Assembly: GCA_964464605.1 (NCBI GenBank)
Contig: CAYXJN010000005.1
Location: 248,001 to 312,000 of the forward strand
Source: an uncultured Ignavibacteriales bacterium
Lineage (GTDB): Bacteria > Zixibacteria > MSB-5A5 > GN15 > FEB-12
DNA: 64,000 nt
Direction of reading: 5' to 3'
Both the position numbers and the translations under genes were made by a program. Below the pieces are notes generated by a model. That model made no database searches. It was not told where the DNA came from and was given only the letters and a program-made list of their open reading frames with translations. Position 1 is the first letter of the stretch, and each line of letters starts with the position of its first letter. Positions 1 to 64,000 of this stretch are shown in pieces.

Positions 1-1369
1 CAGTACGGAACGCGGAAGCCGCAGACGCCGTATCACCTCCGGCCATCATCAGATAGCTGCCCAGTGATATCCAGTTCTTCGTCGCACCCGGCTGAATATC
101 AGTGAGCGTACGCTGCAATGTGACCGCATCCTCATAGTTACCGCTGGAAAATTCAGCCTGTCTCAGTAAATCGACTGCTTTAACAGAATCCTGTTTATTT
201 GCGGCAAGTTTCAGTGTCGCCTGCGCAAGTTTGGTCATGCGCCGGTAATCGAACATCACTTCCGCGATATCCGCTGCTGCTGAAAGCTCTTGCCGGGTAA
301 ACGTGGTGGTGTCGATCCACTGGTGCCACTCTTCTTCCAAATCGGCGATTTTTGTACCAAGCACCGTTTCGGTTTTTTCACGCAGGGTGAGATCATCCGC
401 CAACTGGTAGAGCAGTTCCACTTTTTTCATGCCGTATTTGCGCATAAGAAAATCACAGAATGCGGCAACGCCGCGGTCTGCCGCGTACGGTTCCGCGCGT
501 AAATAGCTGGCGGTATTCAACAGCGTATCGAGTTTTGGTAATGTGCCAGATGTGCGCAGTTCTTTTGTATCAAACAGCGCCAACGAGTAAAAACTCGCAA
601 GGCCGTCAACCAGCGGCGCGGGAGCGTATCCCCAACTGCGCAATAACGCAGTGTGGATAATTGGAAACGGATCTGCGGCGTTGAAATCACGCGTGAATAT
701 CACATGCGCAGTGCTGCGCAAGGGGTTGGTCGATAACCCGAATCGGTTATCCCATATGGCATTGCGCACTTCGCAGGGGGAAAGAAAGAAATGGTATTTG
801 CCGGGAAGGGTGAATCCGAAAATTTTCTTGGCGCGATCATACGTAGTTTCCACTAATCCTTTGACACCCGGTAAAAAGAAATCCCCGATTGTACCCGGTA
901 CATAGTAGATATCCAGATTCGCCGACGGCGTAATCGAAAAGGCCGATTCACGCAGTGAGCACTCCGAAGTATCACTGACAACCGGATACAGCGGAATGAT
1001 ATCGAGGCGATAAAACACGCCGGGTTTGACTTCGATATCGGCCATCCGTGCCGGCAATCCATACTCGACATGAAACTGCCGCGCGCGGGTTGAGTTTAAC
1101 GGGCCAAGTGTTGCGATAGTCGTTGAAAATGTGGCCGCAGCCGTGTCGGCTGCAGTCAATTCAATTTCTGTGGAAAATGCGGTAAGAAAGGCGGAAGCGC
1201 GGATACCGGTATAGAAAAGAACTGTATCCCGAAACAACGGTACATCGGCATTGGTCTGTTTGTCTTTTTGGAAAACAACCAATTCGCATGCCGCGCTGTT
1301 AAGCGTTTGTCCCTGTGCCGAAAAGGCCGCCAACAGGATAAAAATGAGGGATAACCAATACCGATTCAT
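1..1369 (-). CDS. Exported protein with TPR-like C-terminal region (partial, runs off window start)
   Basis: Not in the ORF track. Manual translation from ATG 1369 gives MNRYWLSLIFILLAAFSAQGQTLNS..., a signal peptide. The segments I read are open, and helical TPR-like segments (AEFSSGNYEDAVTLQ, NWISLGSYLM) lie near position 1. Confidence 0.7.
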   Translation of the reverse strand, partial: MNRYWLSLIFILLAAFSAQGQTLNSAACELVVFQKDKQTNADVPLFRDTVLFYTGIRASAFLTAFSTEIELTAADTAAATFSTTIATLGPLNSTRARQFHVEYGLPARMADIEVKPGVFYRLDIIPLYPVVSDTSECSLRESAFSITPSANLDIYYVPGTIGDFFLPGVKGLVETTYDRAKKIFGFTLPGKYHFFLSPCEVRNAIWDNRFGLSTNPLRSTAHVIFTRDFNAADPFPIIHTALLRSWGYAPAPLVDGLASFYSLALFDTKELRTSGTLPKLDTLLNTASYLRAEPYAADRGVAAFCDFLMRKYGMKKVELLYQLADDLTLREKTETVLGTKIADLEEEWHQWIDTTTFTRQELSAAADIAEVMFDYRRMTKLAQATLKLAANKQDSVKAVDLLRQAEFSSGNYEDAVTLQRTLTDIQPGATKNWISLGSYLMMAGGDTASAASAFRT

Positions 1370-1421
1370 GTGCTGTGTATTATACGCCGTGACCGGCGGG
1401 TGGTTGAAAAATCTCTTATAC

Positions 1422-2156
1422 TCAGGCGGATACGAGCTCATTTACTAAGCGGCCGTCACGCAGTACCGGTAAAACCGGCATCGAATCGACCATTGCCGCG
1501 ACTTCGACATCCTTTTCAAAGCCGATTGAGGTCAAAAAGCGGCCATGTTCACCTTGTTCTATAGACTGTTGGATCGCCGTTTTGTTTGTTCGATATAAAA
1601 GCAGAGCCAACGAGCTGGCATCGTTCATCTGCAGTTTCACCTTGTGGGTAGTGGCTAATAGATGAACCAGCATTCCGCCGCAAATCGTGTCCTCGATTGA
1701 AAACCCGCCATCTTTGCCGGCACAGACGATAACGATGTCTTTGTCCTCGGCGGCTGCCCGTTCGGCGACAGTCGAAATATTGGTGAGGGCAGTAGCAATA
1801 ATCAGCCCGCCGCTGCTGGCTTGGGAAAAAATCGGTGTTCCGTTGGTGGTGGTCATTACCACCAGTTTACCGCCGACAGATTCTTCGGTGTACTCAAGCG
1901 GGGAATTGCCGATCTGAAAGTTTTCGATTTTGACACCATCCCGTTCGCCGGCCAACACCGCCATATCGCTGCCGATTTTTTGCCACATTTCGACCGCTTC
2001 TCCGGGGCCTTCGGTCGGAATCACACCACGGGCGGAAGCCATCAATGCGGCACAGACCGAAGTTGTCGCACGAAGCACATCAATAACGGCAACAGTTTTC
2101 TGCTCTAAAATAGCTTTACTGAATGGTATAGGCGTTAAATAAAGATCTATTTTCAT
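1422..2156 (-). CDS. comB: 2-phosphosulfolactate phosphatase (ComB family)
   Basis: VIDVLRATT, GER, GNSP, TTTNGT and SIED motifs. Confidence 0.9.
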   Translation of the reverse strand: MKIDLYLTPIPFSKAILEQKTVAVIDVLRATTSVCAALMASARGVIPTEGPGEAVEMWQKIGSDMAVLAGERDGVKIENFQIGNSPLEYTEESVGGKLVVMTTTNGTPIFSQASSGGLIIATALTNISTVAERAAAEDKDIVIVCAGKDGGFSIEDTICGGMLVHLLATTHKVKLQMNDASSLALLLYRTNKTAIQQSIEQGEHGRFLTSIGFEKDVEVAAMVDSMPVLPVLRDGRLVNELVSA

Positions 2157-2165
2157 AGGTTCTGC

Positions 2166-3290
2166 TTATTTATGCGATGCCTCTTTATAAAACGGCGGCG
2201 CAACAACCGTTGCCGCTAACCGTTTCCCCCGTATATCTATTTCCACAGTACTGCCTTGTTTGGTGTGGGCAAGCGCAACATAACCGAGTGCAATCGGCTT
2301 TTGCAAGGAGGGGGAGAATGTTCCTGAAGTTACTTCGCCGATCTGTGCAGTACCTGAAAAAATCGGAAAGCCGTGGCGTGGAATTCCTTTGTCCGCAAGT
2401 TCCAGACAAACTAATCGCCGTGTCGGTTTTTCCAGTTTGTGGCGGAGAATCGTTTCTTTACCGATAAACTCCTTTTCAAAATCGACAATCCAGCTCAATC
2501 CGGCTTCGACCGGACTGGTGGTGTCGTCGATATCGTTTCCATACAACGCCATTTTCATTTCCAGGCGAAGGGTATCCCGCGCGCCGAGGCCAATACACTG
2601 CATGTCATATTTGGCGCCTGCTTTCGTGACAGCTTCCCATAACCGGTTGCCATGTTCATTCGGAATATAAATTTCGAATCCATCCTCGCCGGTGTATCCG
2701 GTGCGGGAAAAGAGCATCTTAATTCCGGCGACTTCAGTAACGGTGCAGGTGTAGTAGCCCATTTCATCCAGATCATGCGAAGTCAGTTCTGCCATGACTT
2801 TCTGTGCGTTCGGTCCCTGAATCGCCAACAGCCCGAATTCGTCGGAACGGTTGACTAATTTGACATCACCTTTGATTTGCGAGGAGAGCCAGTCGAAATC
2901 TTTTTTGATGTTTGAGGCATTCACGACCAGGAAATACCGGTCAGCCAGGCGGTAGACGAGCAGGTCATCGACAATCCCACCCTTCGGGTTCGGCATACAG
3001 CTGTATTGAATTTTCCCGACTGCGAGCGCCGCCACATTGTTGCTGGTAGTGCGCTGCAAAAAGGCCAATGCATCGGCACCGGTAACTTCAAATTCCCCCA
3101 TATGCGACAGGTCGAAAAGGCCGACATTTTGCCTGACTGCCTGATGTTCCGCCACGATACCGGTGTATTGTACCGGCATGTAAAACCCGGCAAAATCGAC
3201 CATTTTTGCGCCAAGCCGGATATGAAAATCGGTAAACGGCGTAGTCAAAAGGCCTGCGGGGATGGCGGTCGTTTCGGTGTCCTGAATCAT
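2166..3290 (-). CDS. gcvT: Glycine cleavage system aminomethyltransferase T
   Basis: FDLSHMG, RTGYTGEDGFE and GLGARDTLRLE motifs. Confidence 0.97.
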   Translation of the reverse strand: MIQDTETTAIPAGLLTTPFTDFHIRLGAKMVDFAGFYMPVQYTGIVAEHQAVRQNVGLFDLSHMGEFEVTGADALAFLQRTTSNNVAALAVGKIQYSCMPNPKGGIVDDLLVYRLADRYFLVVNASNIKKDFDWLSSQIKGDVKLVNRSDEFGLLAIQGPNAQKVMAELTSHDLDEMGYYTCTVTEVAGIKMLFSRTGYTGEDGFEIYIPNEHGNRLWEAVTKAGAKYDMQCIGLGARDTLRLEMKMALYGNDIDDTTSPVEAGLSWIVDFEKEFIGKETILRHKLEKPTRRLVCLELADKGIPRHGFPIFSGTAQIGEVTSGTFSPSLQKPIALGYVALAHTKQGSTVEIDIRGKRLAATVVAPPFYKEASHK

Positions 3291-3402
3291 TGCAATTTTT
3301 TCCTATTTTGAGGGCGTACATACGGAAACAAACAGGGGAAAGTCAATACCGGATTATAGCAGGTTTAGAAGCAGGAGTCAGGCGAATTTTGAAAACGGAA
3401 TT

Positions 3403-4398
3403 TCAGAGTTCCAGTGTGCGTCCGTGCCCGGTTTGGGCATACAGATTCCAGCTTGAACGGGGAGTGCCGAAAAGGGTGGTGGTTGAAAGTTCGCCGACTT
3501 TTTTAAATCCCAACAGATGAATCGCCGCACCGAGCATCTTTTCATTTTTGTCGTGGACAATCGCATACTGTTTTTTGAATCCAAGCGTGTGTGATTCACG
3601 AACTGCGTGAGCCAAAAGCGACATGCCGACTCCTTTTCCGTGGAAATCAGGATGTTCGTTCAGATCCAGGCCGTAACAGACCCCCGGTTTGACCGTAACG
3701 GTCAGCCCCATCGTTTTTTCAGTATCGCCTGATTTAGATAACCAGTCGATTCCGACGGCACGATCATTGTGGAAAGCAATAAAGCCGGTAAAGCCATTGC
3801 GTAAACGTTCCAGGTATAAATGCCGTTTTTCTTCCTGTTCGCTCGGCCTCCAGATGGCTGTTACTGCGTCAAGATCATCCGGTGTTCCCGTGCGGATTTC
3901 AAGCGGAATAGCAGGTTGATAGCAGGGTACTGCTTGTGAAGTCAGATCAAACGAGATTATATAAAACGAATGGCTGCTGATTACTGTACGAAGCAGCCGT
4001 TTCGGCAGCCGTTGCACGACAGGGAAAAACCCGCGGACATAGCCATCTTCTCTCACAATCTGACGAATCGACCGTTCCGGCTTGCGCTGCCCGTGACCGT
4101 TGCCGTTGTGAGGAATTACAGCGACCTGTTGGTGAGCCGTTACCAGTTCAGCCAGATGCGAAATCGTAATTTTGGCTGGATCAGTCCACAGGGTGTCGGG
4201 AAACTCAATACGGAATTGGTTTTCAAGAGCGGTGATAAACTGTAAAAGCGCCAATGAATCAAGCCCCAATCCAAGTGAACCGACCGGCTGATGCGGATCG
4301 ACGGTACGCGAACTGTCGGAAAGCACACGCTCACGTAGCAACTGCGTAATCTCGTGTATAGTTGTTGTCTGCTTGTGGTCGTTCGTACTGGTTGTCAC
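3403..4398 (-). CDS. Acyl carrier protein - GNAT acyltransferase fusion
   Basis: N-terminal ACP with GLDSL phosphopantetheine Ser motif; C-terminal GNAT motif A (HPDFHGKGVG) and downstream N..M..LGF. Confidence 0.8.
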   Translation of the reverse strand: MTTSTNDHKQTTTIHEITQLLRERVLSDSSRTVDPHQPVGSLGLGLDSLALLQFITALENQFRIEFPDTLWTDPAKITISHLAELVTAHQQVAVIPHNGNGHGQRKPERSIRQIVREDGYVRGFFPVVQRLPKRLLRTVISSHSFYIISFDLTSQAVPCYQPAIPLEIRTGTPDDLDAVTAIWRPSEQEEKRHLYLERLRNGFTGFIAFHNDRAVGIDWLSKSGDTEKTMGLTVTVKPGVCYGLDLNEHPDFHGKGVGMSLLAHAVRESHTLGFKKQYAIVHDKNEKMLGAAIHLLGFKKVGELSTTTLFGTPRSSWNLYAQTGHGRTLEL

Positions 4399-4400
4399 GG

Positions 4401-5849
4401 TTATAACCGCACCTTTCCTGTTGCGGTAGTAGGAAACTCGCTCATAATATCAATACGCCGCGGGACTTTATACTCAGACAGATGCTGCTGGCAGTGAGCA
4501 AGCAACTCCGCTTCGTTTGTATCGCTGCGCAGTTTGACGGCGGCATAGACAAAAGATTCACCGGATGAATCATTGCGACCGGTAACTGCCGCTTCCGATA
4601 CGGCAGGATGGTTTTCCAATACCCAGCTCACTTCAACCGGCGATACTTTAAATCCACCGACGTTGATAATCTGATCGATGCGTCCGCTGACAAACAGAAA
4701 TCCATCAGCATCGACATAGCCAAGATCTCCCGTTCTGAATTCGCCATTATTCAGCGGGCTGTTTTGCGGTGTCCCCATCAGATAACCCGGTGATACGGCT
4801 TTACCGGATACGATTACTTCTTTTGCTTCTTCAGTGATACGCACCGAAACGTGCGGCATCAGTTTGCCGACTGAATCAGGTTTCTGCCGTACACTGCACG
4901 GGAGATGTGTGCTGACTGCTCCGGTTTCGGAACTGCCGTAGTGTTGGCAAATTGGAACACCGAACCGTTCATGAAATTGTTCGATTACCATCGGTGAAAG
5001 CGGCGCGGTACAGGAAAGCATGTACCGGATAGTTTTCAACGACGGCGTTTCAGCCATCCGGGTTTCACACCAGGCGCGGTACATACTCGGCACACCCAAA
5101 AAGAGTGTGATACTATTTTGATCGATTGCTTTCATGGTCGAACGTGGAATAAACATGTCGTTGATAAACAGAGTTGCGCCACTTCCTAACGATGCTAACA
5201 CTCCCAAATCAAAACCGTACGAATGGCATAGCGGCGTTGTAACCAATATACGGTCGACTTCGGTTACGGCAAGTCCTTCGACAATTCCTTCAGCTTCAGC
5301 GATGATATTTTCTACCGTCAGTCCGATTCCTTTTGGGATACCGGTCGTGCCGGATGAAAACTTAACAACAGCCAGATTCTGAATGTCAGTTAGTGGTGCT
5401 GCTTTCGTTGTAATTGGAATAAGAGAGAGTGAATCGGTTAATTTCATTTGTGCTGATTGAACGACCACCCAATCGTTTGCCGTTTCATTTTTGGTAACGA
5501 TGAATTTGCAGGGGAGATGTTGTCTGATAACATCGCGCTCATGGCTGCCGAACTTTGGTGAAATCAATGCCGCAGCCGCGCCGATTTTCCAGAGCGCGAG
5601 CAGGGAAAAAACAAAATCGGGAGTATTGGGCAGGGAAATACAGACAATATCACCGGCACGCACACCGCTTTTTTCGAGTGTTGCGGCGAGTTTGTCGGCT
5701 GATACAAATAACTCAGCAAACGTTAACGCAGCCTGCGGATGCGAAAGCGCAAGTTGGTTACGACGCGTGTTAGCGCGTTGATAAAAATAGTCGTATAACG
5801 CTGTCAGTTCGACTCCCATTCCCAAGTAGTCGAACTGAATATACGACAA
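4401..5849 (-). CDS. Class I adenylate-forming enzyme (acyl-CoA/acyl-ACP ligase)
   Basis: SSGTTGIPKG, YGSSE, FRTGD, GRIDQIINVGG and TATGK motifs; alternative ATG start at 5819. Confidence 0.9.
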   Translation of the reverse strand: MSYIQFDYLGMGVELTALYDYFYQRANTRRNQLALSHPQAALTFAELFVSADKLAATLEKSGVRAGDIVCISLPNTPDFVFSLLALWKIGAAAALISPKFGSHERDVIRQHLPCKFIVTKNETANDWVVVQSAQMKLTDSLSLIPITTKAAPLTDIQNLAVVKFSSGTTGIPKGIGLTVENIIAEAEGIVEGLAVTEVDRILVTTPLCHSYGFDLGVLASLGSGATLFINDMFIPRSTMKAIDQNSITLFLGVPSMYRAWCETRMAETPSLKTIRYMLSCTAPLSPMVIEQFHERFGVPICQHYGSSETGAVSTHLPCSVRQKPDSVGKLMPHVSVRITEEAKEVIVSGKAVSPGYLMGTPQNSPLNNGEFRTGDLGYVDADGFLFVSGRIDQIINVGGFKVSPVEVSWVLENHPAVSEAAVTGRNDSSGESFVYAAVKLRSDTNEAELLAHCQQHLSEYKVPRRIDIMSEFPTTATGKVRL

Positions 5850-5863
5850 TATTTGTCAGAGCG

Positions 5864-8536
5864 CTATTGCAACATCTGCCGTAAAACCATCTGCAGAATG
5901 CCGCCGTGACGGTAATACTCGATTTCGACCGGAATATCGATACGGCAAAGCGTTTCAAAGCGCTTCGATCCGTTCGGTGAAACGGCCGAAACAGTTATCC
6001 TTTGACGTGCTTTGAGATTGTTGGAGAGTCCTTCGATGGTAAAAATTTCCTGTCCGGTCAGACCGAGCGTTTCCCGGTTTTCACCCGGTAAAAACTGCAA
6101 CGGCAAAACACCCATGCCAACAAGATTGGAACGATGAATTCGTTCATAGCTTTCGGCGATAACCGCTTTCACGCCTAAAAGCAATGTTCCTTTGGCTGCC
6201 CAGTCGCGTGAGGAACCCATGCCGTAATCTTTTCCGGCGATAACGATAAGCGGAACCTGATCCGCTTTGTATTTGACCGAGGCCTCATACACCGACATCT
6301 GCTGATTGCTCGGCAAGTGAATCGTCACGCCCCCTTCAGTGCCGGGTGCAAGCAGATTGCGCAGGCGGATATTGGCGAACGTTCCGCGGGTCATTACACG
6401 GTCATTACCGCGCCGTGAACCGTAGGAATTGAAATCCGCGAAAGTAACGCCCTCTTCCTGCAGATATTTTCCGGCGGGGGAATCTTTTTTGATTGCACCG
6501 GCCGGAGAGATGTGGTCAGTGGTAATTGAATCTCCAACCATCATCAGCACACGCGCATTGTTAATTGGTGTTATGTCGCTTGGTGCGGCAGGCATGTCGA
6601 TAAAGAAAGGGGGCTCCTGAATGTACGTGGAGCGGCCATCCCATGAGTAGTAATCCCCTTCGGATGAATGAATCTTGTTCCACTCCGGATTGCCGTCGAA
6701 CACTGAGCCGTATTGTTTGCGGAACATCTCAGCGGAAATAGTCGCTTTGATGGTATCCAAAATCTCTTTTTGCGTTGGCCAGATATCTTTCAGGAAAATC
6801 TGTTTACCCGAATCGGAAACACCAATCGGTTCACGAACCAAATCGATATCCGTCGTTCCCGCCAAAGCGTATGCTACTACCAAGGGTGGAGAGGCGAGAT
6901 AGTTCGCTTTGGTAAGTTGGTTGATACGTCCTTCGAAGTTTCGGTTGCCTGACAACACCGCCGACACCACCAAATCCCCTTCGGTGATCGCTTTGGTTAC
7001 TTCATCGGTCAATGGGCCGGAGTTACCGATACAGGTGGTGCATCCATACCCGACGTTATAAAATCCGAGCTTTTGCAAATACGGCATCAGCTTCGCTTTT
7101 TCTAAATAGTCGATAACGACACGAGAGCCGGGTGCAAGTGAGGTTTTCACATACGGCTGCACCGACAAACCATGCTCAACCGCCTTTTTCGCAAGCAATC
7201 CGGAGGCAACTAACACATACGGATCAGAGGTGTTCGTACATGAGGTAATGGCGGCAATTACCACTGCGCCATGACGAATTTCCGCTTTATATCCACTATC
7301 AATCGTCGCGCGATTGTTCAACTGCTCGTTCGTGAGTGCATAACCGCGATCTTTTACCGGGCGGGTTAATGAACTTTCGAATTCCTGTTTCATGCGGGAG
7401 AGTGATACCCGGTCTTGTGGTCGTTTCGGACCGGCAAGGGAGGGTTCAACGGTTGAGATATCGAGTTCCAGTACATCGCTGAATTCCGGATCGCCGGCGT
7501 TTCGTTCGCGGAATAATCCCTGCTCTTTGGTGTAGCGTTCGACTAAATCGATTTCCGCTTCGGTGCGGCCGGTCATGCGCATGTAATCGAGAGTTATATG
7601 ATCGATCGGGAAATATCCCATCGTCGCGCCGTATTCAGGCGCCATGTTGCCGATCATCGCGCGAACAGGAAGGGTTAAATCATTTAGCGCCGGGCCGTAA
7701 TATTCGACGAACTTACCGACGACTCCTTTTTTGCGAAGCATTTCAGTAACAGTGAGCACCAAGTCAGTGCCGGTGGTTCCTTCGGAAAGTTTTCCGGTCA
7801 ACTTGAAACCGATAACTTCCGGTGTGAGCATATACAGCGGCTGGCCGAGCATAACTGCTTCGGCTTCAATTCCGCCTACACCCCAGCCGACAACACCGAG
7901 ACCGTTAATCATAACTGTGTGGCTGTCGGTGCCGACGAGCGTGTCTGGATAAGCGATGCCGTTTTTGACTAACACGCCTTTCGCGAGATATTCGAGATTA
8001 ACCTGATGGCAGATTCCCGTTGCGGGCGGTACTACGCGAAAATTGGAAAATGATTTTTGCGCCCAATGCAAAAGCTGATACCGTTCGATATTCCGTTCAA
8101 ACTCGAACTTTGCGTTGATATCAAGTGCGGAGTCGGATGCGAATGCATCCACTTGAACCGAGTGGTCGATAACCAGATCAACCTGTACGAGCGGATTGAT
8201 TTTTTTCGGATTACCGCCCATCCGCTGCATAGCTGATCGCATCGCCGCCAAATCAACGACTGCCGGAACACCGGTAAAATCCTGCAGCAGCACACGCGCA
8301 GGCATGAAGGGAAGCTCAACTTCTCCCACCTGTTTCGGATTGTACTGTGCGAGCGCGGTAACATCCGATTCTTTGATTACGCGGCCATCAACATTGCGCA
8401 GAAGGGCCTCTAAAATCACTTTGATCGAATAGGGAAGTTTGTCCAGTTTGCCGACTGAGGACAAACTGTCGAGGCGATAGATGCTATAACTGCCATGCCC
8501 GGTTTTTAATTCTGCGCGAGCATTAAACGGATTCAT
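5864..8536 (-). CDS. acnA: Aconitate hydratase A
   Basis: [39 protein letters not shown] and [10 protein letters not shown] motifs; 890 aa. Confidence 0.97.
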
Positions 8537-8682
8537 CTCCGATTCTCCTTATATGCAATTTTTCATACGTATCTGCATCTATAGTAGATAACAAGCGCAT
8601 CCGATTCAAGGTTGTTGCGTGAAGATGAAAAGAAATTGTTATTACTATTTATGATGCTCACGAAATCATTACCAATTTGTAT

Positions 8683-9564
8683 ATGAAGATTGTATCGCGC
8701 ACTGATTCGTCGATCGTTATCGACACACCGGCGAAGTTGAATCTTTTTTTGGATGTTTTGAATCGCCGCCCCGATGGGTTTCATAACATTTATTCGTTGT
8801 TTCAAGCCGTCTCTTTGTATGATCGGCTCGAATTCACCGTTTCCTCAAAACCGGGTATCGAAATCAACCTGAGCAAATCTGTCCCGCTTTCGGTCGGGCC
8901 GGACAATCTGATTAGCCGGAGCTACGAACTGATGAAAGCCCGGTTCGGCCTGACTCATGGACTAACTGTCAGTTTGACTAAAAATATCCCGCTGGCTGCT
9001 GGGTTGGCAGGGGGGTCGGCTGATGCGGCTGCCACGATAAAAGCGATTAACGTATTGTTTAACTTAGAGTTAAGTGGTGCGGAATGCTCCGAATTGGGAT
9101 TGGAATTAGGCTCAGATATTCCGTTTTTCTTCACTTCCGGCCAGGTTTTGGTGAGTGGACGGGGGGAGATTTTTGAGCCGGTTGACTTACCGTTAAATTA
9201 CTACACTGTGCTGGTCACGCCGCCCGTTTTTTCCTCGACAAAAGAGGCGTATGAGCTTCTGGGAAGGGGCTTGACAGATTGTGAGAAAAGAAGTTATATG
9301 ACAGGCTGCCGAAAGGTTGAGCCCTTTTTTGAGTCATTACTGGAAAGGACAAACCATTTTGAGGCCCCTCTAATCCGGAAGTTCCCGGTGTTAGAGGTGA
9401 TCCGAACTGCTCTTAACAACGTTGGTGCACGGCTTGCGCGAATGAGTGGTTCGGGGCCCACTATGTTTGGTCTTTTCATTGATGATCCGAGTGAGGGATT
9501 GAGACAATCACTCAACCCGGGCCAGGGTTGGCAGGTTTTCATTGTCAGGCCTGTCCTCTTGTAG
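8683..9564 (+). CDS. ispE: 4-diphosphocytidyl-2-C-methyl-D-erythritol kinase
   Basis: PAKLNLFL, KNIPLAAGLAGGSAD, GSDIPFF and MSGSG motifs; ATG at 8683. Confidence 0.95.
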   Translation: MKIVSRTDSSIVIDTPAKLNLFLDVLNRRPDGFHNIYSLFQAVSLYDRLEFTVSSKPGIEINLSKSVPLSVGPDNLISRSYELMKARFGLTHGLTVSLTKNIPLAAGLAGGSADAAATIKAINVLFNLELSGAECSELGLELGSDIPFFFTSGQVLVSGRGEIFEPVDLPLNYYTVLVTPPVFSSTKEAYELLGRGLTDCEKRSYMTGCRKVEPFFESLLERTNHFEAPLIRKFPVLEVIRTALNNVGARLARMSGSGPTMFGLFIDDPSEGLRQSLNPGQGWQVFIVRPVLL

Positions 9565-9593
9565 TTAAAGGACAATGACCGTGCGGAGGGACC

Positions 9594-9860
9594 GTGGAGA
9601 TCACGGAAATACGAGTCACCTTGCGGGACGAGGAAAGACTCAAAGGATTCGCGAACGTGACGTTCGATCACGTCTTCGTTATTCGCGGGATGAAAATCAT
9701 CCAGGGTAACGATGGCTATTTTGTTGCGATGCCAAGCAGGAAACGTCCCGATGGCACCTATCAGGATATCGCGCACCCGGTAACTCCGGAAATGCGGCAA
9801 ACGATAGAAGAGAAAGTGCTCGCAGCTTACGAAGAAGAAGTCAAGGCAAACGCGAAATAA
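9594..9860 (+). CDS. spoVG: SpoVG family nucleic-acid-binding regulator
   Basis: MEITEIRV...FVAMPSRK...DIAHPV signature. Confidence 0.95.
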   Translation: MEITEIRVTLRDEERLKGFANVTFDHVFVIRGMKIIQGNDGYFVAMPSRKRPDGTYQDIAHPVTPEMRQTIEEKVLAAYEEEVKANAK

Positions 9861-9885
9861 CAGCGGGAGCCGGATTTACCGAACT

Positions 9886-9957
9886 TGGGGCGTCGTCAAG
9901 TGGTAAGACAGCAGCCTTTGGAGCTGCCATTCCCTGGTTCGAATCCAGGCGCCCCAG
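9886..9957 (+). tRNA. tRNA-Gln (anticodon TTG), CCA not encoded
   Basis: Acceptor stem TGGGGCG/CGCCCCA; anticodon arm GCAGC-CTTTGGA-GCTGC; T-arm GGTTCGAATCC. Confidence 0.97.
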
Positions 9958-10068
9958 CTTTGAAAGGCGCGTGACCCTTGATTGATGCCGCAGTTGATAC
10001 AGGATATGACCACGCTGCTGCCCCGCCTTTGGGGCAGTTGCTATCTTAGATAGTGAAACGGAAGAGCG

Positions 10069-11034
10069 ATGATTATTCGAGAATCAGTTAAGATCATTAC
10101 CGGAAACGCCAATCAAAAATTGGCGGCCGATATCGCGGCTTATCTCGGTAACAAGCTCACCGAATGTATCGTTACCCGTTTTTCCGACGGGGAAATCTTC
10201 GTTCAAATAAATGAAAATATCCGCGGTGCGGATCTGTTCATCGTTCAGTCGACTAATGCGCCCGCTGATAATTTGATGGAGTTGTTAATCCTCATTGAAG
10301 CGGCGCGGCGCGCTTCGGCGATGCGTATCACCGCCGTTATTCCGTACTACGGCTATGCGCGTCAGGACAGAAAAGATAAACCGCGCGTAGCGATTACCGC
10401 CAAACTCGTCGCCAATTTGATTACGACTGCCGGCGCCGATCGTGTTATCACGATGGATTTACACGCCGGACAGATTCAGGGCTTTTTTGATCTGCCGCAC
10501 GATCACTTGTATTCAGCCGGCTTGATTAATACTTACTTCCGTAAAAAGAAGCTTGAAAAACTGGCAGTTGTTTCACCGGATGTCGGTTCGATCAAACTCG
10601 CGCGAATGACGGCTAATGCCCTCGGTGCGGAGTTGGCGATTGTCGATAAACGTCGCCCGAAACCGAATGAGTCGCAGGTGATGAATCTTATCGGTGAAGT
10701 GGAAGGCCGCACCATTTTGATTCGTGATGATATGGCCGACACCGCCGGAACGCTCTGTCAGGCGGCCGAGTTTTTGAAAAAGAACGGCGCGACCGAAATC
10801 TATGCTGCCTGCACCCACGGCGTATTGTCCGGTGCGGCGCTTGAGCGAATTGAAAAGGCACCCATCAAAGAGATGATTATTACCGACTCGATCGACCAGA
10901 GTCGGCATAACCTTCCGTCAAAAGTCATTGTACTCAGTTGCGCGTCGCTTATCGGTGAAGCGATTCGCCGGATTGCCGGTGAGGAATCGGTTTCATCTTT
11001 GTTTGAAGACCAGCCAGCCGGAACCATTTTGTAA
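10069..11034 (+). CDS. prs: Ribose-phosphate pyrophosphokinase
   Basis: FSDGE, PYYGYARQDRK, DLHAGQIQGFF, SPDVG and DDMADTAGT motifs. Confidence 0.97.
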   Translation: MIIRESVKIITGNANQKLAADIAAYLGNKLTECIVTRFSDGEIFVQINENIRGADLFIVQSTNAPADNLMELLILIEAARRASAMRITAVIPYYGYARQDRKDKPRVAITAKLVANLITTAGADRVITMDLHAGQIQGFFDLPHDHLYSAGLINTYFRKKKLEKLAVVSPDVGSIKLARMTANALGAELAIVDKRRPKPNESQVMNLIGEVEGRTILIRDDMADTAGTLCQAAEFLKKNGATEIYAACTHGVLSGAALERIEKAPIKEMIITDSIDQSRHNLPSKVIVLSCASLIGEAIRRIAGEESVSSLFEDQPAGTIL

Positions 11035-11069
11035 GCTGTATATTTGAGATAGAAGGAGAATAGTTCGAG

Positions 11070-11753
11070 ATGAAAGAAGTAAGTTTAGAAGCCCAGCCGC
11101 GGGAAGCGGGCGCCAAAGGTTTGGCGCGCCGTAATCGCATGGCCGGTCGCATCCCAGCCGTCATGTACGGCCCGGAAGTAAAGCCGGTATCGCTGATGGT
11201 GGATGAGCGCGCGCTGCGCAAAGCAGTCAAAGAAGCGCACGGTATGAATGCTATTTTTACGTTGAGCTTAAACGGTCAGCAGAACAAAACGATTATTCGT
11301 GACGTTCAGCGGCATCCTATTTCAAGCAGCATTCTGCATATTGATTTTCACGCGATTTCAATGACCAAGCCGCTTCATATCAAAGTGCCGATTCATTATG
11401 TCGGAACCTCGAAAGGCGTCAAAACCGACGGCGGTATTATGCAGACCGTTATGCGTGAAATCGAAATTTCATGCTTACCGGCGGCGATTCCGGAATTTGT
11501 CGAAGTCGATGTTACCGAGCTCGGCATTGGTGATTCCATCCACGTTCGTGATATCAACATCCCAAATGCAACCTTGCTGGCCGATCCGGGACAGACTGTT
11601 GTCGTGGTAGTTGCTCCGACTGTAATCAAAGTCGAGACTCCAGTTGCGGCCGATGCTGCCGCTGCCGCTGCTCCGGCTGCGGGCGCTCCTGCCGCACCGG
11701 GTGCACCTGCTGCACCTGCTGCCGGTGGCGACAAGAAGCCCGAAAAGAAATAA
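11070..11753 (+). CDS. rplY: 50S ribosomal protein L25/Ctc (long form) with Ala/Pro-rich tail
   Basis: GRIPAVMYG, VQRHP, HIDF and GDSIHVRD motifs; follows prs. Confidence 0.95.
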   Translation: MKEVSLEAQPREAGAKGLARRNRMAGRIPAVMYGPEVKPVSLMVDERALRKAVKEAHGMNAIFTLSLNGQQNKTIIRDVQRHPISSSILHIDFHAISMTKPLHIKVPIHYVGTSKGVKTDGGIMQTVMREIEISCLPAAIPEFVEVDVTELGIGDSIHVRDINIPNATLLADPGQTVVVVVAPTVIKVETPVAADAAAAAAPAAGAPAAPGAPAAPAAGGDKKPEKK

Positions 11754-11774
11754 TTTCGGTTGTTCTGAAATACC

Positions 11775-11805
11775 AAGACCGTCGCACTCGCGGCGGTCTT
11801 TTTTT
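11775..11805 (+). terminator. Intrinsic terminator after rplY (between convergent rplY and priA)
   Basis: Hairpin AAGACCGTCGC-ACTC-GCGGCGGTCTT followed by a T tract. Confidence 0.85.
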
Positions 11806-11815
11806 ATGCATGGAA

Positions 11816-14020
11816 TTACATCATGTCGTCGGGATCGACATCGACAACGATTTTCACCGAAGATGGCATCCCAAAACGGGGAACGCTTGCTTCCCAATCA
11901 GTCAGCATCTGCGTAAACTTGGTAATCGCATTGGTTTTGATAAACAGATGCCGCCGGTATTCGGTTTTCAGTCGATAGAGCGGGCAGGGAACAGGTCCGA
12001 GTATCTGCGTGGACACATTACTTTTTTTTATTCGCTCTTCGAGCGCGATGCGAAAATCTACAATCGCGCTGTTCACTTTATCTTCAGCCCGTCCGGAAAT
12101 AATAAAGTTAACGAGCCGTGAAAACGGGGGATATCCGAGCGCTTTACGGGTCTGTAATTCCTGATCAAAAAACGTGTCGTATTGCTGCTTGGCTGCGAGC
12201 ATGATAACCGGATGTTCCGGGTACCAGGTTTGAATAAAAACGGTTCCCGGTTTGCTGGCCCGGCCGGAACGTCCGGCGACCTGCAATAAGCGGGCGAATG
12301 TTTTTTCTGATGAACGAAAATCGGGTAAATCCAAGTTCGCATCCGCTGAAAGCACGCCGACGAGGGTAACATCCGGCAAATCGAGCCCTTTGGTTACCAT
12401 CTGTGTTCCCAAAAGAATGTTGTGCTTGCGCGCGGCAAAATCACGAAGCAGTACGTAGGCATGTTTGCGTCCGCTTGCAGAGTCGGAATCGAATCGCGCG
12501 ATTTTTGCATCGGCAATAAGTGAGTCTACCGCCTCTTCCGCTTTTTGCGTTCCTGCGCCGGTGTGTGAAAACTCACGACCGTGACAGGAGGGGCATTCAT
12601 TGTAGACTTTTTCTTTGTAGCCGCAGTAATGACATTGCAGGCTGTTGCCGGATTTATGGTAGGTCAGCGTTACTTCGCACCGTTTGCAGCGGGGTGTGTA
12701 GCCGCAGTCGGCGCATTTAAGCTGCGGTGAATAGCCACGGCGATTAAGAAAAAGAATAACTTGCTCATCTGATTGCAAACATCGCTCGATCTCCCGTTTA
12801 AGCGGGAAAGAGAGAAACAGCAGATGTCTGCCCAGCCGGTTCGTTTTCATGTCGATAATTTTTATTACCGGAAGGGTGCGCTCTTTCGGGCGTTTGGTGA
12901 GTTCAAGCAGTTCATACCGTCCGGTTTTCGCATGCTGATATGATTCTAAGGACGGCGAAGCCGACCCCAATAGCACCGGAACATTGCAAATCTTTCCGCG
13001 CATTATAGCGGCGTCACGGCCGTTGAATCGAGGAGAAGGATCATGCTGTTTGTAGCTGCTGTCATGCTCCTCATCTACGATTATTAGTCCCGGATTTACA
13101 AGCGGCGCGAAAAGCGCAGAGCGCGGGCCGATAACGATGCGGAATTTTCCGGACTTAACTCCCTGCCAGCTTTCCCGTCGTTCACGCATGCTCATTGCCG
13201 AGTGCAGCACCGTGACGGCATCACCAAAAAATCCGCGGAAATAACTAAGTGTTGTACCGGCCAACGCGATTTCGGGTGTGAGTACCAAGACATTTTTCCC
13301 TTGTTCCAGCAGTTTTTGGCAAAGTAAGCAATAGACTAATGTTTTTCCGGATCCGGTTACGCCATGTAGTAGAAATGTTTTGAAACCGCCGCCGAATGAT
13401 TCAATAATCCGTTCGATTGCCTGCCGTTGTTCATCGGAAGGTGAGAGTGTCGTGACATCGGAACGGGGGGTAATAAAATCGAGAATATCTTTTTCTGTTT
13501 TTTGTATGCGGACTTTTTGTTCATCCCATTCTTCACGGATGAATCCTCCGGTGAGCAGTTTCTTGAATTCCTGCTTTCCGATTTTGTTGATTTTAGTGAT
13601 AGTTAGAGGTGAAAGCTTTTTCCCGGGTTTACAGAGCGCGGCGATAGTCTCGTTTGTATGTGGTACCGGTATATCATTCCATATGAATATGCGTTTAGCG
13701 CTTTCCGCATCCGCCGAATGCAGCGCCAATGACAGACAATCAGCCGGATTGGCGAAATAATAGGATGCCATCCAGATACAAAGCTTGAAGAGATCCGGCT
13801 GGATAAGACTGGTATCGTCCAGTTTCTGCTGAATCCTTTTGAGTTCAATACCCGGTTGCGCGGTGCCAACGCCAAGGTAATAGCCGGTCGTGCGCTGTCG
13901 GCCGAAGGGAACCAGTACCCGTTGTCCCGGCTGTAATGTGTCCATGCTTGGTGGAATGCTGTATGAAAATGTTCTCCTGAGCGGGCCGCTGACCGCGATT
14001 TCGGCTATCTGTTCCGGCAT
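11816..14020 (-). CDS. priA: Primosomal protein N' helicase
   Basis: VPFG, GVTGSGKT, DEEH, four CxxC pairs, GTQMVTKGLD, QVAGRSGR and terminal DVDP. Confidence 0.96.
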   Translation of the reverse strand: MPEQIAEIAVSGPLRRTFSYSIPPSMDTLQPGQRVLVPFGRQRTTGYYLGVGTAQPGIELKRIQQKLDDTSLIQPDLFKLCIWMASYYFANPADCLSLALHSADAESAKRIFIWNDIPVPHTNETIAALCKPGKKLSPLTITKINKIGKQEFKKLLTGGFIREEWDEQKVRIQKTEKDILDFITPRSDVTTLSPSDEQRQAIERIIESFGGGFKTFLLHGVTGSGKTLVYCLLCQKLLEQGKNVLVLTPEIALAGTTLSYFRGFFGDAVTVLHSAMSMRERRESWQGVKSGKFRIVIGPRSALFAPLVNPGLIIVDEEHDSSYKQHDPSPRFNGRDAAIMRGKICNVPVLLGSASPSLESYQHAKTGRYELLELTKRPKERTLPVIKIIDMKTNRLGRHLLFLSFPLKREIERCLQSDEQVILFLNRRGYSPQLKCADCGYTPRCKRCEVTLTYHKSGNSLQCHYCGYKEKVYNECPSCHGREFSHTGAGTQKAEEAVDSLIADAKIARFDSDSASGRKHAYVLLRDFAARKHNILLGTQMVTKGLDLPDVTLVGVLSADANLDLPDFRSSEKTFARLLQVAGRSGRASKPGTVFIQTWYPEHPVIMLAAKQQYDTFFDQELQTRKALGYPPFSRLVNFIISGRAEDKVNSAIVDFRIALEERIKKSNVSTQILGPVPCPLYRLKTEYRRHLFIKTNAITKFTQMLTDWEASVPRFGMPSSVKIVVDVDPDDMM

Positions 14021-14034
14021 TGCGTCAATGTGCT

Positions 14035-14073
14035 AAAGAAAGAGGCGGTTGGAAAGTCCCAACCGCCTCTTTC
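14035..14073 (-). terminator. Intrinsic terminator downstream of TPR gene
   Basis: 15-bp perfect inverted repeat GAAAGAGGCGGTTGG/CCAACCGCCTCTTTC. Confidence 0.75.
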
Positions 14074-14106
14074 GGCAAATATGTGAAACCGGCTATCCGG
14101 TTATGG

Positions 14107-15486
14107 TCATAATGATGCGGCAGCCTTTTCTGCTTCGGCTGCTTTCGCAGTGTTGCCGAGTTCTTTATGTAAGAATGCCAACCGTTCCCAAACTGCTTTA
14201 TCTTTCGGATCAAGTTCGACAACTTTGGTGTATGCTGCAGCCGCTTTATCGAATTGCTTTTGGTTAAAGCGAACATCACCAAGCTGTGACCAGTGATCCT
14301 TGATGGACGGTTCAAGCTCGGTCAATGTCGTAAACGCGCGGGCAGCTTCATCATACTTTTCGCGCACGGCGCAGACGACAGCGTACAAGCCGATATTGTC
14401 GACATCATCCGGCTTAAGTTCGTATACTTTCTTCAAATACACGCCAGCCGAATCGAAGGCTGCTTTTCGCTTTTCATCCCAGGTTTTGTATGCGTCTGCA
14501 TGACTTGCTTCGCTGGCCGCTTTAGCAGAGTCACCGGCTACACGGGCAAGACCGAACCAATGGCGGCCGAGGCTTGACCAGGCATCCAAATATGTTGAAT
14601 CAATGGTCAGTATCCGTCCGTACAAAGCGACCGCGGAATCCGGTTTTTCACAGCGGTTGTAGCAAATCGAAAGATTATACATAGTGCCGACATCAGTCGG
14701 ATTTTTGTCAATATGTTCTTCCAAGAACGGAACAGCATCGCAATACTTATCGAGGTTGATATACCCATACGCAACCGGCAAGAGCAATTCAGTGCGGTCC
14801 TTTGCGCGGTCGAGTCCTTTCCGTTTCCATTCGAGTGCTTTTTCAAGTTCTTTCTTTTTATCCAGCACATTGCCGATACCGACATAGGTTCGAAAATCAG
14901 CAGGGTTGATGGCGATGGCCAGCTCGAAGAAGCCGATAGCCGTATCATTCTTCGCGGCAATATTCTGGGTGAGAAAACTGGTGATCGATGTATCTGTGGC
15001 CGCGGCTAATTCTTTTTCCAAATCAAGGGCACTGTTCATTTGATCGACACCGGCGTTGTAAAACTGTCCCCAGTATCTTTCACGTAAATCTTGTGTTTCT
15101 TTGAGAAACTTATCGCAGTCCTTTTTGAATTTGGCATCTACCGCATCACTTTCGCAGCACATTTTCAGCGAATCAAAATAGGCTGCCATCTTTTTTGCCT
15201 GCATTGCTTTTTGTTCAGGGCCGTTGGCCTTTTCCATTTGATCGAGCATGATTTTGCTCATCCAGTACAAGCCTTCGGCATGTGGGCCGTAGTGCATGAA
15301 CAAAGAGTCGAGCATGGCGATAGCGGTTACATACCGTTCCGGATCGTCACCGCCCGCGATAATTTCGATTTTTGCGGATTTAATATAAGCGCTTACCGGC
15401 AGTTTCCGCCCTTGTGCTTGGGACGGCTCAACGGCAAGCAAACAAAACATCAGGACAAACGAGGCACACAACATCAGCGATCTCAA
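14107..15486 (-). CDS. Exported tetratricopeptide repeat protein
   Basis: Signal peptide (MRSLMLCASFVLMFCLLAVEPSQA) and multiple TPR helices (YNLSICY, WSSLG, WSQLG, WERLA). Confidence 0.85.
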   Translation of the reverse strand: MRSLMLCASFVLMFCLLAVEPSQAQGRKLPVSAYIKSAKIEIIAGGDDPERYVTAIAMLDSLFMHYGPHAEGLYWMSKIMLDQMEKANGPEQKAMQAKKMAAYFDSLKMCCESDAVDAKFKKDCDKFLKETQDLRERYWGQFYNAGVDQMNSALDLEKELAAATDTSITSFLTQNIAAKNDTAIGFFELAIAINPADFRTYVGIGNVLDKKKELEKALEWKRKGLDRAKDRTELLLPVAYGYINLDKYCDAVPFLEEHIDKNPTDVGTMYNLSICYNRCEKPDSAVALYGRILTIDSTYLDAWSSLGRHWFGLARVAGDSAKAASEASHADAYKTWDEKRKAAFDSAGVYLKKVYELKPDDVDNIGLYAVVCAVREKYDEAARAFTTLTELEPSIKDHWSQLGDVRFNQKQFDKAAAAYTKVVELDPKDKAVWERLAFLHKELGNTAKAAEAEKAAASL

Positions 15487-15562
15487 TTCAACCTCCAGTT
15501 GAATGGTTGTTCAATTCCATCTAACGATAATCTATGCTGGCAAACGGGCACTGTCAACGTAC

Positions 15563-16906
15563 TCACTTCCAGCTAAACCGTACTTTATACGTTACTTTGG
15601 TCGTGTCGGATGCTTTCACCGGGACGTCGAATTGAATACGCTGGGCATCCAGTTTTTTGTATGGAACACTCGAAGACATCACTTCCCAGAATCCCCACAA
15701 CTGTTTTTCGACGGAGACAGTGACCGCTTCTTTTTTCCGGTTGCGGATTTCAACTTCAAATTCACGCTCTTCGACCCGCTGTGATATTTGCGCTTGATTA
15801 GTCATCTTTTCTTCAGCGACGATATCGAACGCATTGCCGATTTTGAGTTTTACCTCTTCATCTTTCGGCGTGTGTTTAATCAAGTCTTCACCAAGTAAGA
15901 TCAAGCCGCCGTCGGTATCAGCTTTGAACAAGCGGACACGGCCGGCAGGAAGCGGCATACCCAGTCCGGATTTGGACGCGTTAGTGAATTTGACGGCGAC
16001 TTGCACCGCGGAAGCATCGACATCCGGTTGGAACACGTACACTTTATTTACCGAGGTACTCGCCGGGTCAAACAGGCTTATCTGTTTGCTTTCGTTGTTG
16101 GCGATAGTCGCTTTGCGCGGAAGCGTATATAAATGGTACTCAAAAAATTCTTTTTGCTCGAATGATTCGGCGGTCGCCATGCCGTCCATTGCGACCATCG
16201 ATTTTTCATAAGTACGCGGCGGACGGGTTGCGCGGTTGATGTCCCCGACAATCAGCTTGAGTGTGGCGTCGGTGTATGTTTTTCCTGAAAAATTGTTGAT
16301 AGCCGACCAACCGGACAGATTGAGCTGCTTTTCACTGTTATCGAGCACTCCGACATACTCGGCAGTCCAGCCTAAGCCACTGGTCTGATAGGAGACTTTC
16401 GCCTGTTTTGATCCTTCAATCGAGGAGTTGTATAGCCAGAATAAAGTCGGACGGGTAATCAGCCCTTCCGGTAGTTTGGGGAAAGAAAAATCGGCAATAT
16501 GTTCCGCGCGAACAACCCGCACCTGCCCGGATGCTTCAATCAATGTTGCTGTGCTGCCGTCATAGGCAGCGAGTGTTCCGGAATAGAGTTTCCCATTTTC
16601 ATCGATAATTTCGATCTGTTTGTCGATATAACGCCGCATCAACTGATCAGATGAAACCAAATCATAGGCATAGTTCTGTTCTAAAATATCAATGTCACCG
16701 GCGCCGGTTAAGGAAAACCGGACTGAGTTGGCATCGATAAGGGCGGGAACGTCGGTAAAGGCGAGCCGGTTTGTCCCTTTTTTGAATGCCAATGAGCGGG
16801 TTTCACTGATAACGCCCAGATTGTTGTTGTATACCGTTACCGAAATGTCATCAGCGACTGCTGCGGCTGAGAGCATCAGGGTGGCAAAAGCGGCGCGTAA
16901 AAACAT
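15563..16906 (-). CDS. DUF4139/DUF4140-type exported protein
   Basis: Start at ATG 16906 with a GGAGG RBS; signal peptide; SVTVYNNNLG, EQNY, RPTLFW, WTAEY, YHLY and PLPAGRVRLF motifs. Confidence 0.8.
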   Translation of the reverse strand: MFLRAAFATLMLSAAAVADDISVTVYNNNLGVISETRSLAFKKGTNRLAFTDVPALIDANSVRFSLTGAGDIDILEQNYAYDLVSSDQLMRRYIDKQIEIIDENGKLYSGTLAAYDGSTATLIEASGQVRVVRAEHIADFSFPKLPEGLITRPTLFWLYNSSIEGSKQAKVSYQTSGLGWTAEYVGVLDNSEKQLNLSGWSAINNFSGKTYTDATLKLIVGDINRATRPPRTYEKSMVAMDGMATAESFEQKEFFEYHLYTLPRKATIANNESKQISLFDPASTSVNKVYVFQPDVDASAVQVAVKFTNASKSGLGMPLPAGRVRLFKADTDGGLILLGEDLIKHTPKDEEVKLKIGNAFDIVAEEKMTNQAQISQRVEEREFEVEIRNRKKEAVTVSVEKQLWGFWEVMSSSVPYKKLDAQRIQFDVPVKASDTTKVTYKVRFSWK

Positions 16907-17021
16907 ATTTATTCCTCCGTTGTTGTTATACACATGGCAGAGCCGGACGAAACTGCTCGATTCTATTCTGCTTTCCTGCAGGAAATACAAAGTATGGCGC
17001 GAAATCTTCCGGGAAAATGTT

Positions 17022-17966
17022 TTATTTCTGATTTGCCGCAAATCGTTGGTAGGCAACATCAATCCGGGTCTGGATATCAGCCGGAAGGACGGCTGTTTTG
17101 GCTTCGTCTAAATAGCCGTTCGTGGCGTCGATCCGTTCGAAGATTTGCAGATAAAGCTCATAGATAAGATTAAGGCTGAACTGATAGCGTGGAGCAAGCA
17201 GGGGGGAAGTCAGCGCGATTTGCACCCGGGCTTTTTGTCGGTAGTAGTCGGCGATTTGCACATACTCTATAATCAGATTTTTAAACGGTCCGCTGAATGC
17301 GGTTGCCGATGCCGCTTGCTGTAAATCATTAGCATTGACGTTATGCTTTTGAATCAAGTCTGATGATATATACACTAAGTTTTGATGGTGGTCTTTTGAA
17401 AAATCTCTTAAGATATGCACTAAATATGAAAAAATCGCCAATGCGCGGGCGGCGTTTCGGATATCATACTCAGGTTTGCAGTATCCGGTTTCTGTTTCTT
17501 GTACACCTATCAGATGCATAAACACCGCAGCGGGAGCAATAGCCGCACCTTCGCAATATCGAAGAAACTGCAGAAACGTCGGAAAACGGTCATGTTTGAG
17601 GTCATACTTCATTGCCGTTGCCAGCCGCTCCCATGGCCACAGCGGGAGATTGAAACGGGTGATAACATTCAATAAATCCGCGGTGAATTTGTCGTCCGCT
17701 TCTTTTCGTTTCAGTTTCAACACGAAGTCATCGATCAAAAACGAAAACTGCAATGCTTCCGCCTCAGTAATCGGTGTGCCGTTTCCTTTACGATGATCAA
17801 CCAGATTATCAAGTATTCGCATCGAACGATAGCACACCTGAAACGCGGCGTAGCGTTCCGGTTCACACGCGCGGGCGGCAATATCTAAGATCGGGTTGGT
17901 AAGAATTTGGGAAAAATCGACATCACGAAGAAAATCGATTCGCTCCGTCGATTTGCTCATGGTCAT
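17022..17966 (-). CDS. Squalene/phytoene synthase family protein
   Basis: Asp-rich motifs RILDNLVD and HILRDFSKD; AMKYDL...F.TF..YC pattern. Confidence 0.85.
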   Translation of the reverse strand: MTMSKSTERIDFLRDVDFSQILTNPILDIAARACEPERYAAFQVCYRSMRILDNLVDHRKGNGTPITEAEALQFSFLIDDFVLKLKRKEADDKFTADLLNVITRFNLPLWPWERLATAMKYDLKHDRFPTFLQFLRYCEGAAIAPAAVFMHLIGVQETETGYCKPEYDIRNAARALAIFSYLVHILRDFSKDHHQNLVYISSDLIQKHNVNANDLQQAASATAFSGPFKNLIIEYVQIADYYRQKARVQIALTSPLLAPRYQFSLNLIYELYLQIFERIDATNGYLDEAKTAVLPADIQTRIDVAYQRFAANQK

Positions 17967-18808
17967 TTAACAGCCGGGCCGGGTGTTTTTGCGCTTTTGT
18001 AACTGCCGAGTACGCGAATGAACTGAGTCAACTCACGCAGATGTTCCAGTGCGTGCTGTACCCGCGCCTCTTTTTGTGAACCGACAAAATCGAGATAAAA
18101 ATAATACTCCCATGCCCGTTTCGGAACCGGGCGGGATTCGATTTTGGTCAGGTCAATATCCCGAAGCGCAAAGACAGAAAGCATCTTGAACAAAATCCCC
18201 GGTTCATTCTTGACGGCAAACACGATTGACGTTTTTGTTTTTCCGCTTGGCAGAGACGGCTTTTTGCTCAATAGCAAAAAGCGGGTGTAGTTATTCGGGG
18301 AATCTTCAAGTGATTTACGCAGAATAGAAAGCCCATACAATTTTGCGGCATGTGGCCCGGCGATAGCGGCGGCATCATGCGGTTTTTTTTCGGCAATCAT
18401 CTTGATAGCGCCGGCGGTGTCGTAAAACGGCGTCGGCGTGATTTTTGAATGGTCCCGAAAGAAATCACGGCACTGTTCCAGCGCGGCCGGATGCGAAAAG
18501 ACGCGGCGAATGGCGCTAAACGGCGTTCCCTTTGCGGCAATGAGACAATGCTCTATGCGCACATAGGTTTCTTCTATGACGGACAGATTGTGCTCGACTA
18601 ATAAATCATAGTTTTGATGAATCGATCCGATAAGTGAATTTTCTATCGGGATAACGCCGTAATCGGCACGGCGTTTCGCGACGGCATCGAACAGTTTCGC
18701 GAATGTTTCGCAGGTAAGCAGCCGGGCATTACGTGAAAAGAATTTGCGCGTGGCCAGTTCCGAAAATGCTCCCCGTTCACCCTGAAATGCGACTGTATGA
18801 GTTTTCAT
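17963..18808 (-). CDS. pheA: Prephenate dehydratase (PDT + ACT)
   Basis: FQGERGAFS, PIENSLIG, SHPAALEQC, NYTRF and LTKIESRP motifs. Confidence 0.95.
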   Translation of the reverse strand: MKTHTVAFQGERGAFSELATRKFFSRNARLLTCETFAKLFDAVAKRRADYGVIPIENSLIGSIHQNYDLLVEHNLSVIEETYVRIEHCLIAAKGTPFSAIRRVFSHPAALEQCRDFFRDHSKITPTPFYDTAGAIKMIAEKKPHDAAAIAGPHAAKLYGLSILRKSLEDSPNNYTRFLLLSKKPSLPSGKTKTSIVFAVKNEPGILFKMLSVFALRDIDLTKIESRPVPKRAWEYYFYLDFVGSQKEARVQHALEHLRELTQFIRVLGSYKSAKTPGPAVK

Positions 18809-18814
18809 GATCGG

Positions 18815-19195
18815 TTAAAACTGTCCTGTGCGAAGCATAACCAAGGTACATTCTTCAAGTACTTCAATACCCGCGCTTCTGAGCTGGTCGGCCAGTTTTG
18901 CATTTTCAGAACCGGGATTAAATATGACCCGGCGCGGGTTTAAGCGGAGAATCCGGTCTACTTCTTTATCCGAAATATCAGCATTTACATACATGGTCAA
19001 CGTGTCTATCGAATCCGAAACATCATCCAGAGTTTTTACACCCGGAATGTTAAACACGCTGTGTCCTGCCGGATGCACCGGGATGGCAGTGTGTCCATGT
19101 TCGGTTAACATTTTCACTGCCTTAAACGAAAAGCGGTCTTCTTTGGGCGATGCGCCCAGCACCGCTACGCGTGAATGCGGGTTTGCCTTAGTCAT
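18815..19195 (-). CDS. CoA-binding domain protein (YccU-like)
   Basis: VAVLGASPKEDR, FNPGSEN and ECTLVML motifs. Confidence 0.9.
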   Translation of the reverse strand: MTKANPHSRVAVLGASPKEDRFSFKAVKMLTEHGHTAIPVHPAGHSVFNIPGVKTLDDVSDSIDTLTMYVNADISDKEVDRILRLNPRRVIFNPGSENAKLADQLRSAGIEVLEECTLVMLRTGQF

Positions 19196-19974
19196 ACGAT
19201 TGGAAAAATCCCCTGTGGGTCGAATTTGTTCCGGATTTTTCGGGAGTAGGAAGCATCGACGGTTGTGTCCGCTTCATCCAACACCGATAGAATCGAGCGG
19301 CGGTTGATTGCATCCAAGGTCATTGTCGCAAATTCATGTTTAGCTGTAAGCGGCATGATGCGGAAAGAGGCAGAGATTATCAATCCAAGCAATCCCCATG
19401 AATTCCAGAAAAGTTTAACGATATCATATCCTGAAACCGATTTGAAGCAGACAGAACCGGGCGTGATTATCTCCCCTTCCGGTGTCACGACCTCTGCCTT
19501 GACTAAGTATTTTTTAAGCGGCACTTTGTGCTGTCCCAGAGTCGCGTTTAATCCCGCGGCGATAGCGCCGCCGACCGAGCCGACATACGGTAAATCCGAA
19601 TGCGGCAAAAACAGTTTGGCGATATTGAATTCATCTTTGCCGTAATCGAACTGCTCAAGCTCGACATTGATTTCACGCAGCGGAAACCCGGAGCCGACGG
19701 TTATGAATAAGTCGGGCGGATTGATTTCCAACACGTCATTAAGTCGGTCGGTGCGGACAGTAATCATCTCCGTGAACGGGCTGCCCAACGGGTCGATATT
19801 GTTGCCGAACCCGGTAATGTAGAGCGGCTGTTTTTGTTTGTTGGCGAGCTTGAACAGCTTGGCAGCTTCCTGGGCAGATTGCGGATGAAAGGTAGCAATC
19901 GCTTTTTGGTAGGTCAGCCGGTCTTCCGGAAACTCGGACTGGATGACTGTAATAAACTGTTCGGGGCGTGACAT
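19192..19974 (-). CDS. FAD-binding PCMH-type protein (GlcE-like, short)
   Basis: GSVGGAIA, KSVSGYDIVKL and SWGLLGLI motifs; terminal KFDPQGIF. Confidence 0.75.
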   Translation of the reverse strand: MSRPEQFITVIQSEFPEDRLTYQKAIATFHPQSAQEAAKLFKLANKQKQPLYITGFGNNIDPLGSPFTEMITVRTDRLNDVLEINPPDLFITVGSGFPLREINVELEQFDYGKDEFNIAKLFLPHSDLPYVGSVGGAIAAGLNATLGQHKVPLKKYLVKAEVVTPEGEIITPGSVCFKSVSGYDIVKLFWNSWGLLGLIISASFRIMPLTAKHEFATMTLDAINRRSILSVLDEADTTVDASYSRKIRNKFDPQGIFPIV

Positions 19975-20131
19975 GAAGGAAAGATACGTTCAAAGCACGC
20001 GGTGTGAAAAGAGCAAAAAAAGAAGGCTTTTGGCTTATTCAAGGCTAAATATTTGGTATATTTGCTAGTTCTTGCATGTTATTTTTTAAATTCTTCAAAA
20101 AGGGTGAATACCAAGCTATATCAGTGAATTT

Positions 20132-20968
20132 TTATAGGTCATTGATAGAGCTGGTAGAGTATTTGAGGCTACTATTAATTTTTAAGAAAACTATCATTAT
20201 TCCTGTGAAAATCAATGATATGATTATTAGTATAACTCCCTTCAATGAAAAAAAAGACTTCAAGTATAGATTAAAAAAGGGTAAGGAGTCTATTTTTTGT
20301 GGTAGGTATGCTAATGGTAGAATCACGCCAATAAAAAACAATGCTAGTATCGACAAAATGGAAATATTTATCAGTTTACTGAATTCAGGATTTTTCTCAA
20401 TTTGATTTAAAAAGTGTTCTACGGTTCTTGCTTGCTTTTTAATTTCAATAGTCACTTGATCAATGTTTTCCCTTTCATCGTGTAGCGACTCTATACGACT
20501 TAGCTTATATTGTTCAACTATTGGATCAGGCCGCATCGGTATGATTGGCGGCGTCCAAGTTTCTCTTTCGTCAATAGCTCGGCTGCTCCTCTTTTCTTTT
20601 TTTATTGGAATACCTAAAGTGGCTATTCTTTGAGATATGTGTTCGCGTATGCTTGAAAAATCATCATAAGGTGAAAAATTAAGTTTCTTCAAATAGTGGT
20701 TTGGGTCAGGCGAATTAATTTCAAACAGACGATCATCTAAATCCTCCAATTCTCTGTCTCTTATCTGCTTATTATACCAATGAATGTATCGTGCTTCGAT
20801 CCGTTCGATGCAATGGTCACAGTCCAATCGAATAGTTTGAAGCATTGCGTGATTTTTTTTATACTCGGACTCATTACTTATAACTTTTGTGATTATAAAA
20901 GCAGATAAGATACCTACGATTGCAGCTGCCGACTGCGCTAACGAGCTAAAAAACCAATTCCAATCCAT
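20132..20968 (-). CDS. Hypothetical membrane protein (AT-rich; possibly C-terminally truncated)
   Basis: 278-aa ORF with one N-terminal and two C-terminal TM helices; the frame continues past the TAA to 20045. Confidence 0.7.
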   Translation of the reverse strand: MDWNWFFSSLAQSAAAIVGILSAFIITKVISNESEYKKNHAMLQTIRLDCDHCIERIEARYIHWYNKQIRDRELEDLDDRLFEINSPDPNHYLKKLNFSPYDDFSSIREHISQRIATLGIPIKKEKRSSRAIDERETWTPPIIPMRPDPIVEQYKLSRIESLHDERENIDQVTIEIKKQARTVEHFLNQIEKNPEFSKLINISILSILALFFIGVILPLAYLPQKIDSLPFFNLYLKSFFSLKGVILIIISLIFTGIMIVFLKINSSLKYSTSSINDL

Positions 20969-21016
20969 TAATGCCCCTTTTCTATTGACGTACCTTAATG
21001 TTCCTATATTGTCTTT

Positions 21017-22492
21017 TCATTGACAACAGGGCACCGGGCCGCTGTTGAATAGATATGCCACTAAACGGACTAAATCGGCAATCGTCACCGTTCCTGAGCA
21101 ATTAATGTCACCTGCACCTAAATCTTTCGGCGCCGGCCCGCTATTGAATAGAAATCCAACCATATACACCAGATCAGCAATGGTGATCGTGCCGGTAGCG
21201 TTGAAATCACCACATTGTCCGGTGGTAATAATGCGATTCCACAATAGCCGTTGTTGGAAATCATAGACACCACCTATCCCGGCAGTATTTGATTGTCCGG
21301 TATAGGTAAAAACTGTTCCGTTAGAAATGCCGTCTAAACCGCCGGCCAAGAGAAGCCCCTTGGTTCTATCATGGTAGGAAGTGTCACGATAGACTACCAC
21401 TGAATCGGTAAAGTGTATGTCCGAAAGTTGGACCGGTATATCGATCCCCATAAGAACTATCCGGCCCGGGCAACTGAGTGAAACTGTTTTAAGGGCAAGG
21501 TTATGATGTATTATGACCGTATCAGGCGAATATTCCCATGGAATTTCCAACGGGGGATCCCAATCATTGCGGAGAACGGGTACGCTGTCCCCAAGAATAA
21601 GTCGCTGTAGAAAGGCAAAATCGCTTAGGGTTAAGGCAATACCATCGCCGTTAACGTCTGTTTGACCTACCTGTATGTCAATGGGTTGAAAAACCATTAC
21701 CTCAAGCCCTCTGAAGAAATAATCGGCAAGGATGTCTCTGTCTTCCGGTTCATTGATAATACCGTTTCGATTTATATCCCCCTTTGGTAACGGTTCATCA
21801 TTTTGCATTTCCACGACTTCAGCTACAAAAGTCACTGATCGGCTGAGTGGCTCTCCGTTGTACGCAAGCGACGCGCAGGAGTCCGGAATACCGGCAACAG
21901 AGGGGAGCGCGGCGGGAGTCGGTAACGGAGGCTGCGGAGATGGATACGACCGAGCGGTATCAACGACAAACAATGAATCCTCATTCAGGGATTCCAAGCG
22001 ATTGTCAAAGCAATCCTCCCAATAAAATTGAACAAGTGTGCCGTGATACGCATACGCGGTATTGTTAGTAACTCTAAAGGTGACTCGACACAGCGCACCG
22101 TCCTGATTTGCAAAATGGGACGTGGCAGCGATACCTGCTTCGGCATCGATACGTATCAACCCGGTAGCTATCGGAGTGGGGGTGAATGTTTCCCATCCAC
22201 CGGCAATCAACAAAGAGTCGGGCTGTGCGGAGAGGTATGATAAGTAGGTCGTATCATATTGAATAAGAAATGAAAAATTGCGATAACCGCTCATATTCGT
22301 GTTGTCAGCAAGATTAACGGTAACGGACTGGTAGTTTCCAAAGAACGCGAACGGTTCCACTCGCAGTATCTGTACATTGGAGTGAGCCGTGATCTGATTG
22401 GCAGTGAATAAGGAAAAACCCAAAAATGAGAATGCGAAAAGGAAAGAAAGAAAGCCTGACTTCTTGCGACTGTAATAGATTTGCTCAGACAT
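21017..22492 (-). CDS. Exported cohesin-like + dockerin type I repeat protein
   Basis: Signal peptide; cohesin-like beta strands (FSFLIQYD...LCRVTFRV); EF-hand pairs GDINRNG/TDVNGDG and GDFNATG..IADLV/GDINCSG..IADLV. Confidence 0.8.
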   Translation of the reverse strand: MSEQIYYSRKKSGFLSFLFAFSFLGFSLFTANQITAHSNVQILRVEPFAFFGNYQSVTVNLADNTNMSGYRNFSFLIQYDTTYLSYLSAQPDSLLIAGGWETFTPTPIATGLIRIDAEAGIAATSHFANQDGALCRVTFRVTNNTAYAYHGTLVQFYWEDCFDNRLESLNEDSLFVVDTARSYPSPQPPLPTPAALPSVAGIPDSCASLAYNGEPLSRSVTFVAEVVEMQNDEPLPKGDINRNGIINEPEDRDILADYFFRGLEVMVFQPIDIQVGQTDVNGDGIALTLSDFAFLQRLILGDSVPVLRNDWDPPLEIPWEYSPDTVIIHHNLALKTVSLSCPGRIVLMGIDIPVQLSDIHFTDSVVVYRDTSYHDRTKGLLLAGGLDGISNGTVFTYTGQSNTAGIGGVYDFQQRLLWNRIITTGQCGDFNATGTITIADLVYMVGFLFNSGPAPKDLGAGDINCSGTVTIADLVRLVAYLFNSGPVPCCQ

Positions 22493-22637
22493 ACATCCTC
22501 ACAAGAGTAACTATATTGAAACCACTGCTAAGGCTTAATATAGTATCTGGTAGCGGCTTTGCAAGCGCTGCTTTTCCCTCTGAAAGAAAGTTGTTATCTA
22601 TACCTGCGTTTATTTGCGTAATATTAGAGAGCAGAAA

Positions 22638-23591
22638 ATGAAAGTGGTAATTGCAGGAGGTAACGGGCAAGTCGGGCAAGTACTTACCCGTTTTTTTAGA
22701 TCAAAACAGGATGAGGTAACTATCCTGTGCCGCACTGTTTCCAATGACCAGAATTCAGTCGTTTGGGACGGCAAAACGCCGGGGGATTGGGAGCGGGTTG
22801 TGGATGGCGCCGATGTCGTCATTAATCTTGCCGGCCGGAGCGTGAATTGCCGCTATACCGAATCCAACTTGCGACAGATGATGGATTCACGGGTGGATTC
22901 TACCCGGGTAATCGGGCAGGCAATCGAACAGGCAAAGCATCCGCCGAAAGTTTGGCTGCAAGCAAGTACAGCGACGATTTACGCGCATACGTTTGAAACA
23001 GCGAATGATGAAGTAAACGGGGTTATTGGCGGAAAAGAGCCTGACGTACCCGCTTATTGGAAGTACAGCATTGATATTGCTCAGGCGTGGGAGAAAACAT
23101 TGGCAGAATCCCATACCCCAGATACTCGCAAGGTTGCCCTTCGCTCGGCTATGATCATGAGTCCGGATAAAGGGGGGATTTTTGATGTGCTTTCCGGTTT
23201 GACGCGTCTTGGATTAGGAGGAACAATCGCAGGTGGTAGTCAGTTTGTTTCTTGGGTGCATGAAAGCGATTTCATTCGCATTATAGATTTTTTACTGAAG
23301 CATGAAGAGATAAGCGGTGCCGTCAATGTCTGCGCGCCAAACCCGCTTCCGCAAAAAGAATTCATGCTCGCCTTACGTGCCGCATGGAGAATCCCGATTG
23401 GCTTACCGGCAGCGAAATGGATGATTGAAATAGGCGCGTTTTTTATGCGTAGCGATTCCGAACTTATTTTAAAAAGCAGGAAAGTTGTTCCGAAACGATT
23501 GCTTGATGCCGGGTACGCATTCACATTTCCCGACTGGCCGGAAGCGGCAGGAGATTTAGTACGCCAAATGAAAATGCAAACAGGACGCTAA
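22638..23591 (+). CDS. TIGR01777 family NAD-dependent epimerase/oxidoreductase (DUF1731)
   Basis: IAGGNGQVG, INLAG, SRVDST, WE, SWVH and VVPKRL motifs; ATG at 22638. Confidence 0.9.
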   Translation: MKVVIAGGNGQVGQVLTRFFRSKQDEVTILCRTVSNDQNSVVWDGKTPGDWERVVDGADVVINLAGRSVNCRYTESNLRQMMDSRVDSTRVIGQAIEQAKHPPKVWLQASTATIYAHTFETANDEVNGVIGGKEPDVPAYWKYSIDIAQAWEKTLAESHTPDTRKVALRSAMIMSPDKGGIFDVLSGLTRLGLGGTIAGGSQFVSWVHESDFIRIIDFLLKHEEISGAVNVCAPNPLPQKEFMLALRAAWRIPIGLPAAKWMIEIGAFFMRSDSELILKSRKVVPKRLLDAGYAFTFPDWPEAAGDLVRQMKMQTGR

Positions 23592-24925
23592 CGGACGGCT
23601 ACCGATTCCTTTTTCCGGAAAAACGCTGCCAGGTATTGGTACAAAGAGACGCAGGCGATTGCGATGAGTATTGAAGAGGCAATTTGACCGGGATGAAAAT
23701 ATCGCGAACCCTGATACAAATACACACCGATAACAAACGCGAAATAGACATACAGACAGCCGAGGAGAATCGCCAAACGGAATTGTCTTCTTATGACAAG
23801 AATACATATGCCAACGAATGAAAAAATAACATCATAATAATTCAGTTTGTACCGCCTTACCATCCCTTCAGCGGCAATGGTGTCCGGCTTGATAGCCGGA
23901 AGTTGGCTGCGATGCAAATAGGAAACATCGTTTAAATTCCACCAGGAAATGCGTACATAGGATGTAATAAAACGTATCGGATCATGTTTGAAAATTTCCC
24001 ACCCTCTTTCCTTCAGCACAAACAACCGATCAGCCGGTTGCAGTGTTGTAATGCCGTTTTCCTGCTGATATTCTTCCATCCACGATGACATGGTAATTCG
24101 ATAATCCCCCTCTTTGCCCGGCTCTTGTACGCTCATCGCGGCGATCGTTCCGAAAGCGCCCGCACTGGACAATGCCAATCCGGGAACGTCATATAAAATC
24201 GCGTTCCGTGTAATCCAGGCGGACTCTATAAGGATAAAAATGCCAACCCATAAAAGCACCAGCCGCAGGAAATAGTTTCGTGTCTTGGGTCTTGTGGATG
24301 AAGTATGTGAAACCGGCGGCGTCCTGAGTGTGAATGCGATTGGCAGCATCATCAGCGGCCAAAACTGGATGATAGAACGGGTCAAGGCAGCAATGCCGAA
24401 CAATAGCGCACTGACGCAAAGGCGCCACTTGCTTCCCTGTAAAAGTCCCTGCGTACCTAAAACAAGCGCTAAAGCGAACAGGAAAAAGAATAGGCAGTCG
24501 GACAAGAGAATCGAACTAAGCTCGATTGCCGTTATCGAGCATGCCAATACGAGCCCGGCGCATGTCGCTATGATTTTATCCCCGGTGAGCCGTTTGGCAA
24601 GTGTATACACGAGAACGCAGGAAAATGCTGATAAGACTACTTGCAGTATTAAAACCGGCACGGCACTAACGCCGAAAAGCGTAAAAATTGAGGCTAAAAA
24701 AAGAGGGTACCCCGGGCCAAATTGGAGAAATATATATTTGTAATCAGCGGTTCCATTGAGCAATGACTGGGCACCGGCAACGTACGTGCTGGTATCCGGT
24801 GTTATTGAAAGGTGAGTCAGGCTGCCTATATCAAATAAGCTGAGCACGAGATATTCCTGGCGGAGAACCAGCGCGAACAGAAAAAGCAGCAACTCGTTTT
24901 TGTACCGCCTCATCCAGTGCTTCAT
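23588..24925 (-). CDS. GT-C fold glycosyltransferase (ArnT/GT39-like)
   Basis: Polytopic; DxxxY, GPGYPLF, LSDCLF, LTR, W..RN and RYFHP motifs. Confidence 0.8.
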   Translation of the reverse strand: MKHWMRRYKNELLLFLFALVLRQEYLVLSLFDIGSLTHLSITPDTSTYVAGAQSLLNGTADYKYIFLQFGPGYPLFLASIFTLFGVSAVPVLILQVVLSAFSCVLVYTLAKRLTGDKIIATCAGLVLACSITAIELSSILLSDCLFFFLFALALVLGTQGLLQGSKWRLCVSALLFGIAALTRSIIQFWPLMMLPIAFTLRTPPVSHTSSTRPKTRNYFLRLVLLWVGIFILIESAWITRNAILYDVPGLALSSAGAFGTIAAMSVQEPGKEGDYRITMSSWMEEYQQENGITTLQPADRLFVLKERGWEIFKHDPIRFITSYVRISWWNLNDVSYLHRSQLPAIKPDTIAAEGMVRRYKLNYYDVIFSFVGICILVIRRQFRLAILLGCLYVYFAFVIGVYLYQGSRYFHPGQIASSILIAIACVSLYQYLAAFFRKKESVAVR

Positions 24926-25018
24926 ACTACTCTGCGTATCCTCATTATAGACTGTGCACGTGTAACATGTAACCTGCGAACGGGAAAATCAAATAGATAA
25001 CGTGAGGCAAAATAGGGA

Positions 25019-25051
25019 TAAAAAAACCTCCACAGGGCTGCGGAGGTTTAA
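25019..25051 (-). terminator. Intrinsic terminator after RND operon
   Basis: Hairpin AAACCTCCACAG/CTGCGGAGGTTT with an A tract (U tract on the minus strand). Confidence 0.7.
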
Positions 25052-25074
25052 TTTTAGTGAAATGCGAAGGAATA

Positions 25075-28000
25075 TTAGTGTGTCGAGGTTGTTTCTTCGG
25101 CCGCTAACTGTTCTTCAATATGCCCGGCGCTTTTGGTGAATCGGGCCAACAGCGTATACACAACCGGAACGATTACGAGTGTCAGGAACGTCGCGAGCAT
25201 CATACCGCCTACCACTGTTATTCCCAAGGGACGGCGGGATTCGGCACCGGCGCCAAGCCCGATTGCGATCGGCAGAATACCGAAAATAGTAGCGAAAGAG
25301 GTCATCAGAATCGGACGCAAACGGGTTTTCGCTGCGGTTGCAACGGCATCGAACACCTCTTTGCCCTGTTCACGAAGCTGGTTAGCGAACTCTACAATCA
25401 AAATTGCGTTCTTCGTTACCAACCCGATCAACATGATAAGACCGATCTGCGAATAGATATTCATACTCTGCCCGAAGATAAACAGCGACAACAACGCGCC
25501 GAATACCGCGAGCGGAACGGAAAACAGAATAGTGAACGGATGTATGAAGCTTTCGAACTGTGCCGCAAGCACGAGGAAAATGAACAACAGTGAAAAAGCA
25601 AACAGCCAGTATAAGCTGGAGCTGGAATCACGGAACTCCCGTGACTGTCCGGAAAACTCCCGCTTGATATTCGGCGGCAAGTCTGTTTCCGCAATTTTAT
25701 CCAAACCGTCGAGCACCGTACCCAGCGTCAAGCCGGGTGGAATGTTCGAGCTGATGGTCGCTGAACGAACACGGTTGAAGTGGTTCAGTTCTTTCGACGC
25801 CACGGTTTCTTTTACTGTTACCACGTTCGCTAACTGTACCAGTCCACCTTTGCCGCGAACATAGATATCGCTGATCATCGACGGGGTCGAGCGGTCGGTT
25901 GGCTTGAGCTGCGCGATAACATCATATTGCTTTGCTGCGCGTTTGAAATCACTGACCACGCGACCACCGAGCAGCGTTTCCAGAGTTGTACCGATATCGG
26001 TTACGGAAACACCAAGCTGCGCGGCACGGTCACGGTCGATACTGATATCCAATTGTGGTTTGTTCAATTCAAGGTCGGTACGGGGCTGCATCAATAATCC
26101 GGCTTGCTGTCCTTTCATCATCATAATACCGACAGCCTGTCCGAGTTCTTCGTAGGTATCCGCTTGCAAAACGTATTGTACCGGTTCTTCGAATCCTTGT
26201 CCAAGGCTTGGTGGATTAATTAAGAAAGCCAACACACCCGGCACACCCATCAGGTACATACCGAGACCGTTAATGATTTCCATCTGGGAGCGATCCCGCT
26301 CCTTGAAATCTTTTAAGCGCATGAACAGAATCCCATCGGTTACGCGTCCCGGGCCGCTGAAAGCAAGGCCGATTGCCGTAAACAACCCTTCCCGTTCCGG
26401 AGCCTGCATAAGCGTTCCTTCAACCATGTGCATATACTTGTCGGTGTAGGCAAGAGTGGAACCTTCCGGCGCAAACACAACACCGAACCCAAGACCGCGG
26501 TCTTCGGTCGGCACTAATTCACTGGGCAGAAGTTTTAAAAGCCATGCAGAACTGACAATCAAAATAACAGACAGTACAATCATCGCCACGCGATGTCTGA
26601 GCGAACTCGTCAAAATCCGGTCGTAGGTGCGGTCGAGCCAGTCAAAGAAGGCGTCGAACGAGCGGGAAGCCCATCCACCTCCGCCGCCATGCAACGGGCG
26701 CAGAATTTTCGAACTGATCATCGGCGTAAAGGTAAGAGCGACGAACCCGGAGATTAACACCGCAACTGCCACCACAATTCCGAATTCACGGAACAGCTTT
26801 CCGACGTTACCGGTCAAAAATGAGAGCGGCACGAACACGGCAACGAGGGTAATCGTCGTTGCCAGTACGGCGAATCCGATTTCTTTGGAACCGTCAAAGG
26901 CGGCTCGCAGGCGGCTTTTGCCCATTTCCATATGTCGATAGATGTTTTCAAGCACCACAATAGCATCATCTACCACCAATCCGATGGCCAGCACTAATGC
27001 CAACAAGGTAAGAATGTTAATCGTGTAGCCGAGGAAATAGGCAGCAGTGAAGGCACCGATAATCGACACCGGTATCGCCAATGTCGGAATAATCGTTGCG
27101 CGAAAACTCTTCAAGAAGGCTAAAATTACCAGGATAACGAGGAGCACGGCGATAATAAGTGTTTCACTGACTTCATCAATAGATGCCTGAATGAAGTCGG
27201 CGGAGTTATACGCCATGTCGAGCCGCATCCCTTCCGGAAGCAGCTTACTTAACTCCGGCATTTCAGCCACGACAGCATTGGCAACGTCCACGGTACTGGC
27301 TGTTTTCTGTTTCACGATACCCAAACCAAGCGCGGGCTGCATGTTGTATCTGATAACGGTACGTTCATCCTCCGCGCCGACTTCCACTTGGGCAACATCG
27401 CTGAGGCGTACTACTTCATTGCCGGTTTGTTTGACGATGATATTGGAGAATTCTTCCGGTGTAACTAACTCACCACGGGTGCGGACGGCAAACTCACGGT
27501 TGTCCCCTTCCACGCGACCGGCAGGAATTTCCGTGTTTTCGCGGGCGATTGCGGCATTGATTTCCTGAATAGTCAACCCGCGTGCGATCATTCGTTCCGG
27601 ATCGATCCAAACTCGCATCGCGTAGCGGCGTTCACCGCCTAAAAATACCGATGCTACCCCCGGTAGTCGTTGAATACGTTCTTTCAAAATGCGATCAGCC
27701 AACTCAGTTACTTCAAGGTTGGAGTGCTTGGTACTCGAAAGCGCGAGCCAGACGATCGGCTGCGCGTTAACGTCTACTTTTTCAACGATAGGGTCATCCG
27801 CTTCAGTCGGCAGATTGCCGCGAATACGGGATACCCGGTCACGAACGTCATTGGCGGCTTCATCGACATCACGCCCCTGATCGAACTCAAGGGTGATAAC
27901 CGAACCCTGCTCGGCGCTTCGTGAGGTAAGGGTTTTTACCCCTTCAATAGTCGAAAACTGTTCTTCGAGAATGTCGGTGATTTCCGTTTCAATAACGTTC

Positions 28001-28167
28001 GAGGATGCACCGCGGTAGAATGTCGACACCGAGACAATCGGCGGGTCGATATCCGGATACTCACGAACCGGTAAACGGAAAAAAGAAACGACACCGAACA
28101 GAATAATCGCGAGGCTCATCACCGTCGCGAATACCGGGCGGCGTATCGATACTTCGCTTAGTTTCAT
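25075..28167 (-). CDS. RND efflux permease (AcrB/HAE1 family)
   Basis: IRRPV, GLVVDDAIVVLENI, KNAILIVEFA and RLRPILMT motifs; 1030 aa. Confidence 0.95.
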   Translation of the reverse strand: MKLSEVSIRRPVFATVMSLAIILFGVVSFFRLPVREYPDIDPPIVSVSTFYRGASSNVIETEITDILEEQFSTIEGVKTLTSRSAEQGSVITLEFDQGRDVDEAANDVRDRVSRIRGNLPTEADDPIVEKVDVNAQPIVWLALSSTKHSNLEVTELADRILKERIQRLPGVASVFLGGERRYAMRVWIDPERMIARGLTIQEINAAIARENTEIPAGRVEGDNREFAVRTRGELVTPEEFSNIIVKQTGNEVVRLSDVAQVEVGAEDERTVIRYNMQPALGLGIVKQKTASTVDVANAVVAEMPELSKLLPEGMRLDMAYNSADFIQASIDEVSETLIIAVLLVILVILAFLKSFRATIIPTLAIPVSIIGAFTAAYFLGYTINILTLLALVLAIGLVVDDAIVVLENIYRHMEMGKSRLRAAFDGSKEIGFAVLATTITLVAVFVPLSFLTGNVGKLFREFGIVVAVAVLISGFVALTFTPMISSKILRPLHGGGGGWASRSFDAFFDWLDRTYDRILTSSLRHRVAMIVLSVILIVSSAWLLKLLPSELVPTEDRGLGFGVVFAPEGSTLAYTDKYMHMVEGTLMQAPEREGLFTAIGLAFSGPGRVTDGILFMRLKDFKERDRSQMEIINGLGMYLMGVPGVLAFLINPPSLGQGFEEPVQYVLQADTYEELGQAVGIMMMKGQQAGLLMQPRTDLELNKPQLDISIDRDRAAQLGVSVTDIGTTLETLLGGRVVSDFKRAAKQYDVIAQLKPTDRSTPSMISDIYVRGKGGLVQLANVVTVKETVASKELNHFNRVRSATISSNIPPGLTLGTVLDGLDKIAETDLPPNIKREFSGQSREFRDSSSSLYWLFAFSLLFIFLVLAAQFESFIHPFTILFSVPLAVFGALLSLFIFGQSMNIYSQIGLIMLIGLVTKNAILIVEFANQLREQGKEVFDAVATAAKTRLRPILMTSFATIFGILPIAIGLGAGAESRRPLGITVVGGMMLATFLTLVIVPVVYTLLARFTKSAGHIEEQLAAEETTSTH

Positions 28168-29381
28168 TTGCCACCTGTCGTCGAATCGGTGTGAGCGGCT
28201 GAATCGGCAGCGCCTTCGGTGGTCGCAGGCGTACTTTGCTGTTCACCAGTCGGTGCTGCACCTTGGTCACCCGCAGGAGCCTGACCGCCCGCACCCATCG
28301 GGGGCATGGACATGACTTTGAATCCCGGAGGCATGAATCCAAATTTCTGATATCCGGCTGTGACAACCTGCTGTCCTTCTGAAACACCGCTTGTTATCTC
28401 AACTAATCCGGCGGTACGGGAGCCAAGCGTTACGGCGGATTTGGTGACAGTGCCATCAGCGTTGATAACAAAAATCGACATCTGCGCACCTTCGACGATC
28501 ACGGCCTGGCTCGGCACTAACAGTGCGCTGTCACGCTGATTGAGTACGGCATTCACGTTTGCCGACATACCGGGGCGGAACAAGCCATCCGGGTTTTTCA
28601 GATGTCCGACGACCGTTACGCTGCGCGTCGCCTGAGAGACCATCGGCTCGATAATATCGATTTCACCCTGCAATGTTTCATTCAGCGCCGGGCTTGAAAT
28701 AGTAATCGGCGCGCCTTTATGCAAAAGCGGATAAAACCGTTCCGGCGCCGTAAACGTAATTTTGAGTTCATCGATTTGCGCAAGGGATGCTATCGTCTGC
28801 CCGGGTATAACGAACTGGCCGATACTCACCTGCCGTGCGCCGATATTTCCGGTAAACGGAGCGGCGATTTGGGTTTTGTCGAGTTTCGCTTTGGCAAGGG
28901 CGAGGTCGGCTTCCGCCATTTTGTAATTGGCGGTTGCGTCATCCATGTCCTGTTTCGACATGAGATTTTGGTCAAAAACCCCTTTCATCCGCTCGTAGGA
29001 AGCTTTGCGCTGATCCCGCATTGCTTCGGCCCGGTCACGTTCGGCACGAAGCTGGGAATCATCAAGCTGCGCGATAATGCTGCCTTTGGAAATCGTCGTG
29101 CCTTCTTTGAATGGAAGCGCGGTGATTTTTCCGCTGATTTCAGAAACGATCTGAACGGCGTTGATACCTTCTATCGTGCCGACGGCGGTAAAGTTATCGG
29201 TAATCGTTTGTTTGGTTACCGTTGCACTTTCAATCGGGAGCGGGGGCATTTCGCCGCCACCGCCGCCACCGCCGCCCGGGGCGCCGGCCTGGTCACCGCC
29301 GCCGCTGCATCCGAACAGGAAGAGCGAGCTAACGATAGCAATGCTTACGATAAGCTTGAGAATTCTTGCGTTAATCTGCAT
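28164..29381 (-). CDS. RND periplasmic adaptor (membrane fusion lipoprotein)
   Basis: Lipobox LFGC, Gly-rich linker, IAAPFTG, FRPGM and VPSQAV motifs; overlaps the permease start by 4 nt. Confidence 0.93.
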   Translation of the reverse strand: MQINARILKLIVSIAIVSSLFLFGCSGGGDQAGAPGGGGGGGGEMPPLPIESATVTKQTITDNFTAVGTIEGINAVQIVSEISGKITALPFKEGTTISKGSIIAQLDDSQLRAERDRAEAMRDQRKASYERMKGVFDQNLMSKQDMDDATANYKMAEADLALAKAKLDKTQIAAPFTGNIGARQVSIGQFVIPGQTIASLAQIDELKITFTAPERFYPLLHKGAPITISSPALNETLQGEIDIIEPMVSQATRSVTVVGHLKNPDGLFRPGMSANVNAVLNQRDSALLVPSQAVIVEGAQMSIFVINADGTVTKSAVTLGSRTAGLVEITSGVSEGQQVVTAGYQKFGFMPPGFKVMSMPPMGAGGQAPAGDQGAAPTGEQQSTPATTEGAADSAAHTDSTTGGK

Positions 29382-29654
29382 ATGTACAACCCTTTATTGG
29401 AATAAATTTCTTCTTGTATTATTCCCACAATCTGTCACAACAGAAAGCCGCCGGTAGATTTTGGTTGGGCAAGAGTGAAGACTTCACAGTCGGCCTAAGA
29501 TAACATGTCTGCTCATATTGCTCAAGTCATAGTAAACAGGGTAAAACGTAAAAAGTTTCACAAGTTGGCCCTATTTAATTGTTTATCCGATAAAAGTTTG
29601 CCAACCGAACGGCGGCATGCTATTTCTGCCAGCGTTCTAACAAAATCAAAATTG

Positions 29655-29695
29655 AAAAAGGGAGAGGCAGTAATCTTGTTACTGCTTGTCTCCCT
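29655..29695 (-). terminator. Probable terminator after osmC
   Basis: Hairpin AGGGAGAGGCAGTAA/TTACTGCTTGTCTCCCT with an A tract. Confidence 0.55.
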
Positions 29696-29720
29696 GTATC
29701 TTATGGCTTGTTGCCGCTTA

Positions 29721-30143
29721 CTATTGTAATACGGCGTTCAGGGTAATGTTCGCTTTGAGCAAACGGGAGATAGGGCACTGGTTTTTTGTTTCAGCCGCAA
29801 TAGCATCAAACGTCGCTTTATCGATTCCCGGTACTTTGGCCGTGGTTTCCAAATGACTGGTTGTGACCGTCCAGGCGCCGTCAACTTGTTCGAGCGTAAC
29901 GGTTGCTTGCGTGGTCAGTAGTTCGGGCGTGAATCCGGCTTTACCTAATCCGGCGGAAAGAGCCATAGTAAAGCATCCCGCATGCGATGCGGCGATTAAT
30001 TCTTCCGGGTTCGTATTCGGGCCGTTTTCGAAACGATCGGTAAATGAATACTTGGTATCTTTCAGTGCGCCGCTTGCCGTGCCGAGGGTTCCTTTGCCTG
30101 ATTTGAGGTCACCGGTCCATGATGCAGTTGCTGTCCGTTTCAT
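29721..30143 (-). CDS. osmC: OsmC family peroxiredoxin
   Basis: MKRTATASWTG, NPEELIAASHAGCF and CPISR motifs; ATG at 30143. Confidence 0.93.
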   Translation of the reverse strand: MKRTATASWTGDLKSGKGTLGTASGALKDTKYSFTDRFENGPNTNPEELIAASHAGCFTMALSAGLGKAGFTPELLTTQATVTLEQVDGAWTVTTSHLETTAKVPGIDKATFDAIAAETKNQCPISRLLKANITLNAVLQ

Positions 30144-30405
30144 GATAGTTATTCCTTTTATTTCTGTTTCTGCTTTTGCACCAAGATACACTGCCGTTTT
30201 AGCAATATCCAGCCCCTTAAAATCAAACTTTACAGAGCATACCAGAGCTATCCTTTCATATTAGAAATCTGTTAATAGTTCTGTTTCCCCCGGCTTTTAC
30301 GCCAATTCGGCTAAAGCGAGCCCACCAGTCACCGATACAAGTGTACAATGAATAGCCATGCCGATTACCTGTTTTAGTGGATTAGTGAGCGCGATTACCG
30401 TACGT

Positions 30406-30930
30406 ATGAGCAAAGCTATGCGCCAGAGAAATCTGATTGTTGCCGCCGGAGGCGTTGTCTACCGCTTCGAAGATGATGAGCTTTTGTGTGCGGTGGTAAA
30501 ATCTGCCAAACATAACGCATGGTGTCTGCCCAAGGGGAAAGTCAAATCATGCGATCCCACACTTTTAGATACTGCTGTTCGTGAAGTGCAGGAAGAGACC
30601 GGCTGCTTAGTCGAATCGTTGGGTTACGCCGGGAGTTTCAAATATCAGGTTACTGAAGGCACCAAAGTTGTCGCGTTCTGGCATATGCGGGTGACGCAGG
30701 AGAACTGGCAGCCGCTGCATGATGATATTCTCGCTATGAAATGGCTCCCGCTTGCCGAAACGATAGCCGTGCTGCATAGAGCTGAGGAGCGCAGTTTCTT
30801 ATGCCGGATTCTTCAGGCCGATACTAAAACGAGCCGGACATCACGCGCGCTCAAATTAATCCGTCATGATTTTCAGGAATCTTTTCCCGCCTCTACTGAA
30901 CTTCGCTTGTCGAATACGCTCTACAAATAG
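30406..30930 (+). CDS. NUDIX hydrolase
   Basis: AAGGVV and WCLPKG...AVREVQEETG Nudix box; start uncertain (30358, 30406 or 30418). Confidence 0.85.
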   Translation: MSKAMRQRNLIVAAGGVVYRFEDDELLCAVVKSAKHNAWCLPKGKVKSCDPTLLDTAVREVQEETGCLVESLGYAGSFKYQVTEGTKVVAFWHMRVTQENWQPLHDDILAMKWLPLAETIAVLHRAEERSFLCRILQADTKTSRTSRALKLIRHDFQESFPASTELRLSNTLYK

Positions 30931-30997
30931 TATTGGGTGGCAGACACCGCACGTGTCGGACACGTTGTATCGGGTAGCACACCCTTTAGGGTGTGAA

Positions 30998-31405
30998 TTA
31001 TTGCGAATCCGTCTTAATCGTGCTGGCTGCTTCTTTCAGCCATTTGAGCGCGTCGGCTTCGCTGTAGAACATCTGAATCTCAATAACACTGTCGTAGGCA
31101 TCATGCAGGACTTTGAAAATTCGCGCCGTGAAGTCTTTGTTGCTTTCGTCGTAAATAACCGCCCATTTGGAGTTTCCGGCGCGGTCCTGTATATCGAGCA
31201 CAAAATGGCGTAGGGCGTCGATATCTTTTAAATCCCAGTTAAATTTTCCGTCGGTGATGTCGCACAGCGTGTTCATTCCTTTTTCGAAACGGGGATCGAT
31301 AAGGATCTGGTTATGCAGCGCCATTTTTTCTGCTACTGTGATTTGACCGGTGTATTTCAAGGTGACGAGCTTGCGAGTAGTATCAATGTCATACGTGATA
31401 CTCAT
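30998..31405 (-). CDS. STAS/SEC14 (SpoIIAA-like) domain protein
   Basis: Characteristic ...KWAVI... and terminal F.SEADALKWL pattern. Confidence 0.65.
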   Translation of the reverse strand: MSITYDIDTTRKLVTLKYTGQITVAEKMALHNQILIDPRFEKGMNTLCDITDGKFNWDLKDIDALRHFVLDIQDRAGNSKWAVIYDESNKDFTARIFKVLHDAYDSVIEIQMFYSEADALKWLKEAASTIKTDSQ

Positions 31406-31452
31406 AGGGATAAATAGGGGTATTAAGTGGAGGGTGTCAAGAGGGAAAAGGA

Positions 31453-31974
31453 TTAGTATCCCCAGCCTAAGAGATGTCTTTCGCCGTATATACCTAACGT
31501 GATACCAAATGCTTTCTTATCATCAGGCCAGAAGCTTGAATTTCGAACATGTCCTTCCCAATCTTCGTGTTCTGTTTTAAATGTACCATACTGTTTTTTA
31601 TAAAATTGCTGAAGCGAGTTGTAGATGTTCCATCCCGCTGTACTATCCATGTTATCTAACCAAAAATAATAAGTATGTAAAGTATCGCGAATGATGTTGA
31701 ACTGTATTTTGGCTGTTCTGCCAAACAATGTGGTATGCCAATACGCTTCGAATTGTTCATGTTTTGTCATTGTCTCACTAATAGCCACTTGCTTAGTTAT
31801 CTCAGGTACTAACAATTGCAGTTTTTGATACGTTATTCCATGAGGAATTTTTTCGAATATTAATAGCTTTTCTTCGTCTGATTCTAATTTAAGAGCTTGA
31901 GTTAGACTTTCCTTGGCATCGCAGCCCACGAGACACGCGAAAAGAACCGATAACACAATCTTTTGTATTTTCAT
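31453..31974 (-). CDS. Hypothetical lipoprotein (AT-rich)
   Basis: MKIQKIVLSVLFACLVGC lipobox; ATG at 31974. Confidence 0.65.
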   Translation of the reverse strand: MKIQKIVLSVLFACLVGCDAKESLTQALKLESDEEKLLIFEKIPHGITYQKLQLLVPEITKQVAISETMTKHEQFEAYWHTTLFGRTAKIQFNIIRDTLHTYYFWLDNMDSTAGWNIYNSLQQFYKKQYGTFKTEHEDWEGHVRNSSFWPDDKKAFGITLGIYGERHLLGWGY

Positions 31975-32093
31975 GATTACCCCTTTGTTTCGTATTCCCA
32001 ATATATCTTAATATATAAAATCCGTCAATTCTTCTTATTCACCGACAACTCCCAATTTGCCCTATTCCCCGAAATTGAATATCATTAGCACCT

Positions 32094-32507
32094 ATGCGCC
32101 TGTCATTTCCCAAACGGATGGCTTCGTTGCCCGACCTCCTTGATTCAGTAACCGGTTTTCTTGAAGAACATAATGCCGATGAAGAAGCGACGTTTGCCAT
32201 TTCTCTGGGTGTCGATGAAATGTTCAGCAATTTCGTGCGGCATCAGTCAGTCGGAAAGCAGGATGTCGACATCGAATTGCGCGTTGAAAACGGCAGTGTC
32301 AAAGCGATTATGCAGGATCATGACGTCGAGGAGTATGATTTCACCAAGCAGGAACCGGCCGATATGGATGCCCTCGCCGCCGTCGCCAGCCCCGGCGGGA
32401 GGGGATTGTATTTAACCATGCAGCTCATGGATAATGTCGAGTATGCCTATGCCAATCGAACCTGCACAGTAACCCTTACCAAACGAATACGGAGTACCAG
32501 TGTTTGA
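32094..32507 (+). CDS. RsbW-like anti-sigma factor/serine kinase (HATPase_c)
   Basis: EMFSNFVRH N-box, D.D G1 region and GGRGLYL..LMD G2 box. Confidence 0.85.
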   Translation: MRLSFPKRMASLPDLLDSVTGFLEEHNADEEATFAISLGVDEMFSNFVRHQSVGKQDVDIELRVENGSVKAIMQDHDVEEYDFTKQEPADMDALAAVASPGGRGLYLTMQLMDNVEYAYANRTCTVTLTKRIRSTSV

Positions 32508-32784
32508 TATCAAACAATTAGACAATACGACCGTCGCGTTGTCCGGACGGTTCGATGCTTCTCAGGTAGATACCGCTGTCGCCTTTTTAAGCAAACTCAC
32601 CGAATCGACCACGCTCGATTTAAGCGCCCTCGATTATGTGTCGAGCGCCGGGTTGGGGGTGTTTATCACAGTGCACCATCAACTGCATAAAAAGGGGCTG
32701 AAGCTGACCCTCGTGAAGCCGAACAACCATGTCCGGCATGTTATCCATTTGTCCCGGCTGCATTTAGTTTTGCACTTGGAGTAA
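32500..32784 (+). CDS. STAS-domain anti-anti-sigma factor (RsbV-like)
   Basis: LSGRFD and DLSALDYVSSAGLG phospho-Ser motif; overlaps the kinase stop. Confidence 0.88.
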   Translation: MFDIKQLDNTTVALSGRFDASQVDTAVAFLSKLTESTTLDLSALDYVSSAGLGVFITVHHQLHKKGLKLTLVKPNNHVRHVIHLSRLHLVLHLE

Positions 32785-32997
32785 ACTGACCGGGCGTAAA
32801 ATGCCTTGCCGGAATGTTCATTTTTGCTCATGTTAGAAAAGAAAGAGGCGGGACGGTTTACGATGGTATCGGAAAGCTGCCCATCAGAGAGTCGAAAGTC
32901 ACTTTAACGTATTGTTGAACAGAAGATTACGAAACTTTCGGTAGCTTCCCGAATTCCGTTCTCCAAACGAAAATTATCAAAAGAATTTATGATTTCC

Positions 32998-33028
32998 TCA
33001 CCAACCTTTTCCCCTGTCACCGGTATGT
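32998..33028 (+). promoter_or_regulatory. Putative ECF sigma promoter, copy 1
   Basis: TCACCAAC-N14-CCGGTATGT; same motif and spacing as 34349-34379. Confidence 0.6.
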
Positions 33029-33580
33029 ATGCTTGAAAATGAAGATGCCGCGCTGGTAAATCGGTGTCTCGAGGGTGACACCAAGGCCTTCGGCACACTG
33101 GTAGATAAATACCAGAAACCGATTTTCAACGCGGCGCTCAGAATGTGCGGAAATTCCGATGATGCGAAGGATATCGCCCAGTCCACGTTTGTAAAGGCGT
33201 ACGAAAAACTTCGCGGATTCGACAGCAACGGAAAGTTTTTTAGCTGGATCTACCGGATTATGATGAACGAAACGATCGACTTCCTTGCCTACGTCCGTCG
33301 CCACACGACCGGTGTAGATGAGACTATCGAATCGCAGGAAGCGAGTCCGGAAGAGCAATACCAGAAAAAGCAGATGGCCGACAAGCTGGAAGATGAGATG
33401 ATGAATCTTTCAGTCGAATCACGCGCGGTTATCGTGCTTCGTCATTACGCAGACCTGTCGCTGGGGGAGATCAGCTACATACTGGATGTGCCTGAAAAGA
33501 CGGTGAAATCCCGTCTTTTCACGGCACGGGAAAAATTGAAAATCCGGCTGATACGCCGGGGAATGACAGAGAGTATATGA
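33029..33580 (+). CDS. ECF RNA polymerase sigma factor (SigW/RpoE-like)
   Basis: Region 2 (DAKDIAQSTF, FFSWIYRI) and region 4 (EISYILDVPEKTVKSRLFTAR). Confidence 0.95.
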   Translation: MLENEDAALVNRCLEGDTKAFGTLVDKYQKPIFNAALRMCGNSDDAKDIAQSTFVKAYEKLRGFDSNGKFFSWIYRIMMNETIDFLAYVRRHTTGVDETIESQEASPEEQYQKKQMADKLEDEMMNLSVESRAVIVLRHYADLSLGEISYILDVPEKTVKSRLFTAREKLKIRLIRRGMTESI

Positions 33581-34338
33581 TCGACCGGAGAATACAAGAA
33601 CTTGCCCATGGAGAACTGGATAACAGCAATACTCCGTCGGAAAGCCTCGAGTTAAAGCAGATCATCGCGTCAGACCCCAAAGTTGCTGCTTATGTTAAAG
33701 AGTTGCAAGAGCTCGAACGCGCATTCAAACGCACTGCCGCTGTTGAACCGCCGAAAGAGCTTAAAGCGGATATAATGGATCGCATCGCTGCCGTCAAAAC
33801 CGGTGTGCACAGCAAGCCGACCCCGATTTGGACATTGACGCGGGAAAAGCTGACCGTAAAGCAGACCTTTATGTTCGCCTCCGGTTTAGCCGCCGGGATG
33901 GCGCTGTTCTTCATATTCAGTTCCGGGGATATTTCGAATTTACAGGATGGAGCAAATTTGTACGGCACGCTCGCTTCACCGGCTGCCACACAGCAGTTCA
34001 AAACCGTTACCGAGCAGGAGATTCATGTCGGCACTGCCTCAGCCGAGGTGGTTACCCGGTTTGGTAATAACGTTGGACTGGTAGAAGTTTCCGTTGCAGA
34101 AAACGCTGACTTTGAACTGGGTGTCGAATTTGACCCGAATACGATGTCGTTTATCGGGTTCGGCCAAACGACGCCGTCCTCCAATGCGTTTACGTCAACA
34201 GATGGGACTATTCGCGTTGCTCATGCCGGAACCGGTCGGTACACCTTTCTTTTTGACGCCAAAGGAAACGCAGGAAATGTCACGATCCGTATCACCCAAA
34301 ACGGGGTTTCGGCGGTCAATTCTTTCCCTATAAAATAA
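33577..34338 (+). CDS. Single-pass membrane anti-sigma factor
   Basis: ATGA overlap with the sigma gene; N-terminal ASD-like helices (ELAHGELD...VEPP.EL), a TM helix, and a beta-rich periplasmic domain. Confidence 0.82.
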   Translation: MIDRRIQELAHGELDNSNTPSESLELKQIIASDPKVAAYVKELQELERAFKRTAAVEPPKELKADIMDRIAAVKTGVHSKPTPIWTLTREKLTVKQTFMFASGLAAGMALFFIFSSGDISNLQDGANLYGTLASPAATQQFKTVTEQEIHVGTASAEVVTRFGNNVGLVEVSVAENADFELGVEFDPNTMSFIGFGQTTPSSNAFTSTDGTIRVAHAGTGRYTFLFDAKGNAGNVTIRITQNGVSAVNSFPIK

Positions 34339-34348
34339 TTGCGAAACC

Positions 34349-34379
34349 TGACCAACTTTTCGGCCCGAAGCCGGTATGT
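34349..34379 (+). promoter_or_regulatory. Putative ECF sigma promoter, copy 2
   Basis: TGACCAAC-N14-CCGGTATGT upstream of the repeat-protein gene. Confidence 0.7.
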
Positions 34380-34447
34380 TGGCTGAAATAACAGAGAAAT
34401 TAGATAGAGCAGGATATATAACTCGCTAACGCGAACAATAGGAGGAT

Positions 34448-35365
34448 GTGATGCCTACAAATCCAACAAGAACGAGCGGTGGACGGGGAGTCCGTTTAAT
34501 CGCAGGCGCTGCCGGCCTTATCGCCGTTGTTTTGGTCGTTTTCTACGCAACCGGCTGGCCGCCGACCGGTGACAATGCGACCGGTACTATCGGTTCAGCT
34601 ACCAAATATCAGGCTGAACAGATTACCACGGGTGATGTTGATCTTGATAACCCGGAAATCGCCGCTATTTTGCAGAACGATCAGATTCAGGCGATCATGA
34701 AGGATGAAAATTTCCGCAAAGCCGTTCAGGATAAAAATTTCCGTGAAGCGATCATGAGCGTTGATTTCAGAAACGCAATCTTAGCTGAAGATTTTCGCGC
34801 CGCTATCGTGGTTCCGGAAGCGGTTGATGTGCTCGATGCTATCGACCAGCCGTTGTACAACGCGCTCGGTGATGAAGCGCTCCGCGCCGCCGTTGCCAGC
34901 GATGCAGTCGGCGATGCCTTTGCGAATGAAAATTTCCGTATGGCCGTTCAGGATGAAAACTTCCGCAATGCGTTTCCGAAGCTGATCGATGATCACGAAA
35001 AACTGGCCTCGATGAACGAAAACTTCCGCAAAGCGGTTCAGGATAAGAATTTCTTACGAGCCGTTCAGGATAAGAACTTCCGCAAGGCTGTTCAGGATCA
35101 GAATTTCCGTAACGCGATGGCGAATGAAACATTCCGCAAAGCCGTTCAAGACAAGAATTTCCGCAAGGCGGTTCAGGATAAGAACTTCATGCGCGCTCTG
35201 AACAACGATGCATTCCGCAAAGCAGTCCAAGATAAGAATTTCCGCAAGGCAGTTCAGGATAAGAATTTCCGTATGGCCATCACCAGCGAAGCATTCCGCA
35301 AAGCGCTGGCTTCGGATGCTTTCCGCGGCGCATTGAACAGCGAAGCGTTCCGCGCCAGATACTAA
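34448..35365 (+). CDS. Membrane-anchored tandem nonapeptide-repeat protein (unknown function)
   Basis: AGGAGG RBS (ATG at 34451 likely); N-terminal TM; repeats of (Q)DKNFRKAV type. Confidence 0.88.
   Translation: MMPTNPTRTSGGRGVRLIAGAAGLIAVVLVVFYATGWPPTGDNATGTIGSATKYQAEQITTGDVDLDNPEIAAILQNDQIQAIMKDENFRKAVQDKNFREAIMSVDFRNAILAEDFRAAIVVPEAVDVLDAIDQPLYNALGDEALRAAVASDAVGDAFANENFRMAVQDENFRNAFPKLIDDHEKLASMNENFRKAVQDKNFLRAVQDKNFRKAVQDQNFRNAMANETFRKAVQDKNFRKAVQDKNFMRALNNDAFRKAVQDKNFRKAVQDKNFRMAITSEAFRKALASDAFRGALNSEAFRARY
35012..35362 (+). repeat. Coding tandem repeat, 13 x 27 bp (9 aa)
   Basis: From MNENFRKAV to NSEAFRARY, 351 bp in exact register; DNA unit approximately CAGGATAAGAATTTCCGCAAGGCNGTT. 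Confidence 0.92.
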
Positions 35366-35410
35366 GAGTCCAATTTTGATGTGAGGTAGAGCCTCACTGA
35401 TGAGAGCCCA

Positions 35411-35453
35411 CCGGGATGTTACAGGAAAACTGTGGCATCCCGGCCTTTTTTTT
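35411..35453 (+). terminator. Strong intrinsic terminator after repeat-protein gene
   Basis: 14-bp stem CCGGGATGTTACAG/CTGTGGCATCCCGG followed by T8. Confidence 0.88.
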
Positions 35454-35466
35454 GATTTATTTTCCA

Positions 35467-38427
35467 ATGCCCAATCGGTACTCCCGTCATACCCGACTGC
35501 ATCTCTTTCGCACATTCATTTTCCTGAGTGTGCTGCTTTGCGCTGTATCAGCGAATGCCCGGTTTTCCAAGATTGAAACAAAAAATCTCAGGCTTATTTA
35601 TTACGGGGGAGCGCAGGCATATTTGGGATCGCACGTCGCCCGCTGTTTTGAAAATTCACTCGCTTTTCACCGCAAACTATTCGGCTATGACCAGACTGAA
35701 AAGACAACGCTCATTCTGCAGGATTTCGGCGATTACGGCAACGCCGGGGCGGGAGTGCTGCCGTGGAATCATATCTCGTTGGATATCGCTCCCTACAACT
35801 ACGCATTCGAAACCTCTCCGGCCAACGAACGGATGAACTCGACGATGAATCATGAACTGGTTCATATTGTCGCCTCCAATCAAACGGCGGGTTCGGATCG
35901 TTTTTTCCGCACGATCTTTGGCGGCAAGGTGTATGAAGTCGCCGATGACCCTGCGACGATTCTCTATGCCTATCTCACCACTCCGCGCCGTTCGGCGCCG
36001 CGCTGGTATCATGAAGGAATAGCGGTTTTTCTTGAAACCTGGATGGCGGGTGGATTGGGAAGAGCGCTTGGCGCATACGATGAAATGGTGTTTCGAACCA
36101 AAGTATGCGACAGTGCCCCATTTTATGATCGTATCGGTTTGGAATCGGAGGGAGTGGCAGTCGATTTTCAAGCGGGAGTGAATTCCTATTTGTACGGTAC
36201 CCGTTTTATGACCTATCTCGCGCTTATGTATGGTCCGGAAAAACTGATCGATTGGGTGAAACGAACGGATGGTACCGCTGCATTTTACGGCACCCAGTTC
36301 AGCCGGGTGTATGGTCTCTCGATGGATAAAGCATGGACAGACTGGATTGCGTATGAGCATCAGTTTCAGACGGAAAATCTCAAAACGATTCGGCAGTATC
36401 CGGTAACGGAAGCGCGCTTAATTCCCTGCCGTCCGCTTGGATCACTGTCGCGCGCCTATTATGACAGTGCGAACGGGGTTATTTATGCGGCAATGTATTA
36501 TCCCGGAGAACATGCCTATGTCGGCGCGATTAACACGGCGACAGGAAAAATCAAAAAACTCTGCGATGTCAAAGGTCCGGCGATGTTTTATGTCTCATCG
36601 GTTACGTATGATCCGGAAAGCGGTACGCTGTTTTATACAGCTGATAATAATGAGATGCGGGATTTGTGCGCGGTAGATGTAAAATCCGGTAAGCAGAGGA
36701 TGCTGATGAAAGATGAGCGGGTCGGTGATTTGGCTTTCAGTCAAGCGGACAAATCGATCTGGGGGGTGCGGCATTTTAACGGGATATCCACATTGGTGCG
36801 GGTTGCTGAGCCGTATAATAGCTGGAAACAGATTTATTCGTTCCCGTATGGTCTTGATTTGTATGATATCGATGTTGCACCTGATGGTAAAACATTGGTC
36901 GGGTCATTGTCGGAAATCAGCGGACGGCAGTCGCTGGTCAGTATGGATATCGATGCCTTACTTGCCGGCGATACGACCTATACAACTCTGTACGATTTCC
37001 AGAATTCAATTCCCGAAAATTTTACCTATTCGCAGGATGGTAAATATATTTGGGGTTCCTCCTGCTACAGCGGCGTATCGAATATCTTCCGGTACGATTT
37101 CGAAACGAAAGCGATGGGTGCCTTCAGCAATGCCGAAACCGGGCTTTTCCGTCCGATGCCGCTTTCAGCGGATTCGCTGTTAGTGTTTCGCTACAGCGGC
37201 TCTGGGTTTCGCCCGGCGGTCATTCAGTTAAAAGAAATTTTCGATGTTGCGCCGATTACTTATCTCGGTCAAACGACAGTGGAAAAGCATCCGATTTTAA
37301 AAAACTGGATCGCCCCCTCTCCGTCTACTGTCCAACTTGATTCAGCCACTACCGAGCGCGGCGAATTTAATCCGATCACCTCGATTCGCCCCTGTTCAAT
37401 GTACCCGATCGTTCAGGGATACAAAGAGTACACGGCAATAGGGATGTTGATGAATTTCTCCAGTCCAATCGGGCTGCCGAAAGCGGATGTATCGGTCAGT
37501 TATTCACCGGGAAATGAGAAAAACAAAGATGAGCAGTTCCACGCTAAAGCGAGTTACACCTGGTTGAACTGGACATTCGATGCCAACTACAACGCCGCCG
37601 ATTTTTATGATCTCTTCGGTCCGACTAAAACGAGCCGGAAGGGAACATCGGGGGGAGTTACCTATAAGCGGTCACTCATTTATGATGAACCGCACACGAT
37701 GGATTTGGCATTGGGAATACGGGGCTACACCGGACTTGAACGGTTACCGGCGTATCAGAATGTGGTGACATCGTTCGATAAATTTCTTTCGTTTACGGCG
37801 AATCTAAAAAACCAATACCTGAAATCGTCGATTGGCGCAGTGGATCACGAGGATGGCTACCGCTGGCAGTTGACCAGTTCGAATCAATATGTGAACGAAC
37901 ATCTCTTCACCCGTATGTCGGCAGATTTTGATTATGGTATTTCGCTGCCGATTCCACATTCCTCTTTTTGGCTGCGTGCCTCGGCCGGATATTCGCCAAA
38001 CGACAGGGACGAGCCGCTCGCGAATTTCTTTTTTGGCGGGTTTGGCAATAATTGGGTCGATTATCAAACTGAAAAACGGTATCGCCTCAATTACAGTTTC
38101 CCCGGTGTCGGGATTGATGCCTTGGGCGGCAACAATTATGTTCGCGCTATGGCTGAATGGACATTGCCGCCGCTTCGTTTCAAACGTTTGGGTTCACCGA
38201 CCTTTTATTGCACCTGGGTGCGGGCAGCTTTGTTCACGGCCGCGCTGCAAACGAATGTGGATGATGCTGCAACACGCACAACCACGGCCGATGTCGGCGG
38301 GCAGGTTGACTTTCGGATGGCACTGCTTTCGCATTTGAAGATAACCCTGTCGTTCGGATATGCGTACGCGTTCCATGAATTCGATAAACCGACTCATGAA
38401 CGCATGATATCATTGAAGCTTTTGTGA
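35467..38427 (+). CDS. Exported/outer-membrane protein: HExxH zinc peptidase + TolB-like beta-propeller + putative beta-barrel
   Basis: Signal peptide from ATG 35467; NHELVH and PRWYHEGIA gluzincin motifs; propeller repeats (VAPDGK, YSQDGK, GVSNIF); aromatic amphipathic strands at the C-terminus. Confidence 0.78.
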   Translation: MPNRYSRHTRLHLFRTFIFLSVLLCAVSANARFSKIETKNLRLIYYGGAQAYLGSHVARCFENSLAFHRKLFGYDQTEKTTLILQDFGDYGNAGAGVLPWNHISLDIAPYNYAFETSPANERMNSTMNHELVHIVASNQTAGSDRFFRTIFGGKVYEVADDPATILYAYLTTPRRSAPRWYHEGIAVFLETWMAGGLGRALGAYDEMVFRTKVCDSAPFYDRIGLESEGVAVDFQAGVNSYLYGTRFMTYLALMYGPEKLIDWVKRTDGTAAFYGTQFSRVYGLSMDKAWTDWIAYEHQFQTENLKTIRQYPVTEARLIPCRPLGSLSRAYYDSANGVIYAAMYYPGEHAYVGAINTATGKIKKLCDVKGPAMFYVSSVTYDPESGTLFYTADNNEMRDLCAVDVKSGKQRMLMKDERVGDLAFSQADKSIWGVRHFNGISTLVRVAEPYNSWKQIYSFPYGLDLYDIDVAPDGKTLVGSLSEISGRQSLVSMDIDALLAGDTTYTTLYDFQNSIPENFTYSQDGKYIWGSSCYSGVSNIFRYDFETKAMGAFSNAETGLFRPMPLSADSLLVFRYSGSGFRPAVIQLKEIFDVAPITYLGQTTVEKHPILKNWIAPSPSTVQLDSATTERGEFNPITSIRPCSMYPIVQGYKEYTAIGMLMNFSSPIGLPKADVSVSYSPGNEKNKDEQFHAKASYTWLNWTFDANYNAADFYDLFGPTKTSRKGTSGGVTYKRSLIYDEPHTMDLALGIRGYTGLERLPAYQNVVTSFDKFLSFTANLKNQYLKSSIGAVDHEDGYRWQLTSSNQYVNEHLFTRMSADFDYGISLPIPHSSFWLRASAGYSPNDRDEPLANFFFGGFGNNWVDYQTEKRYRLNYSFPGVGIDALGGNNYVRAMAEWTLPPLRFKRLGSPTFYCTWVRAALFTAALQTNVDDAATRTTTADVGGQVDFRMALLSHLKITLSFGYAYAFHEFDKPTHERMISLKLL

Positions 38428-39446
38428 TACTGCTGAAACTTGTTTTGGGGTTAGTGCCGGTTTTTATCTTCCTGGCATCGTTGGTTTATTTGGACAGTTA
38501 CAAACTGGTCACGCTGCGCACGACGATTATGACCATTCTGGTCGGTTGCGTGGTGGCGGGAATCTGTTTAGCGATTAACAGTTCGCTCCTGCCGGTCATG
38601 GCCGGTGATACGAAAACATATTCCCGGTTTATCGCGCCGCTAATCGAGGAAACGCTCAAAGGGGTATATATATTATATCTTGTTTATTCACGACGGGTCG
38701 GATTTATGGTCGATGCCGCTGTAACCGGATTCGCCCTCGGTGCCGGGTTCGCGTTTATTGAAAATATTTATTTCCTCTACAACCTGCCGGATTCGAATCT
38801 TGCCTTGTGGTTTGTGCGTGGGTGCGGCACGGCAGCGATGCACGGCGGTACAACCGCGATGGTCGGTATACTGTCCAAAGTCTATTTCGATCGAAATCCG
38901 TCGAAATATTTTGTCGTCATTTTGTCCGGACTTACTCCGGCTGTCGTACTGCATTCCTTGTTCAATCATTTTATTTTGCCGCCGCTTTGGAGTACGCTTG
39001 CTATCCTGGCGGTTTTTCCGGTTTTGCTTGTGGTGGTGTTCGATCAAAGTGAAAAGGCGACGCGGGAATGGCTCGGTGAAGGGTTGGATGCCGATATGGA
39101 ATTACTTGATCTGATTTTGACCGGCAAGATTTCGGAAACGCGAGTCGGACAATACTTAGAATCCTTGCGCGACAAATTTGAGCCGACAGTGGTAGCCGAT
39201 ATGCTTTGTCTCTTGCGACTGCATGCCGAGCTTGCGTTGCAGGCAAAAGGGATGCTCTTGTCACAGCAGGCTGGATTAACTATCTCCCGTGATCCAGAAT
39301 TAGAAGCAAAGTTATCGGAAATGAATTATTTGGAAAAATCGATCGGCAAAACCGGCAAACTGGCGATTCATCCGTTTTTGAGCGGCGGTACACGGGAAAT
39401 TTTCCAGATCAAACTGCTTTTGAGCCAGCAGGAGAAGAAAGCGTAG
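38424..39446 (+). CDS. prsW: PrsW family intramembrane glutamic protease with C-terminal extension
   Basis: EETLK, GFAFIEN, AMHG and HSLFN motifs; GTGA overlap with the upstream gene. Confidence 0.88.
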   Translation: MILLKLVLGLVPVFIFLASLVYLDSYKLVTLRTTIMTILVGCVVAGICLAINSSLLPVMAGDTKTYSRFIAPLIEETLKGVYILYLVYSRRVGFMVDAAVTGFALGAGFAFIENIYFLYNLPDSNLALWFVRGCGTAAMHGGTTAMVGILSKVYFDRNPSKYFVVILSGLTPAVVLHSLFNHFILPPLWSTLAILAVFPVLLVVVFDQSEKATREWLGEGLDADMELLDLILTGKISETRVGQYLESLRDKFEPTVVADMLCLLRLHAELALQAKGMLLSQQAGLTISRDPELEAKLSEMNYLEKSIGKTGKLAIHPFLSGGTREIFQIKLLLSQQEKKA

Positions 39447-39447
39447 T

Positions 39448-40665
39448 ATGCGCGTGGCCGTTGTTGGTGGTGGGGCCGCTGGGTTTTTTGGCGCGCTTTC
39501 GGCAGCCAAGCACTTCCCTAAAAGCAAGATTACTATTTTCGAATCAACAAATGAACCGCTCGACAAAGTGCGTATCTCCGGCGGCGGAAGGTGCAATGTC
39601 ACCCACAACTGCATGGTACCGTCGGAATTGGTGAAAAACTATCCACGCGGATACAAAGAGCTGCTCGGACCGTTTTATACCTTTCAGCCGAAAGATACAA
39701 TTAATTGGTTTGCGGAACGGGGCGTGAAGCTGAAAGCAGAGAAGGATGGGCGGATGTTTCCGATAACCGATAGCTCATCCACTATTATCGATTGTCTTAT
39801 CAATGCCGTCGAAGATGCTGACATCACGCTCCGATTGAATACTCTCGTCAAAAAGATAACGCGGGAAACATCCTCGTTCACAATAGAATTACACGAAGCG
39901 CCGAGTGAAACGCTCGATAAAGTATTGATAACGACCGGCAGCAGCCATCAGGGATATCGCTTCGCGCAGTCGCTGGGACATACGATTGTGCCGTGTGTGC
40001 CCTCTTTGTTTACCTTCAAGATATCTGATTTACGGTTGAATGATTTGAGCGGCATCAGTTTTGAGCAGGTGCATCTTACTTTGAGTGATGGCGGAACCAA
40101 ACTGCTTGAACAGCGCGGGCCGATGTTGGTCACGCACTGGGGATTAAGCGGCCCCGCGATTTTGAAATTGTCGGCTTGGGGGGCAAGGATGCTCCATGAG
40201 CGAAAGTATCATGCCGATTTATTCGTCAATTTCATTCCCGATAATACATCCGAAGAAGTGCTCCAACGCATGCGCATGTTCAAAGATCAACATGGCCGCA
40301 AACGGGTGATGACTGACAGCCCGTTCGATTTGCCAAAACGGTTCTGGGGGCGGATAGTCGACTATGTCGAAATTCCGGAAACCTGCTTATGGTCTGCTAT
40401 CAAGAAAGAGCAGCTTGCCGCTTTGTGTGAACAGCTAACGCATGCCAAATTTGCTGTCATCGGTAAGGGAATTTTCAAAGAGGAATTTGTCACCTGCGGG
40501 GGAGTGCCGCTTAACGAAGTCGACTTTCGCACCATGCAAAGCAAAATCTGTCCCGGTTTGTATTTCGCAGGAGAGGTGCTCGATATCGACGGTATCACCG
40601 GCGGATTCAATTTTCAAAGCGCTTGGACAACCGGCTGGATAGCCGGAAAAAGTATCGGACTCTAA
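39448..40665 (+). CDS. HI0933/BaiN/YhiN family flavoprotein
   Basis: GGGAAG, ISGGGRCNVT, THWGLSGP, VTCGG and GGFNFQ motifs. Confidence 0.93.
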   Translation: MRVAVVGGGAAGFFGALSAAKHFPKSKITIFESTNEPLDKVRISGGGRCNVTHNCMVPSELVKNYPRGYKELLGPFYTFQPKDTINWFAERGVKLKAEKDGRMFPITDSSSTIIDCLINAVEDADITLRLNTLVKKITRETSSFTIELHEAPSETLDKVLITTGSSHQGYRFAQSLGHTIVPCVPSLFTFKISDLRLNDLSGISFEQVHLTLSDGGTKLLEQRGPMLVTHWGLSGPAILKLSAWGARMLHERKYHADLFVNFIPDNTSEEVLQRMRMFKDQHGRKRVMTDSPFDLPKRFWGRIVDYVEIPETCLWSAIKKEQLAALCEQLTHAKFAVIGKGIFKEEFVTCGGVPLNEVDFRTMQSKICPGLYFAGEVLDIDGITGGFNFQSAWTTGWIAGKSIGL

Positions 40666-40738
40666 TAGCGAACTTGCCAATCTTATCCCTATTCGCTACT
40701 ATTTGTGAAAGGAATTGAACGATCACGTAGGGAGAAGT

Positions 40739-43700
40739 ATGCGATCGCTTTGGCAGTTTTTTACCCGTCATAGAGTTCTCGGCGCAATAACCGTATCAGC
40801 ATGTGTCCTGGCCTGCTGGGCATCAATCGGCCTTTTGGCTCAGGGAGGCAAAAGCGGCCCAAATCTGAAAGTCAAAGTCGACAAATTCGAACCCGAAGGG
40901 GAAACGCATCCAGCGACGAACATAACGGTCACCTTTTCTGACAATTTGGTACCATCCGACACTATCGACAAACCGACCAACAACCATCCTCTGAAATTCG
41001 ATCCGCCGATTTCCGGCTATGCGCGATGGATTGCACCGAACACACTCCGCTACTTTCCCGATGAACAGCTTCGCCCTGCTACAGTCTACACGGCCAGCAT
41101 AAGCACCTCCGGTTCATACTTGAGCGGAAACCGTATCGATGAAAAGCGTACATTCAAATTCGGAACCGCACGGCTTGGTATCAGCAGCAATAACTGGTAC
41201 ACCCAGGCTGATCCGGAACAGCCGAAGATGGTTCGTATTTACGGTTACCTCAGTTTCAATTACGAAGTGTTTTCCGAAAGCCTGCGGGACAAGTTACGCA
41301 TCAAAGGGAAAACCGATGCTGCGGTTGGGGACGTCCAGTTTGATATCATGAGTGATGAGATGTCGGCGGAAGATGGCACGATGTCGGTTCCGGCCTATCG
41401 CTCGTATTTTACAATTGTTTCCGCGCCGATTCCGATTGAAAAAGCAAAACAGGAATATCAGGTGCGTATTGCCCCCGGTCTTTCCTGCCGCCAGTGCGGT
41501 GAGGATTTGCAAATGGATTTCGTGACAACGGTTACGGTCGCGGAACGCCAGCCGCTGGTGGTTCGGCATGTGACATCGGTTTCGGAAGCGAAACGATCTT
41601 CCATCTATATTGAACTCTCACAGCGTGTGCTGCTGGAAAGCGCAAAATCGAAAATTACGGTCTCACCGGCTGTTGATTTTCGTATCGATGCTGAATGGCA
41701 GCAATTGATTCTTCGCGGTGATTTTTTGCCGGGGCAGAGTTACACCGTTACCATTGCTTCCGGTATTCAGGCGCTAAACGGCGGCGAGCTTGAGCGTGAG
41801 TTCTCCACGACCGTTACGATACGGGACTTGGAGCCATCGCTATCATTTGCCGCGCAAGGTGTCTATCTCCCAAAACAGGGCGCAAAATTATTAGAAATTG
41901 AAACGGTCAATGTCGATACGCTGTTAGTTGAGGTGAAACGCATCTTTGCGAATAACATTGTCTATGCGCTTTCATCTGGGCTCGACCAGCCCGATTATTG
42001 GGGGGAATCGAATTTTTCTTCTGTCGGTAAAGATTTTTTTGCAAAAGAAAAGCAGCTCGACTATGTAAAAAACCGGGCGCTGGTTACAACGGTTGACTTG
42101 GGTGCGATTATCGGCGACAGCACACAGGGTATTTACAAGGTCTACGCGCGCGATAAACAGCGGCGCTGGCAAAATGAAAGTCGGATGACGCTCTTGACCG
42201 ATATCGGTATTTCGGCACGGTTGGGTGAAGATTACCTGATGGTCTGGGTCAATTCATTGACCAATGTCGCTCCCATTTCCGGCGCGACAGTTACGCTGTT
42301 AAGTAAAAATAATCAAACCCTTGCCACGGGTAAAACCAACAATAAGGGTGTGCTGGCGATAAATCATATCAAAGATAAGCTCACCGGTTTCGAGCCCTAT
42401 CTTATTCTGGTAGAAAACAAAAATGATCTCGGTTATCTCCGCTTTGTCGATTGCCAGCTTTCGACGGAAAATTTCGATACGGATGGCCGTTCCTATTTAG
42501 TGAGCGGTTACGAAGCGTTCTTATATACCGACCGCGGTGTCTATCGCCCCGGGGACACGCTACATCTTGGTTCAATTGTTCGTGGTCGCAACAGTACAGT
42601 ACCGGAAGAGTTTCCGTACACGATTACCCTCTATGATCCGACCGGCGCGACATTCACGACTATTCGCACCAACACCAAGGGTGGGGCATTCTTTACCGAG
42701 TCGATTGCGCTGCCGAGTTTTTCGCGAACAGGGAAGTATCGCATAGTCGCGCAAATCGGCGAGGACAAAGTTATCGGCTCAATTGAAGTGCAGATCGAAG
42801 AATTTGTACCGGATAAAATAGCAGTTGATATCAAAACCGATCGGCAGGCATACAAGCAAGGGGATACGGTTCGTATCGATGTGCAAAGTAAATATCTATT
42901 TGGCCCTCCGGCAAAAGGACATACTGCAACCGGTGCGATTCGCTTGGAGCAACTGCTTTTTGCTCCGGCGAAATACAAAGATTTTACGTTTACCGATGGC
43001 TCCCGTCAGTTCGCACCCTTTACCAGTCAGTTATCGCAAGGGATGCTCAGTGATTCCGGAACGTATCGTTTCAATTATCCTTTGTCGACCGGTTTAATGC
43101 CTCCTTCTTCATTGAAAGGATTAGTTTCAGTTTCAGTCAGCGAACAGGGAGGAAGAGCAGTCAGCGATTACACCGAAATCGTACTGCATCCGTACACGCG
43201 CTATATAGGGGTGCGAACTGAGTTAAACGGATATGCTGATCCGGGTGTTGCGATGAGCGCGAAAATTATCGCAGTCGATCCGGATGGGAACGCAACAACG
43301 GCATCATCTGTGAAAGTAGTTTGCTATCAGGAAGTGTGGGAAACTATTCTGCGAATGGATAAACGGAATCGCTACTCATACGTTTCCGAAAAGAAAATGG
43401 TACCGCTTGATTCGCAGACCATATCGGTACCGGCCGCAGGAACCTCGGTTTCCTTTACGCCGCCGAATTACGGCAGCTACCGCATTGTCGCGACGGATAT
43501 TGAGCAGAAGCATACGACATCGACATCATTCTACGCTTCCGGATGGGGGTATGCGCCGTGGGCGATGGAGTCTCCGGAGCGAATTGAAGTCGACTTAGAC
43601 AAAAAGGAATACGCTGTTGGTGAAAAAGCCTCTGTTCAGGTTCGTGCGCCGTTCGGTGGAACGCTGCTGTTGACCGTCGAAAAGGATCAGGTGCTTGAGT

Positions 43701-46189
43701 ATATCCGTGTTGAAATGAAAGAAAACACGGCAACCATTCCGCTTACAGTCAAAGCGGATTGGTTCCCGAATGCGTACATAACGGTGACCGTTATTAAAAA
43801 CGCGGCAAATATCACACCGAAAGCACCGGCTCGCGCCTTTGGCGTTGCTCCGGTGATGGTTAAAAATCCGAAGAAGATTTTACCGATGACAGTCAAAGCG
43901 CCGGAAGTGGTTACCTCCCGCAGCAAGCTTTCCGTGCAAGTTAATGCCGGAACACCGGGAGTCAGTACGATTACCGTCGCCGCAGTCGATGTCGGCATTA
44001 CCCGATTGACCGATTTCAAGAAACCGGATCCGGTCACGTTTTTCTACGGCAAACGGGGAATGACGCTCAAAATGTACGATCTGTACTCTTTTATTTTCCC
44101 GGAAGTGCCTCGTTCAGGCAGTAATCTAACACCGGGTGGTGACAGGATGTTCGCGATGGCACGGCTGAAACATTTGAATCCAATCACCAGCGCACGCCGG
44201 ATAAAATCAGTTGCGCTTTGGTCGGGTAAAGTTACGACCGACAAAGCTGGGATTGCGACTGTTACGTTTGATGTTCCTGATTTCAGCGGTGCGCTGGCCG
44301 TGATGGTGGTCGGTGTGCAGGGGGATAAATTCGGTTCTGCCGAAACGGAAGTCATTGTTCGCGACAAAATCGTCGTGCAGGAAAGTTTCCCGCGCTTTAT
44401 TGCTCCCAATGATCGCGCCGACGGTTTAATAACGGTGTTCAACAACACTGGACAACAGAAAGATATTACTGTTTCGCTCAAACTCAACGGCCAGGCACGG
44501 TTGATATCAGCTGCGGAACAGACAGTAACGGTGCCCAATGATGCAGAACACTCGGTTCGATTCTCATTCACCGGACTCGAAGCTCCCGGTGTTGTTTCGT
44601 TCAATGTTACTGCAACCGACGGAGAAAACAGATCGCAAATCAGTTTTGAATTGCCCAACCGTCCCCCGCAGCCATTGAAAACGATCTTTGGTTCCGGAGT
44701 GGTTACGGCAACAGAGCCGGCAAATTTCACGCTACCGTCTGACTGGATCGCTGGAACGGATGAGTACATTGTACGAACTTCGTCACTGTCATCCGTTGCA
44801 CTGAGCAAGAATCTGGAATTTTTAGTGCGGTATCCGTATGGCTGTTTGGAGCAGACAACTTCGCAGGTCTTTCCACTGCTCTATTTTTCATCACTCGCAA
44901 AGTTTCTTGATCCAAAACTGACCAATTCGAAAGGACCGGAGTACTTTGTTCAGGAGGGAATCGCGAAAATTCAGAACCTGATGCTGCCGGATGGCTCATT
45001 AGCGTATTGGGAAGGGGCGCGGCAGGAACATCCCTGGTCAACAGTGTATGCATCCCATTTTATTCTCGAAGCCAAAAACGCCGGATATAGTGTCGATGAA
45101 AAGTTCAGCAAAAAAATCGAGGAACGCTTAAAGCAGATTGCGTCCGGCAATACCGGAAACACCAATTTTTCGACACGGGTTTATGCAGCATATGCGCTCT
45201 CAGCGCGGGGATTGCTTGAACAAAAAGTGCTGAATGGGTTGAAGGCAATCGCCATCGATTCCCTGCCGCCGTATTCACGCTATCAGTTTGCCGGCATATT
45301 GTTGGCAGCCGGTGATCGTGAAGGAGCGCGAGCGCTAATTCCGACACAAATTCAACCGGAAACATTCGAACCGGAAACCGGCGGTAATTTCAATTCCGGT
45401 GTTCGCACCGACGCAATTTTGCTTACGGTGCTGAATAGTCTTGAACCACAAAGCCCGTCATGCGCGGTACTCGCTAAATCATTGATGGATCAGGCGACGG
45501 TCAATCGCTGGTACACCACACAGGAAAATGCATTCGGGCTTATGGCGCTTGGGAAATATCTCAAAGGACAACCGGCTGTAAACTTCACCGGAAAGCTCTC
45601 AATCGCCGGAGATACGGTGCTAACATTCGGCGTTGCTGATTTCAAAGTAAACCGGAAACGAATCGGTGGAAAATCAGTTTCTCTTTCTCTTACCGGAACC
45701 GGCCCAGCATACTATTACTGGCAGGCGAGTGGTGTTCCAACCGGTACGAAAATCGAAGAGTTTTCACGAGGAATCGTTTTGCAGCGGCAATATCTGAATG
45801 CAGATGGTCAGCCGTTGAATTTAGACTCAGTGCAGGTTGGCGCACAGATTATCTGCAAGATAACCGCGACCGCAAAAGATCAGATCTTATATAATGTGTG
45901 TATCAATGACCTGTTGCCTGCCGGACTTGAAATCGAAAATCCGCGCTTGCAAACAACACCGCGACTTGCTTGGCTGCCTGCCAATAAAGGATCGATTCAA
46001 AATCAGGATATGCGGGATGACCGTTTCCTGTTGTTCGCGACGTTAACGCCGGGACAAACCCTGGAATTTCATTACAGTCTTCGCGCAGTCTCGACCGGTG
46101 CGTTTACAATTCCACCGATTGCCGCTGAGTGCATGTACAACCCGCTGATCGCCGCGAGCGCATCATCCGGAGCGATAACAATCAGGTAG
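40739..46189 (+). CDS. Bacterial alpha-2-macroglobulin (YfhM-like)
   Basis: TDRGVYRPGD, intact thioester YPYGCLEQ, TTQE, DLLPAGLE and AECMY motifs; ATG at 40739. Confidence 0.95.
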   Translation: MRSLWQFFTRHRVLGAITVSACVLACWASIGLLAQGGKSGPNLKVKVDKFEPEGETHPATNITVTFSDNLVPSDTIDKPTNNHPLKFDPPISGYARWIAPNTLRYFPDEQLRPATVYTASISTSGSYLSGNRIDEKRTFKFGTARLGISSNNWYTQADPEQPKMVRIYGYLSFNYEVFSESLRDKLRIKGKTDAAVGDVQFDIMSDEMSAEDGTMSVPAYRSYFTIVSAPIPIEKAKQEYQVRIAPGLSCRQCGEDLQMDFVTTVTVAERQPLVVRHVTSVSEAKRSSIYIELSQRVLLESAKSKITVSPAVDFRIDAEWQQLILRGDFLPGQSYTVTIASGIQALNGGELEREFSTTVTIRDLEPSLSFAAQGVYLPKQGAKLLEIETVNVDTLLVEVKRIFANNIVYALSSGLDQPDYWGESNFSSVGKDFFAKEKQLDYVKNRALVTTVDLGAIIGDSTQGIYKVYARDKQRRWQNESRMTLLTDIGISARLGEDYLMVWVNSLTNVAPISGATVTLLSKNNQTLATGKTNNKGVLAINHIKDKLTGFEPYLILVENKNDLGYLRFVDCQLSTENFDTDGRSYLVSGYEAFLYTDRGVYRPGDTLHLGSIVRGRNSTVPEEFPYTITLYDPTGATFTTIRTNTKGGAFFTESIALPSFSRTGKYRIVAQIGEDKVIGSIEVQIEEFVPDKIAVDIKTDRQAYKQGDTVRIDVQSKYLFGPPAKGHTATGAIRLEQLLFAPAKYKDFTFTDGSRQFAPFTSQLSQGMLSDSGTYRFNYPLSTGLMPPSSLKGLVSVSVSEQGGRAVSDYTEIVLHPYTRYIGVRTELNGYADPGVAMSAKIIAVDPDGNATTASSVKVVCYQEVWETILRMDKRNRYSYVSEKKMVPLDSQTISVPAAGTSVSFTPPNYGSYRIVATDIEQKHTTSTSFYASGWGYAPWAMESPERIEVDLDKKEYAVGEKASVQVRAPFGGTLLLTVEKDQVLEYIRVEMKENTATIPLTVKADWFPNAYITVTVIKNAANITPKAPARAFGVAPVMVKNPKKILPMTVKAPEVVTSRSKLSVQVNAGTPGVSTITVAAVDVGITRLTDFKKPDPVTFFYGKRGMTLKMYDLYSFIFPEVPRSGSNLTPGGDRMFAMARLKHLNPITSARRIKSVALWSGKVTTDKAGIATVTFDVPDFSGALAVMVVGVQGDKFGSAETEVIVRDKIVVQESFPRFIAPNDRADGLITVFNNTGQQKDITVSLKLNGQARLISAAEQTVTVPNDAEHSVRFSFTGLEAPGVVSFNVTATDGENRSQISFELPNRPPQPLKTIFGSGVVTATEPANFTLPSDWIAGTDEYIVRTSSLSSVALSKNLEFLVRYPYGCLEQTTSQVFPLLYFSSLAKFLDPKLTNSKGPEYFVQEGIAKIQNLMLPDGSLAYWEGARQEHPWSTVYASHFILEAKNAGYSVDEKFSKKIEERLKQIASGNTGNTNFSTRVYAAYALSARGLLEQKVLNGLKAIAIDSLPPYSRYQFAGILLAAGDREGARALIPTQIQPETFEPETGGNFNSGVRTDAILLTVLNSLEPQSPSCAVLAKSLMDQATVNRWYTTQENAFGLMALGKYLKGQPAVNFTGKLSIAGDTVLTFGVADFKVNRKRIGGKSVSLSLTGTGPAYYYWQASGVPTGTKIEEFSRGIVLQRQYLNADGQPLNLDSVQVGAQIICKITATAKDQILYNVCINDLLPAGLEIENPRLQTTPRLAWLPANKGSIQNQDMRDDRFLLFATLTPGQTLEFHYSLRAVSTGAFTIPPIAAECMYNPLIAASASSGAITIR

Positions 46190-46193
46190 AAGC

Positions 46194-48530
46194 ATGCAGC
46201 GTTTCGGTTTTATAACACGTCTCTGGCAGTATCGCTGGTTTCGATATCCGGCGATGCTGATTGGTGGCGTACTGTTTTCTTTTTTCACGCTCAATCTGAT
46301 TTTTCCGCTGCCGGTTGAAAAGCTGACTCGACCGCATGCGCGAATTGTTTTCAGCCGTGAGGGGGAAGCATTGAACCTGCTGACCTCCGATGATCGCTTC
46401 TGGCGATTCCCGACTGTGCTCGATAGCATTGCGCCGATTATGATAACAACGGCAACGGCGGTAGAAGACCGCTGGTTTCGGTATCATCCCGGTATCAATC
46501 CTATTGCGCTGGTGTCTGCGTTTGTGACGAATCTCTCGGAGGGGCGTATCGTACGCGGCGGCTCGACAATTACGATGCAGGTTGCGCGAATGATGGAACC
46601 GAAAGAGCGCACGGTCGGCTCAAAAGCAATCGAACTCTTTCGCGCATTGCAATTGGAGTTTCATTTTTCCAAGAAAGAGCTGCTGCAATACTATTTCAAT
46701 CTCGCGCCGTATGGTGGCAACCTTGAAGGCGTCAGCGCTGCGGCCTGGTTTTATTTTGGAAAACAGCCGCATCAATTGACGATTTCCGAGGCGGCGATTC
46801 TGGCTGCGATTCCGATGTCACCGAATCGATATCGGCCGGATATAAACCCGGAAGCATGTCGCATGCGGCGAGATAAGATTCTCACATCGGTACATGGACA
46901 AGGGCTCTTAACAGAGCAACAATACAACGATGCAAAAGCGGAAGAGATTCCGGTCGCACGAAACAATCGCCCAGACTTAGCGCCGCATTTTTGCCTTACT
47001 GTAGCTGCACGATATCCGAATCGGTCAGTGCTGCGTACTACAATCGATGCGCATACGCAGCGAATCTGCGAACAGGTAGCCAAGCAATATTATCCGAGCC
47101 TTTTGGAGCGTGGTATTCATTCGGTGAGTGTTGTCGTGTTGGATAATCAGCGCAGTGAACTGCTCGCGATGGTCGGTTCACCGATGTTCGATGATATCGC
47201 ACATGGCGGCCAAATTAACGGCACACTTTCACCCCGTTCACCCGGTTCGACTTTGAAGCCGTTTATTTATGCGCTGGCAATTGATAGTGGCTTACTGACC
47301 CCTGCAACGACACTTGCAGATATTCCGGTTTCGTATTCAGGATATAAACCGGATAATTATGATGACTCCTATCATGGCATCGTGAGTCTTGAGGAAGCCT
47401 TAACCCGTTCCTTCAATGTCCCGGCTGTGAATGTCACCGCGCAAATCGGTGTACCGACCTTTTGCAGTTTCTTAAAGCAGGGTGGACTTACTACCGTTAC
47501 CGGGAAACCGTACGATTATGGACTTCCTATCATTTTAGGCGCAGTTGATGTTTCGCTCTACGAGCTTTGCAATCTCTACGCAACATTGGCGAGGGGAGGG
47601 GAGTACTGCCCGGTGAAAATGCTGCTTTCATCGGATAGTGTCGTATCCAGACGATTGCTTTCGAAGGCATCGGCATGGCTCACGACCGATATGCTCAAGA
47701 ACCTGGAACGTCCGGAACTCAATTCTTCATGGGAGTTTTCACGTGAGCTGCCGACTATCGCCTGGAAAACCGGAACTTCGTATGGCCGAAAAGATGGCTG
47801 GGCAATCGGCTATACACCTCGCTATACCGTCGGAGTTTGGACCGGTAATATGGATGGGGCAGGGTCGCCGTACATAGTCGGTATCGAAACTGCCGCGCCG
47901 CTGATGATCGATATTTTCAATGCGATCGACCGCAAGAACGCCGACAAATGGTTCCCGAAACCGGAAAATGTTCGTACCCGGTTAGTCTGTTCAGTAACCG
48001 GTTTACTGCCGAATGAACATTGCCCGCATACGATACTCGCCGAATATGTGTATGGAGTAACGTCGCTTGAGCAATGCCGGGTACACCAGCAGGTTGTCGT
48101 CGCCCAAAAAACAGGCTATCAAGTTTGTCCCCTATGTGCAGGAACTGTTCACACTGATACAGTTACGATTGAACAGTGGCAGCCGAAAATAGCCTCGTGG
48201 TTGTTAGCCAGCGGTATGAGCAAACCTCTGCCGCAGCATAACCCGCTCTGCAGCCGCATGCTGGCTGAAGATAAACCGGTGATTATTTCCCCGGAGAATA
48301 AAGCGGTGTATGAAATCCGGGCTGATGTTCCGATTCAACATCAGCAGATCCTTTTCAATGCTTCAACGACAGGTGCGACCCGCAAAGTGCATTGGTTTTT
48401 GGATGATAATTTGTACGCCACTCTATCAAGCAGTGAGCAGTTGTTTTACACGCCGACTGAAGGGAAACATAGTCTTCGCTGTGTCGACGAAAACGGCCGT
48501 TCCCATACTGTCACATTTACCGTTCAATAG
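46194..48530 (+). CDS. pbpC: Penicillin-binding protein 1C
   Basis: EDRWF..HPG and GGSTITMQ transglycosylase motifs; STLK, SFN and KTG transpeptidase motifs; BiPBP_C tail; adjacent to A2M. Confidence 0.95.
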   Translation: MQRFGFITRLWQYRWFRYPAMLIGGVLFSFFTLNLIFPLPVEKLTRPHARIVFSREGEALNLLTSDDRFWRFPTVLDSIAPIMITTATAVEDRWFRYHPGINPIALVSAFVTNLSEGRIVRGGSTITMQVARMMEPKERTVGSKAIELFRALQLEFHFSKKELLQYYFNLAPYGGNLEGVSAAAWFYFGKQPHQLTISEAAILAAIPMSPNRYRPDINPEACRMRRDKILTSVHGQGLLTEQQYNDAKAEEIPVARNNRPDLAPHFCLTVAARYPNRSVLRTTIDAHTQRICEQVAKQYYPSLLERGIHSVSVVVLDNQRSELLAMVGSPMFDDIAHGGQINGTLSPRSPGSTLKPFIYALAIDSGLLTPATTLADIPVSYSGYKPDNYDDSYHGIVSLEEALTRSFNVPAVNVTAQIGVPTFCSFLKQGGLTTVTGKPYDYGLPIILGAVDVSLYELCNLYATLARGGEYCPVKMLLSSDSVVSRRLLSKASAWLTTDMLKNLERPELNSSWEFSRELPTIAWKTGTSYGRKDGWAIGYTPRYTVGVWTGNMDGAGSPYIVGIETAAPLMIDIFNAIDRKNADKWFPKPENVRTRLVCSVTGLLPNEHCPHTILAEYVYGVTSLEQCRVHQQVVVAQKTGYQVCPLCAGTVHTDTVTIEQWQPKIASWLLASGMSKPLPQHNPLCSRMLAEDKPVIISPENKAVYEIRADVPIQHQQILFNASTTGATRKVHWFLDDNLYATLSSSEQLFYTPTEGKHSLRCVDENGRSHTVTFTVQ

Positions 48531-48565
48531 ATTGCGAACCAGTTTAAAATGAGTATTTTTCTGCC

Positions 48566-49255
48566 ATGTGCGGCCGATATATCCTTGCTCTAACGCTGGC
48601 GCTCTTAGCCGAGCGATTTGGTCTCTATAATATAGAAGCAGAAATAATCATGAATTTGCTGCCGCGGTATAACTTCGCGCCAAGTCAATTGGCACCGATT
48701 ATCACCCAGCAAGCCACTCGGCAGCTTGAAGTCATGCGGTGGGGACTGATACCATCCTGGGCAAAGGATGATTCCTTCGCGAGCAAAATGATCAATGCGC
48801 GCTCTGAAACGATAACCGAGAAACCATCCTTCAGAAAACTGATAGATCGTTCACGAGTGTTGGTGCCGTCAACCGGGTTCTACGAATGGCGGGAACGACC
48901 GGGTGGGAAACGGGAACCGGTTCGCATTGTTTTGCAGGATGAGTCAGTGTTTGCTTTCGCTGGACTCGCAGATACCTGGCGAAAGCCGGATGGCTCCGAG
49001 CTGAAATCATTTACTATCATTACTACTGAAGCAAATGAGTTGTTAAAACCGGTACATGATCGAATGCCGGTCATTCTACCAAAAGAATCCGAAGCCGAGT
49101 GGCTTGATTCGTCACGAAAGGGTAATGACGTTCTGGCATTGCTTAAACCATATCCGGCAGAGGCAATGGATTTTCATGCAGTCACAGCGCTTGTCAATAA
49201 CCCCCGCAACGATTCTCCGCTTTGTATCGAAAAAATGCCTGCTTCTGAGAGTTAA
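48566..49255 (+). CDS. SRAP/HMCES (YedK-like) abasic-site processing protein
   Basis: N-terminal MCGRY; RWGLIP, INARSE, GFYEW and HDRMP motifs. Confidence 0.95.
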   Translation: MCGRYILALTLALLAERFGLYNIEAEIIMNLLPRYNFAPSQLAPIITQQATRQLEVMRWGLIPSWAKDDSFASKMINARSETITEKPSFRKLIDRSRVLVPSTGFYEWRERPGGKREPVRIVLQDESVFAFAGLADTWRKPDGSELKSFTIITTEANELLKPVHDRMPVILPKESEAEWLDSSRKGNDVLALLKPYPAEAMDFHAVTALVNNPRNDSPLCIEKMPASES

Positions 49256-49376
49256 CGCACCTTTTCCACCCCCTTTACCCAACTTGCACATTCCTATTCA
49301 TTTGTATAGTATTGACTGTCTATACGCAGAAATTCGAAATTTGCCATTCACCATATCTCGCTACCGGAGGTGTACT

Positions 49377-50993
49377 ATGCGAGCGTTCCGAGCCATTCAT
49401 GCCAAAATGCAATTGCCTGCTGTGATGCTTACCCTGTTCGTGGGTGCATCACACGCAGCCACACCCAATTTAATCAACTATCAGGGGTCACTTGCTACAA
49501 GCGGTGGTGCGCCGGTTCCGGATGCATCTTATTCGGTCCTATTCGCGATTTATTCCGCCCCCTCCGGTGGTTCGACAATCTGGAATGAAACACAGTCAGT
49601 AACCACAACCGGCGGACGGTTCGCCGTATTGCTCGGTTCAATCACGCCGATTGCCGAAGCGCTTTTTTCCGACACGGTACGGTATTTGGGTATCACGGTT
49701 GGCAGTGATCCGGAAATGACCCCCCGTGCCCGGTTAGTCACCGTGCCGTATTCGTTCCGCGTGAGTACGATAGATGGTTCTACCGGCGGATCAGTTACCG
49801 GCAACATCAATCTCGATTTTTCTTCACCATCCTCCGGCAATATCCTTAAAGGTGGTTCATTGTTCCTGCACGATTACGGACCTAACAACATCTTTGCCGG
49901 AATTTCTGCGGGTAATCTTGGCGTGTTTGGAGCCCGCAATTCCGGGTTTGGCGAGCTTGCTCTTAACCTGCTTGATTTTGGGCAAGGCAACAGTGCATTT
50001 GGCTACAGTGCATTGAGAGTTCTCTCTTCAGGCAGCAATAATACGGCAGTTGGAGCGTATGCTCTGGAGCTAAGTCCGGCAGGAAGTAACAATACAGCTC
50101 TCGGTGCGTTTACGCTCATGAACAGTCTTAGCGGACCCAACACCGCCATTGGGGTTGGGGCGTTATCCAGCGCTACTCTGGGTTCCCAAAACACTGCCGT
50201 TGGTGCGGATGCGTTATTGCGGCTTGCCGATGCCGACGATAACACTGCTGTTGGTCATGAAAGTCTCGCCCATAACGTAAGCAGTAATGCAAACTCGGCT
50301 CACGGTTCCTTCGCGCTGCACTATGCGACCAGCGGCTACAACAGCGCAAACGGCTATTTTGCGTTGTACAATACGACAACCGGCGGAGAAAATACTGCTA
50401 TGGGAGCAGCGGCATTAGGCGGCAACACGACTGGGTTTGGCAATACAGCCGTGGGGCGTATGGCGCTTCTCACCAATACAATCGGTAATTTCAATACCTC
50501 CATTGGATTTAGTGCCGATCAATCCACAAACGGTTTGAACAACGCCACCGCAATTGGCGCCTTTGCAGTCGTCAATGCCAGTAACAAGATTCGACTGGGA
50601 AGCCCGTCCGTTTCGGTTATCGAAGGTTCAGTTGCGTACACCTTTACATCGGATGAAAATCAGAAAGAAAACTTCCAATCCGTTGATGGGGAAGACGTGT
50701 TGAAAAAAATTGCCGGATTGAGCGCGACAAGCTGGAACTACAAAGGGCAGGACCCCACACAGTTTCGTCACTATGGTCCGATGGCGCAGGAATTCTACGC
50801 TGCATTTGGGCATGATGGAGTAGGAGCGAGCGGAACGCCGACGACAATTAATTCCGGTGACATGGCCGGTGTTATGTTGATAGCAATACAAACGCTTGAA
50901 AAGCGGACTGCAGAAGTGGAAACATTGAAACAGACAGTTACTGTGCTTCAAGAAGAGCTTGCGGCGTTGAAAAAGGAGTCGATGAAGAAATAG
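49377..50993 (+). CDS. Exported fibre/adhesin-like protein with beta-roll repeats and C-terminal S74 intramolecular chaperone
   Basis: GGAGG RBS and ATG at 49377; signal peptide; INYQG domain; NTAVGxxAL repeats; TSDENQKEN...WNYK...GPMAQ; terminal coiled coil. Confidence 0.85.
   Translation: MRAFRAIHAKMQLPAVMLTLFVGASHAATPNLINYQGSLATSGGAPVPDASYSVLFAIYSAPSGGSTIWNETQSVTTTGGRFAVLLGSITPIAEALFSDTVRYLGITVGSDPEMTPRARLVTVPYSFRVSTIDGSTGGSVTGNINLDFSSPSSGNILKGGSLFLHDYGPNNIFAGISAGNLGVFGARNSGFGELALNLLDFGQGNSAFGYSALRVLSSGSNNTAVGAYALELSPAGSNNTALGAFTLMNSLSGPNTAIGVGALSSATLGSQNTAVGADALLRLADADDNTAVGHESLAHNVSSNANSAHGSFALHYATSGYNSANGYFALYNTTTGGENTAMGAAALGGNTTGFGNTAVGRMALLTNTIGNFNTSIGFSADQSTNGLNNATAIGAFAVVNASNKIRLGSPSVSVIEGSVAYTFTSDENQKENFQSVDGEDVLKKIAGLSATSWNYKGQDPTQFRHYGPMAQEFYAAFGHDGVGASGTPTTINSGDMAGVMLIAIQTLEKRTAEVETLKQTVTVLQEELAALKKESMKK
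49887..50573 (+). repeat. About 14 copies of a 13-14-aa N(T/S)AxGxxAL repeat
   Basis: NIFAGISAG, NSAFGYSAL, NTAVGAYAL ... ATAIGAFAV. Confidence 0.85.
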
Positions 50994-51171
50994 AAACGTT
51001 GTGCGAAAAGTTTGCTCCCATCCCGATTAGCTGAAAAAAGCAAGACATCCTAATTGCTTGGATCTAACAAGAGCAGTTATCGTCTGACTATCACTCGATA
51101 AATGTATACCATTTTGGTATTCATTTCCTGCCTATCATTACTAAAAGTATCTTATTATTAAAGATTGCTTG

Positions 51172-51189
51172 TTGTGAAAGATTTCTCAA
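51172..51189. promoter_or_regulatory. Putative Rex operator
   Basis: TTGTGAA-AGAT-TTCTCAA, one mismatch from TTGTGAA-N4-TTCACAA, 75 nt upstream of ccoI. Confidence 0.7.
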
Positions 51190-51264
51190 TGTAGATTTCG
51201 TAACGACGAGAAAAGCGTCGGACAAACCGAAGTGATGAAGGATTGATACAACTAGTTCTTCCCG

Positions 51265-53685
51265 ATGGGTACAGAAACACTCACGCGTTTGCACTGCTAT
51301 CATTGCGGCCTGCTCTGTCCGGATGATTCGATTGTAAGTACCGATAAGGTCTTCTGCTGTACCGGATGTCTGGCTGTCTATCAATTACTCGTTTCAACCA
51401 AGCTTGATTCATACTACAAAGAGAACGAAAGTGTCGGCAGGCGTCCGAATAGTAACCCGACCGACCGCTTCGCTTATCTTGATTCCCCTGAGATTTACGC
51501 CAAAGCGTTTGAATATCTGGATACTCGATCAGCCAAAGTACGGCTGCATATTCCGCAGATTCACTGTGCATCTTGCATATGGTTATTAGAGAATCTTCAT
51601 CTCCTTGATGCCGGAATAGTTTCTTCACGGGCAAAATTAACGACGCGGGAGCTGACAGTAGAGTTCGATCATACGCACACCAGCCTGCGCAAAGTAGTGG
51701 AGTTGCTTGCCAAGCTTGGCTATGAACCGGATGTGAGTCTGGATGGAGTCAGTAAACCAAAGCGCCGCAATCCGAACTGGCAGCTCTACGCAAAACTTGG
51801 CGTTGCCGGTTTTGCACTTTCCAATATCATGTTATTCAGCTTGCCGGAATATTTAGCCGCGCATGGGATCAATGACTCGTATTTGTCTCTCACGTTTCGT
51901 TATGCCAGCTTACTCTTAGCTTTACCGGTGCTCATCTATTCTGCCGGTGATTACTTCCGCTCGGCGTACTTGGGCATCAAGCAACGGACCATGAATCTGG
52001 ATGTTCCGTTGGCGCTCGGTATCGGAATGCTGTTTGCGCGCAGTGCATACGATATTTTACTCGGTACCGGTCCCGGCTATTTGGATTCATTTACCGGATT
52101 AGTTTTTGTTCTGCTGATCGGAAAGCTGTTTCAGCGATATACGTTTGAGCGGCTCTCGTTTGATCGGGACTATCGTTCTTATTTCCCGATTTCCTGTCTC
52201 AAACGCGAAGGGGAAAAAGAGCAGGTCGTGCATATCAGCGCGCTGCGTTCCGGAGATCATGTCGTTGTTCGCAACAAGGAGATAATTCCGGCCGATTCCT
52301 TTCTGATTTCCGGCAGGGCATGTATTGACTATTCCTTTGTCACCGGTGAGTCGACTCCGCAGGAAGTAGAAGTTGGCCGTCGCCTATTTGCCGGTGGCCG
52401 GCAGGTGGGCGGCGCGATTGAACTGGAAGTCGTCAATGAAGTTTCTGACAGTTATCTGATTTCATTGTGGGAAAATGGGCGCAGTAATTCGCTGCGAACC
52501 CAACCGTCACTGCAACGACTCGCTGATCGTGTAGCCGGCCCGTTTATCGCAATTGTACTATTGATTGCCGCAGTAACAGCCTGGTTTTGGTGGCAGCATG
52601 ATCCGACAAAACTGGTTCATTCGGTTACTTCCGTTCTGTTAGTTGCCTGCCCGTGCGCACTTGCACTTGCCGGACCGTTTGTATTGGGAACGGTTGCGCG
52701 AATATGGGGTGAGAAGGGATTTTTTGTCCGCAGTCCGGAGGTAGTAGAAGAGCTTTCGCAAATAGATGAGATCGTTTTTGATAAAACTGGCACACTTACC
52801 GTTCCAAACATATTTGAGGTAGATTCCAGCCGGCTTGCCCTTTTCGATAAACAAAAAGATATGGTTTCATCATTGGCGCGTCACTCAACGCATCCGTTGA
52901 GCCGTGCGATCGTTCGTTCCTTGAGTAGTACGGCCAATTATCCGGTATCTCATTTTGAAGAAACGCCGGGCAGGGGGATACAAGGAATTGTCGCTGAACG
53001 GACCATTCGCATTGGCACGGCAGAATGGTGTGGTCTAACGCTCGCTAATATGACACAGCGTCCGCATCATACGGCAGGCACCGTCTTTGTTACAGTCGAC
53101 GGGGTGTTTGTTGGTTCGCTTGAGCCGACACATCTGTTTCGCAATTCAATTCCCGACCTTTTTGCCAGGCTCAAACAGCGATTTTCAATATCGGTGCTTT
53201 CCGGTGATCTGCGCGAACAGGAAGCTTCTGTGCGTTCCGTATTAGGTTCTGAACTTGCCATGCAGTTTGCCTGTACCCCTCACGATAAACGTGAATATGT
53301 TACTAATCTCGTCAAGAACGGAAAACGTACGGTAATGATTGGTGACGGGTTGAATGATTCCGGCGCAATTAAAGCGGCTTCGGTCGGGATTTCGGTAACC
53401 GACGATATGTCGGCATTTACCCCGGCATGCGACGGTATTCTTGACGCCGATAAACTCAGTTTGCTTGATCGGTTTCTTCGCATGGCAAAGCAAAGTAGAC
53501 ATGTCATTGTCGCCGCCTATGCGCTTGCGTTAGTTTATAATGTTGTCGGTTTAGCATATGCGGTAACCGGAAACTTGTCGCCGCTAGTATCGGCAATTCT
53601 TATGCCGATCAGCTCCATCACTATCGTGTTATTCTCAACACTGATAACCCGCCGCGTTGCACAACGAGAAGGGTTGCTCTCGTGA
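51265..53685 (+). CDS. ccoI: Cu-translocating P1B ATPase for cbb3 assembly (CcoI/FixI)
   Basis: CYHCG..CCTGC domain, HCASC, TGES, CPC, DKTGT and GDGLND motifs. Confidence 0.92.
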   Translation: MGTETLTRLHCYHCGLLCPDDSIVSTDKVFCCTGCLAVYQLLVSTKLDSYYKENESVGRRPNSNPTDRFAYLDSPEIYAKAFEYLDTRSAKVRLHIPQIHCASCIWLLENLHLLDAGIVSSRAKLTTRELTVEFDHTHTSLRKVVELLAKLGYEPDVSLDGVSKPKRRNPNWQLYAKLGVAGFALSNIMLFSLPEYLAAHGINDSYLSLTFRYASLLLALPVLIYSAGDYFRSAYLGIKQRTMNLDVPLALGIGMLFARSAYDILLGTGPGYLDSFTGLVFVLLIGKLFQRYTFERLSFDRDYRSYFPISCLKREGEKEQVVHISALRSGDHVVVRNKEIIPADSFLISGRACIDYSFVTGESTPQEVEVGRRLFAGGRQVGGAIELEVVNEVSDSYLISLWENGRSNSLRTQPSLQRLADRVAGPFIAIVLLIAAVTAWFWWQHDPTKLVHSVTSVLLVACPCALALAGPFVLGTVARIWGEKGFFVRSPEVVEELSQIDEIVFDKTGTLTVPNIFEVDSSRLALFDKQKDMVSSLARHSTHPLSRAIVRSLSSTANYPVSHFEETPGRGIQGIVAERTIRIGTAEWCGLTLANMTQRPHHTAGTVFVTVDGVFVGSLEPTHLFRNSIPDLFARLKQRFSISVLSGDLREQEASVRSVLGSELAMQFACTPHDKREYVTNLVKNGKRTVMIGDGLNDSGAIKAASVGISVTDDMSAFTPACDGILDADKLSLLDRFLRMAKQSRHVIVAAYALALVYNVVGLAYAVTGNLSPLVSAILMPISSITIVLFSTLITRRVAQREGLLS

Positions 53686-53870
53686 GCGTCATTCTCGTTT
53701 TATTGGTTGCATCTGTTCTCGTCGCCGCCGGCTTTCTGGTGGCGTTTCTGTGGGCGGTGCGAAACGAGCAATATGATGATTTCGATACACCGGCGGTACG
53801 GATACTCTTCGACAATCCGGCCGCGACACCTGATACTGAAAATAAAAACGCTTCCACCGGGGAGAATTAA
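53682..53870 (+). CDS. ccoS: cbb3 oxidase maturation protein
   Basis: FLWAVRNEQYDD..TPAVRILFD signature. Confidence 0.93.
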   Translation: MSVILVLLVASVLVAAGFLVAFLWAVRNEQYDDFDTPAVRILFDNPAATPDTENKNASTGEN

Positions 53871-53873
53871 TGT

Positions 53874-56018
53874 ATGTCGGTTGAATCATTTTCGTATGAC
53901 AACAAAATAGTCCGCAACTTCGCCCTTGCATCGCTCTTGTGGGGTGCGGTGGGCATGTTAGTCGGATTGATTGTTGCCATTGAACTCTATTTCCCAGGAT
54001 TGAGTCTTGATAGTCCGTATCTGACTTTTTCCCGCATCCGTCCGCTGCATACGAACGCGGTAATTTTCGCCTTTGTCGGCAACGGAATTTTCATGGGCGT
54101 GTATTACTCGCTGCAGCGATTGTGCAAAGCGAGAATGTTCAGTGATACCCTTAGTAACCTCCATTTCTGGGGGTGGCAGTTGATAATCGTTGCTGCTGCT
54201 ATCAGTCTTCCGTTGGGGTTCACTACCAGCAAGGAGTACGCTGAACTTGAATGGCCGATCGATATTCTCATTGCGGTTGTCTGGATTATCTTCGGATGGA
54301 ACATGTTCGGCACGATTGCAAAACGGCGGGAAAAGCATTTGTACGTTGCTATCTGGTTTTATATTGCCACCTGGGTAACGGTAACGATGCTGCACGTGGT
54401 CAATTCGCTTGAGCTTCCGGTATCATTCATGAAGAGCTATCCGATTTACGCCGGTGTACAGGATGCGCTGGTGCAGTGGTGGTACGGTCATAATGCGGTC
54501 GCGTTCTTTCTTACCACTCCCTATTTAGGGCTGATGTATTATTTCATGCCGAAAGCGGCCGACCGGCCAGTTTTCTCCTATCGACTTTCTATTATTCACT
54601 TCTGGGCGCTTGTGTTTTTATATATCTGGGCCGGGCCGCACCATCTGTTGTATTCCTCGTTGCCTGATTGGGCGCAGTCGCTGGGCACGGTATTCTCGAT
54701 TATGCTGCTTGCACCCTCATGGGGTGGCATGCTGAACGGGTTGCTGACGCTTCGGGGCGCATGGGATAAGGTGCGGGAAGATGTCGTATTGAAATTCATG
54801 GTAGTTGCGGTTACCGCTTACGGAATGGCGACCTTTGAAGGGCCGCTTTTGTCAATAAAGAGCGTCAACGCGCTGTCTCATTTTACCGACTGGACGATTG
54901 CCCATGTGCATATCGGAGCCCTCGGGTGGAACGGGTTTTTGACTTTCGGTATTCTCTATTGGCTGATTCCCCGGCTGTACAAAACGAAATTATATTCTGA
55001 CAAACTGGCCAACCTGCATTTCTGGATTGGTACTATCGGCATCGTCGTCTATGCGCTTCCGATGTACTTTGCCGGTATCACTCAGGGATTGATGTGGAAA
55101 GAGTTTACCCCGGAAGGAATTCTCAAATATCCTAATTTTCTTGAGACTGTTCAGCAGTTGATACCGATGTACATTATACGGTCAGTCGGTGGAACGCTGT
55201 ATTTGGCCGGTGTCATCGTCGGTATTTATAACGTGTTCAAAACGATGAAACAGGGTCGACTGCTTGCTGATGAACCGGCTCAAGCTCAGGCGCTTGTTCA
55301 CGAAGCGCCGACGGCGCCAAAAGCACGTTTCACCCATCGGGCGCTGGAAGGGAAAGCTGTTCCCTTTACTATTTTGGCGGTAATCGCTGTCGTTATCGGC
55401 GGCCTGATCGAAATGCTGCCGACGTTTCTGGTAAAATCAAATATACCGACTATCGCCGCCGTCACGCCGCTTTCACCGTTGGAGCTTGAAGGGCGCGATC
55501 TTTACATTCGCGACGGGTGCAATAACTGTCATTCACAGTTGATTCGTCCCTTCCGCTCAGAAACGGAGCGGTACGGTGATTATTCAAAAGCGGGTGAATA
55601 TGTGTTTGACCATCCCTTCCTGTGGGGTTCAAAACGAACCGGTCCGGATCTCACGCGGGTAGGCGGGAAGTATCCTGACGCCTGGCATTTCAATCATATG
55701 AATGACCCGACATCGATGTCACCCGGTTCAATTATGCCGAAATTCCCCTGGTTAGCCGAGAATACGCTTGATACTGAATCGACGGCGTCAAAAATCCGTG
55801 CGTTGCGCGCCCTGGGCGTCCCATACGCAAACAACTACGACCAGCAGGCGAATGCAGATTTGACTCGACAGGCTGATTCGATCTCAGTCAATCTGCGCGA
55901 TGCAGGTATCGATTGTGCAAGCGATAAAGAGATTATTGCGTTGATTGCCTATTTGCAGCGGCTCGGCGCCGATATTAAAAATGCCGGACAACAGGCAAAT
56001 CTGCCGGAAGGGAGGTAG
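53874..56018 (+). CDS. ccoN: cbb3-type cytochrome c oxidase fused subunits I/II (CcoNO)
   Basis: RPLHT, WWYGHNAV, GPHH and AHVH motifs, then CcoO CNNCHSQ and WGSKRTGPDL in the same ORF. Confidence 0.96.
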   Translation: MSVESFSYDNKIVRNFALASLLWGAVGMLVGLIVAIELYFPGLSLDSPYLTFSRIRPLHTNAVIFAFVGNGIFMGVYYSLQRLCKARMFSDTLSNLHFWGWQLIIVAAAISLPLGFTTSKEYAELEWPIDILIAVVWIIFGWNMFGTIAKRREKHLYVAIWFYIATWVTVTMLHVVNSLELPVSFMKSYPIYAGVQDALVQWWYGHNAVAFFLTTPYLGLMYYFMPKAADRPVFSYRLSIIHFWALVFLYIWAGPHHLLYSSLPDWAQSLGTVFSIMLLAPSWGGMLNGLLTLRGAWDKVREDVVLKFMVVAVTAYGMATFEGPLLSIKSVNALSHFTDWTIAHVHIGALGWNGFLTFGILYWLIPRLYKTKLYSDKLANLHFWIGTIGIVVYALPMYFAGITQGLMWKEFTPEGILKYPNFLETVQQLIPMYIIRSVGGTLYLAGVIVGIYNVFKTMKQGRLLADEPAQAQALVHEAPTAPKARFTHRALEGKAVPFTILAVIAVVIGGLIEMLPTFLVKSNIPTIAAVTPLSPLELEGRDLYIRDGCNNCHSQLIRPFRSETERYGDYSKAGEYVFDHPFLWGSKRTGPDLTRVGGKYPDAWHFNHMNDPTSMSPGSIMPKFPWLAENTLDTESTASKIRALRALGVPYANNYDQQANADLTRQADSISVNLRDAGIDCASDKEIIALIAYLQRLGADIKNAGQQANLPEGR

Positions 56019-56021
56019 CCG

Positions 56022-56210
56022 ATGCTGCGTGAAGCTATACTGAATGTCGATAATATAGAAGTATTCGGCGCGATAGCGCTAGTTGTCATGCTTCTGGTTT
56101 TTGCCGGAGTTATTGTCTGGGTCGTCCGGCTCGACAAGCAGGTTATCGATACGCTCGGACGTTTGCCGCTTGATTCTGCAGCGAAAGGAGAGGAGGCCGA
56201 CCGTGTCTGA
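56022..56210 (+). CDS. ccoQ: cbb3 oxidase small subunit
   Basis: 62 aa, one TM, LPLD motif, position between ccoO and ccoP. Confidence 0.8.
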   Translation: MLREAILNVDNIEVFGAIALVVMLLVFAGVIVWVVRLDKQVIDTLGRLPLDSAAKGEEADRV

Positions 56211-56868
56211 AAATTACGATGAAAAACTCATGACTGATCATGAGTATGACGGTATTTACGAACTGGATAATGATCTCCCGCAATGGTGGGTGTGGCTGTT
56301 CAATCTCTGTATCGTCTGGGCTGTTTTATACATGGCATATTTCCATATTTTGGGAATAGGCTATCTCAGTGCCGATGAATATAAAAAAGAAGTAAACCCC
56401 AATTATGTTCGTTCAGAAAGCGGGCCACCGAAACTTTTCGGCATTTTCCCCGAATACCGGCCGGTATATTACGATGATAAGCAACATCGCCGGGCTGTCG
56501 GCGTACCGCTGAAAGTGTTTGTCGAGGAAAAGCGTGAAAGCGATACCATGACGTATGTCGCCTTGACCGATCAGGCATCGCTTGCAGGCGGCAAGGAGAT
56601 ATTTACCGCCAAGTGTGTTTCCTGCCACGGCAAATTTGGTGAGGGAGGGATCGGACCAAATCTCACCGATCAATACTGGCTGCACGGCGGAGACTTCAGC
56701 AATATCCTGAAGACCGTCAAGTTCGGCGTTCCGACAAAGGGAATGATAACCTGGCGATATGAACTCAAACCCGAGCAGATTCTGCAGGTTGCCAGTTTTG
56801 TCGCGACATTACAAGGTACAAACCCGCCGAACGGCAAGGCGCCACAGGGAGAATTACTGACGAAATAA
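56203..56868 (+). CDS. ccoP: cbb3 oxidase subunit III (monohaem)
   Basis: GTG at 56203; DHEYDGIYELDNDLPQWW, a single CVSCH, and GPNLTD..WLHG. Confidence 0.92.
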   Translation: MSENYDEKLMTDHEYDGIYELDNDLPQWWVWLFNLCIVWAVLYMAYFHILGIGYLSADEYKKEVNPNYVRSESGPPKLFGIFPEYRPVYYDDKQHRRAVGVPLKVFVEEKRESDTMTYVALTDQASLAGGKEIFTAKCVSCHGKFGEGGIGPNLTDQYWLHGGDFSNILKTVKFGVPTKGMITWRYELKPEQILQVASFVATLQGTNPPNGKAPQGELLTK

Positions 56869-56875
56869 ACGGAAT

Positions 56876-58267
56876 ATGAACGATTCATTTCGGGATACGC
56901 TGGCGACCATCGATAAGCGAGGGAAACGGATGTGGGTTTATCCTACGCAACCGAAGGGAAAATACTACTCTATCCGGACTGTGCTTTCCTTTTTCCTGCT
57001 CGCATTTTTGTTCGGTGCGCCGTTTATCCGGGTGGATGGACATCCGTTTCTCCAGTTCGATATACTCAACCGGCATTTTTATATTTTCGGATTGGTCTTC
57101 TGGCCGCAGGATCTCCATTTGTTCGTGCTGGCAGGCATAACTTTTTTCGTGTTTATCATTCTCTTTACCACCGTTTATGGCCGGTTGTTCTGCGGATGGA
57201 TTTGCCCGCAGACGATTTTTCTTGAGATGGTATTCCGTAAAATCGAATACATCATTGAAGGAAACGGGCCAAGGCAGAAACAACTTGATCATGCGGAATG
57301 GTCGCCGCAGAAACTGTTCAAAAAGAGCAGCAAGCTCATTATTTTTTATGCGATCGCGTTTCTTATCGGCAACACGTTTCTCGCTTACATTATAGGTATC
57401 GAGAGTCTCTGGGATATCGTTTCCTCGCCGCCAACGGAACATCTTACCGGTTTTATCGCCATGGTGATTTTTTCTTTTATCTTCTTCTGGGTATTCACCT
57501 GGTTTCGGGAGCAAGCCTGTACCCTTGTTTGTCCGTACGGGCGCCTGCAGGGGGTCTTGCTCGACAAAAACTCAATGGTGGTTATGTATGATTTCAAACG
57601 GGGTGAGCCGCGCGGACCGGCCAAGCGCAATCAAACGCGTGTGGGTGGTGATTGTATCGAATGTGACGCCTGTGTGAGAGTATGTCCGACCGGAATCGAC
57701 ATTCGTAACGGCATACAACTGGAGTGTGTTAACTGTACGGCATGTATGGATGCTTGCGACCGGACGATGGAGCGAATGAAATTTCCGACCGGCCTTATTC
57801 GTTATGCTTCGCAAGATCAGATTACCTACGGCGGATCGCGAAAAATAACACCGCGAATCATACTATATTCGACAATATTTCTTGTTCTTCTCGGAGTCAC
57901 GTCGACGCTGCTGATTTTACGATCGGAAGTCGAAGCATCCATCCTGCGGACGACCGGGTCGCTCTATGAAGAATTGCCGGACGGGAACATCCGAAACCTC
58001 TATACTATTCGGGTGACGAACAAAACGTCAAAAGAACTGCCTGTCACGCTCAAGCTTGCCGGCAACCGCGGGACTATTGAACTGGTCGGACCGGAACTAA
58101 CCGCCCCGCCCAACGGGCAGGACCAATCGGTTTTTACCATCGTTATTCCGAAAAAAAATCTTTTCACATCGAATACGCCGGTTGTTGTTGAATTGTATTC
58201 TCAGGATGAACTTCTGGAAACAGTTCCTACAACTTTCGACGGACCGATGCCGGGAAAATCAAAATGA
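56876..58267 (+). CDS. ccoG: cbb3 accessory ferredoxin-like protein (CcoG/FixG)
   Basis: FCGWICPQ, CPYGRLQ, CIECDACVRVCP and CVNCTACMDAC motifs. Confidence 0.95.
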   Translation: MNDSFRDTLATIDKRGKRMWVYPTQPKGKYYSIRTVLSFFLLAFLFGAPFIRVDGHPFLQFDILNRHFYIFGLVFWPQDLHLFVLAGITFFVFIILFTTVYGRLFCGWICPQTIFLEMVFRKIEYIIEGNGPRQKQLDHAEWSPQKLFKKSSKLIIFYAIAFLIGNTFLAYIIGIESLWDIVSSPPTEHLTGFIAMVIFSFIFFWVFTWFREQACTLVCPYGRLQGVLLDKNSMVVMYDFKRGEPRGPAKRNQTRVGGDCIECDACVRVCPTGIDIRNGIQLECVNCTACMDACDRTMERMKFPTGLIRYASQDQITYGGSRKITPRIILYSTIFLVLLGVTSTLLILRSEVEASILRTTGSLYEELPDGNIRNLYTIRVTNKTSKELPVTLKLAGNRGTIELVGPELTAPPNGQDQSVFTIVIPKKNLFTSNTPVVVELYSQDELLETVPTTFDGPMPGKSK

Positions 58268-58743
58268 CTCAGCAAAAACCAAAAAGCCTGTGGGGGAAAG
58301 GGGTCTGGATAGCCTACGGCACTTTTGTATTGTTCATGCTCGGAATTGTTGCCTTTGCAGCGTACCAGCATTTTGATCTGGTCGAGCCGGATTATTACGA
58401 GAAAGGGCTTGAGTACCAGCATCGGCTTGATGGGTCTGCCAGAACCCGAACAGAGCAAAAGCAGCCCGTCATATCATTCACGTCTGACTTGAAGCAGATA
58501 CAAATCTGCTTTCCGCACAGTGAGGCTGCCGATGTCATGAAAGGTACGATTTTGTTCTTTCGACCGTCGACTGCGGCTTACGACATTCGTGATTCGCTTA
58601 CTCTTGATGCAAGTGGCTGCCAGACGATAATGGATACACGGCTTATGCCGGGCTATTGGCGTGTCAAAATCGATTGGATAGAAAACAGTCAGCAATACTA
58701 TTATGAGCAGCAGCTCTTTCTTGAAACGGAGCAGGGCAGATGA
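58264..58743 (+). CDS. ccoH: FixH/CcoH family protein
   Basis: TM, DLVEPDYYEKGLEYQ, FRPS...D and GYW motifs. Confidence 0.85.
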   Translation: MTQQKPKSLWGKGVWIAYGTFVLFMLGIVAFAAYQHFDLVEPDYYEKGLEYQHRLDGSARTRTEQKQPVISFTSDLKQIQICFPHSEAADVMKGTILFFRPSTAAYDIRDSLTLDASGCQTIMDTRLMPGYWRVKIDWIENSQQYYYEQQLFLETEQGR

Positions 58744-59468
58744 TGGAAGGTATGCTCTGGTCGGCGCTGTCATTGGGCTTTATCGGTAGCCTGCACTGCG
58801 TATGCATGTGCGGACCGATTGCCGTTGCGTTGCCCAAACAGGCGAAGAATAAATTTACCTTCATCGTAAATCGCCTGATATACAATGTGGGAAGAGTATT
58901 AACCTATGTCCTGTTAGGGAGTGTTTGCGGAGTCGTCGGTGGAATAATTGCGATGGCGGGATTTCAACAGGTCATGTCGATCGCTGCCGGAATAGCAATC
59001 ATCGCAGCTTTATGCGTGCCGAAACTGACTCGGCTGCTCAATACTGATGCATCGATTCTCAAATTTGTAAATCGTGTTGGAGATACGTGGCGGCGACTGT
59101 TTAACTCACCGCGCGCGCTTTCTTTTTTGGGGATAGGCGTTCTCAACGGATTCCTGCCGTGCGGTTTGTTGTACGTTGCTTTGGTAGCGGCAGCAACAAG
59201 CGCCGGAGCGGTTCAAGGTGCGGAATATATGCTGCTTTTTGGATTAGGCACGTTCCCGGCTATGCTGCTTATTTCCGTGATGGGCGGCTTGCTGCCGCTT
59301 TGGTTGCGCCGGACAGCATCGCGCGCCATTCCTGCCGGGGCCATGCTTTTGGCCGTATTGTTAGTGTTGCGGGGACTGTCATTGGGAATTCCGTATATAA
59401 GCCCGAATCTGAATGCATCGAAACCTGCGGGTGCATCACCGACTGCCGTGCATGATTGCTGCAAATAA
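58740..59468 (+). CDS. DsbD_2/TauE-like membrane protein of the cbb3 cluster
   Basis: GSLHCVCMCGP, YNVGR, GFLPCGLLY and FGLGT motifs. Confidence 0.9.
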   Translation: MMEGMLWSALSLGFIGSLHCVCMCGPIAVALPKQAKNKFTFIVNRLIYNVGRVLTYVLLGSVCGVVGGIIAMAGFQQVMSIAAGIAIIAALCVPKLTRLLNTDASILKFVNRVGDTWRRLFNSPRALSFLGIGVLNGFLPCGLLYVALVAAATSAGAVQGAEYMLLFGLGTFPAMLLISVMGGLLPLWLRRTASRAIPAGAMLLAVLLVLRGLSLGIPYISPNLNASKPAGASPTAVHDCCK

Positions 59469-59559
59469 TGCTGAAGGCAAGATGGAAGAACGCTTTTGTA
59501 TCTGGGCGTCGACTTCTGCTACTTGTTTCTTCTGGTTAGGCGCGTGAAAGGCGCACTGC

Positions 59560-61686
59560 TTACCGTTTGACGTCGGTGAGGCCATGTTTTTGAAGAAGAG
59601 AATAGAGCTGTCCTCGCGAAATCCCCAGCAGCTTTGCGGCTTTAGATTTATTCTCCTTCGCTTTTGCCATCGCTTTCACTAACATCTCCTTCTCAACCGT
59701 TTCAAGCGCAACTCCTTCAACCGGAAAATCTACAGAAGCGGGAGCGGCAGCGGCGATACGTGCTGATTGTGGTCGTGATACGGTGATTGGTAAATGTTCT
59801 CTTGTAACCAACCCACCCTGACAGAGAATCACCGCGCGCTCGATTGCATTGCGGAGTTCACGCACATTACCGGGCCAATTGTGTACTAACAATTGTTCTC
59901 GTGCGTCTTCTGATATACCTGCCGCAGGACGGCCGATACTTCTCCCAACCTCTTCTAAGAATGTTTCCGCAAACGTGAGTATATCGTCCGGCCGCTCACG
60001 AAGCGGGGGGAGATGAATTTCAAATGTACAGAGCCGATAGTATAGATCTTCACGGAATGATCCATTTGCAATGGACGTGCGTGGGTCCCGGTTTGTTGCG
60101 GCAACAATTCGCACGTCTGCTTTAATCGTTCTCGCGCCGCCGACCCGGTTGAATTCCCGCTCCTGCAACACCCGCAGCAGTTTTGCCTGCATTGGTGGTG
60201 CCATCTCTCCGATTTCATCTAAGAAGAGCACACCTCCATTTGCCTGTTCGATTTTTCCGATTCGTGCTTCGACAGCACCCGTAAATGCACCCCGCTCATG
60301 CCCGAATAACTCCGATTCCAGCAGATGTTCCGAAATCGCCGCACAATTGAGTGCGATGAACGGCCCCTTTTCTCGTTTCGAACCGCGATGAATATATCTG
60401 GCTATCACTTCTTTACCGGTTCCTGATTCTCCGGTGATGAGCACAGTTGTATCAGTTGCTGCTACCTGAGTGGCAAGGGCCAAAGCTTCCTTCCATGCTG
60501 GAGAACTGCCTATTGCCCGGTGTGCACTGTACCTGTCCAGCTCATGAGTAAGGACGGCAACCTTTTTCTCCAATTGCTGGGCGCGTTCTTCGGTGAGAGC
60601 AATCAGCCGTTCTTCATCTGCGAGTTTCTGGTGTGCGAGTGCGAGTGCGACAAGATCCGTGATACGGGAGGCGAGCATTCCATCCTCTGCATCATATGCG
60701 TCAGGTTTACTTGACATGAATGCAATACCGCCGATCGGTTTGTCTTTGCTTCGGATAGGGACGCGCATAGTCGAGCGAATACCTGCCCGCGAAACGAAGT
60801 TTACCCAATTCTTACCGGGTCGCACAACCACTTCCACAGGTGGAGTCACATGCTTCGGGGAAATTCGCGCCTTGACCGACTCGGCATCTACCGGAGACAG
60901 ATCATAGGCCAACAGAAATTGCCAGTTCGCGTCGAGCGCTTCCTGTTCGTTGCTAAATCGGTATTCCGGAAGCTCCATTACCCCCATAACTGTAGCCGCC
61001 TGAACCCGGACTCCGCCGCGATCGGGGCTGAGTAGAGCAAATGCAAGAACATCATGCGGAACGACTTCCTTAATCACTGTGGACATCTGAACGAATACCT
61101 TTCGCACATCGAGCGATTGCGCAATGGTAGGCACCAGCGTTTCGAATTTCGCCCGCCTTCGCTGACGAATCTGTTCCTTTTCCCAGAGTTGCTCTCGTTC
61201 GGTTGCTATAGCTAAGTATTCCTTGATTGGTTCGAGCGCTCGCACATGCGTGTCGTTGAAATCATCTGCTTTATTGCTTGTCATAATAAGCAGGCCGACC
61301 TCACCATGTTCAGTGGTGAGCGGTGCAAGCAGTAAAGACTGAGCGCCTGATTCTATCAACGTGCGATCCCCTTCGTAACTTCGGTCGAGTACCTCACTCG
61401 CATTCTTTATAATGTAGGTAGCTGCATTTGTGCGTGGCCAGAGTTTTTCAGAATACCGTCTGCGCAAGGTGGGAATAGGTTTAGGCTGTTCCGATGCTCC
61501 ACGCTGTACCGTTACTGATTGAACCGCCGCTTCATCTTCGAGAAAAACAAGCTGGGCGTTGTCGTATGGAATCGATTTTTCGAGTGTCGATATCACACGA
61601 ACAAAAAGCGTGACGAGACCCTCATACGATGGTTGTTCCTTCGATCCTTCTGTGCTAGTGTCGCTGGGTTTTGGGGGCGGAAACAT
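59560..61686 (-). CDS. Sigma54-dependent enhancer-binding activator (GAF-GAF-AAA+-HTH)
   Basis: [36 protein letters not shown] and Fis HTH; two GAF-like N-terminal segments. Confidence 0.95.
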
Positions 61687-61728
61687 GATGCGATTCTATC
61701 AGCCACCCATAGACTTTGTCAAGCTGCA

Positions 61729-61763
61729 TTGTCCATTTATGGACAACTGTCCAATCCCAGACA
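61729..61763. promoter_or_regulatory. Tandem enhancer (UAS) sites, TGT-N10-ACA x2
   Basis: Perfect palindrome TTGTCCAT-TT-ATGGACAA followed by TGTCCAATCCCAGACA. Confidence 0.8.
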
Positions 61764-61853
61764 CCTCAAACCACCAAACGGTCATTTCCGGGCGCTCTCG
61801 TAAAACGCTACATCCCATAGACTTATAAACCTATTTCGGGTGCTCGAATGCGA

Positions 61854-61870
61854 TTGGCACACCGATCGCA
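61854..61870 (+). promoter_or_regulatory. Sigma54 -24/-12 promoter
   Basis: TTGGCAC-ACCGA-TCGCA with exact GG-N10-GC spacing. Confidence 0.88.
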
Positions 61871-61882
61871 ATACAAGTCGCC

Positions 61883-62152
61883 ATGCACAAGAACGTTGAA
61901 ATACTGATCGGCCGACTGGCCACTGACCCGACGCTGCTCGAGCACTTTGCAAAGAATCCTCTCGCAGTTCTTCGCGAGCAAGGACTCGAACTCAACGCGA
62001 TCGAGTTGGATGCCTTAGCCGCCACCAGTCCCAAGGCGTTCAGTGCGCTCACCGCTGCGCTCGATGCTCGCATTTGTAAAGCATCGATAGCGATCGAAAA
62101 TCGGTCCAATCGCGGCATAACAACAACGGAATCGCAAAAAGATTCCAAGTAA
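61883..62152 (+). CDS. Small NHLP-clan (Os1348-like) leader-domain protein
   Basis: VEILIGRLATDP.L...F..NP..VL...G..L...E pattern resembling nitrile hydratase leader peptides. Confidence 0.65.
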   Translation: MHKNVEILIGRLATDPTLLEHFAKNPLAVLREQGLELNAIELDALAATSPKAFSALTAALDARICKASIAIENRSNRGITTTESQKDSK

Positions 62153-62164
62153 GGAGACGGTACA

Positions 62165-62962
62165 ATGAAACGCAGCAACACTCTTTCAGGCATGATGAAA
62201 CGACGCGCCCTCTGCAGCGCGGCGTGCCTGGCCATGATTTTCATCACCAGCACGGCGAACGCAGCCGGATGGCATTTCTCATTCACACCTTACGCCTGGT
62301 TGACTGACATCAGTGTCGAAGGAAAGCTGGATGGGCGCACGGTTGTCGACGAAGAAATCTCGGTCGGTGATCTGATTGAGGATCTCAAGACAACTTTTCA
62401 GGGAAGGTTTGAACTTCAGCATGGAGAATTCAGTGCGATGGTTGATCTGTTCGATGTCACGCTTGGCGATGAAGTTGCCGGCGTTGCGCTTCCGAACGGT
62501 GCCGGCAGCGCGGATCTCTCATCCGATATCGGCATGACACTGCTGGACATTGCCGCTACGTATGATCGCGGCGGTAACCATCAGGGGTTTTCGTTTCTTT
62601 ATGGGACACGCCTGATCAACAATCGGTCTGAAATCGATGCGACTTTTCATCTTACTTCCGGTTCGGACGTTTCAGAAAGCTACGATACAGATGAATGGCT
62701 CGCAGACATGCTCGTCGGAATGAGCTATACAAAGCGGTTCTCAAACCACTTTCTCTATCAGACAGAGGCTGATTTCTCGGTCGGGGGCACCGATTACACC
62801 TGGAGCCTCGGTCCGTCACTTACTTACGCTTTCGGTAAATACGGACGCTATGGCATCACTGCCGGGTATCGCCGGATGACAATTAATTACGAGGAAGAAA
62901 ACGACTTTGGTGCGCAAATGACGATGTCCGGCGCAGAGGTCAGTTTCCGCGCTTCATTCTAA
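62165..62962 (+). CDS. Putative outer-membrane beta-barrel protein
   Basis: Signal peptide, W.F.FTPYAW, AGYR and C-terminal VSFRASF. Confidence 0.75.
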   Translation: MKRSNTLSGMMKRRALCSAACLAMIFITSTANAAGWHFSFTPYAWLTDISVEGKLDGRTVVDEEISVGDLIEDLKTTFQGRFELQHGEFSAMVDLFDVTLGDEVAGVALPNGAGSADLSSDIGMTLLDIAATYDRGGNHQGFSFLYGTRLINNRSEIDATFHLTSGSDVSESYDTDEWLADMLVGMSYTKRFSNHFLYQTEADFSVGGTDYTWSLGPSLTYAFGKYGRYGITAGYRRMTINYEEENDFGAQMTMSGAEVSFRASF

Positions 62963-62994
62963 CCGTGAGCAAGAATACAAAGGAGAATATAAGA

Positions 62995-63858
62995 ATGTCT
63001 GAGAAACTTATTAACCCCCGCCCAAACGCGTTAAATCGCATTGGGCGGGCAATTCTGAGGATGATTGGTGTGCATCCTTTCGATACGGAAACGACAAGGT
63101 ACGATCTTTGCAATAGCTCTGCGCTTTGCATCGCAACCAATCATGGTGTACTCGATATCGGTGTACCAACCGGCGTGTTCGGTTCGGAACTGACCGTACC
63201 ATACTACTGCTTTCTCGATGCTGGAATGCAGGTCGATGTTGCCAGCCCTAAGGGTGGAATGATTCCCGTCGAACCGCTTTCAGTGAAAGAGATGCTTCGC
63301 ACCGCAGAAGATGACCGGATGCTCGGCGATGACTTCTTCCGCGCAAAACTGACAAACTCACTCGCGATCGAAGCTGTCGACTTCACTGCCTACGATATTA
63401 TCTATTTCGCAGGCGGTTGGGGTGCGGCCTTCGATCTCGGTCAATCTGAAATACTCGGTAAAAAAGTCAGTGAAGCGTTCGCGGCCGGACGGGTAATTGG
63501 CGGTATCTGTCACGGCCCGCTTGGCCTTTTGAAAGCCCGTCGCCCTGACGGTGAATTGCTCGTCAAAGGGCGCAGACTTACCGCTGTCACCGACCGCCAA
63601 GTGCAGCAGCTCGGTGTTTCGATCACGCCCCTGCATCCGGAATCGGCGCTTCGCGCTGCCGGCGCACAGTTCGAATGTAAACACCACTCACTACGTGACT
63701 TTTTCGCGAATCACTTCGTCGTCGACGGCGACCTCATCACCGGCCAGAATCAAAATGCCGGACCGATGGTCGCTCGGTTGATGATGAATCGTGTAATAGA
63801 AAAAAATCAATCCGTTCGCAGAGCAGATGTCTTTGCGGACCAAACAAAACTGTCATAA
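62995..63858 (+). CDS. DJ-1/PfpI (Hsp31-like) type 1 glutamine amidotransferase-like protein
   Basis: SELT.PY, ASPKGG, AGGWG, GICHG and ITGQN motifs; AAGGAG RBS before ATG 62995. Confidence 0.88.
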   Translation: MSEKLINPRPNALNRIGRAILRMIGVHPFDTETTRYDLCNSSALCIATNHGVLDIGVPTGVFGSELTVPYYCFLDAGMQVDVASPKGGMIPVEPLSVKEMLRTAEDDRMLGDDFFRAKLTNSLAIEAVDFTAYDIIYFAGGWGAAFDLGQSEILGKKVSEAFAAGRVIGGICHGPLGLLKARRPDGELLVKGRRLTAVTDRQVQQLGVSITPLHPESALRAAGAQFECKHHSLRDFFANHFVVDGDLITGQNQNAGPMVARLMMNRVIEKNQSVRRADVFADQTKLS

Positions 63859-63894
63859 CACAAACGTATATTCTTGAAAGGAAAGAAAACGGTC

Positions 63895-64000
63895 ATGAAA
63901 ACATTTAGCAGAATCCTCGTTTCGCTCGTCGCGATTACCTTCTTCGCAGTCGGGCTTGAATTTTGGATGGTTCCTGAGCAAGCAGCTCAACAGTTTGGAA
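63895..64000 (+). CDS. Membrane protein, N-terminal fragment
   Basis: MKTFSRILVSLVAITFFAVGLEFWMVPEQAAQQFG, runs off the window. Confidence 0.6.
   Translation, partial: MKTFSRILVSLVAITFFAVGLEFWMVPEQAAQQFG

Follow-up and report, generated by a model that had tools for sequence, protein, structure and literature searches.

The window analysed here, a stretch of 64,000 nucleotides, contains seven co-oriented genes encoding a kinase-like protein, a STAS protein (stas), an ECF sigma factor (ecf), an anti-sigma factor (anti), a repeat protein (rep), a large protein predicted to reach the outer membrane (big), and a PrsW-family protease (prsW) (Table 1). Open reading frames on the forward strand place all seven genes, the three overlapping junctions, and a promoter motif used twice exactly where the earlier note had located them. 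The start of the large gene proposed there, 35467, is preferred over the mechanical ORF start at 35416, since the latter falls within a terminator-like hairpin. No Rfam families were found within 31400-40800.

Table 1. Features of the seven-gene cassette, numbered from the first position of the window.
Feature	Position	Strand	Description
Kinase-like gene, 137 aa	32094..32507	+	RsbW-like GHKL serine kinase / anti-sigma-type; HATPase_c_2
STAS gene, 94 aa	32500..32784	+	anti-sigma-antagonist-like; 8-nt overlap with kinase gene
Promoter motif P1, CCAAC-N16-GGTATGT	33001..33028	+	ends 1 nt before sigma start codon
ECF (group 4) sigma, 183 aa, SigW/RpoE-like	33029..33580	+	Sigma70_r2, Sigma70_r4_2, Sigma70_ECF
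Anti-sigma, 253 aa, single-pass	33577..34338	+	4-nt overlap with ecf
Promoter motif P2, second CCAAC-N16-GGTATGT	34352..34379	+	~70 nt upstream of repeat-protein gene
Repeat protein (rep)	34448/34451..35365	+	likely start ATG 34451; 18 nonapeptide units
Terminator-like hairpin + T8	35411..35453	+	between rep and big; 14-bp stem, 8 G-C pairs
big, 986 aa, predicted secreted outer-membrane protein	35467..38427	+	predicted gluzincin + propeller + barrel
PrsW-family intramembrane protease, 340 aa	38424..39446	+	PF13367; 4-nt overlap with big

The kinase-like protein matched HATPase_c_2 over its full length in Pfam (64 bits against a cut-off of 27.4, E 1.7e-17), and E42, N46 (N-box), and G104 were invariant among 27 orthologues, with D75, G101, and G102 at least 90% conserved. 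The domain, the N-box Asn, and a glycine-rich ATP lid together indicate a putative kinase of the RsbW/SpoIIAB type, and the RsbW equivalog models reached only 28-29 bits against cut-offs of 145-155 (28.8 against 155), short of an equivalog assignment. The STAS protein matched PF01740 (47.7 bits against 22.6) and STAS_2 (47.1 bits) and scored just below the cut-off of TIGR00377 (53.4 against 53.45). Its Ser49, in a Y-x-S-S-A-G-L motif, was invariant in 32 orthologues, and the fold model together with this conserved candidate phosphorylatable serine suggests a STAS anti-sigma antagonist. A GAF-PP2C phosphatase gene flanks the cassette in 18 of the 41 related loci with room on both sides; in this genome it is encoded elsewhere, not adjacent to the cassette.

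The sigma factor matched Sigma70_r2 (56.2 bits, cut-off 24), Sigma70_r4_2 (41, cut-off 25.7), Sigma70_ECF (also above cut-off), and TIGR02937 (107 bits, cut-off 42.9), and with sigma-2 and sigma-4 domains only in its 183 aa it is predicted to belong to the ECF (group 4) class. The best-scoring NCBIfam equivalog was SigW (129 bits against 209), with RpoE at 113 against 236, both below cut-off. The anti-sigma comprises a cytoplasmic anti-sigma domain, one transmembrane helix, a juxtamembrane G-T-L motif, and a beta-rich periplasmic domain. Residues 20-147 matched the "anti-sigma factor" model NF052375 with E 3.4e-8 at 33.8 bits against a cut-off of 100, and the periplasmic domain gave only sub-threshold Pfam matches, to CsgH and Invasin_D3. 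No His/Cys motif, including the zinc-binding HxxxCxxC of the ZAS subtype, was seen in the N-terminal 90 residues of the translation. Its place directly after the sigma gene, the N-terminal anti-sigma domain, and the one hydrophobic segment point to a class I transmembrane anti-sigma, and the evidence strongly supports a translationally coupled pair of sigma and single-pass anti-sigma. The juxtamembrane motif is shared beyond this genome: of 26 separate anti-sigmas, 23 had G[TSA][ILMV] 9-17 residues past the transmembrane segment (at 2 in one case), compared with 10 of 76 control windows.

The promoter-like motif that the earlier note had seen as shared was identified as CCAAC-N16-GGTATGT, occurring as P1 and P2. 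It has 3 matches in the 2.8-Mb genome, 2 of them inside the cassette, against 1 for the reversed control pattern. A looser regular expression gave 75 matches in 1.22 Mb of related loci and 20 in the 2.8-Mb home genome. In the related loci, 36 matches lay at a called ecf start, 26 before rep or the fused gene (23 upstream of rep or between ecf and big, plus 3 labelled up_anti), and 13 were classed as "other"; 7 of these 13 lie just upstream of an ecf gene whose ORF was called too early (L016, L020, L042, L045, L050, L051, and L075). A first promoter pattern with wrong spacing gave 2 two-mismatch matches elsewhere against 1.22 expected and was discarded. No match to the motif was found among the motif strings searched in part of the Casas-Pastor 2021 supplement. 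Since P1 abuts the sigma start codon, the ecf-anti mRNA is probably leaderless, and there is strong support for the sigma's own promoter motif driving ecf-anti. Induction of the repeat protein by the sigma, as had been suggested, is very probable, because the autoregulatory motif is found again upstream of rep, here and in related loci.

The nonapeptide repeats of rep, reported earlier from inspection, were recovered by Tandem Repeats Finder (period 27, 9.2 copies) and as 18 xxF[RLM]xA units in a 9-residue register by regular expression; no Pfam or NCBIfam family exceeded its cut-off in this protein. It is anchored N-terminally, with a short cytoplasmic tail, a transmembrane segment, a GTIG...Q-I-T-x-x-D-V-x-L juxtamembrane motif, and then units of the NFRKAVQDK type. 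Across 47 N-terminal regions, G45 and G48 were invariant and T46 and D62 at least 90% conserved. The repeat units differ between lineages and are hypervariable, which is hard to square with specific recognition by an approximately 50%-identical protein across phyla and counts against the signalling reading favoured below. The anti-sigma N-domain and the rep transmembrane segment, motif, and repeats share one ORF in 15 of 46 loci, with 4 further likely cases, and in the three fused loci inspected (L055, L063, and L070) a single promoter match was present in each. Because of these fusions and the same juxtamembrane G-T-hydrophobic motif in both proteins, rep is most readily understood as the ectodomain half of the anti-sigma, split off as a protein of its own.

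Between rep and big, the intergenic sequence folds at -36.6 kcal/mol (z -4.08), a stability that none of 200 shuffles reached, and a hairpin with a T-run occurs at the same position in 23 of 45 related loci. The hairpin is a probable attenuator between rep and big-prsW, and we find strong support for P2 driving rep with attenuated read-through into big-prsW. Both downstream genes are located behind the terminator and inside the sigma-dependent unit. Membership of a unit that the sigma itself transcribes is as compatible with an output role as with an input one, a further observation against the favoured reading. RNA-library contigs were identical to the window in ecf (33187-33381, 0 differences) and at the 5' end of rep (34414-34753). 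They cover these two places only and are uninformative for kin, stas, anti, big, and prsW, and as evidence of expression they are weak, since they show neither level nor ends and DNA carry-over is possible.

The AlphaFold2 model of the large protein (pLDDT 89, pTM 0.87) agrees with the earlier description of the 35467-38427 product as an outer-membrane peptidase/propeller protein. It predicts a signal peptide, an MA-clan gluzincin with an HExxH motif at approximately 33-308, a six-bladed TolB-like propeller at approximately 313-590, and a 16-strand Omp85-like barrel at approximately 641-985. As whole-model structure searches (Foldseek, VIA) were dominated by propellers, the N-domain was folded alone. 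Structure matches of the N-domain included lugdulysin (M30; Z 15.2, 231 aligned), M1 aminopeptidases (13-14), M9 (11.9), and thermolysin (M4; 10.5), and Foldseek matched it to M1/M61 at E 1.5e-4 to 5e-3. The HExxH at 129-133 is joined by Glu183, and H129, E130, H133, and E183 were invariant in 44 sequences. The HExxH and downstream Glu on a thermolysin/M1-like fold suggest an MA-clan gluzincin and a predicted peptidase. No Pfam or NCBIfam family exceeded its cut-off in the protein, and no Pfam peptidase family was identified; searches of PDB sequences with the protein and with its N-domain profile returned nothing meaningful. For one homologue (P0096), a Pfam tag from precomputed annotation did not come up again on re-analysis.

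The propeller gave structure matches at Z 21-23 (TolB, Z 22.7). The barrel aligned with D. radiodurans BamA (8xnb_B) at Z 19.5 and rmsd 4.1 over 290 residues, the only barrel among the 50 matches listed, and DSSP assigned 16 long strands to residues 641-985 of the model. In this predicted, not solved, structure the barrel appears to be of the 16-strand BamA/TamA-like Omp85 type; the Omp85 sequence models did not recover it (no PF01103; Omp85_2 at 17.7 bits against 23.1, E 0.0025). No POTRA domains were identified in the model, and the gluzincin and propeller precede the barrel, as in the POTRA-less "WD40-like" subfamily. The L6 motif of Omp85 proteins is VRGY/F. A 47-residue loop (843-889) between strands 11 and 12, at the L6 position, carries a different motif, with G857, G860, N861, N862, W863, and D865 invariant. 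At least 5,363 relatives of the protein are present in databases. Those in organisms of the same taxonomic family share 53-54% identity with it and are thus no nearer than proteins labelled as from other phyla, which reach up to 62%.

The assignment of the last gene to the PrsW family holds. The protein matched PF13367 (84.3 bits, cut-off 23.5, E 1e-23; residues 32-203 on model positions 4-195 of 196), and in 41 cassette PrsW sequences the EExxK, H, and HxxxN residues E75, E76, K79, H140, H177, and N181 were invariant. We take these EExxK/R, His, and HxxxN-type motifs to be the same as in B. subtilis PrsW. Orthology to that protein is not supported, since the score with the equivalog model NF033739 was 34.8 bits, where 225 is required. 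No other PrsW-family gene occurs in the genome, which also encodes an RseP-type M50 site-2 protease elsewhere. A subfamily-specific C-terminal domain of approximately 135 aa follows the core and, among the best 150 of 452 representative clusters, occurs only at the C-terminus of approximately 335-aa PrsW-like proteins or in fragments. It had no Pfam match and an uninformative best ESM Atlas score of 0.79, and a longer protein carrying it (P0177, 568 aa) had no extra Pfam domain. A crude hydropathy count gave 7 or 8 helices, which leaves the membrane side of this domain ambiguous. A complex prediction of PrsW with the rep N-terminal region (transmembrane segment and motif), run with alignments for both partners and without controls, scored 0.48, 0.15, and 0.18 against a mark of 0.32, values that weigh neither way on binding.

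Conservation was assessed in 80 loci with at least 10 phylum labels, fetched from 143 confirmed relatives of big and all found through that one protein; as related loci are kin, the counts overstate independence. The arrangement recurs in Bacteroidota/Ignavibacteria, Chlorobi-like bacteria, KSB1, Zixibacteria, Calditrichota, Acidobacteriota, Gemmatimonadota, Eisenbacteria, Marinimicrobia, and others. Synteny in other genomes, on which the earlier note had made its proposal depend, is kept: where 1.1 kb or more of downstream sequence was available, prsW immediately follows big in 71 of 76 loci (it stands elsewhere in the locus in 3 and is missing in 2), and upstream, in the 49 loci with at least 4.2 kb, ecf was identified in 44, STAS in 43 (35 on the same strand and 8 on the opposite), and the kinase in 32, with no match to this kinase query in 17. 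Among 41 related genomes, big and PrsW are each present in the same 5. In four loci (L053, L056, L077, and L078) rep-big-prsW stands without an ECF gene in the upstream DNA examined, one of them with three tandem rep paralogues, and L053 keeps PP2C, kinase, and STAS beside the trio. Judging from these ECF-less loci, the trio does not need a sigma gene next to it in order to function, or at the least to be maintained. The always-kept core, as far as the compared sequences tell, is rep-big-prsW, and there is good and strong reason to hold that these three genes are gained, kept, and lost together. The seven genes constitute a genuine gene set that has stayed linked across many phyla, and the recurrence of gene order and motif in dozens of loci from other phyla is, by sequence comparison, more than chance.

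We regard it as probable, if only just, that a widespread, conserved cassette for envelope signalling through an ECF sigma is present here in one copy and works by the proteolytic mechanism described here as one reading. The most likely process is regulated proteolysis of the anti-sigma and rep ectodomains by PrsW and the predicted outer-membrane peptidase. The membrane-anchored ectodomains of both proteins would be the substrates. The large, Omp85-like protein would hold its gluzincin and TolB-like propeller in the periplasm and engage or trim the distal part (the repeat tail or the beta domain), PrsW would make the membrane-proximal site-1 cut, and the RseP-type M50 protease encoded elsewhere would release the sigma. 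The sigma would induce rep strongly and the two proteases weakly, and competition by free rep for these proteases may then place a negative feedback on the positive loop. The kinase/STAS pair, together with the GAF-PP2C encoded elsewhere in the genome, could supply a cytoplasmic phospho-switch input, with the sigma or the PrsW C-terminal domain as target. The earlier note had proposed a self-contained cascade; this proposal is supported in part, and the putative cascade is not self-contained, given the distant M50 site-2 protease and the non-adjacent GAF-PP2C.

It is possible, though rather unlikely, that the trio is output and not input. Here rep-big-prsW would be the sigma's effector operon, a module for envelope quality control or for surface proteins. 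Anchored rep would be processed by PrsW and then degraded, assembled, or moved to the surface by the Omp85-like protein, with the anti-sigma inactivated otherwise, by another site-1 protease or the partner switch. The sigma-type promoter upstream of rep-big-prsW fits such a role, as do the four loci with the trio and no neighbouring ECF gene, including the one with tandem rep paralogues. Omp85 relatives assemble or translocate proteins, the WD40-like subfamily was likened to a BamA-BamB fusion in the accessible part of Heinz and Lithgow (PMC4104836), and PrsW domains were proposed as processing and export peptidases in that of Zhang et al. 2012 (PMC3482391). However, in at least 15 of 46 loci the rep ectodomain and the anti-sigma form a single polypeptide, so its processing there would necessarily act on the anti-sigma; the separate anti-sigmas retain the same juxtamembrane motif, and no second PrsW-family gene is present in the genome.

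We consider doubtful a physical variant, a trans-envelope tripwire, in which the anchored anti-sigma/rep repeat rod would span the periplasm into or through the barrel while the gluzincin and propeller hold or clip it. Loss of the tether would expose the GTIG site to PrsW and fire the sigma, and the partner switch would gate PrsW via its C-terminal domain. The trigger could be damage to the outer membrane, altered spacing of the two membranes, or attack on a tail exposed at the surface. On this view the repeats would be hypervariable because a part that is exposed, or that sets a length, is under diversifying pressure.

Marginally more doubtful still is that the partner switch is the real control, with the RsbW-like protein sequestering the ECF sigma or the PrsW cytoplasmic domain until freed by dephosphorylated STAS, and the membrane anti-sigma and proteases merely tuning the response. 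Most loci carry kinase and STAS genes along with the cassette (STAS in 43 of 49), with conserved catalytic and phospho-acceptor residues, GAF-PP2C flanks many loci, L053 retains all three of these genes by the ECF-less trio, and PrsW has its conserved extra domain. Yet the sigma already has a translationally coupled membrane anti-sigma, and 17 of the 49 loci gave no kinase match with this query. To our knowledge, RsbW-type proteins bind group-3 sigmas, not ECFs. That the genes are neighbours by chance or shared ancestry only is very improbable: a single protein served to find all 80 loci and many of them are kin, which makes the counts non-independent, but the order is kept across at least 10 phylum labels, presence and absence match strictly in 41 relatives, and overlapping junctions, a shared promoter, and gene fusions tie the genes together.

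Searches of the literature found no description of the cassette, no paper treating PrsW and RsbW together in the relevant sense, and none joining PrsW with Omp85 or WD40. The main text of Casas-Pastor 2021 does not mention PrsW, STAS, or RsbW, and the part of its supplement covered mentions PrsW for the Firmicutes groups ECF30 and ECF227 only. The view that the combination had not been described before therefore stands for the cassette in the literature searched, but not for the large protein, whose architecture was catalogued in 2014 as "WD40-like Omp85" (PMC4104836, in part). For "WD40-like" members, the accessible part of Heinz and Lithgow 2014 (PMC4104836) lists BamA/TamA barrel, TolB propeller, and aminopeptidase or collagenase matches, the same three-part architecture as predicted for big (BamA Z 19.5, TolB Z 22.7, M1/M30/M9 Z 12-15). 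That part of the catalogue comes without function, gene context, or a PrsW or sigma link, and the likeness of big is one of architecture, not of sequence membership in the cluster. Signalling-type PrsW proteins fused to intracellular sensor domains, proposed to cleave their substrates upon a sensed signal, are described in the accessible part of Zhang et al. 2012 (PMC3482391); the cassette PrsW resembles them in joining a PrsW core to an added C-terminal domain, but differs from those described there in that this domain matches no Pfam family and was found only in this PrsW subfamily (best 150 of 452 clusters).

In the cassette, PrsW is linked to an uncharacterised member of the Omp85 family, to an anti-sigma whose repeat tail is hypervariable, and to a phospho-switch. 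PrsW-dependent release of an ECF sigma has so far been a Gram-positive paradigm, and we know of no PrsW pathway worked out for a diderm. Working out the cassette would give a function to a catalogued but orphan Omp85 subfamily, indicate how many little-studied phyla report on their envelope, and provide a compact, orthogonal sigma/anti-sigma/protease switch with a defined promoter.

RsbW and RsbV are partner-switching proteins, and in Bordetella the ECF gene btrS with btrU/W/V forms a partner switch. As in RsbU/RsbV/RsbW and SpoIIE/SpoIIAA/SpoIIAB, the cassette has a small GHKL kinase and a STAS protein with a conserved serine by a sigma gene, and a GAF-PP2C in many related loci; unlike in those systems, the neighbouring sigma is an ECF with a membrane anti-sigma, and the phosphatase is not adjacent here. 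In B. subtilis, PrsW is the site-1 protease that cuts the anti-sigma RsiW and frees SigW. The cassette shares with the sigma-W/RsiW/PrsW/RasP system an adjacent ECF and single-pass anti-sigma, a PrsW-family protease with intact EExxK and HxxxN, an M50 protease in the genome, and SigW models as the best-scoring, though below cut-off, NCBIfam equivalogs of its sigma. It differs in its diderm host, in equivalog scores that are all below cut-off, and in the placement of prsW inside the operon of the sigma itself; its PrsW also has an additional C-terminal domain. The cassette further adds a predicted outer-membrane peptidase-barrel, a repeat ectodomain, and a partner-switch pair. In FecA-FecR-FecI and in E. 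coli sigma-E/RseA/DegS/RseP, an event in the outer membrane or periplasm reaches an ECF sigma by way of a single-pass anti-sigma and successive proteolytic steps. The cassette would follow this relay logic, and it too encodes a predicted outer-membrane barrel with its sigma and anti-sigma. Pfam identified no FecR, RseB, DegS-like, or TonB-dependent receptor domains in the seven cassette proteins; without a FecR domain, and with a barrel resembling BamA and not the 22-strand receptor, the cassette is not of the FecA/FecR/FecI type. Unlike the TonB-dependent transducer of that system, its predicted barrel is Omp85-like, with 16 strands, and comes with a peptidase and a propeller.

Translation of the ORF listing bore out the seven co-oriented genes described in the earlier note, together with their three overlapping junctions of 8, 4, and 4 nt (see table). 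In the Pfam and NCBIfam scans, the repeat protein (rep) and the large protein (big) matched no family, and the NCBIfam equivalog-level models for RsbW, SigW, RpoE, and PrsW all fell far under their cut-offs for the cassette proteins. The mechanical ORF start of big, at 35416, falls within a strong hairpin of the terminator type, which makes 35467 the better start; read from there, the translation opens with what we judged a typical signal peptide.

Features of the cassette and its promoter and terminator elements, in window coordinates
Feature	Position	Strand	Remark
Kinase-like protein	32094-32507	+	HATPase_c_2 above cut-off
STAS	32500-32784	+	STAS model above cut-off
Promoter motif P1	33001-33028	+	ends one base before sigma ATG
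ECF sigma (ecf)	33029-33580	+	ECF sigma domains above cut-off
Anti-sigma (anti)	33577-34338	+	sub-threshold "anti-sigma factor" match only
Promoter motif P2	34352-34379	+	about 70 nt before rep
Repeat protein (rep)	34448-35365	+	no Pfam/NCBIfam match; Shine-Dalgarno fits ATG 34451
Terminator-like hairpin	35411-35443	+	14 bp, then T8; between rep and big
Large protein (big)	start 35467, preferred over ORF start 35416	+	no Pfam/NCBIfam match
PrsW	38424-39446	+	PrsW-protease above cut-off

Just upstream, 2 divergent minus-strand ORFs at 30998-32001 (135 aa, and 182 aa with a lipoprotein-like N-terminus) had no Pfam or NCBIfam match, and neither is kept beside the cassette in related loci. Downstream, an HI0933-like FAD flavoprotein gene (39448-40665; TIGR00275, 434 bits) begins 1 nt past the prsW stop and is therefore probably co-transcribed with prsW in the window; it adjoins the cassette in 0 of 80 related loci. 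From their translations, the ORFs at 40715-48530 resemble a bacterial alpha-2-macroglobulin (1824 aa) and then a PBP1C-type transglycosylase/transpeptidase (778 aa), a known pairing. By tblastn, none of these 3 downstream genes was a conserved neighbor in related loci.

The AlphaFold2 model of big (pLDDT 89, pTM 0.87) agrees with the peptidase, propeller, and barrel make-up proposed from sequence, with a gluzincin domain, a propeller, and a 16-strand BamA-like barrel; residues 1-30 form a lone helix of low confidence. Folded alone (pLDDT 84.3), the N-terminal domain had almost exclusively MA-clan gluzincins as top structural matches, including lugdulysin (M30; Z 15.2, 231 residues aligned), M1 aminopeptidases (Z 13-14), collagenase (11.9), and thermolysin (10.5), and Foldseek agreed with this assignment. 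Residues 313-590 are modeled as a six-bladed propeller (TolB, Z 22.7; NHL and SMP30 folds, Z 21-23). The modeled barrel, with 16 long strands by DSSP, best matched Deinococcus BamA (Z 19.5, rmsd 4.1, 290 residues aligned), and by sequence it had only a sub-threshold Omp85_2 match; a 47-residue loop in the L6 position carries an invariant G-G-F-G-N-N-W-V-D-Y stretch. H129, E130, H133, and E183 show no substitution across 44 aligned homologues, whose identity to the window's protein is 44-62%. Of 8,000 candidates scored in a word-index search, at least 5,363 were relatives at E <= 0.001, and every source name among the 120 relatives listed was "hypothetical protein."

We found big in 5 of 41 related genomes, and prsW in exactly the same 5; the order ecf-anti-rep-big-prsW is kept in 4 relatives, as far as contigs extend, and the home genome has no second PrsW-family gene. 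Scanning one genome per species, we confirmed 143 relatives of big and kept 80 loci. The cassette is widespread, with record titles including Bacteroidota, Ignavibacteria, "Chlorobiaceae," KSB1/Zhuqueibacter, Zixibacteria, Calditrichaceae, Acidobacteriota (Thermoanaerobaculia, Aminicenantes), Gemmatimonadota, Eisenbacteria, Marinimicrobia, Delongbacteria, and a few others. Gene content was counted by tblastn with the window proteins as queries. In the 76 loci that extend 1.1 kb or more downstream, prsW comes immediately after big in 71, sits upstream of ecf in 3, and is missing in 2. In the 49 loci that extend 4.2 kb or more upstream, ecf was present in 44, STAS in 43 (on the opposite strand in 8), and the kinase in 32, while rep was matched in 34 and the anti-sigma in 24, window queries being insensitive for these two. 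Given this synteny in other genomes and the identical distribution of big and prsW among the 41 relatives, the cassette stands as a unit, as had been proposed, although the locus counts overstate independence because the loci are kin, all found through one protein. Identity of big is 53-54% in same-family genomes, 62% for the best database match (Zixibacteria label), and 55-57% for many matches from other phyla; this flat pattern and the patchy presence among relatives suggest horizontal movement of the cassette, or saturation.

The shared promoter-like motif was likewise recovered, with CCAAC-N16-GGTATGT present twice in the cassette and once more genome-wide (reversed control pattern, one match). 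A further good match, on the minus strand of the home genome at contig C1:40429-40456, precedes a phosphoglucosamine/phosphomanno-mutase-like gene by 22 nt; this gene may belong to the regulon as well, with a link to the supply of envelope precursors. In related loci, the sequence directly ahead of ecf is CCAACTTTT-N12-TGTAnTT, and the ecf start codon comes next. A loose regular expression gave 75 matches in 1.22 Mb of related loci. Of these, 36 are at ecf starts, 26 precede rep or a fused gene, and 13 lie elsewhere, 7 of the 13 being ecf-proximal at loci whose ORF call began too early; the 2.8-Mb home genome had 20 matches. We infer that ecf-anti is an autoregulated unit, its mRNA probably leaderless, and that a second sigma-dependent unit begins at rep. 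Between rep and big, the predicted folding energy is -36.6 kcal/mol (z -4.08), a hairpin with a T-run occurs there in 23 of 45 related loci, and there is no space for a promoter ahead of 35467, so the simplest reading is that big-prsW is expressed by read-through, less strongly than rep. Two metatranscriptome contigs identical to the window, at 33187-33381 (ecf) and 34414-34753 (rep 5' end), are weakly compatible with these units, since they show neither ends nor levels and could reflect DNA carry-over.

In 46 of the related loci with sufficient upstream sequence, the product of the gene before big has a single transmembrane helix at its N-terminus, followed by (Y)PxP, 5-7 residues, G-T-I-G, and then a Q-I-T-D-x-D-V-x-L stretch; across 47 sequences, G45 and G48 never vary, and conservation is at least 90% at T46 and D62. 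The tandem unit varies by lineage, from 9-mers with phenylalanine, as in the window, to 6-mers of the LE[KR]xxx type, 10-mers, G-K-E-G-L-S units, and long coiled-coil-like stretches. The nonapeptide array noted in the window was recovered by Tandem Repeats Finder (period 27, 9.2 copies) and as 18 units in 9-residue register by regular expression. In contigs from a DNA-type run that contains the locus, one joint within the array (34969-35182) skips 152 bases and another goes back 162 bases, which suggests either that repeat number varies in the population or that the assembly is ambiguous here. In 15 of 46 loci, plus 4 likely, rep and the anti-sigma N-terminal domain form one ORF beginning at the ecf end, with a single promoter match in each of 3 inspected (L055, L063, L070). 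Separate anti-sigmas have their own helix and, in 23 of 26 cases, G-[TSA]-[ILMV] 9-17 residues on (2 in one case), followed by a beta-rich domain; the motif was present in 10 of 76 control windows, and the shuffle mean was 3.6. From the fusions and the common juxtamembrane motif, the best reading of rep is as the ectodomain half of the anti-sigma in this family, detached in the home genome under a second promoter.

The main rival reading treats rep-big-prsW as an output of the sigma, namely a module for surface proteins or for quality control of the envelope. It draws support from the operon position of the trio and from 4 loci with ample upstream DNA, a count leaving out the ambiguous L016, in which rep-big-prsW is present and no ECF gene is nearby: L053 has GAF-PP2C, kinase, and STAS in place of ecf, L078 has STAS beside the trio, L077 has the trio alone, and L056 (Delongbacteria label) has 3 tandem rep paralogues before big-prsW (7515-9637). 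The rep/anti-sigma fusions, however, count against it.

For the phospho-switch, the N-box and G2 box of the kinase and the serine of STAS are kept across orthologues. A GAF-PP2C phosphatase flanks the cassette, before the kinase or immediately after prsW, in 18 of the 41 loci with enough sequence at both ends, and about 4 more have overlapping edges. In the home genome it is not adjacent, with paralogues on other contigs. A second partner-switch set there (C6:155521-158168) has a kinase paralogue (28% identity) adjoining a GAF-PP2C-like gene, and C10, C3, and C6 carry further PP2C paralogues.

The cassette PrsW keeps EExxK, H140, and HxxxN, and the home genome has a gene for an RseP-type M50 protease outside the cassette. 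Starting from the observed anatomy, conservation, shared promoter, fusions, and intact active-site residues, we propose regulated proteolysis in which the anti-sigma and rep ectodomains would be the substrates. PrsW would make the membrane-proximal cut, at or near the common juxtamembrane motif, the outer-membrane gluzincin-propeller would engage the distal part, and the M50 protease would complete proteolysis. The sigma would then raise rep strongly and the proteases weakly, for which reason free rep may damp the response through competition, and the phospho-switch would supply cytoplasmic input.

Our literature searches identified no link of PrsW with an Omp85 or WD40 protein or with RsbW/STAS, and no description of the cassette; its context was also absent from the searched text of the ECF reclassification (Casas-Pastor 2021), of which the supplement was covered in part. 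Within the papers searched, the earlier note's view of the combination as undescribed thus holds for the cassette, but the architecture of big was already in print: Heinz and Lithgow 2014 (PMC4104836) defined a "WD40-like" Omp85 subfamily, with BamA/TamA, TolB, and aminopeptidase or collagenase template matches per member in the supplement, and the portions of that paper covered give neither function nor gene context for it. PrsW proteins fused to intracellular sensor domains have been described as likely signaling peptidases in the covered part of Zhang et al. 2012 (PMC3482391). The cassette PrsW also has an extra domain, of about 135 residues at its C-terminus, but one with no Pfam family match, and among the best 150 of 452 representative clusters all occurrences are either C-terminal in PrsW-like proteins some 335 residues long or in fragments. 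We regard the system as a form of a known process, regulated proteolysis of the ECF/anti-sigma type, to which it adds a partner switch, a repeat ectodomain, and an undescribed outer-membrane partner.
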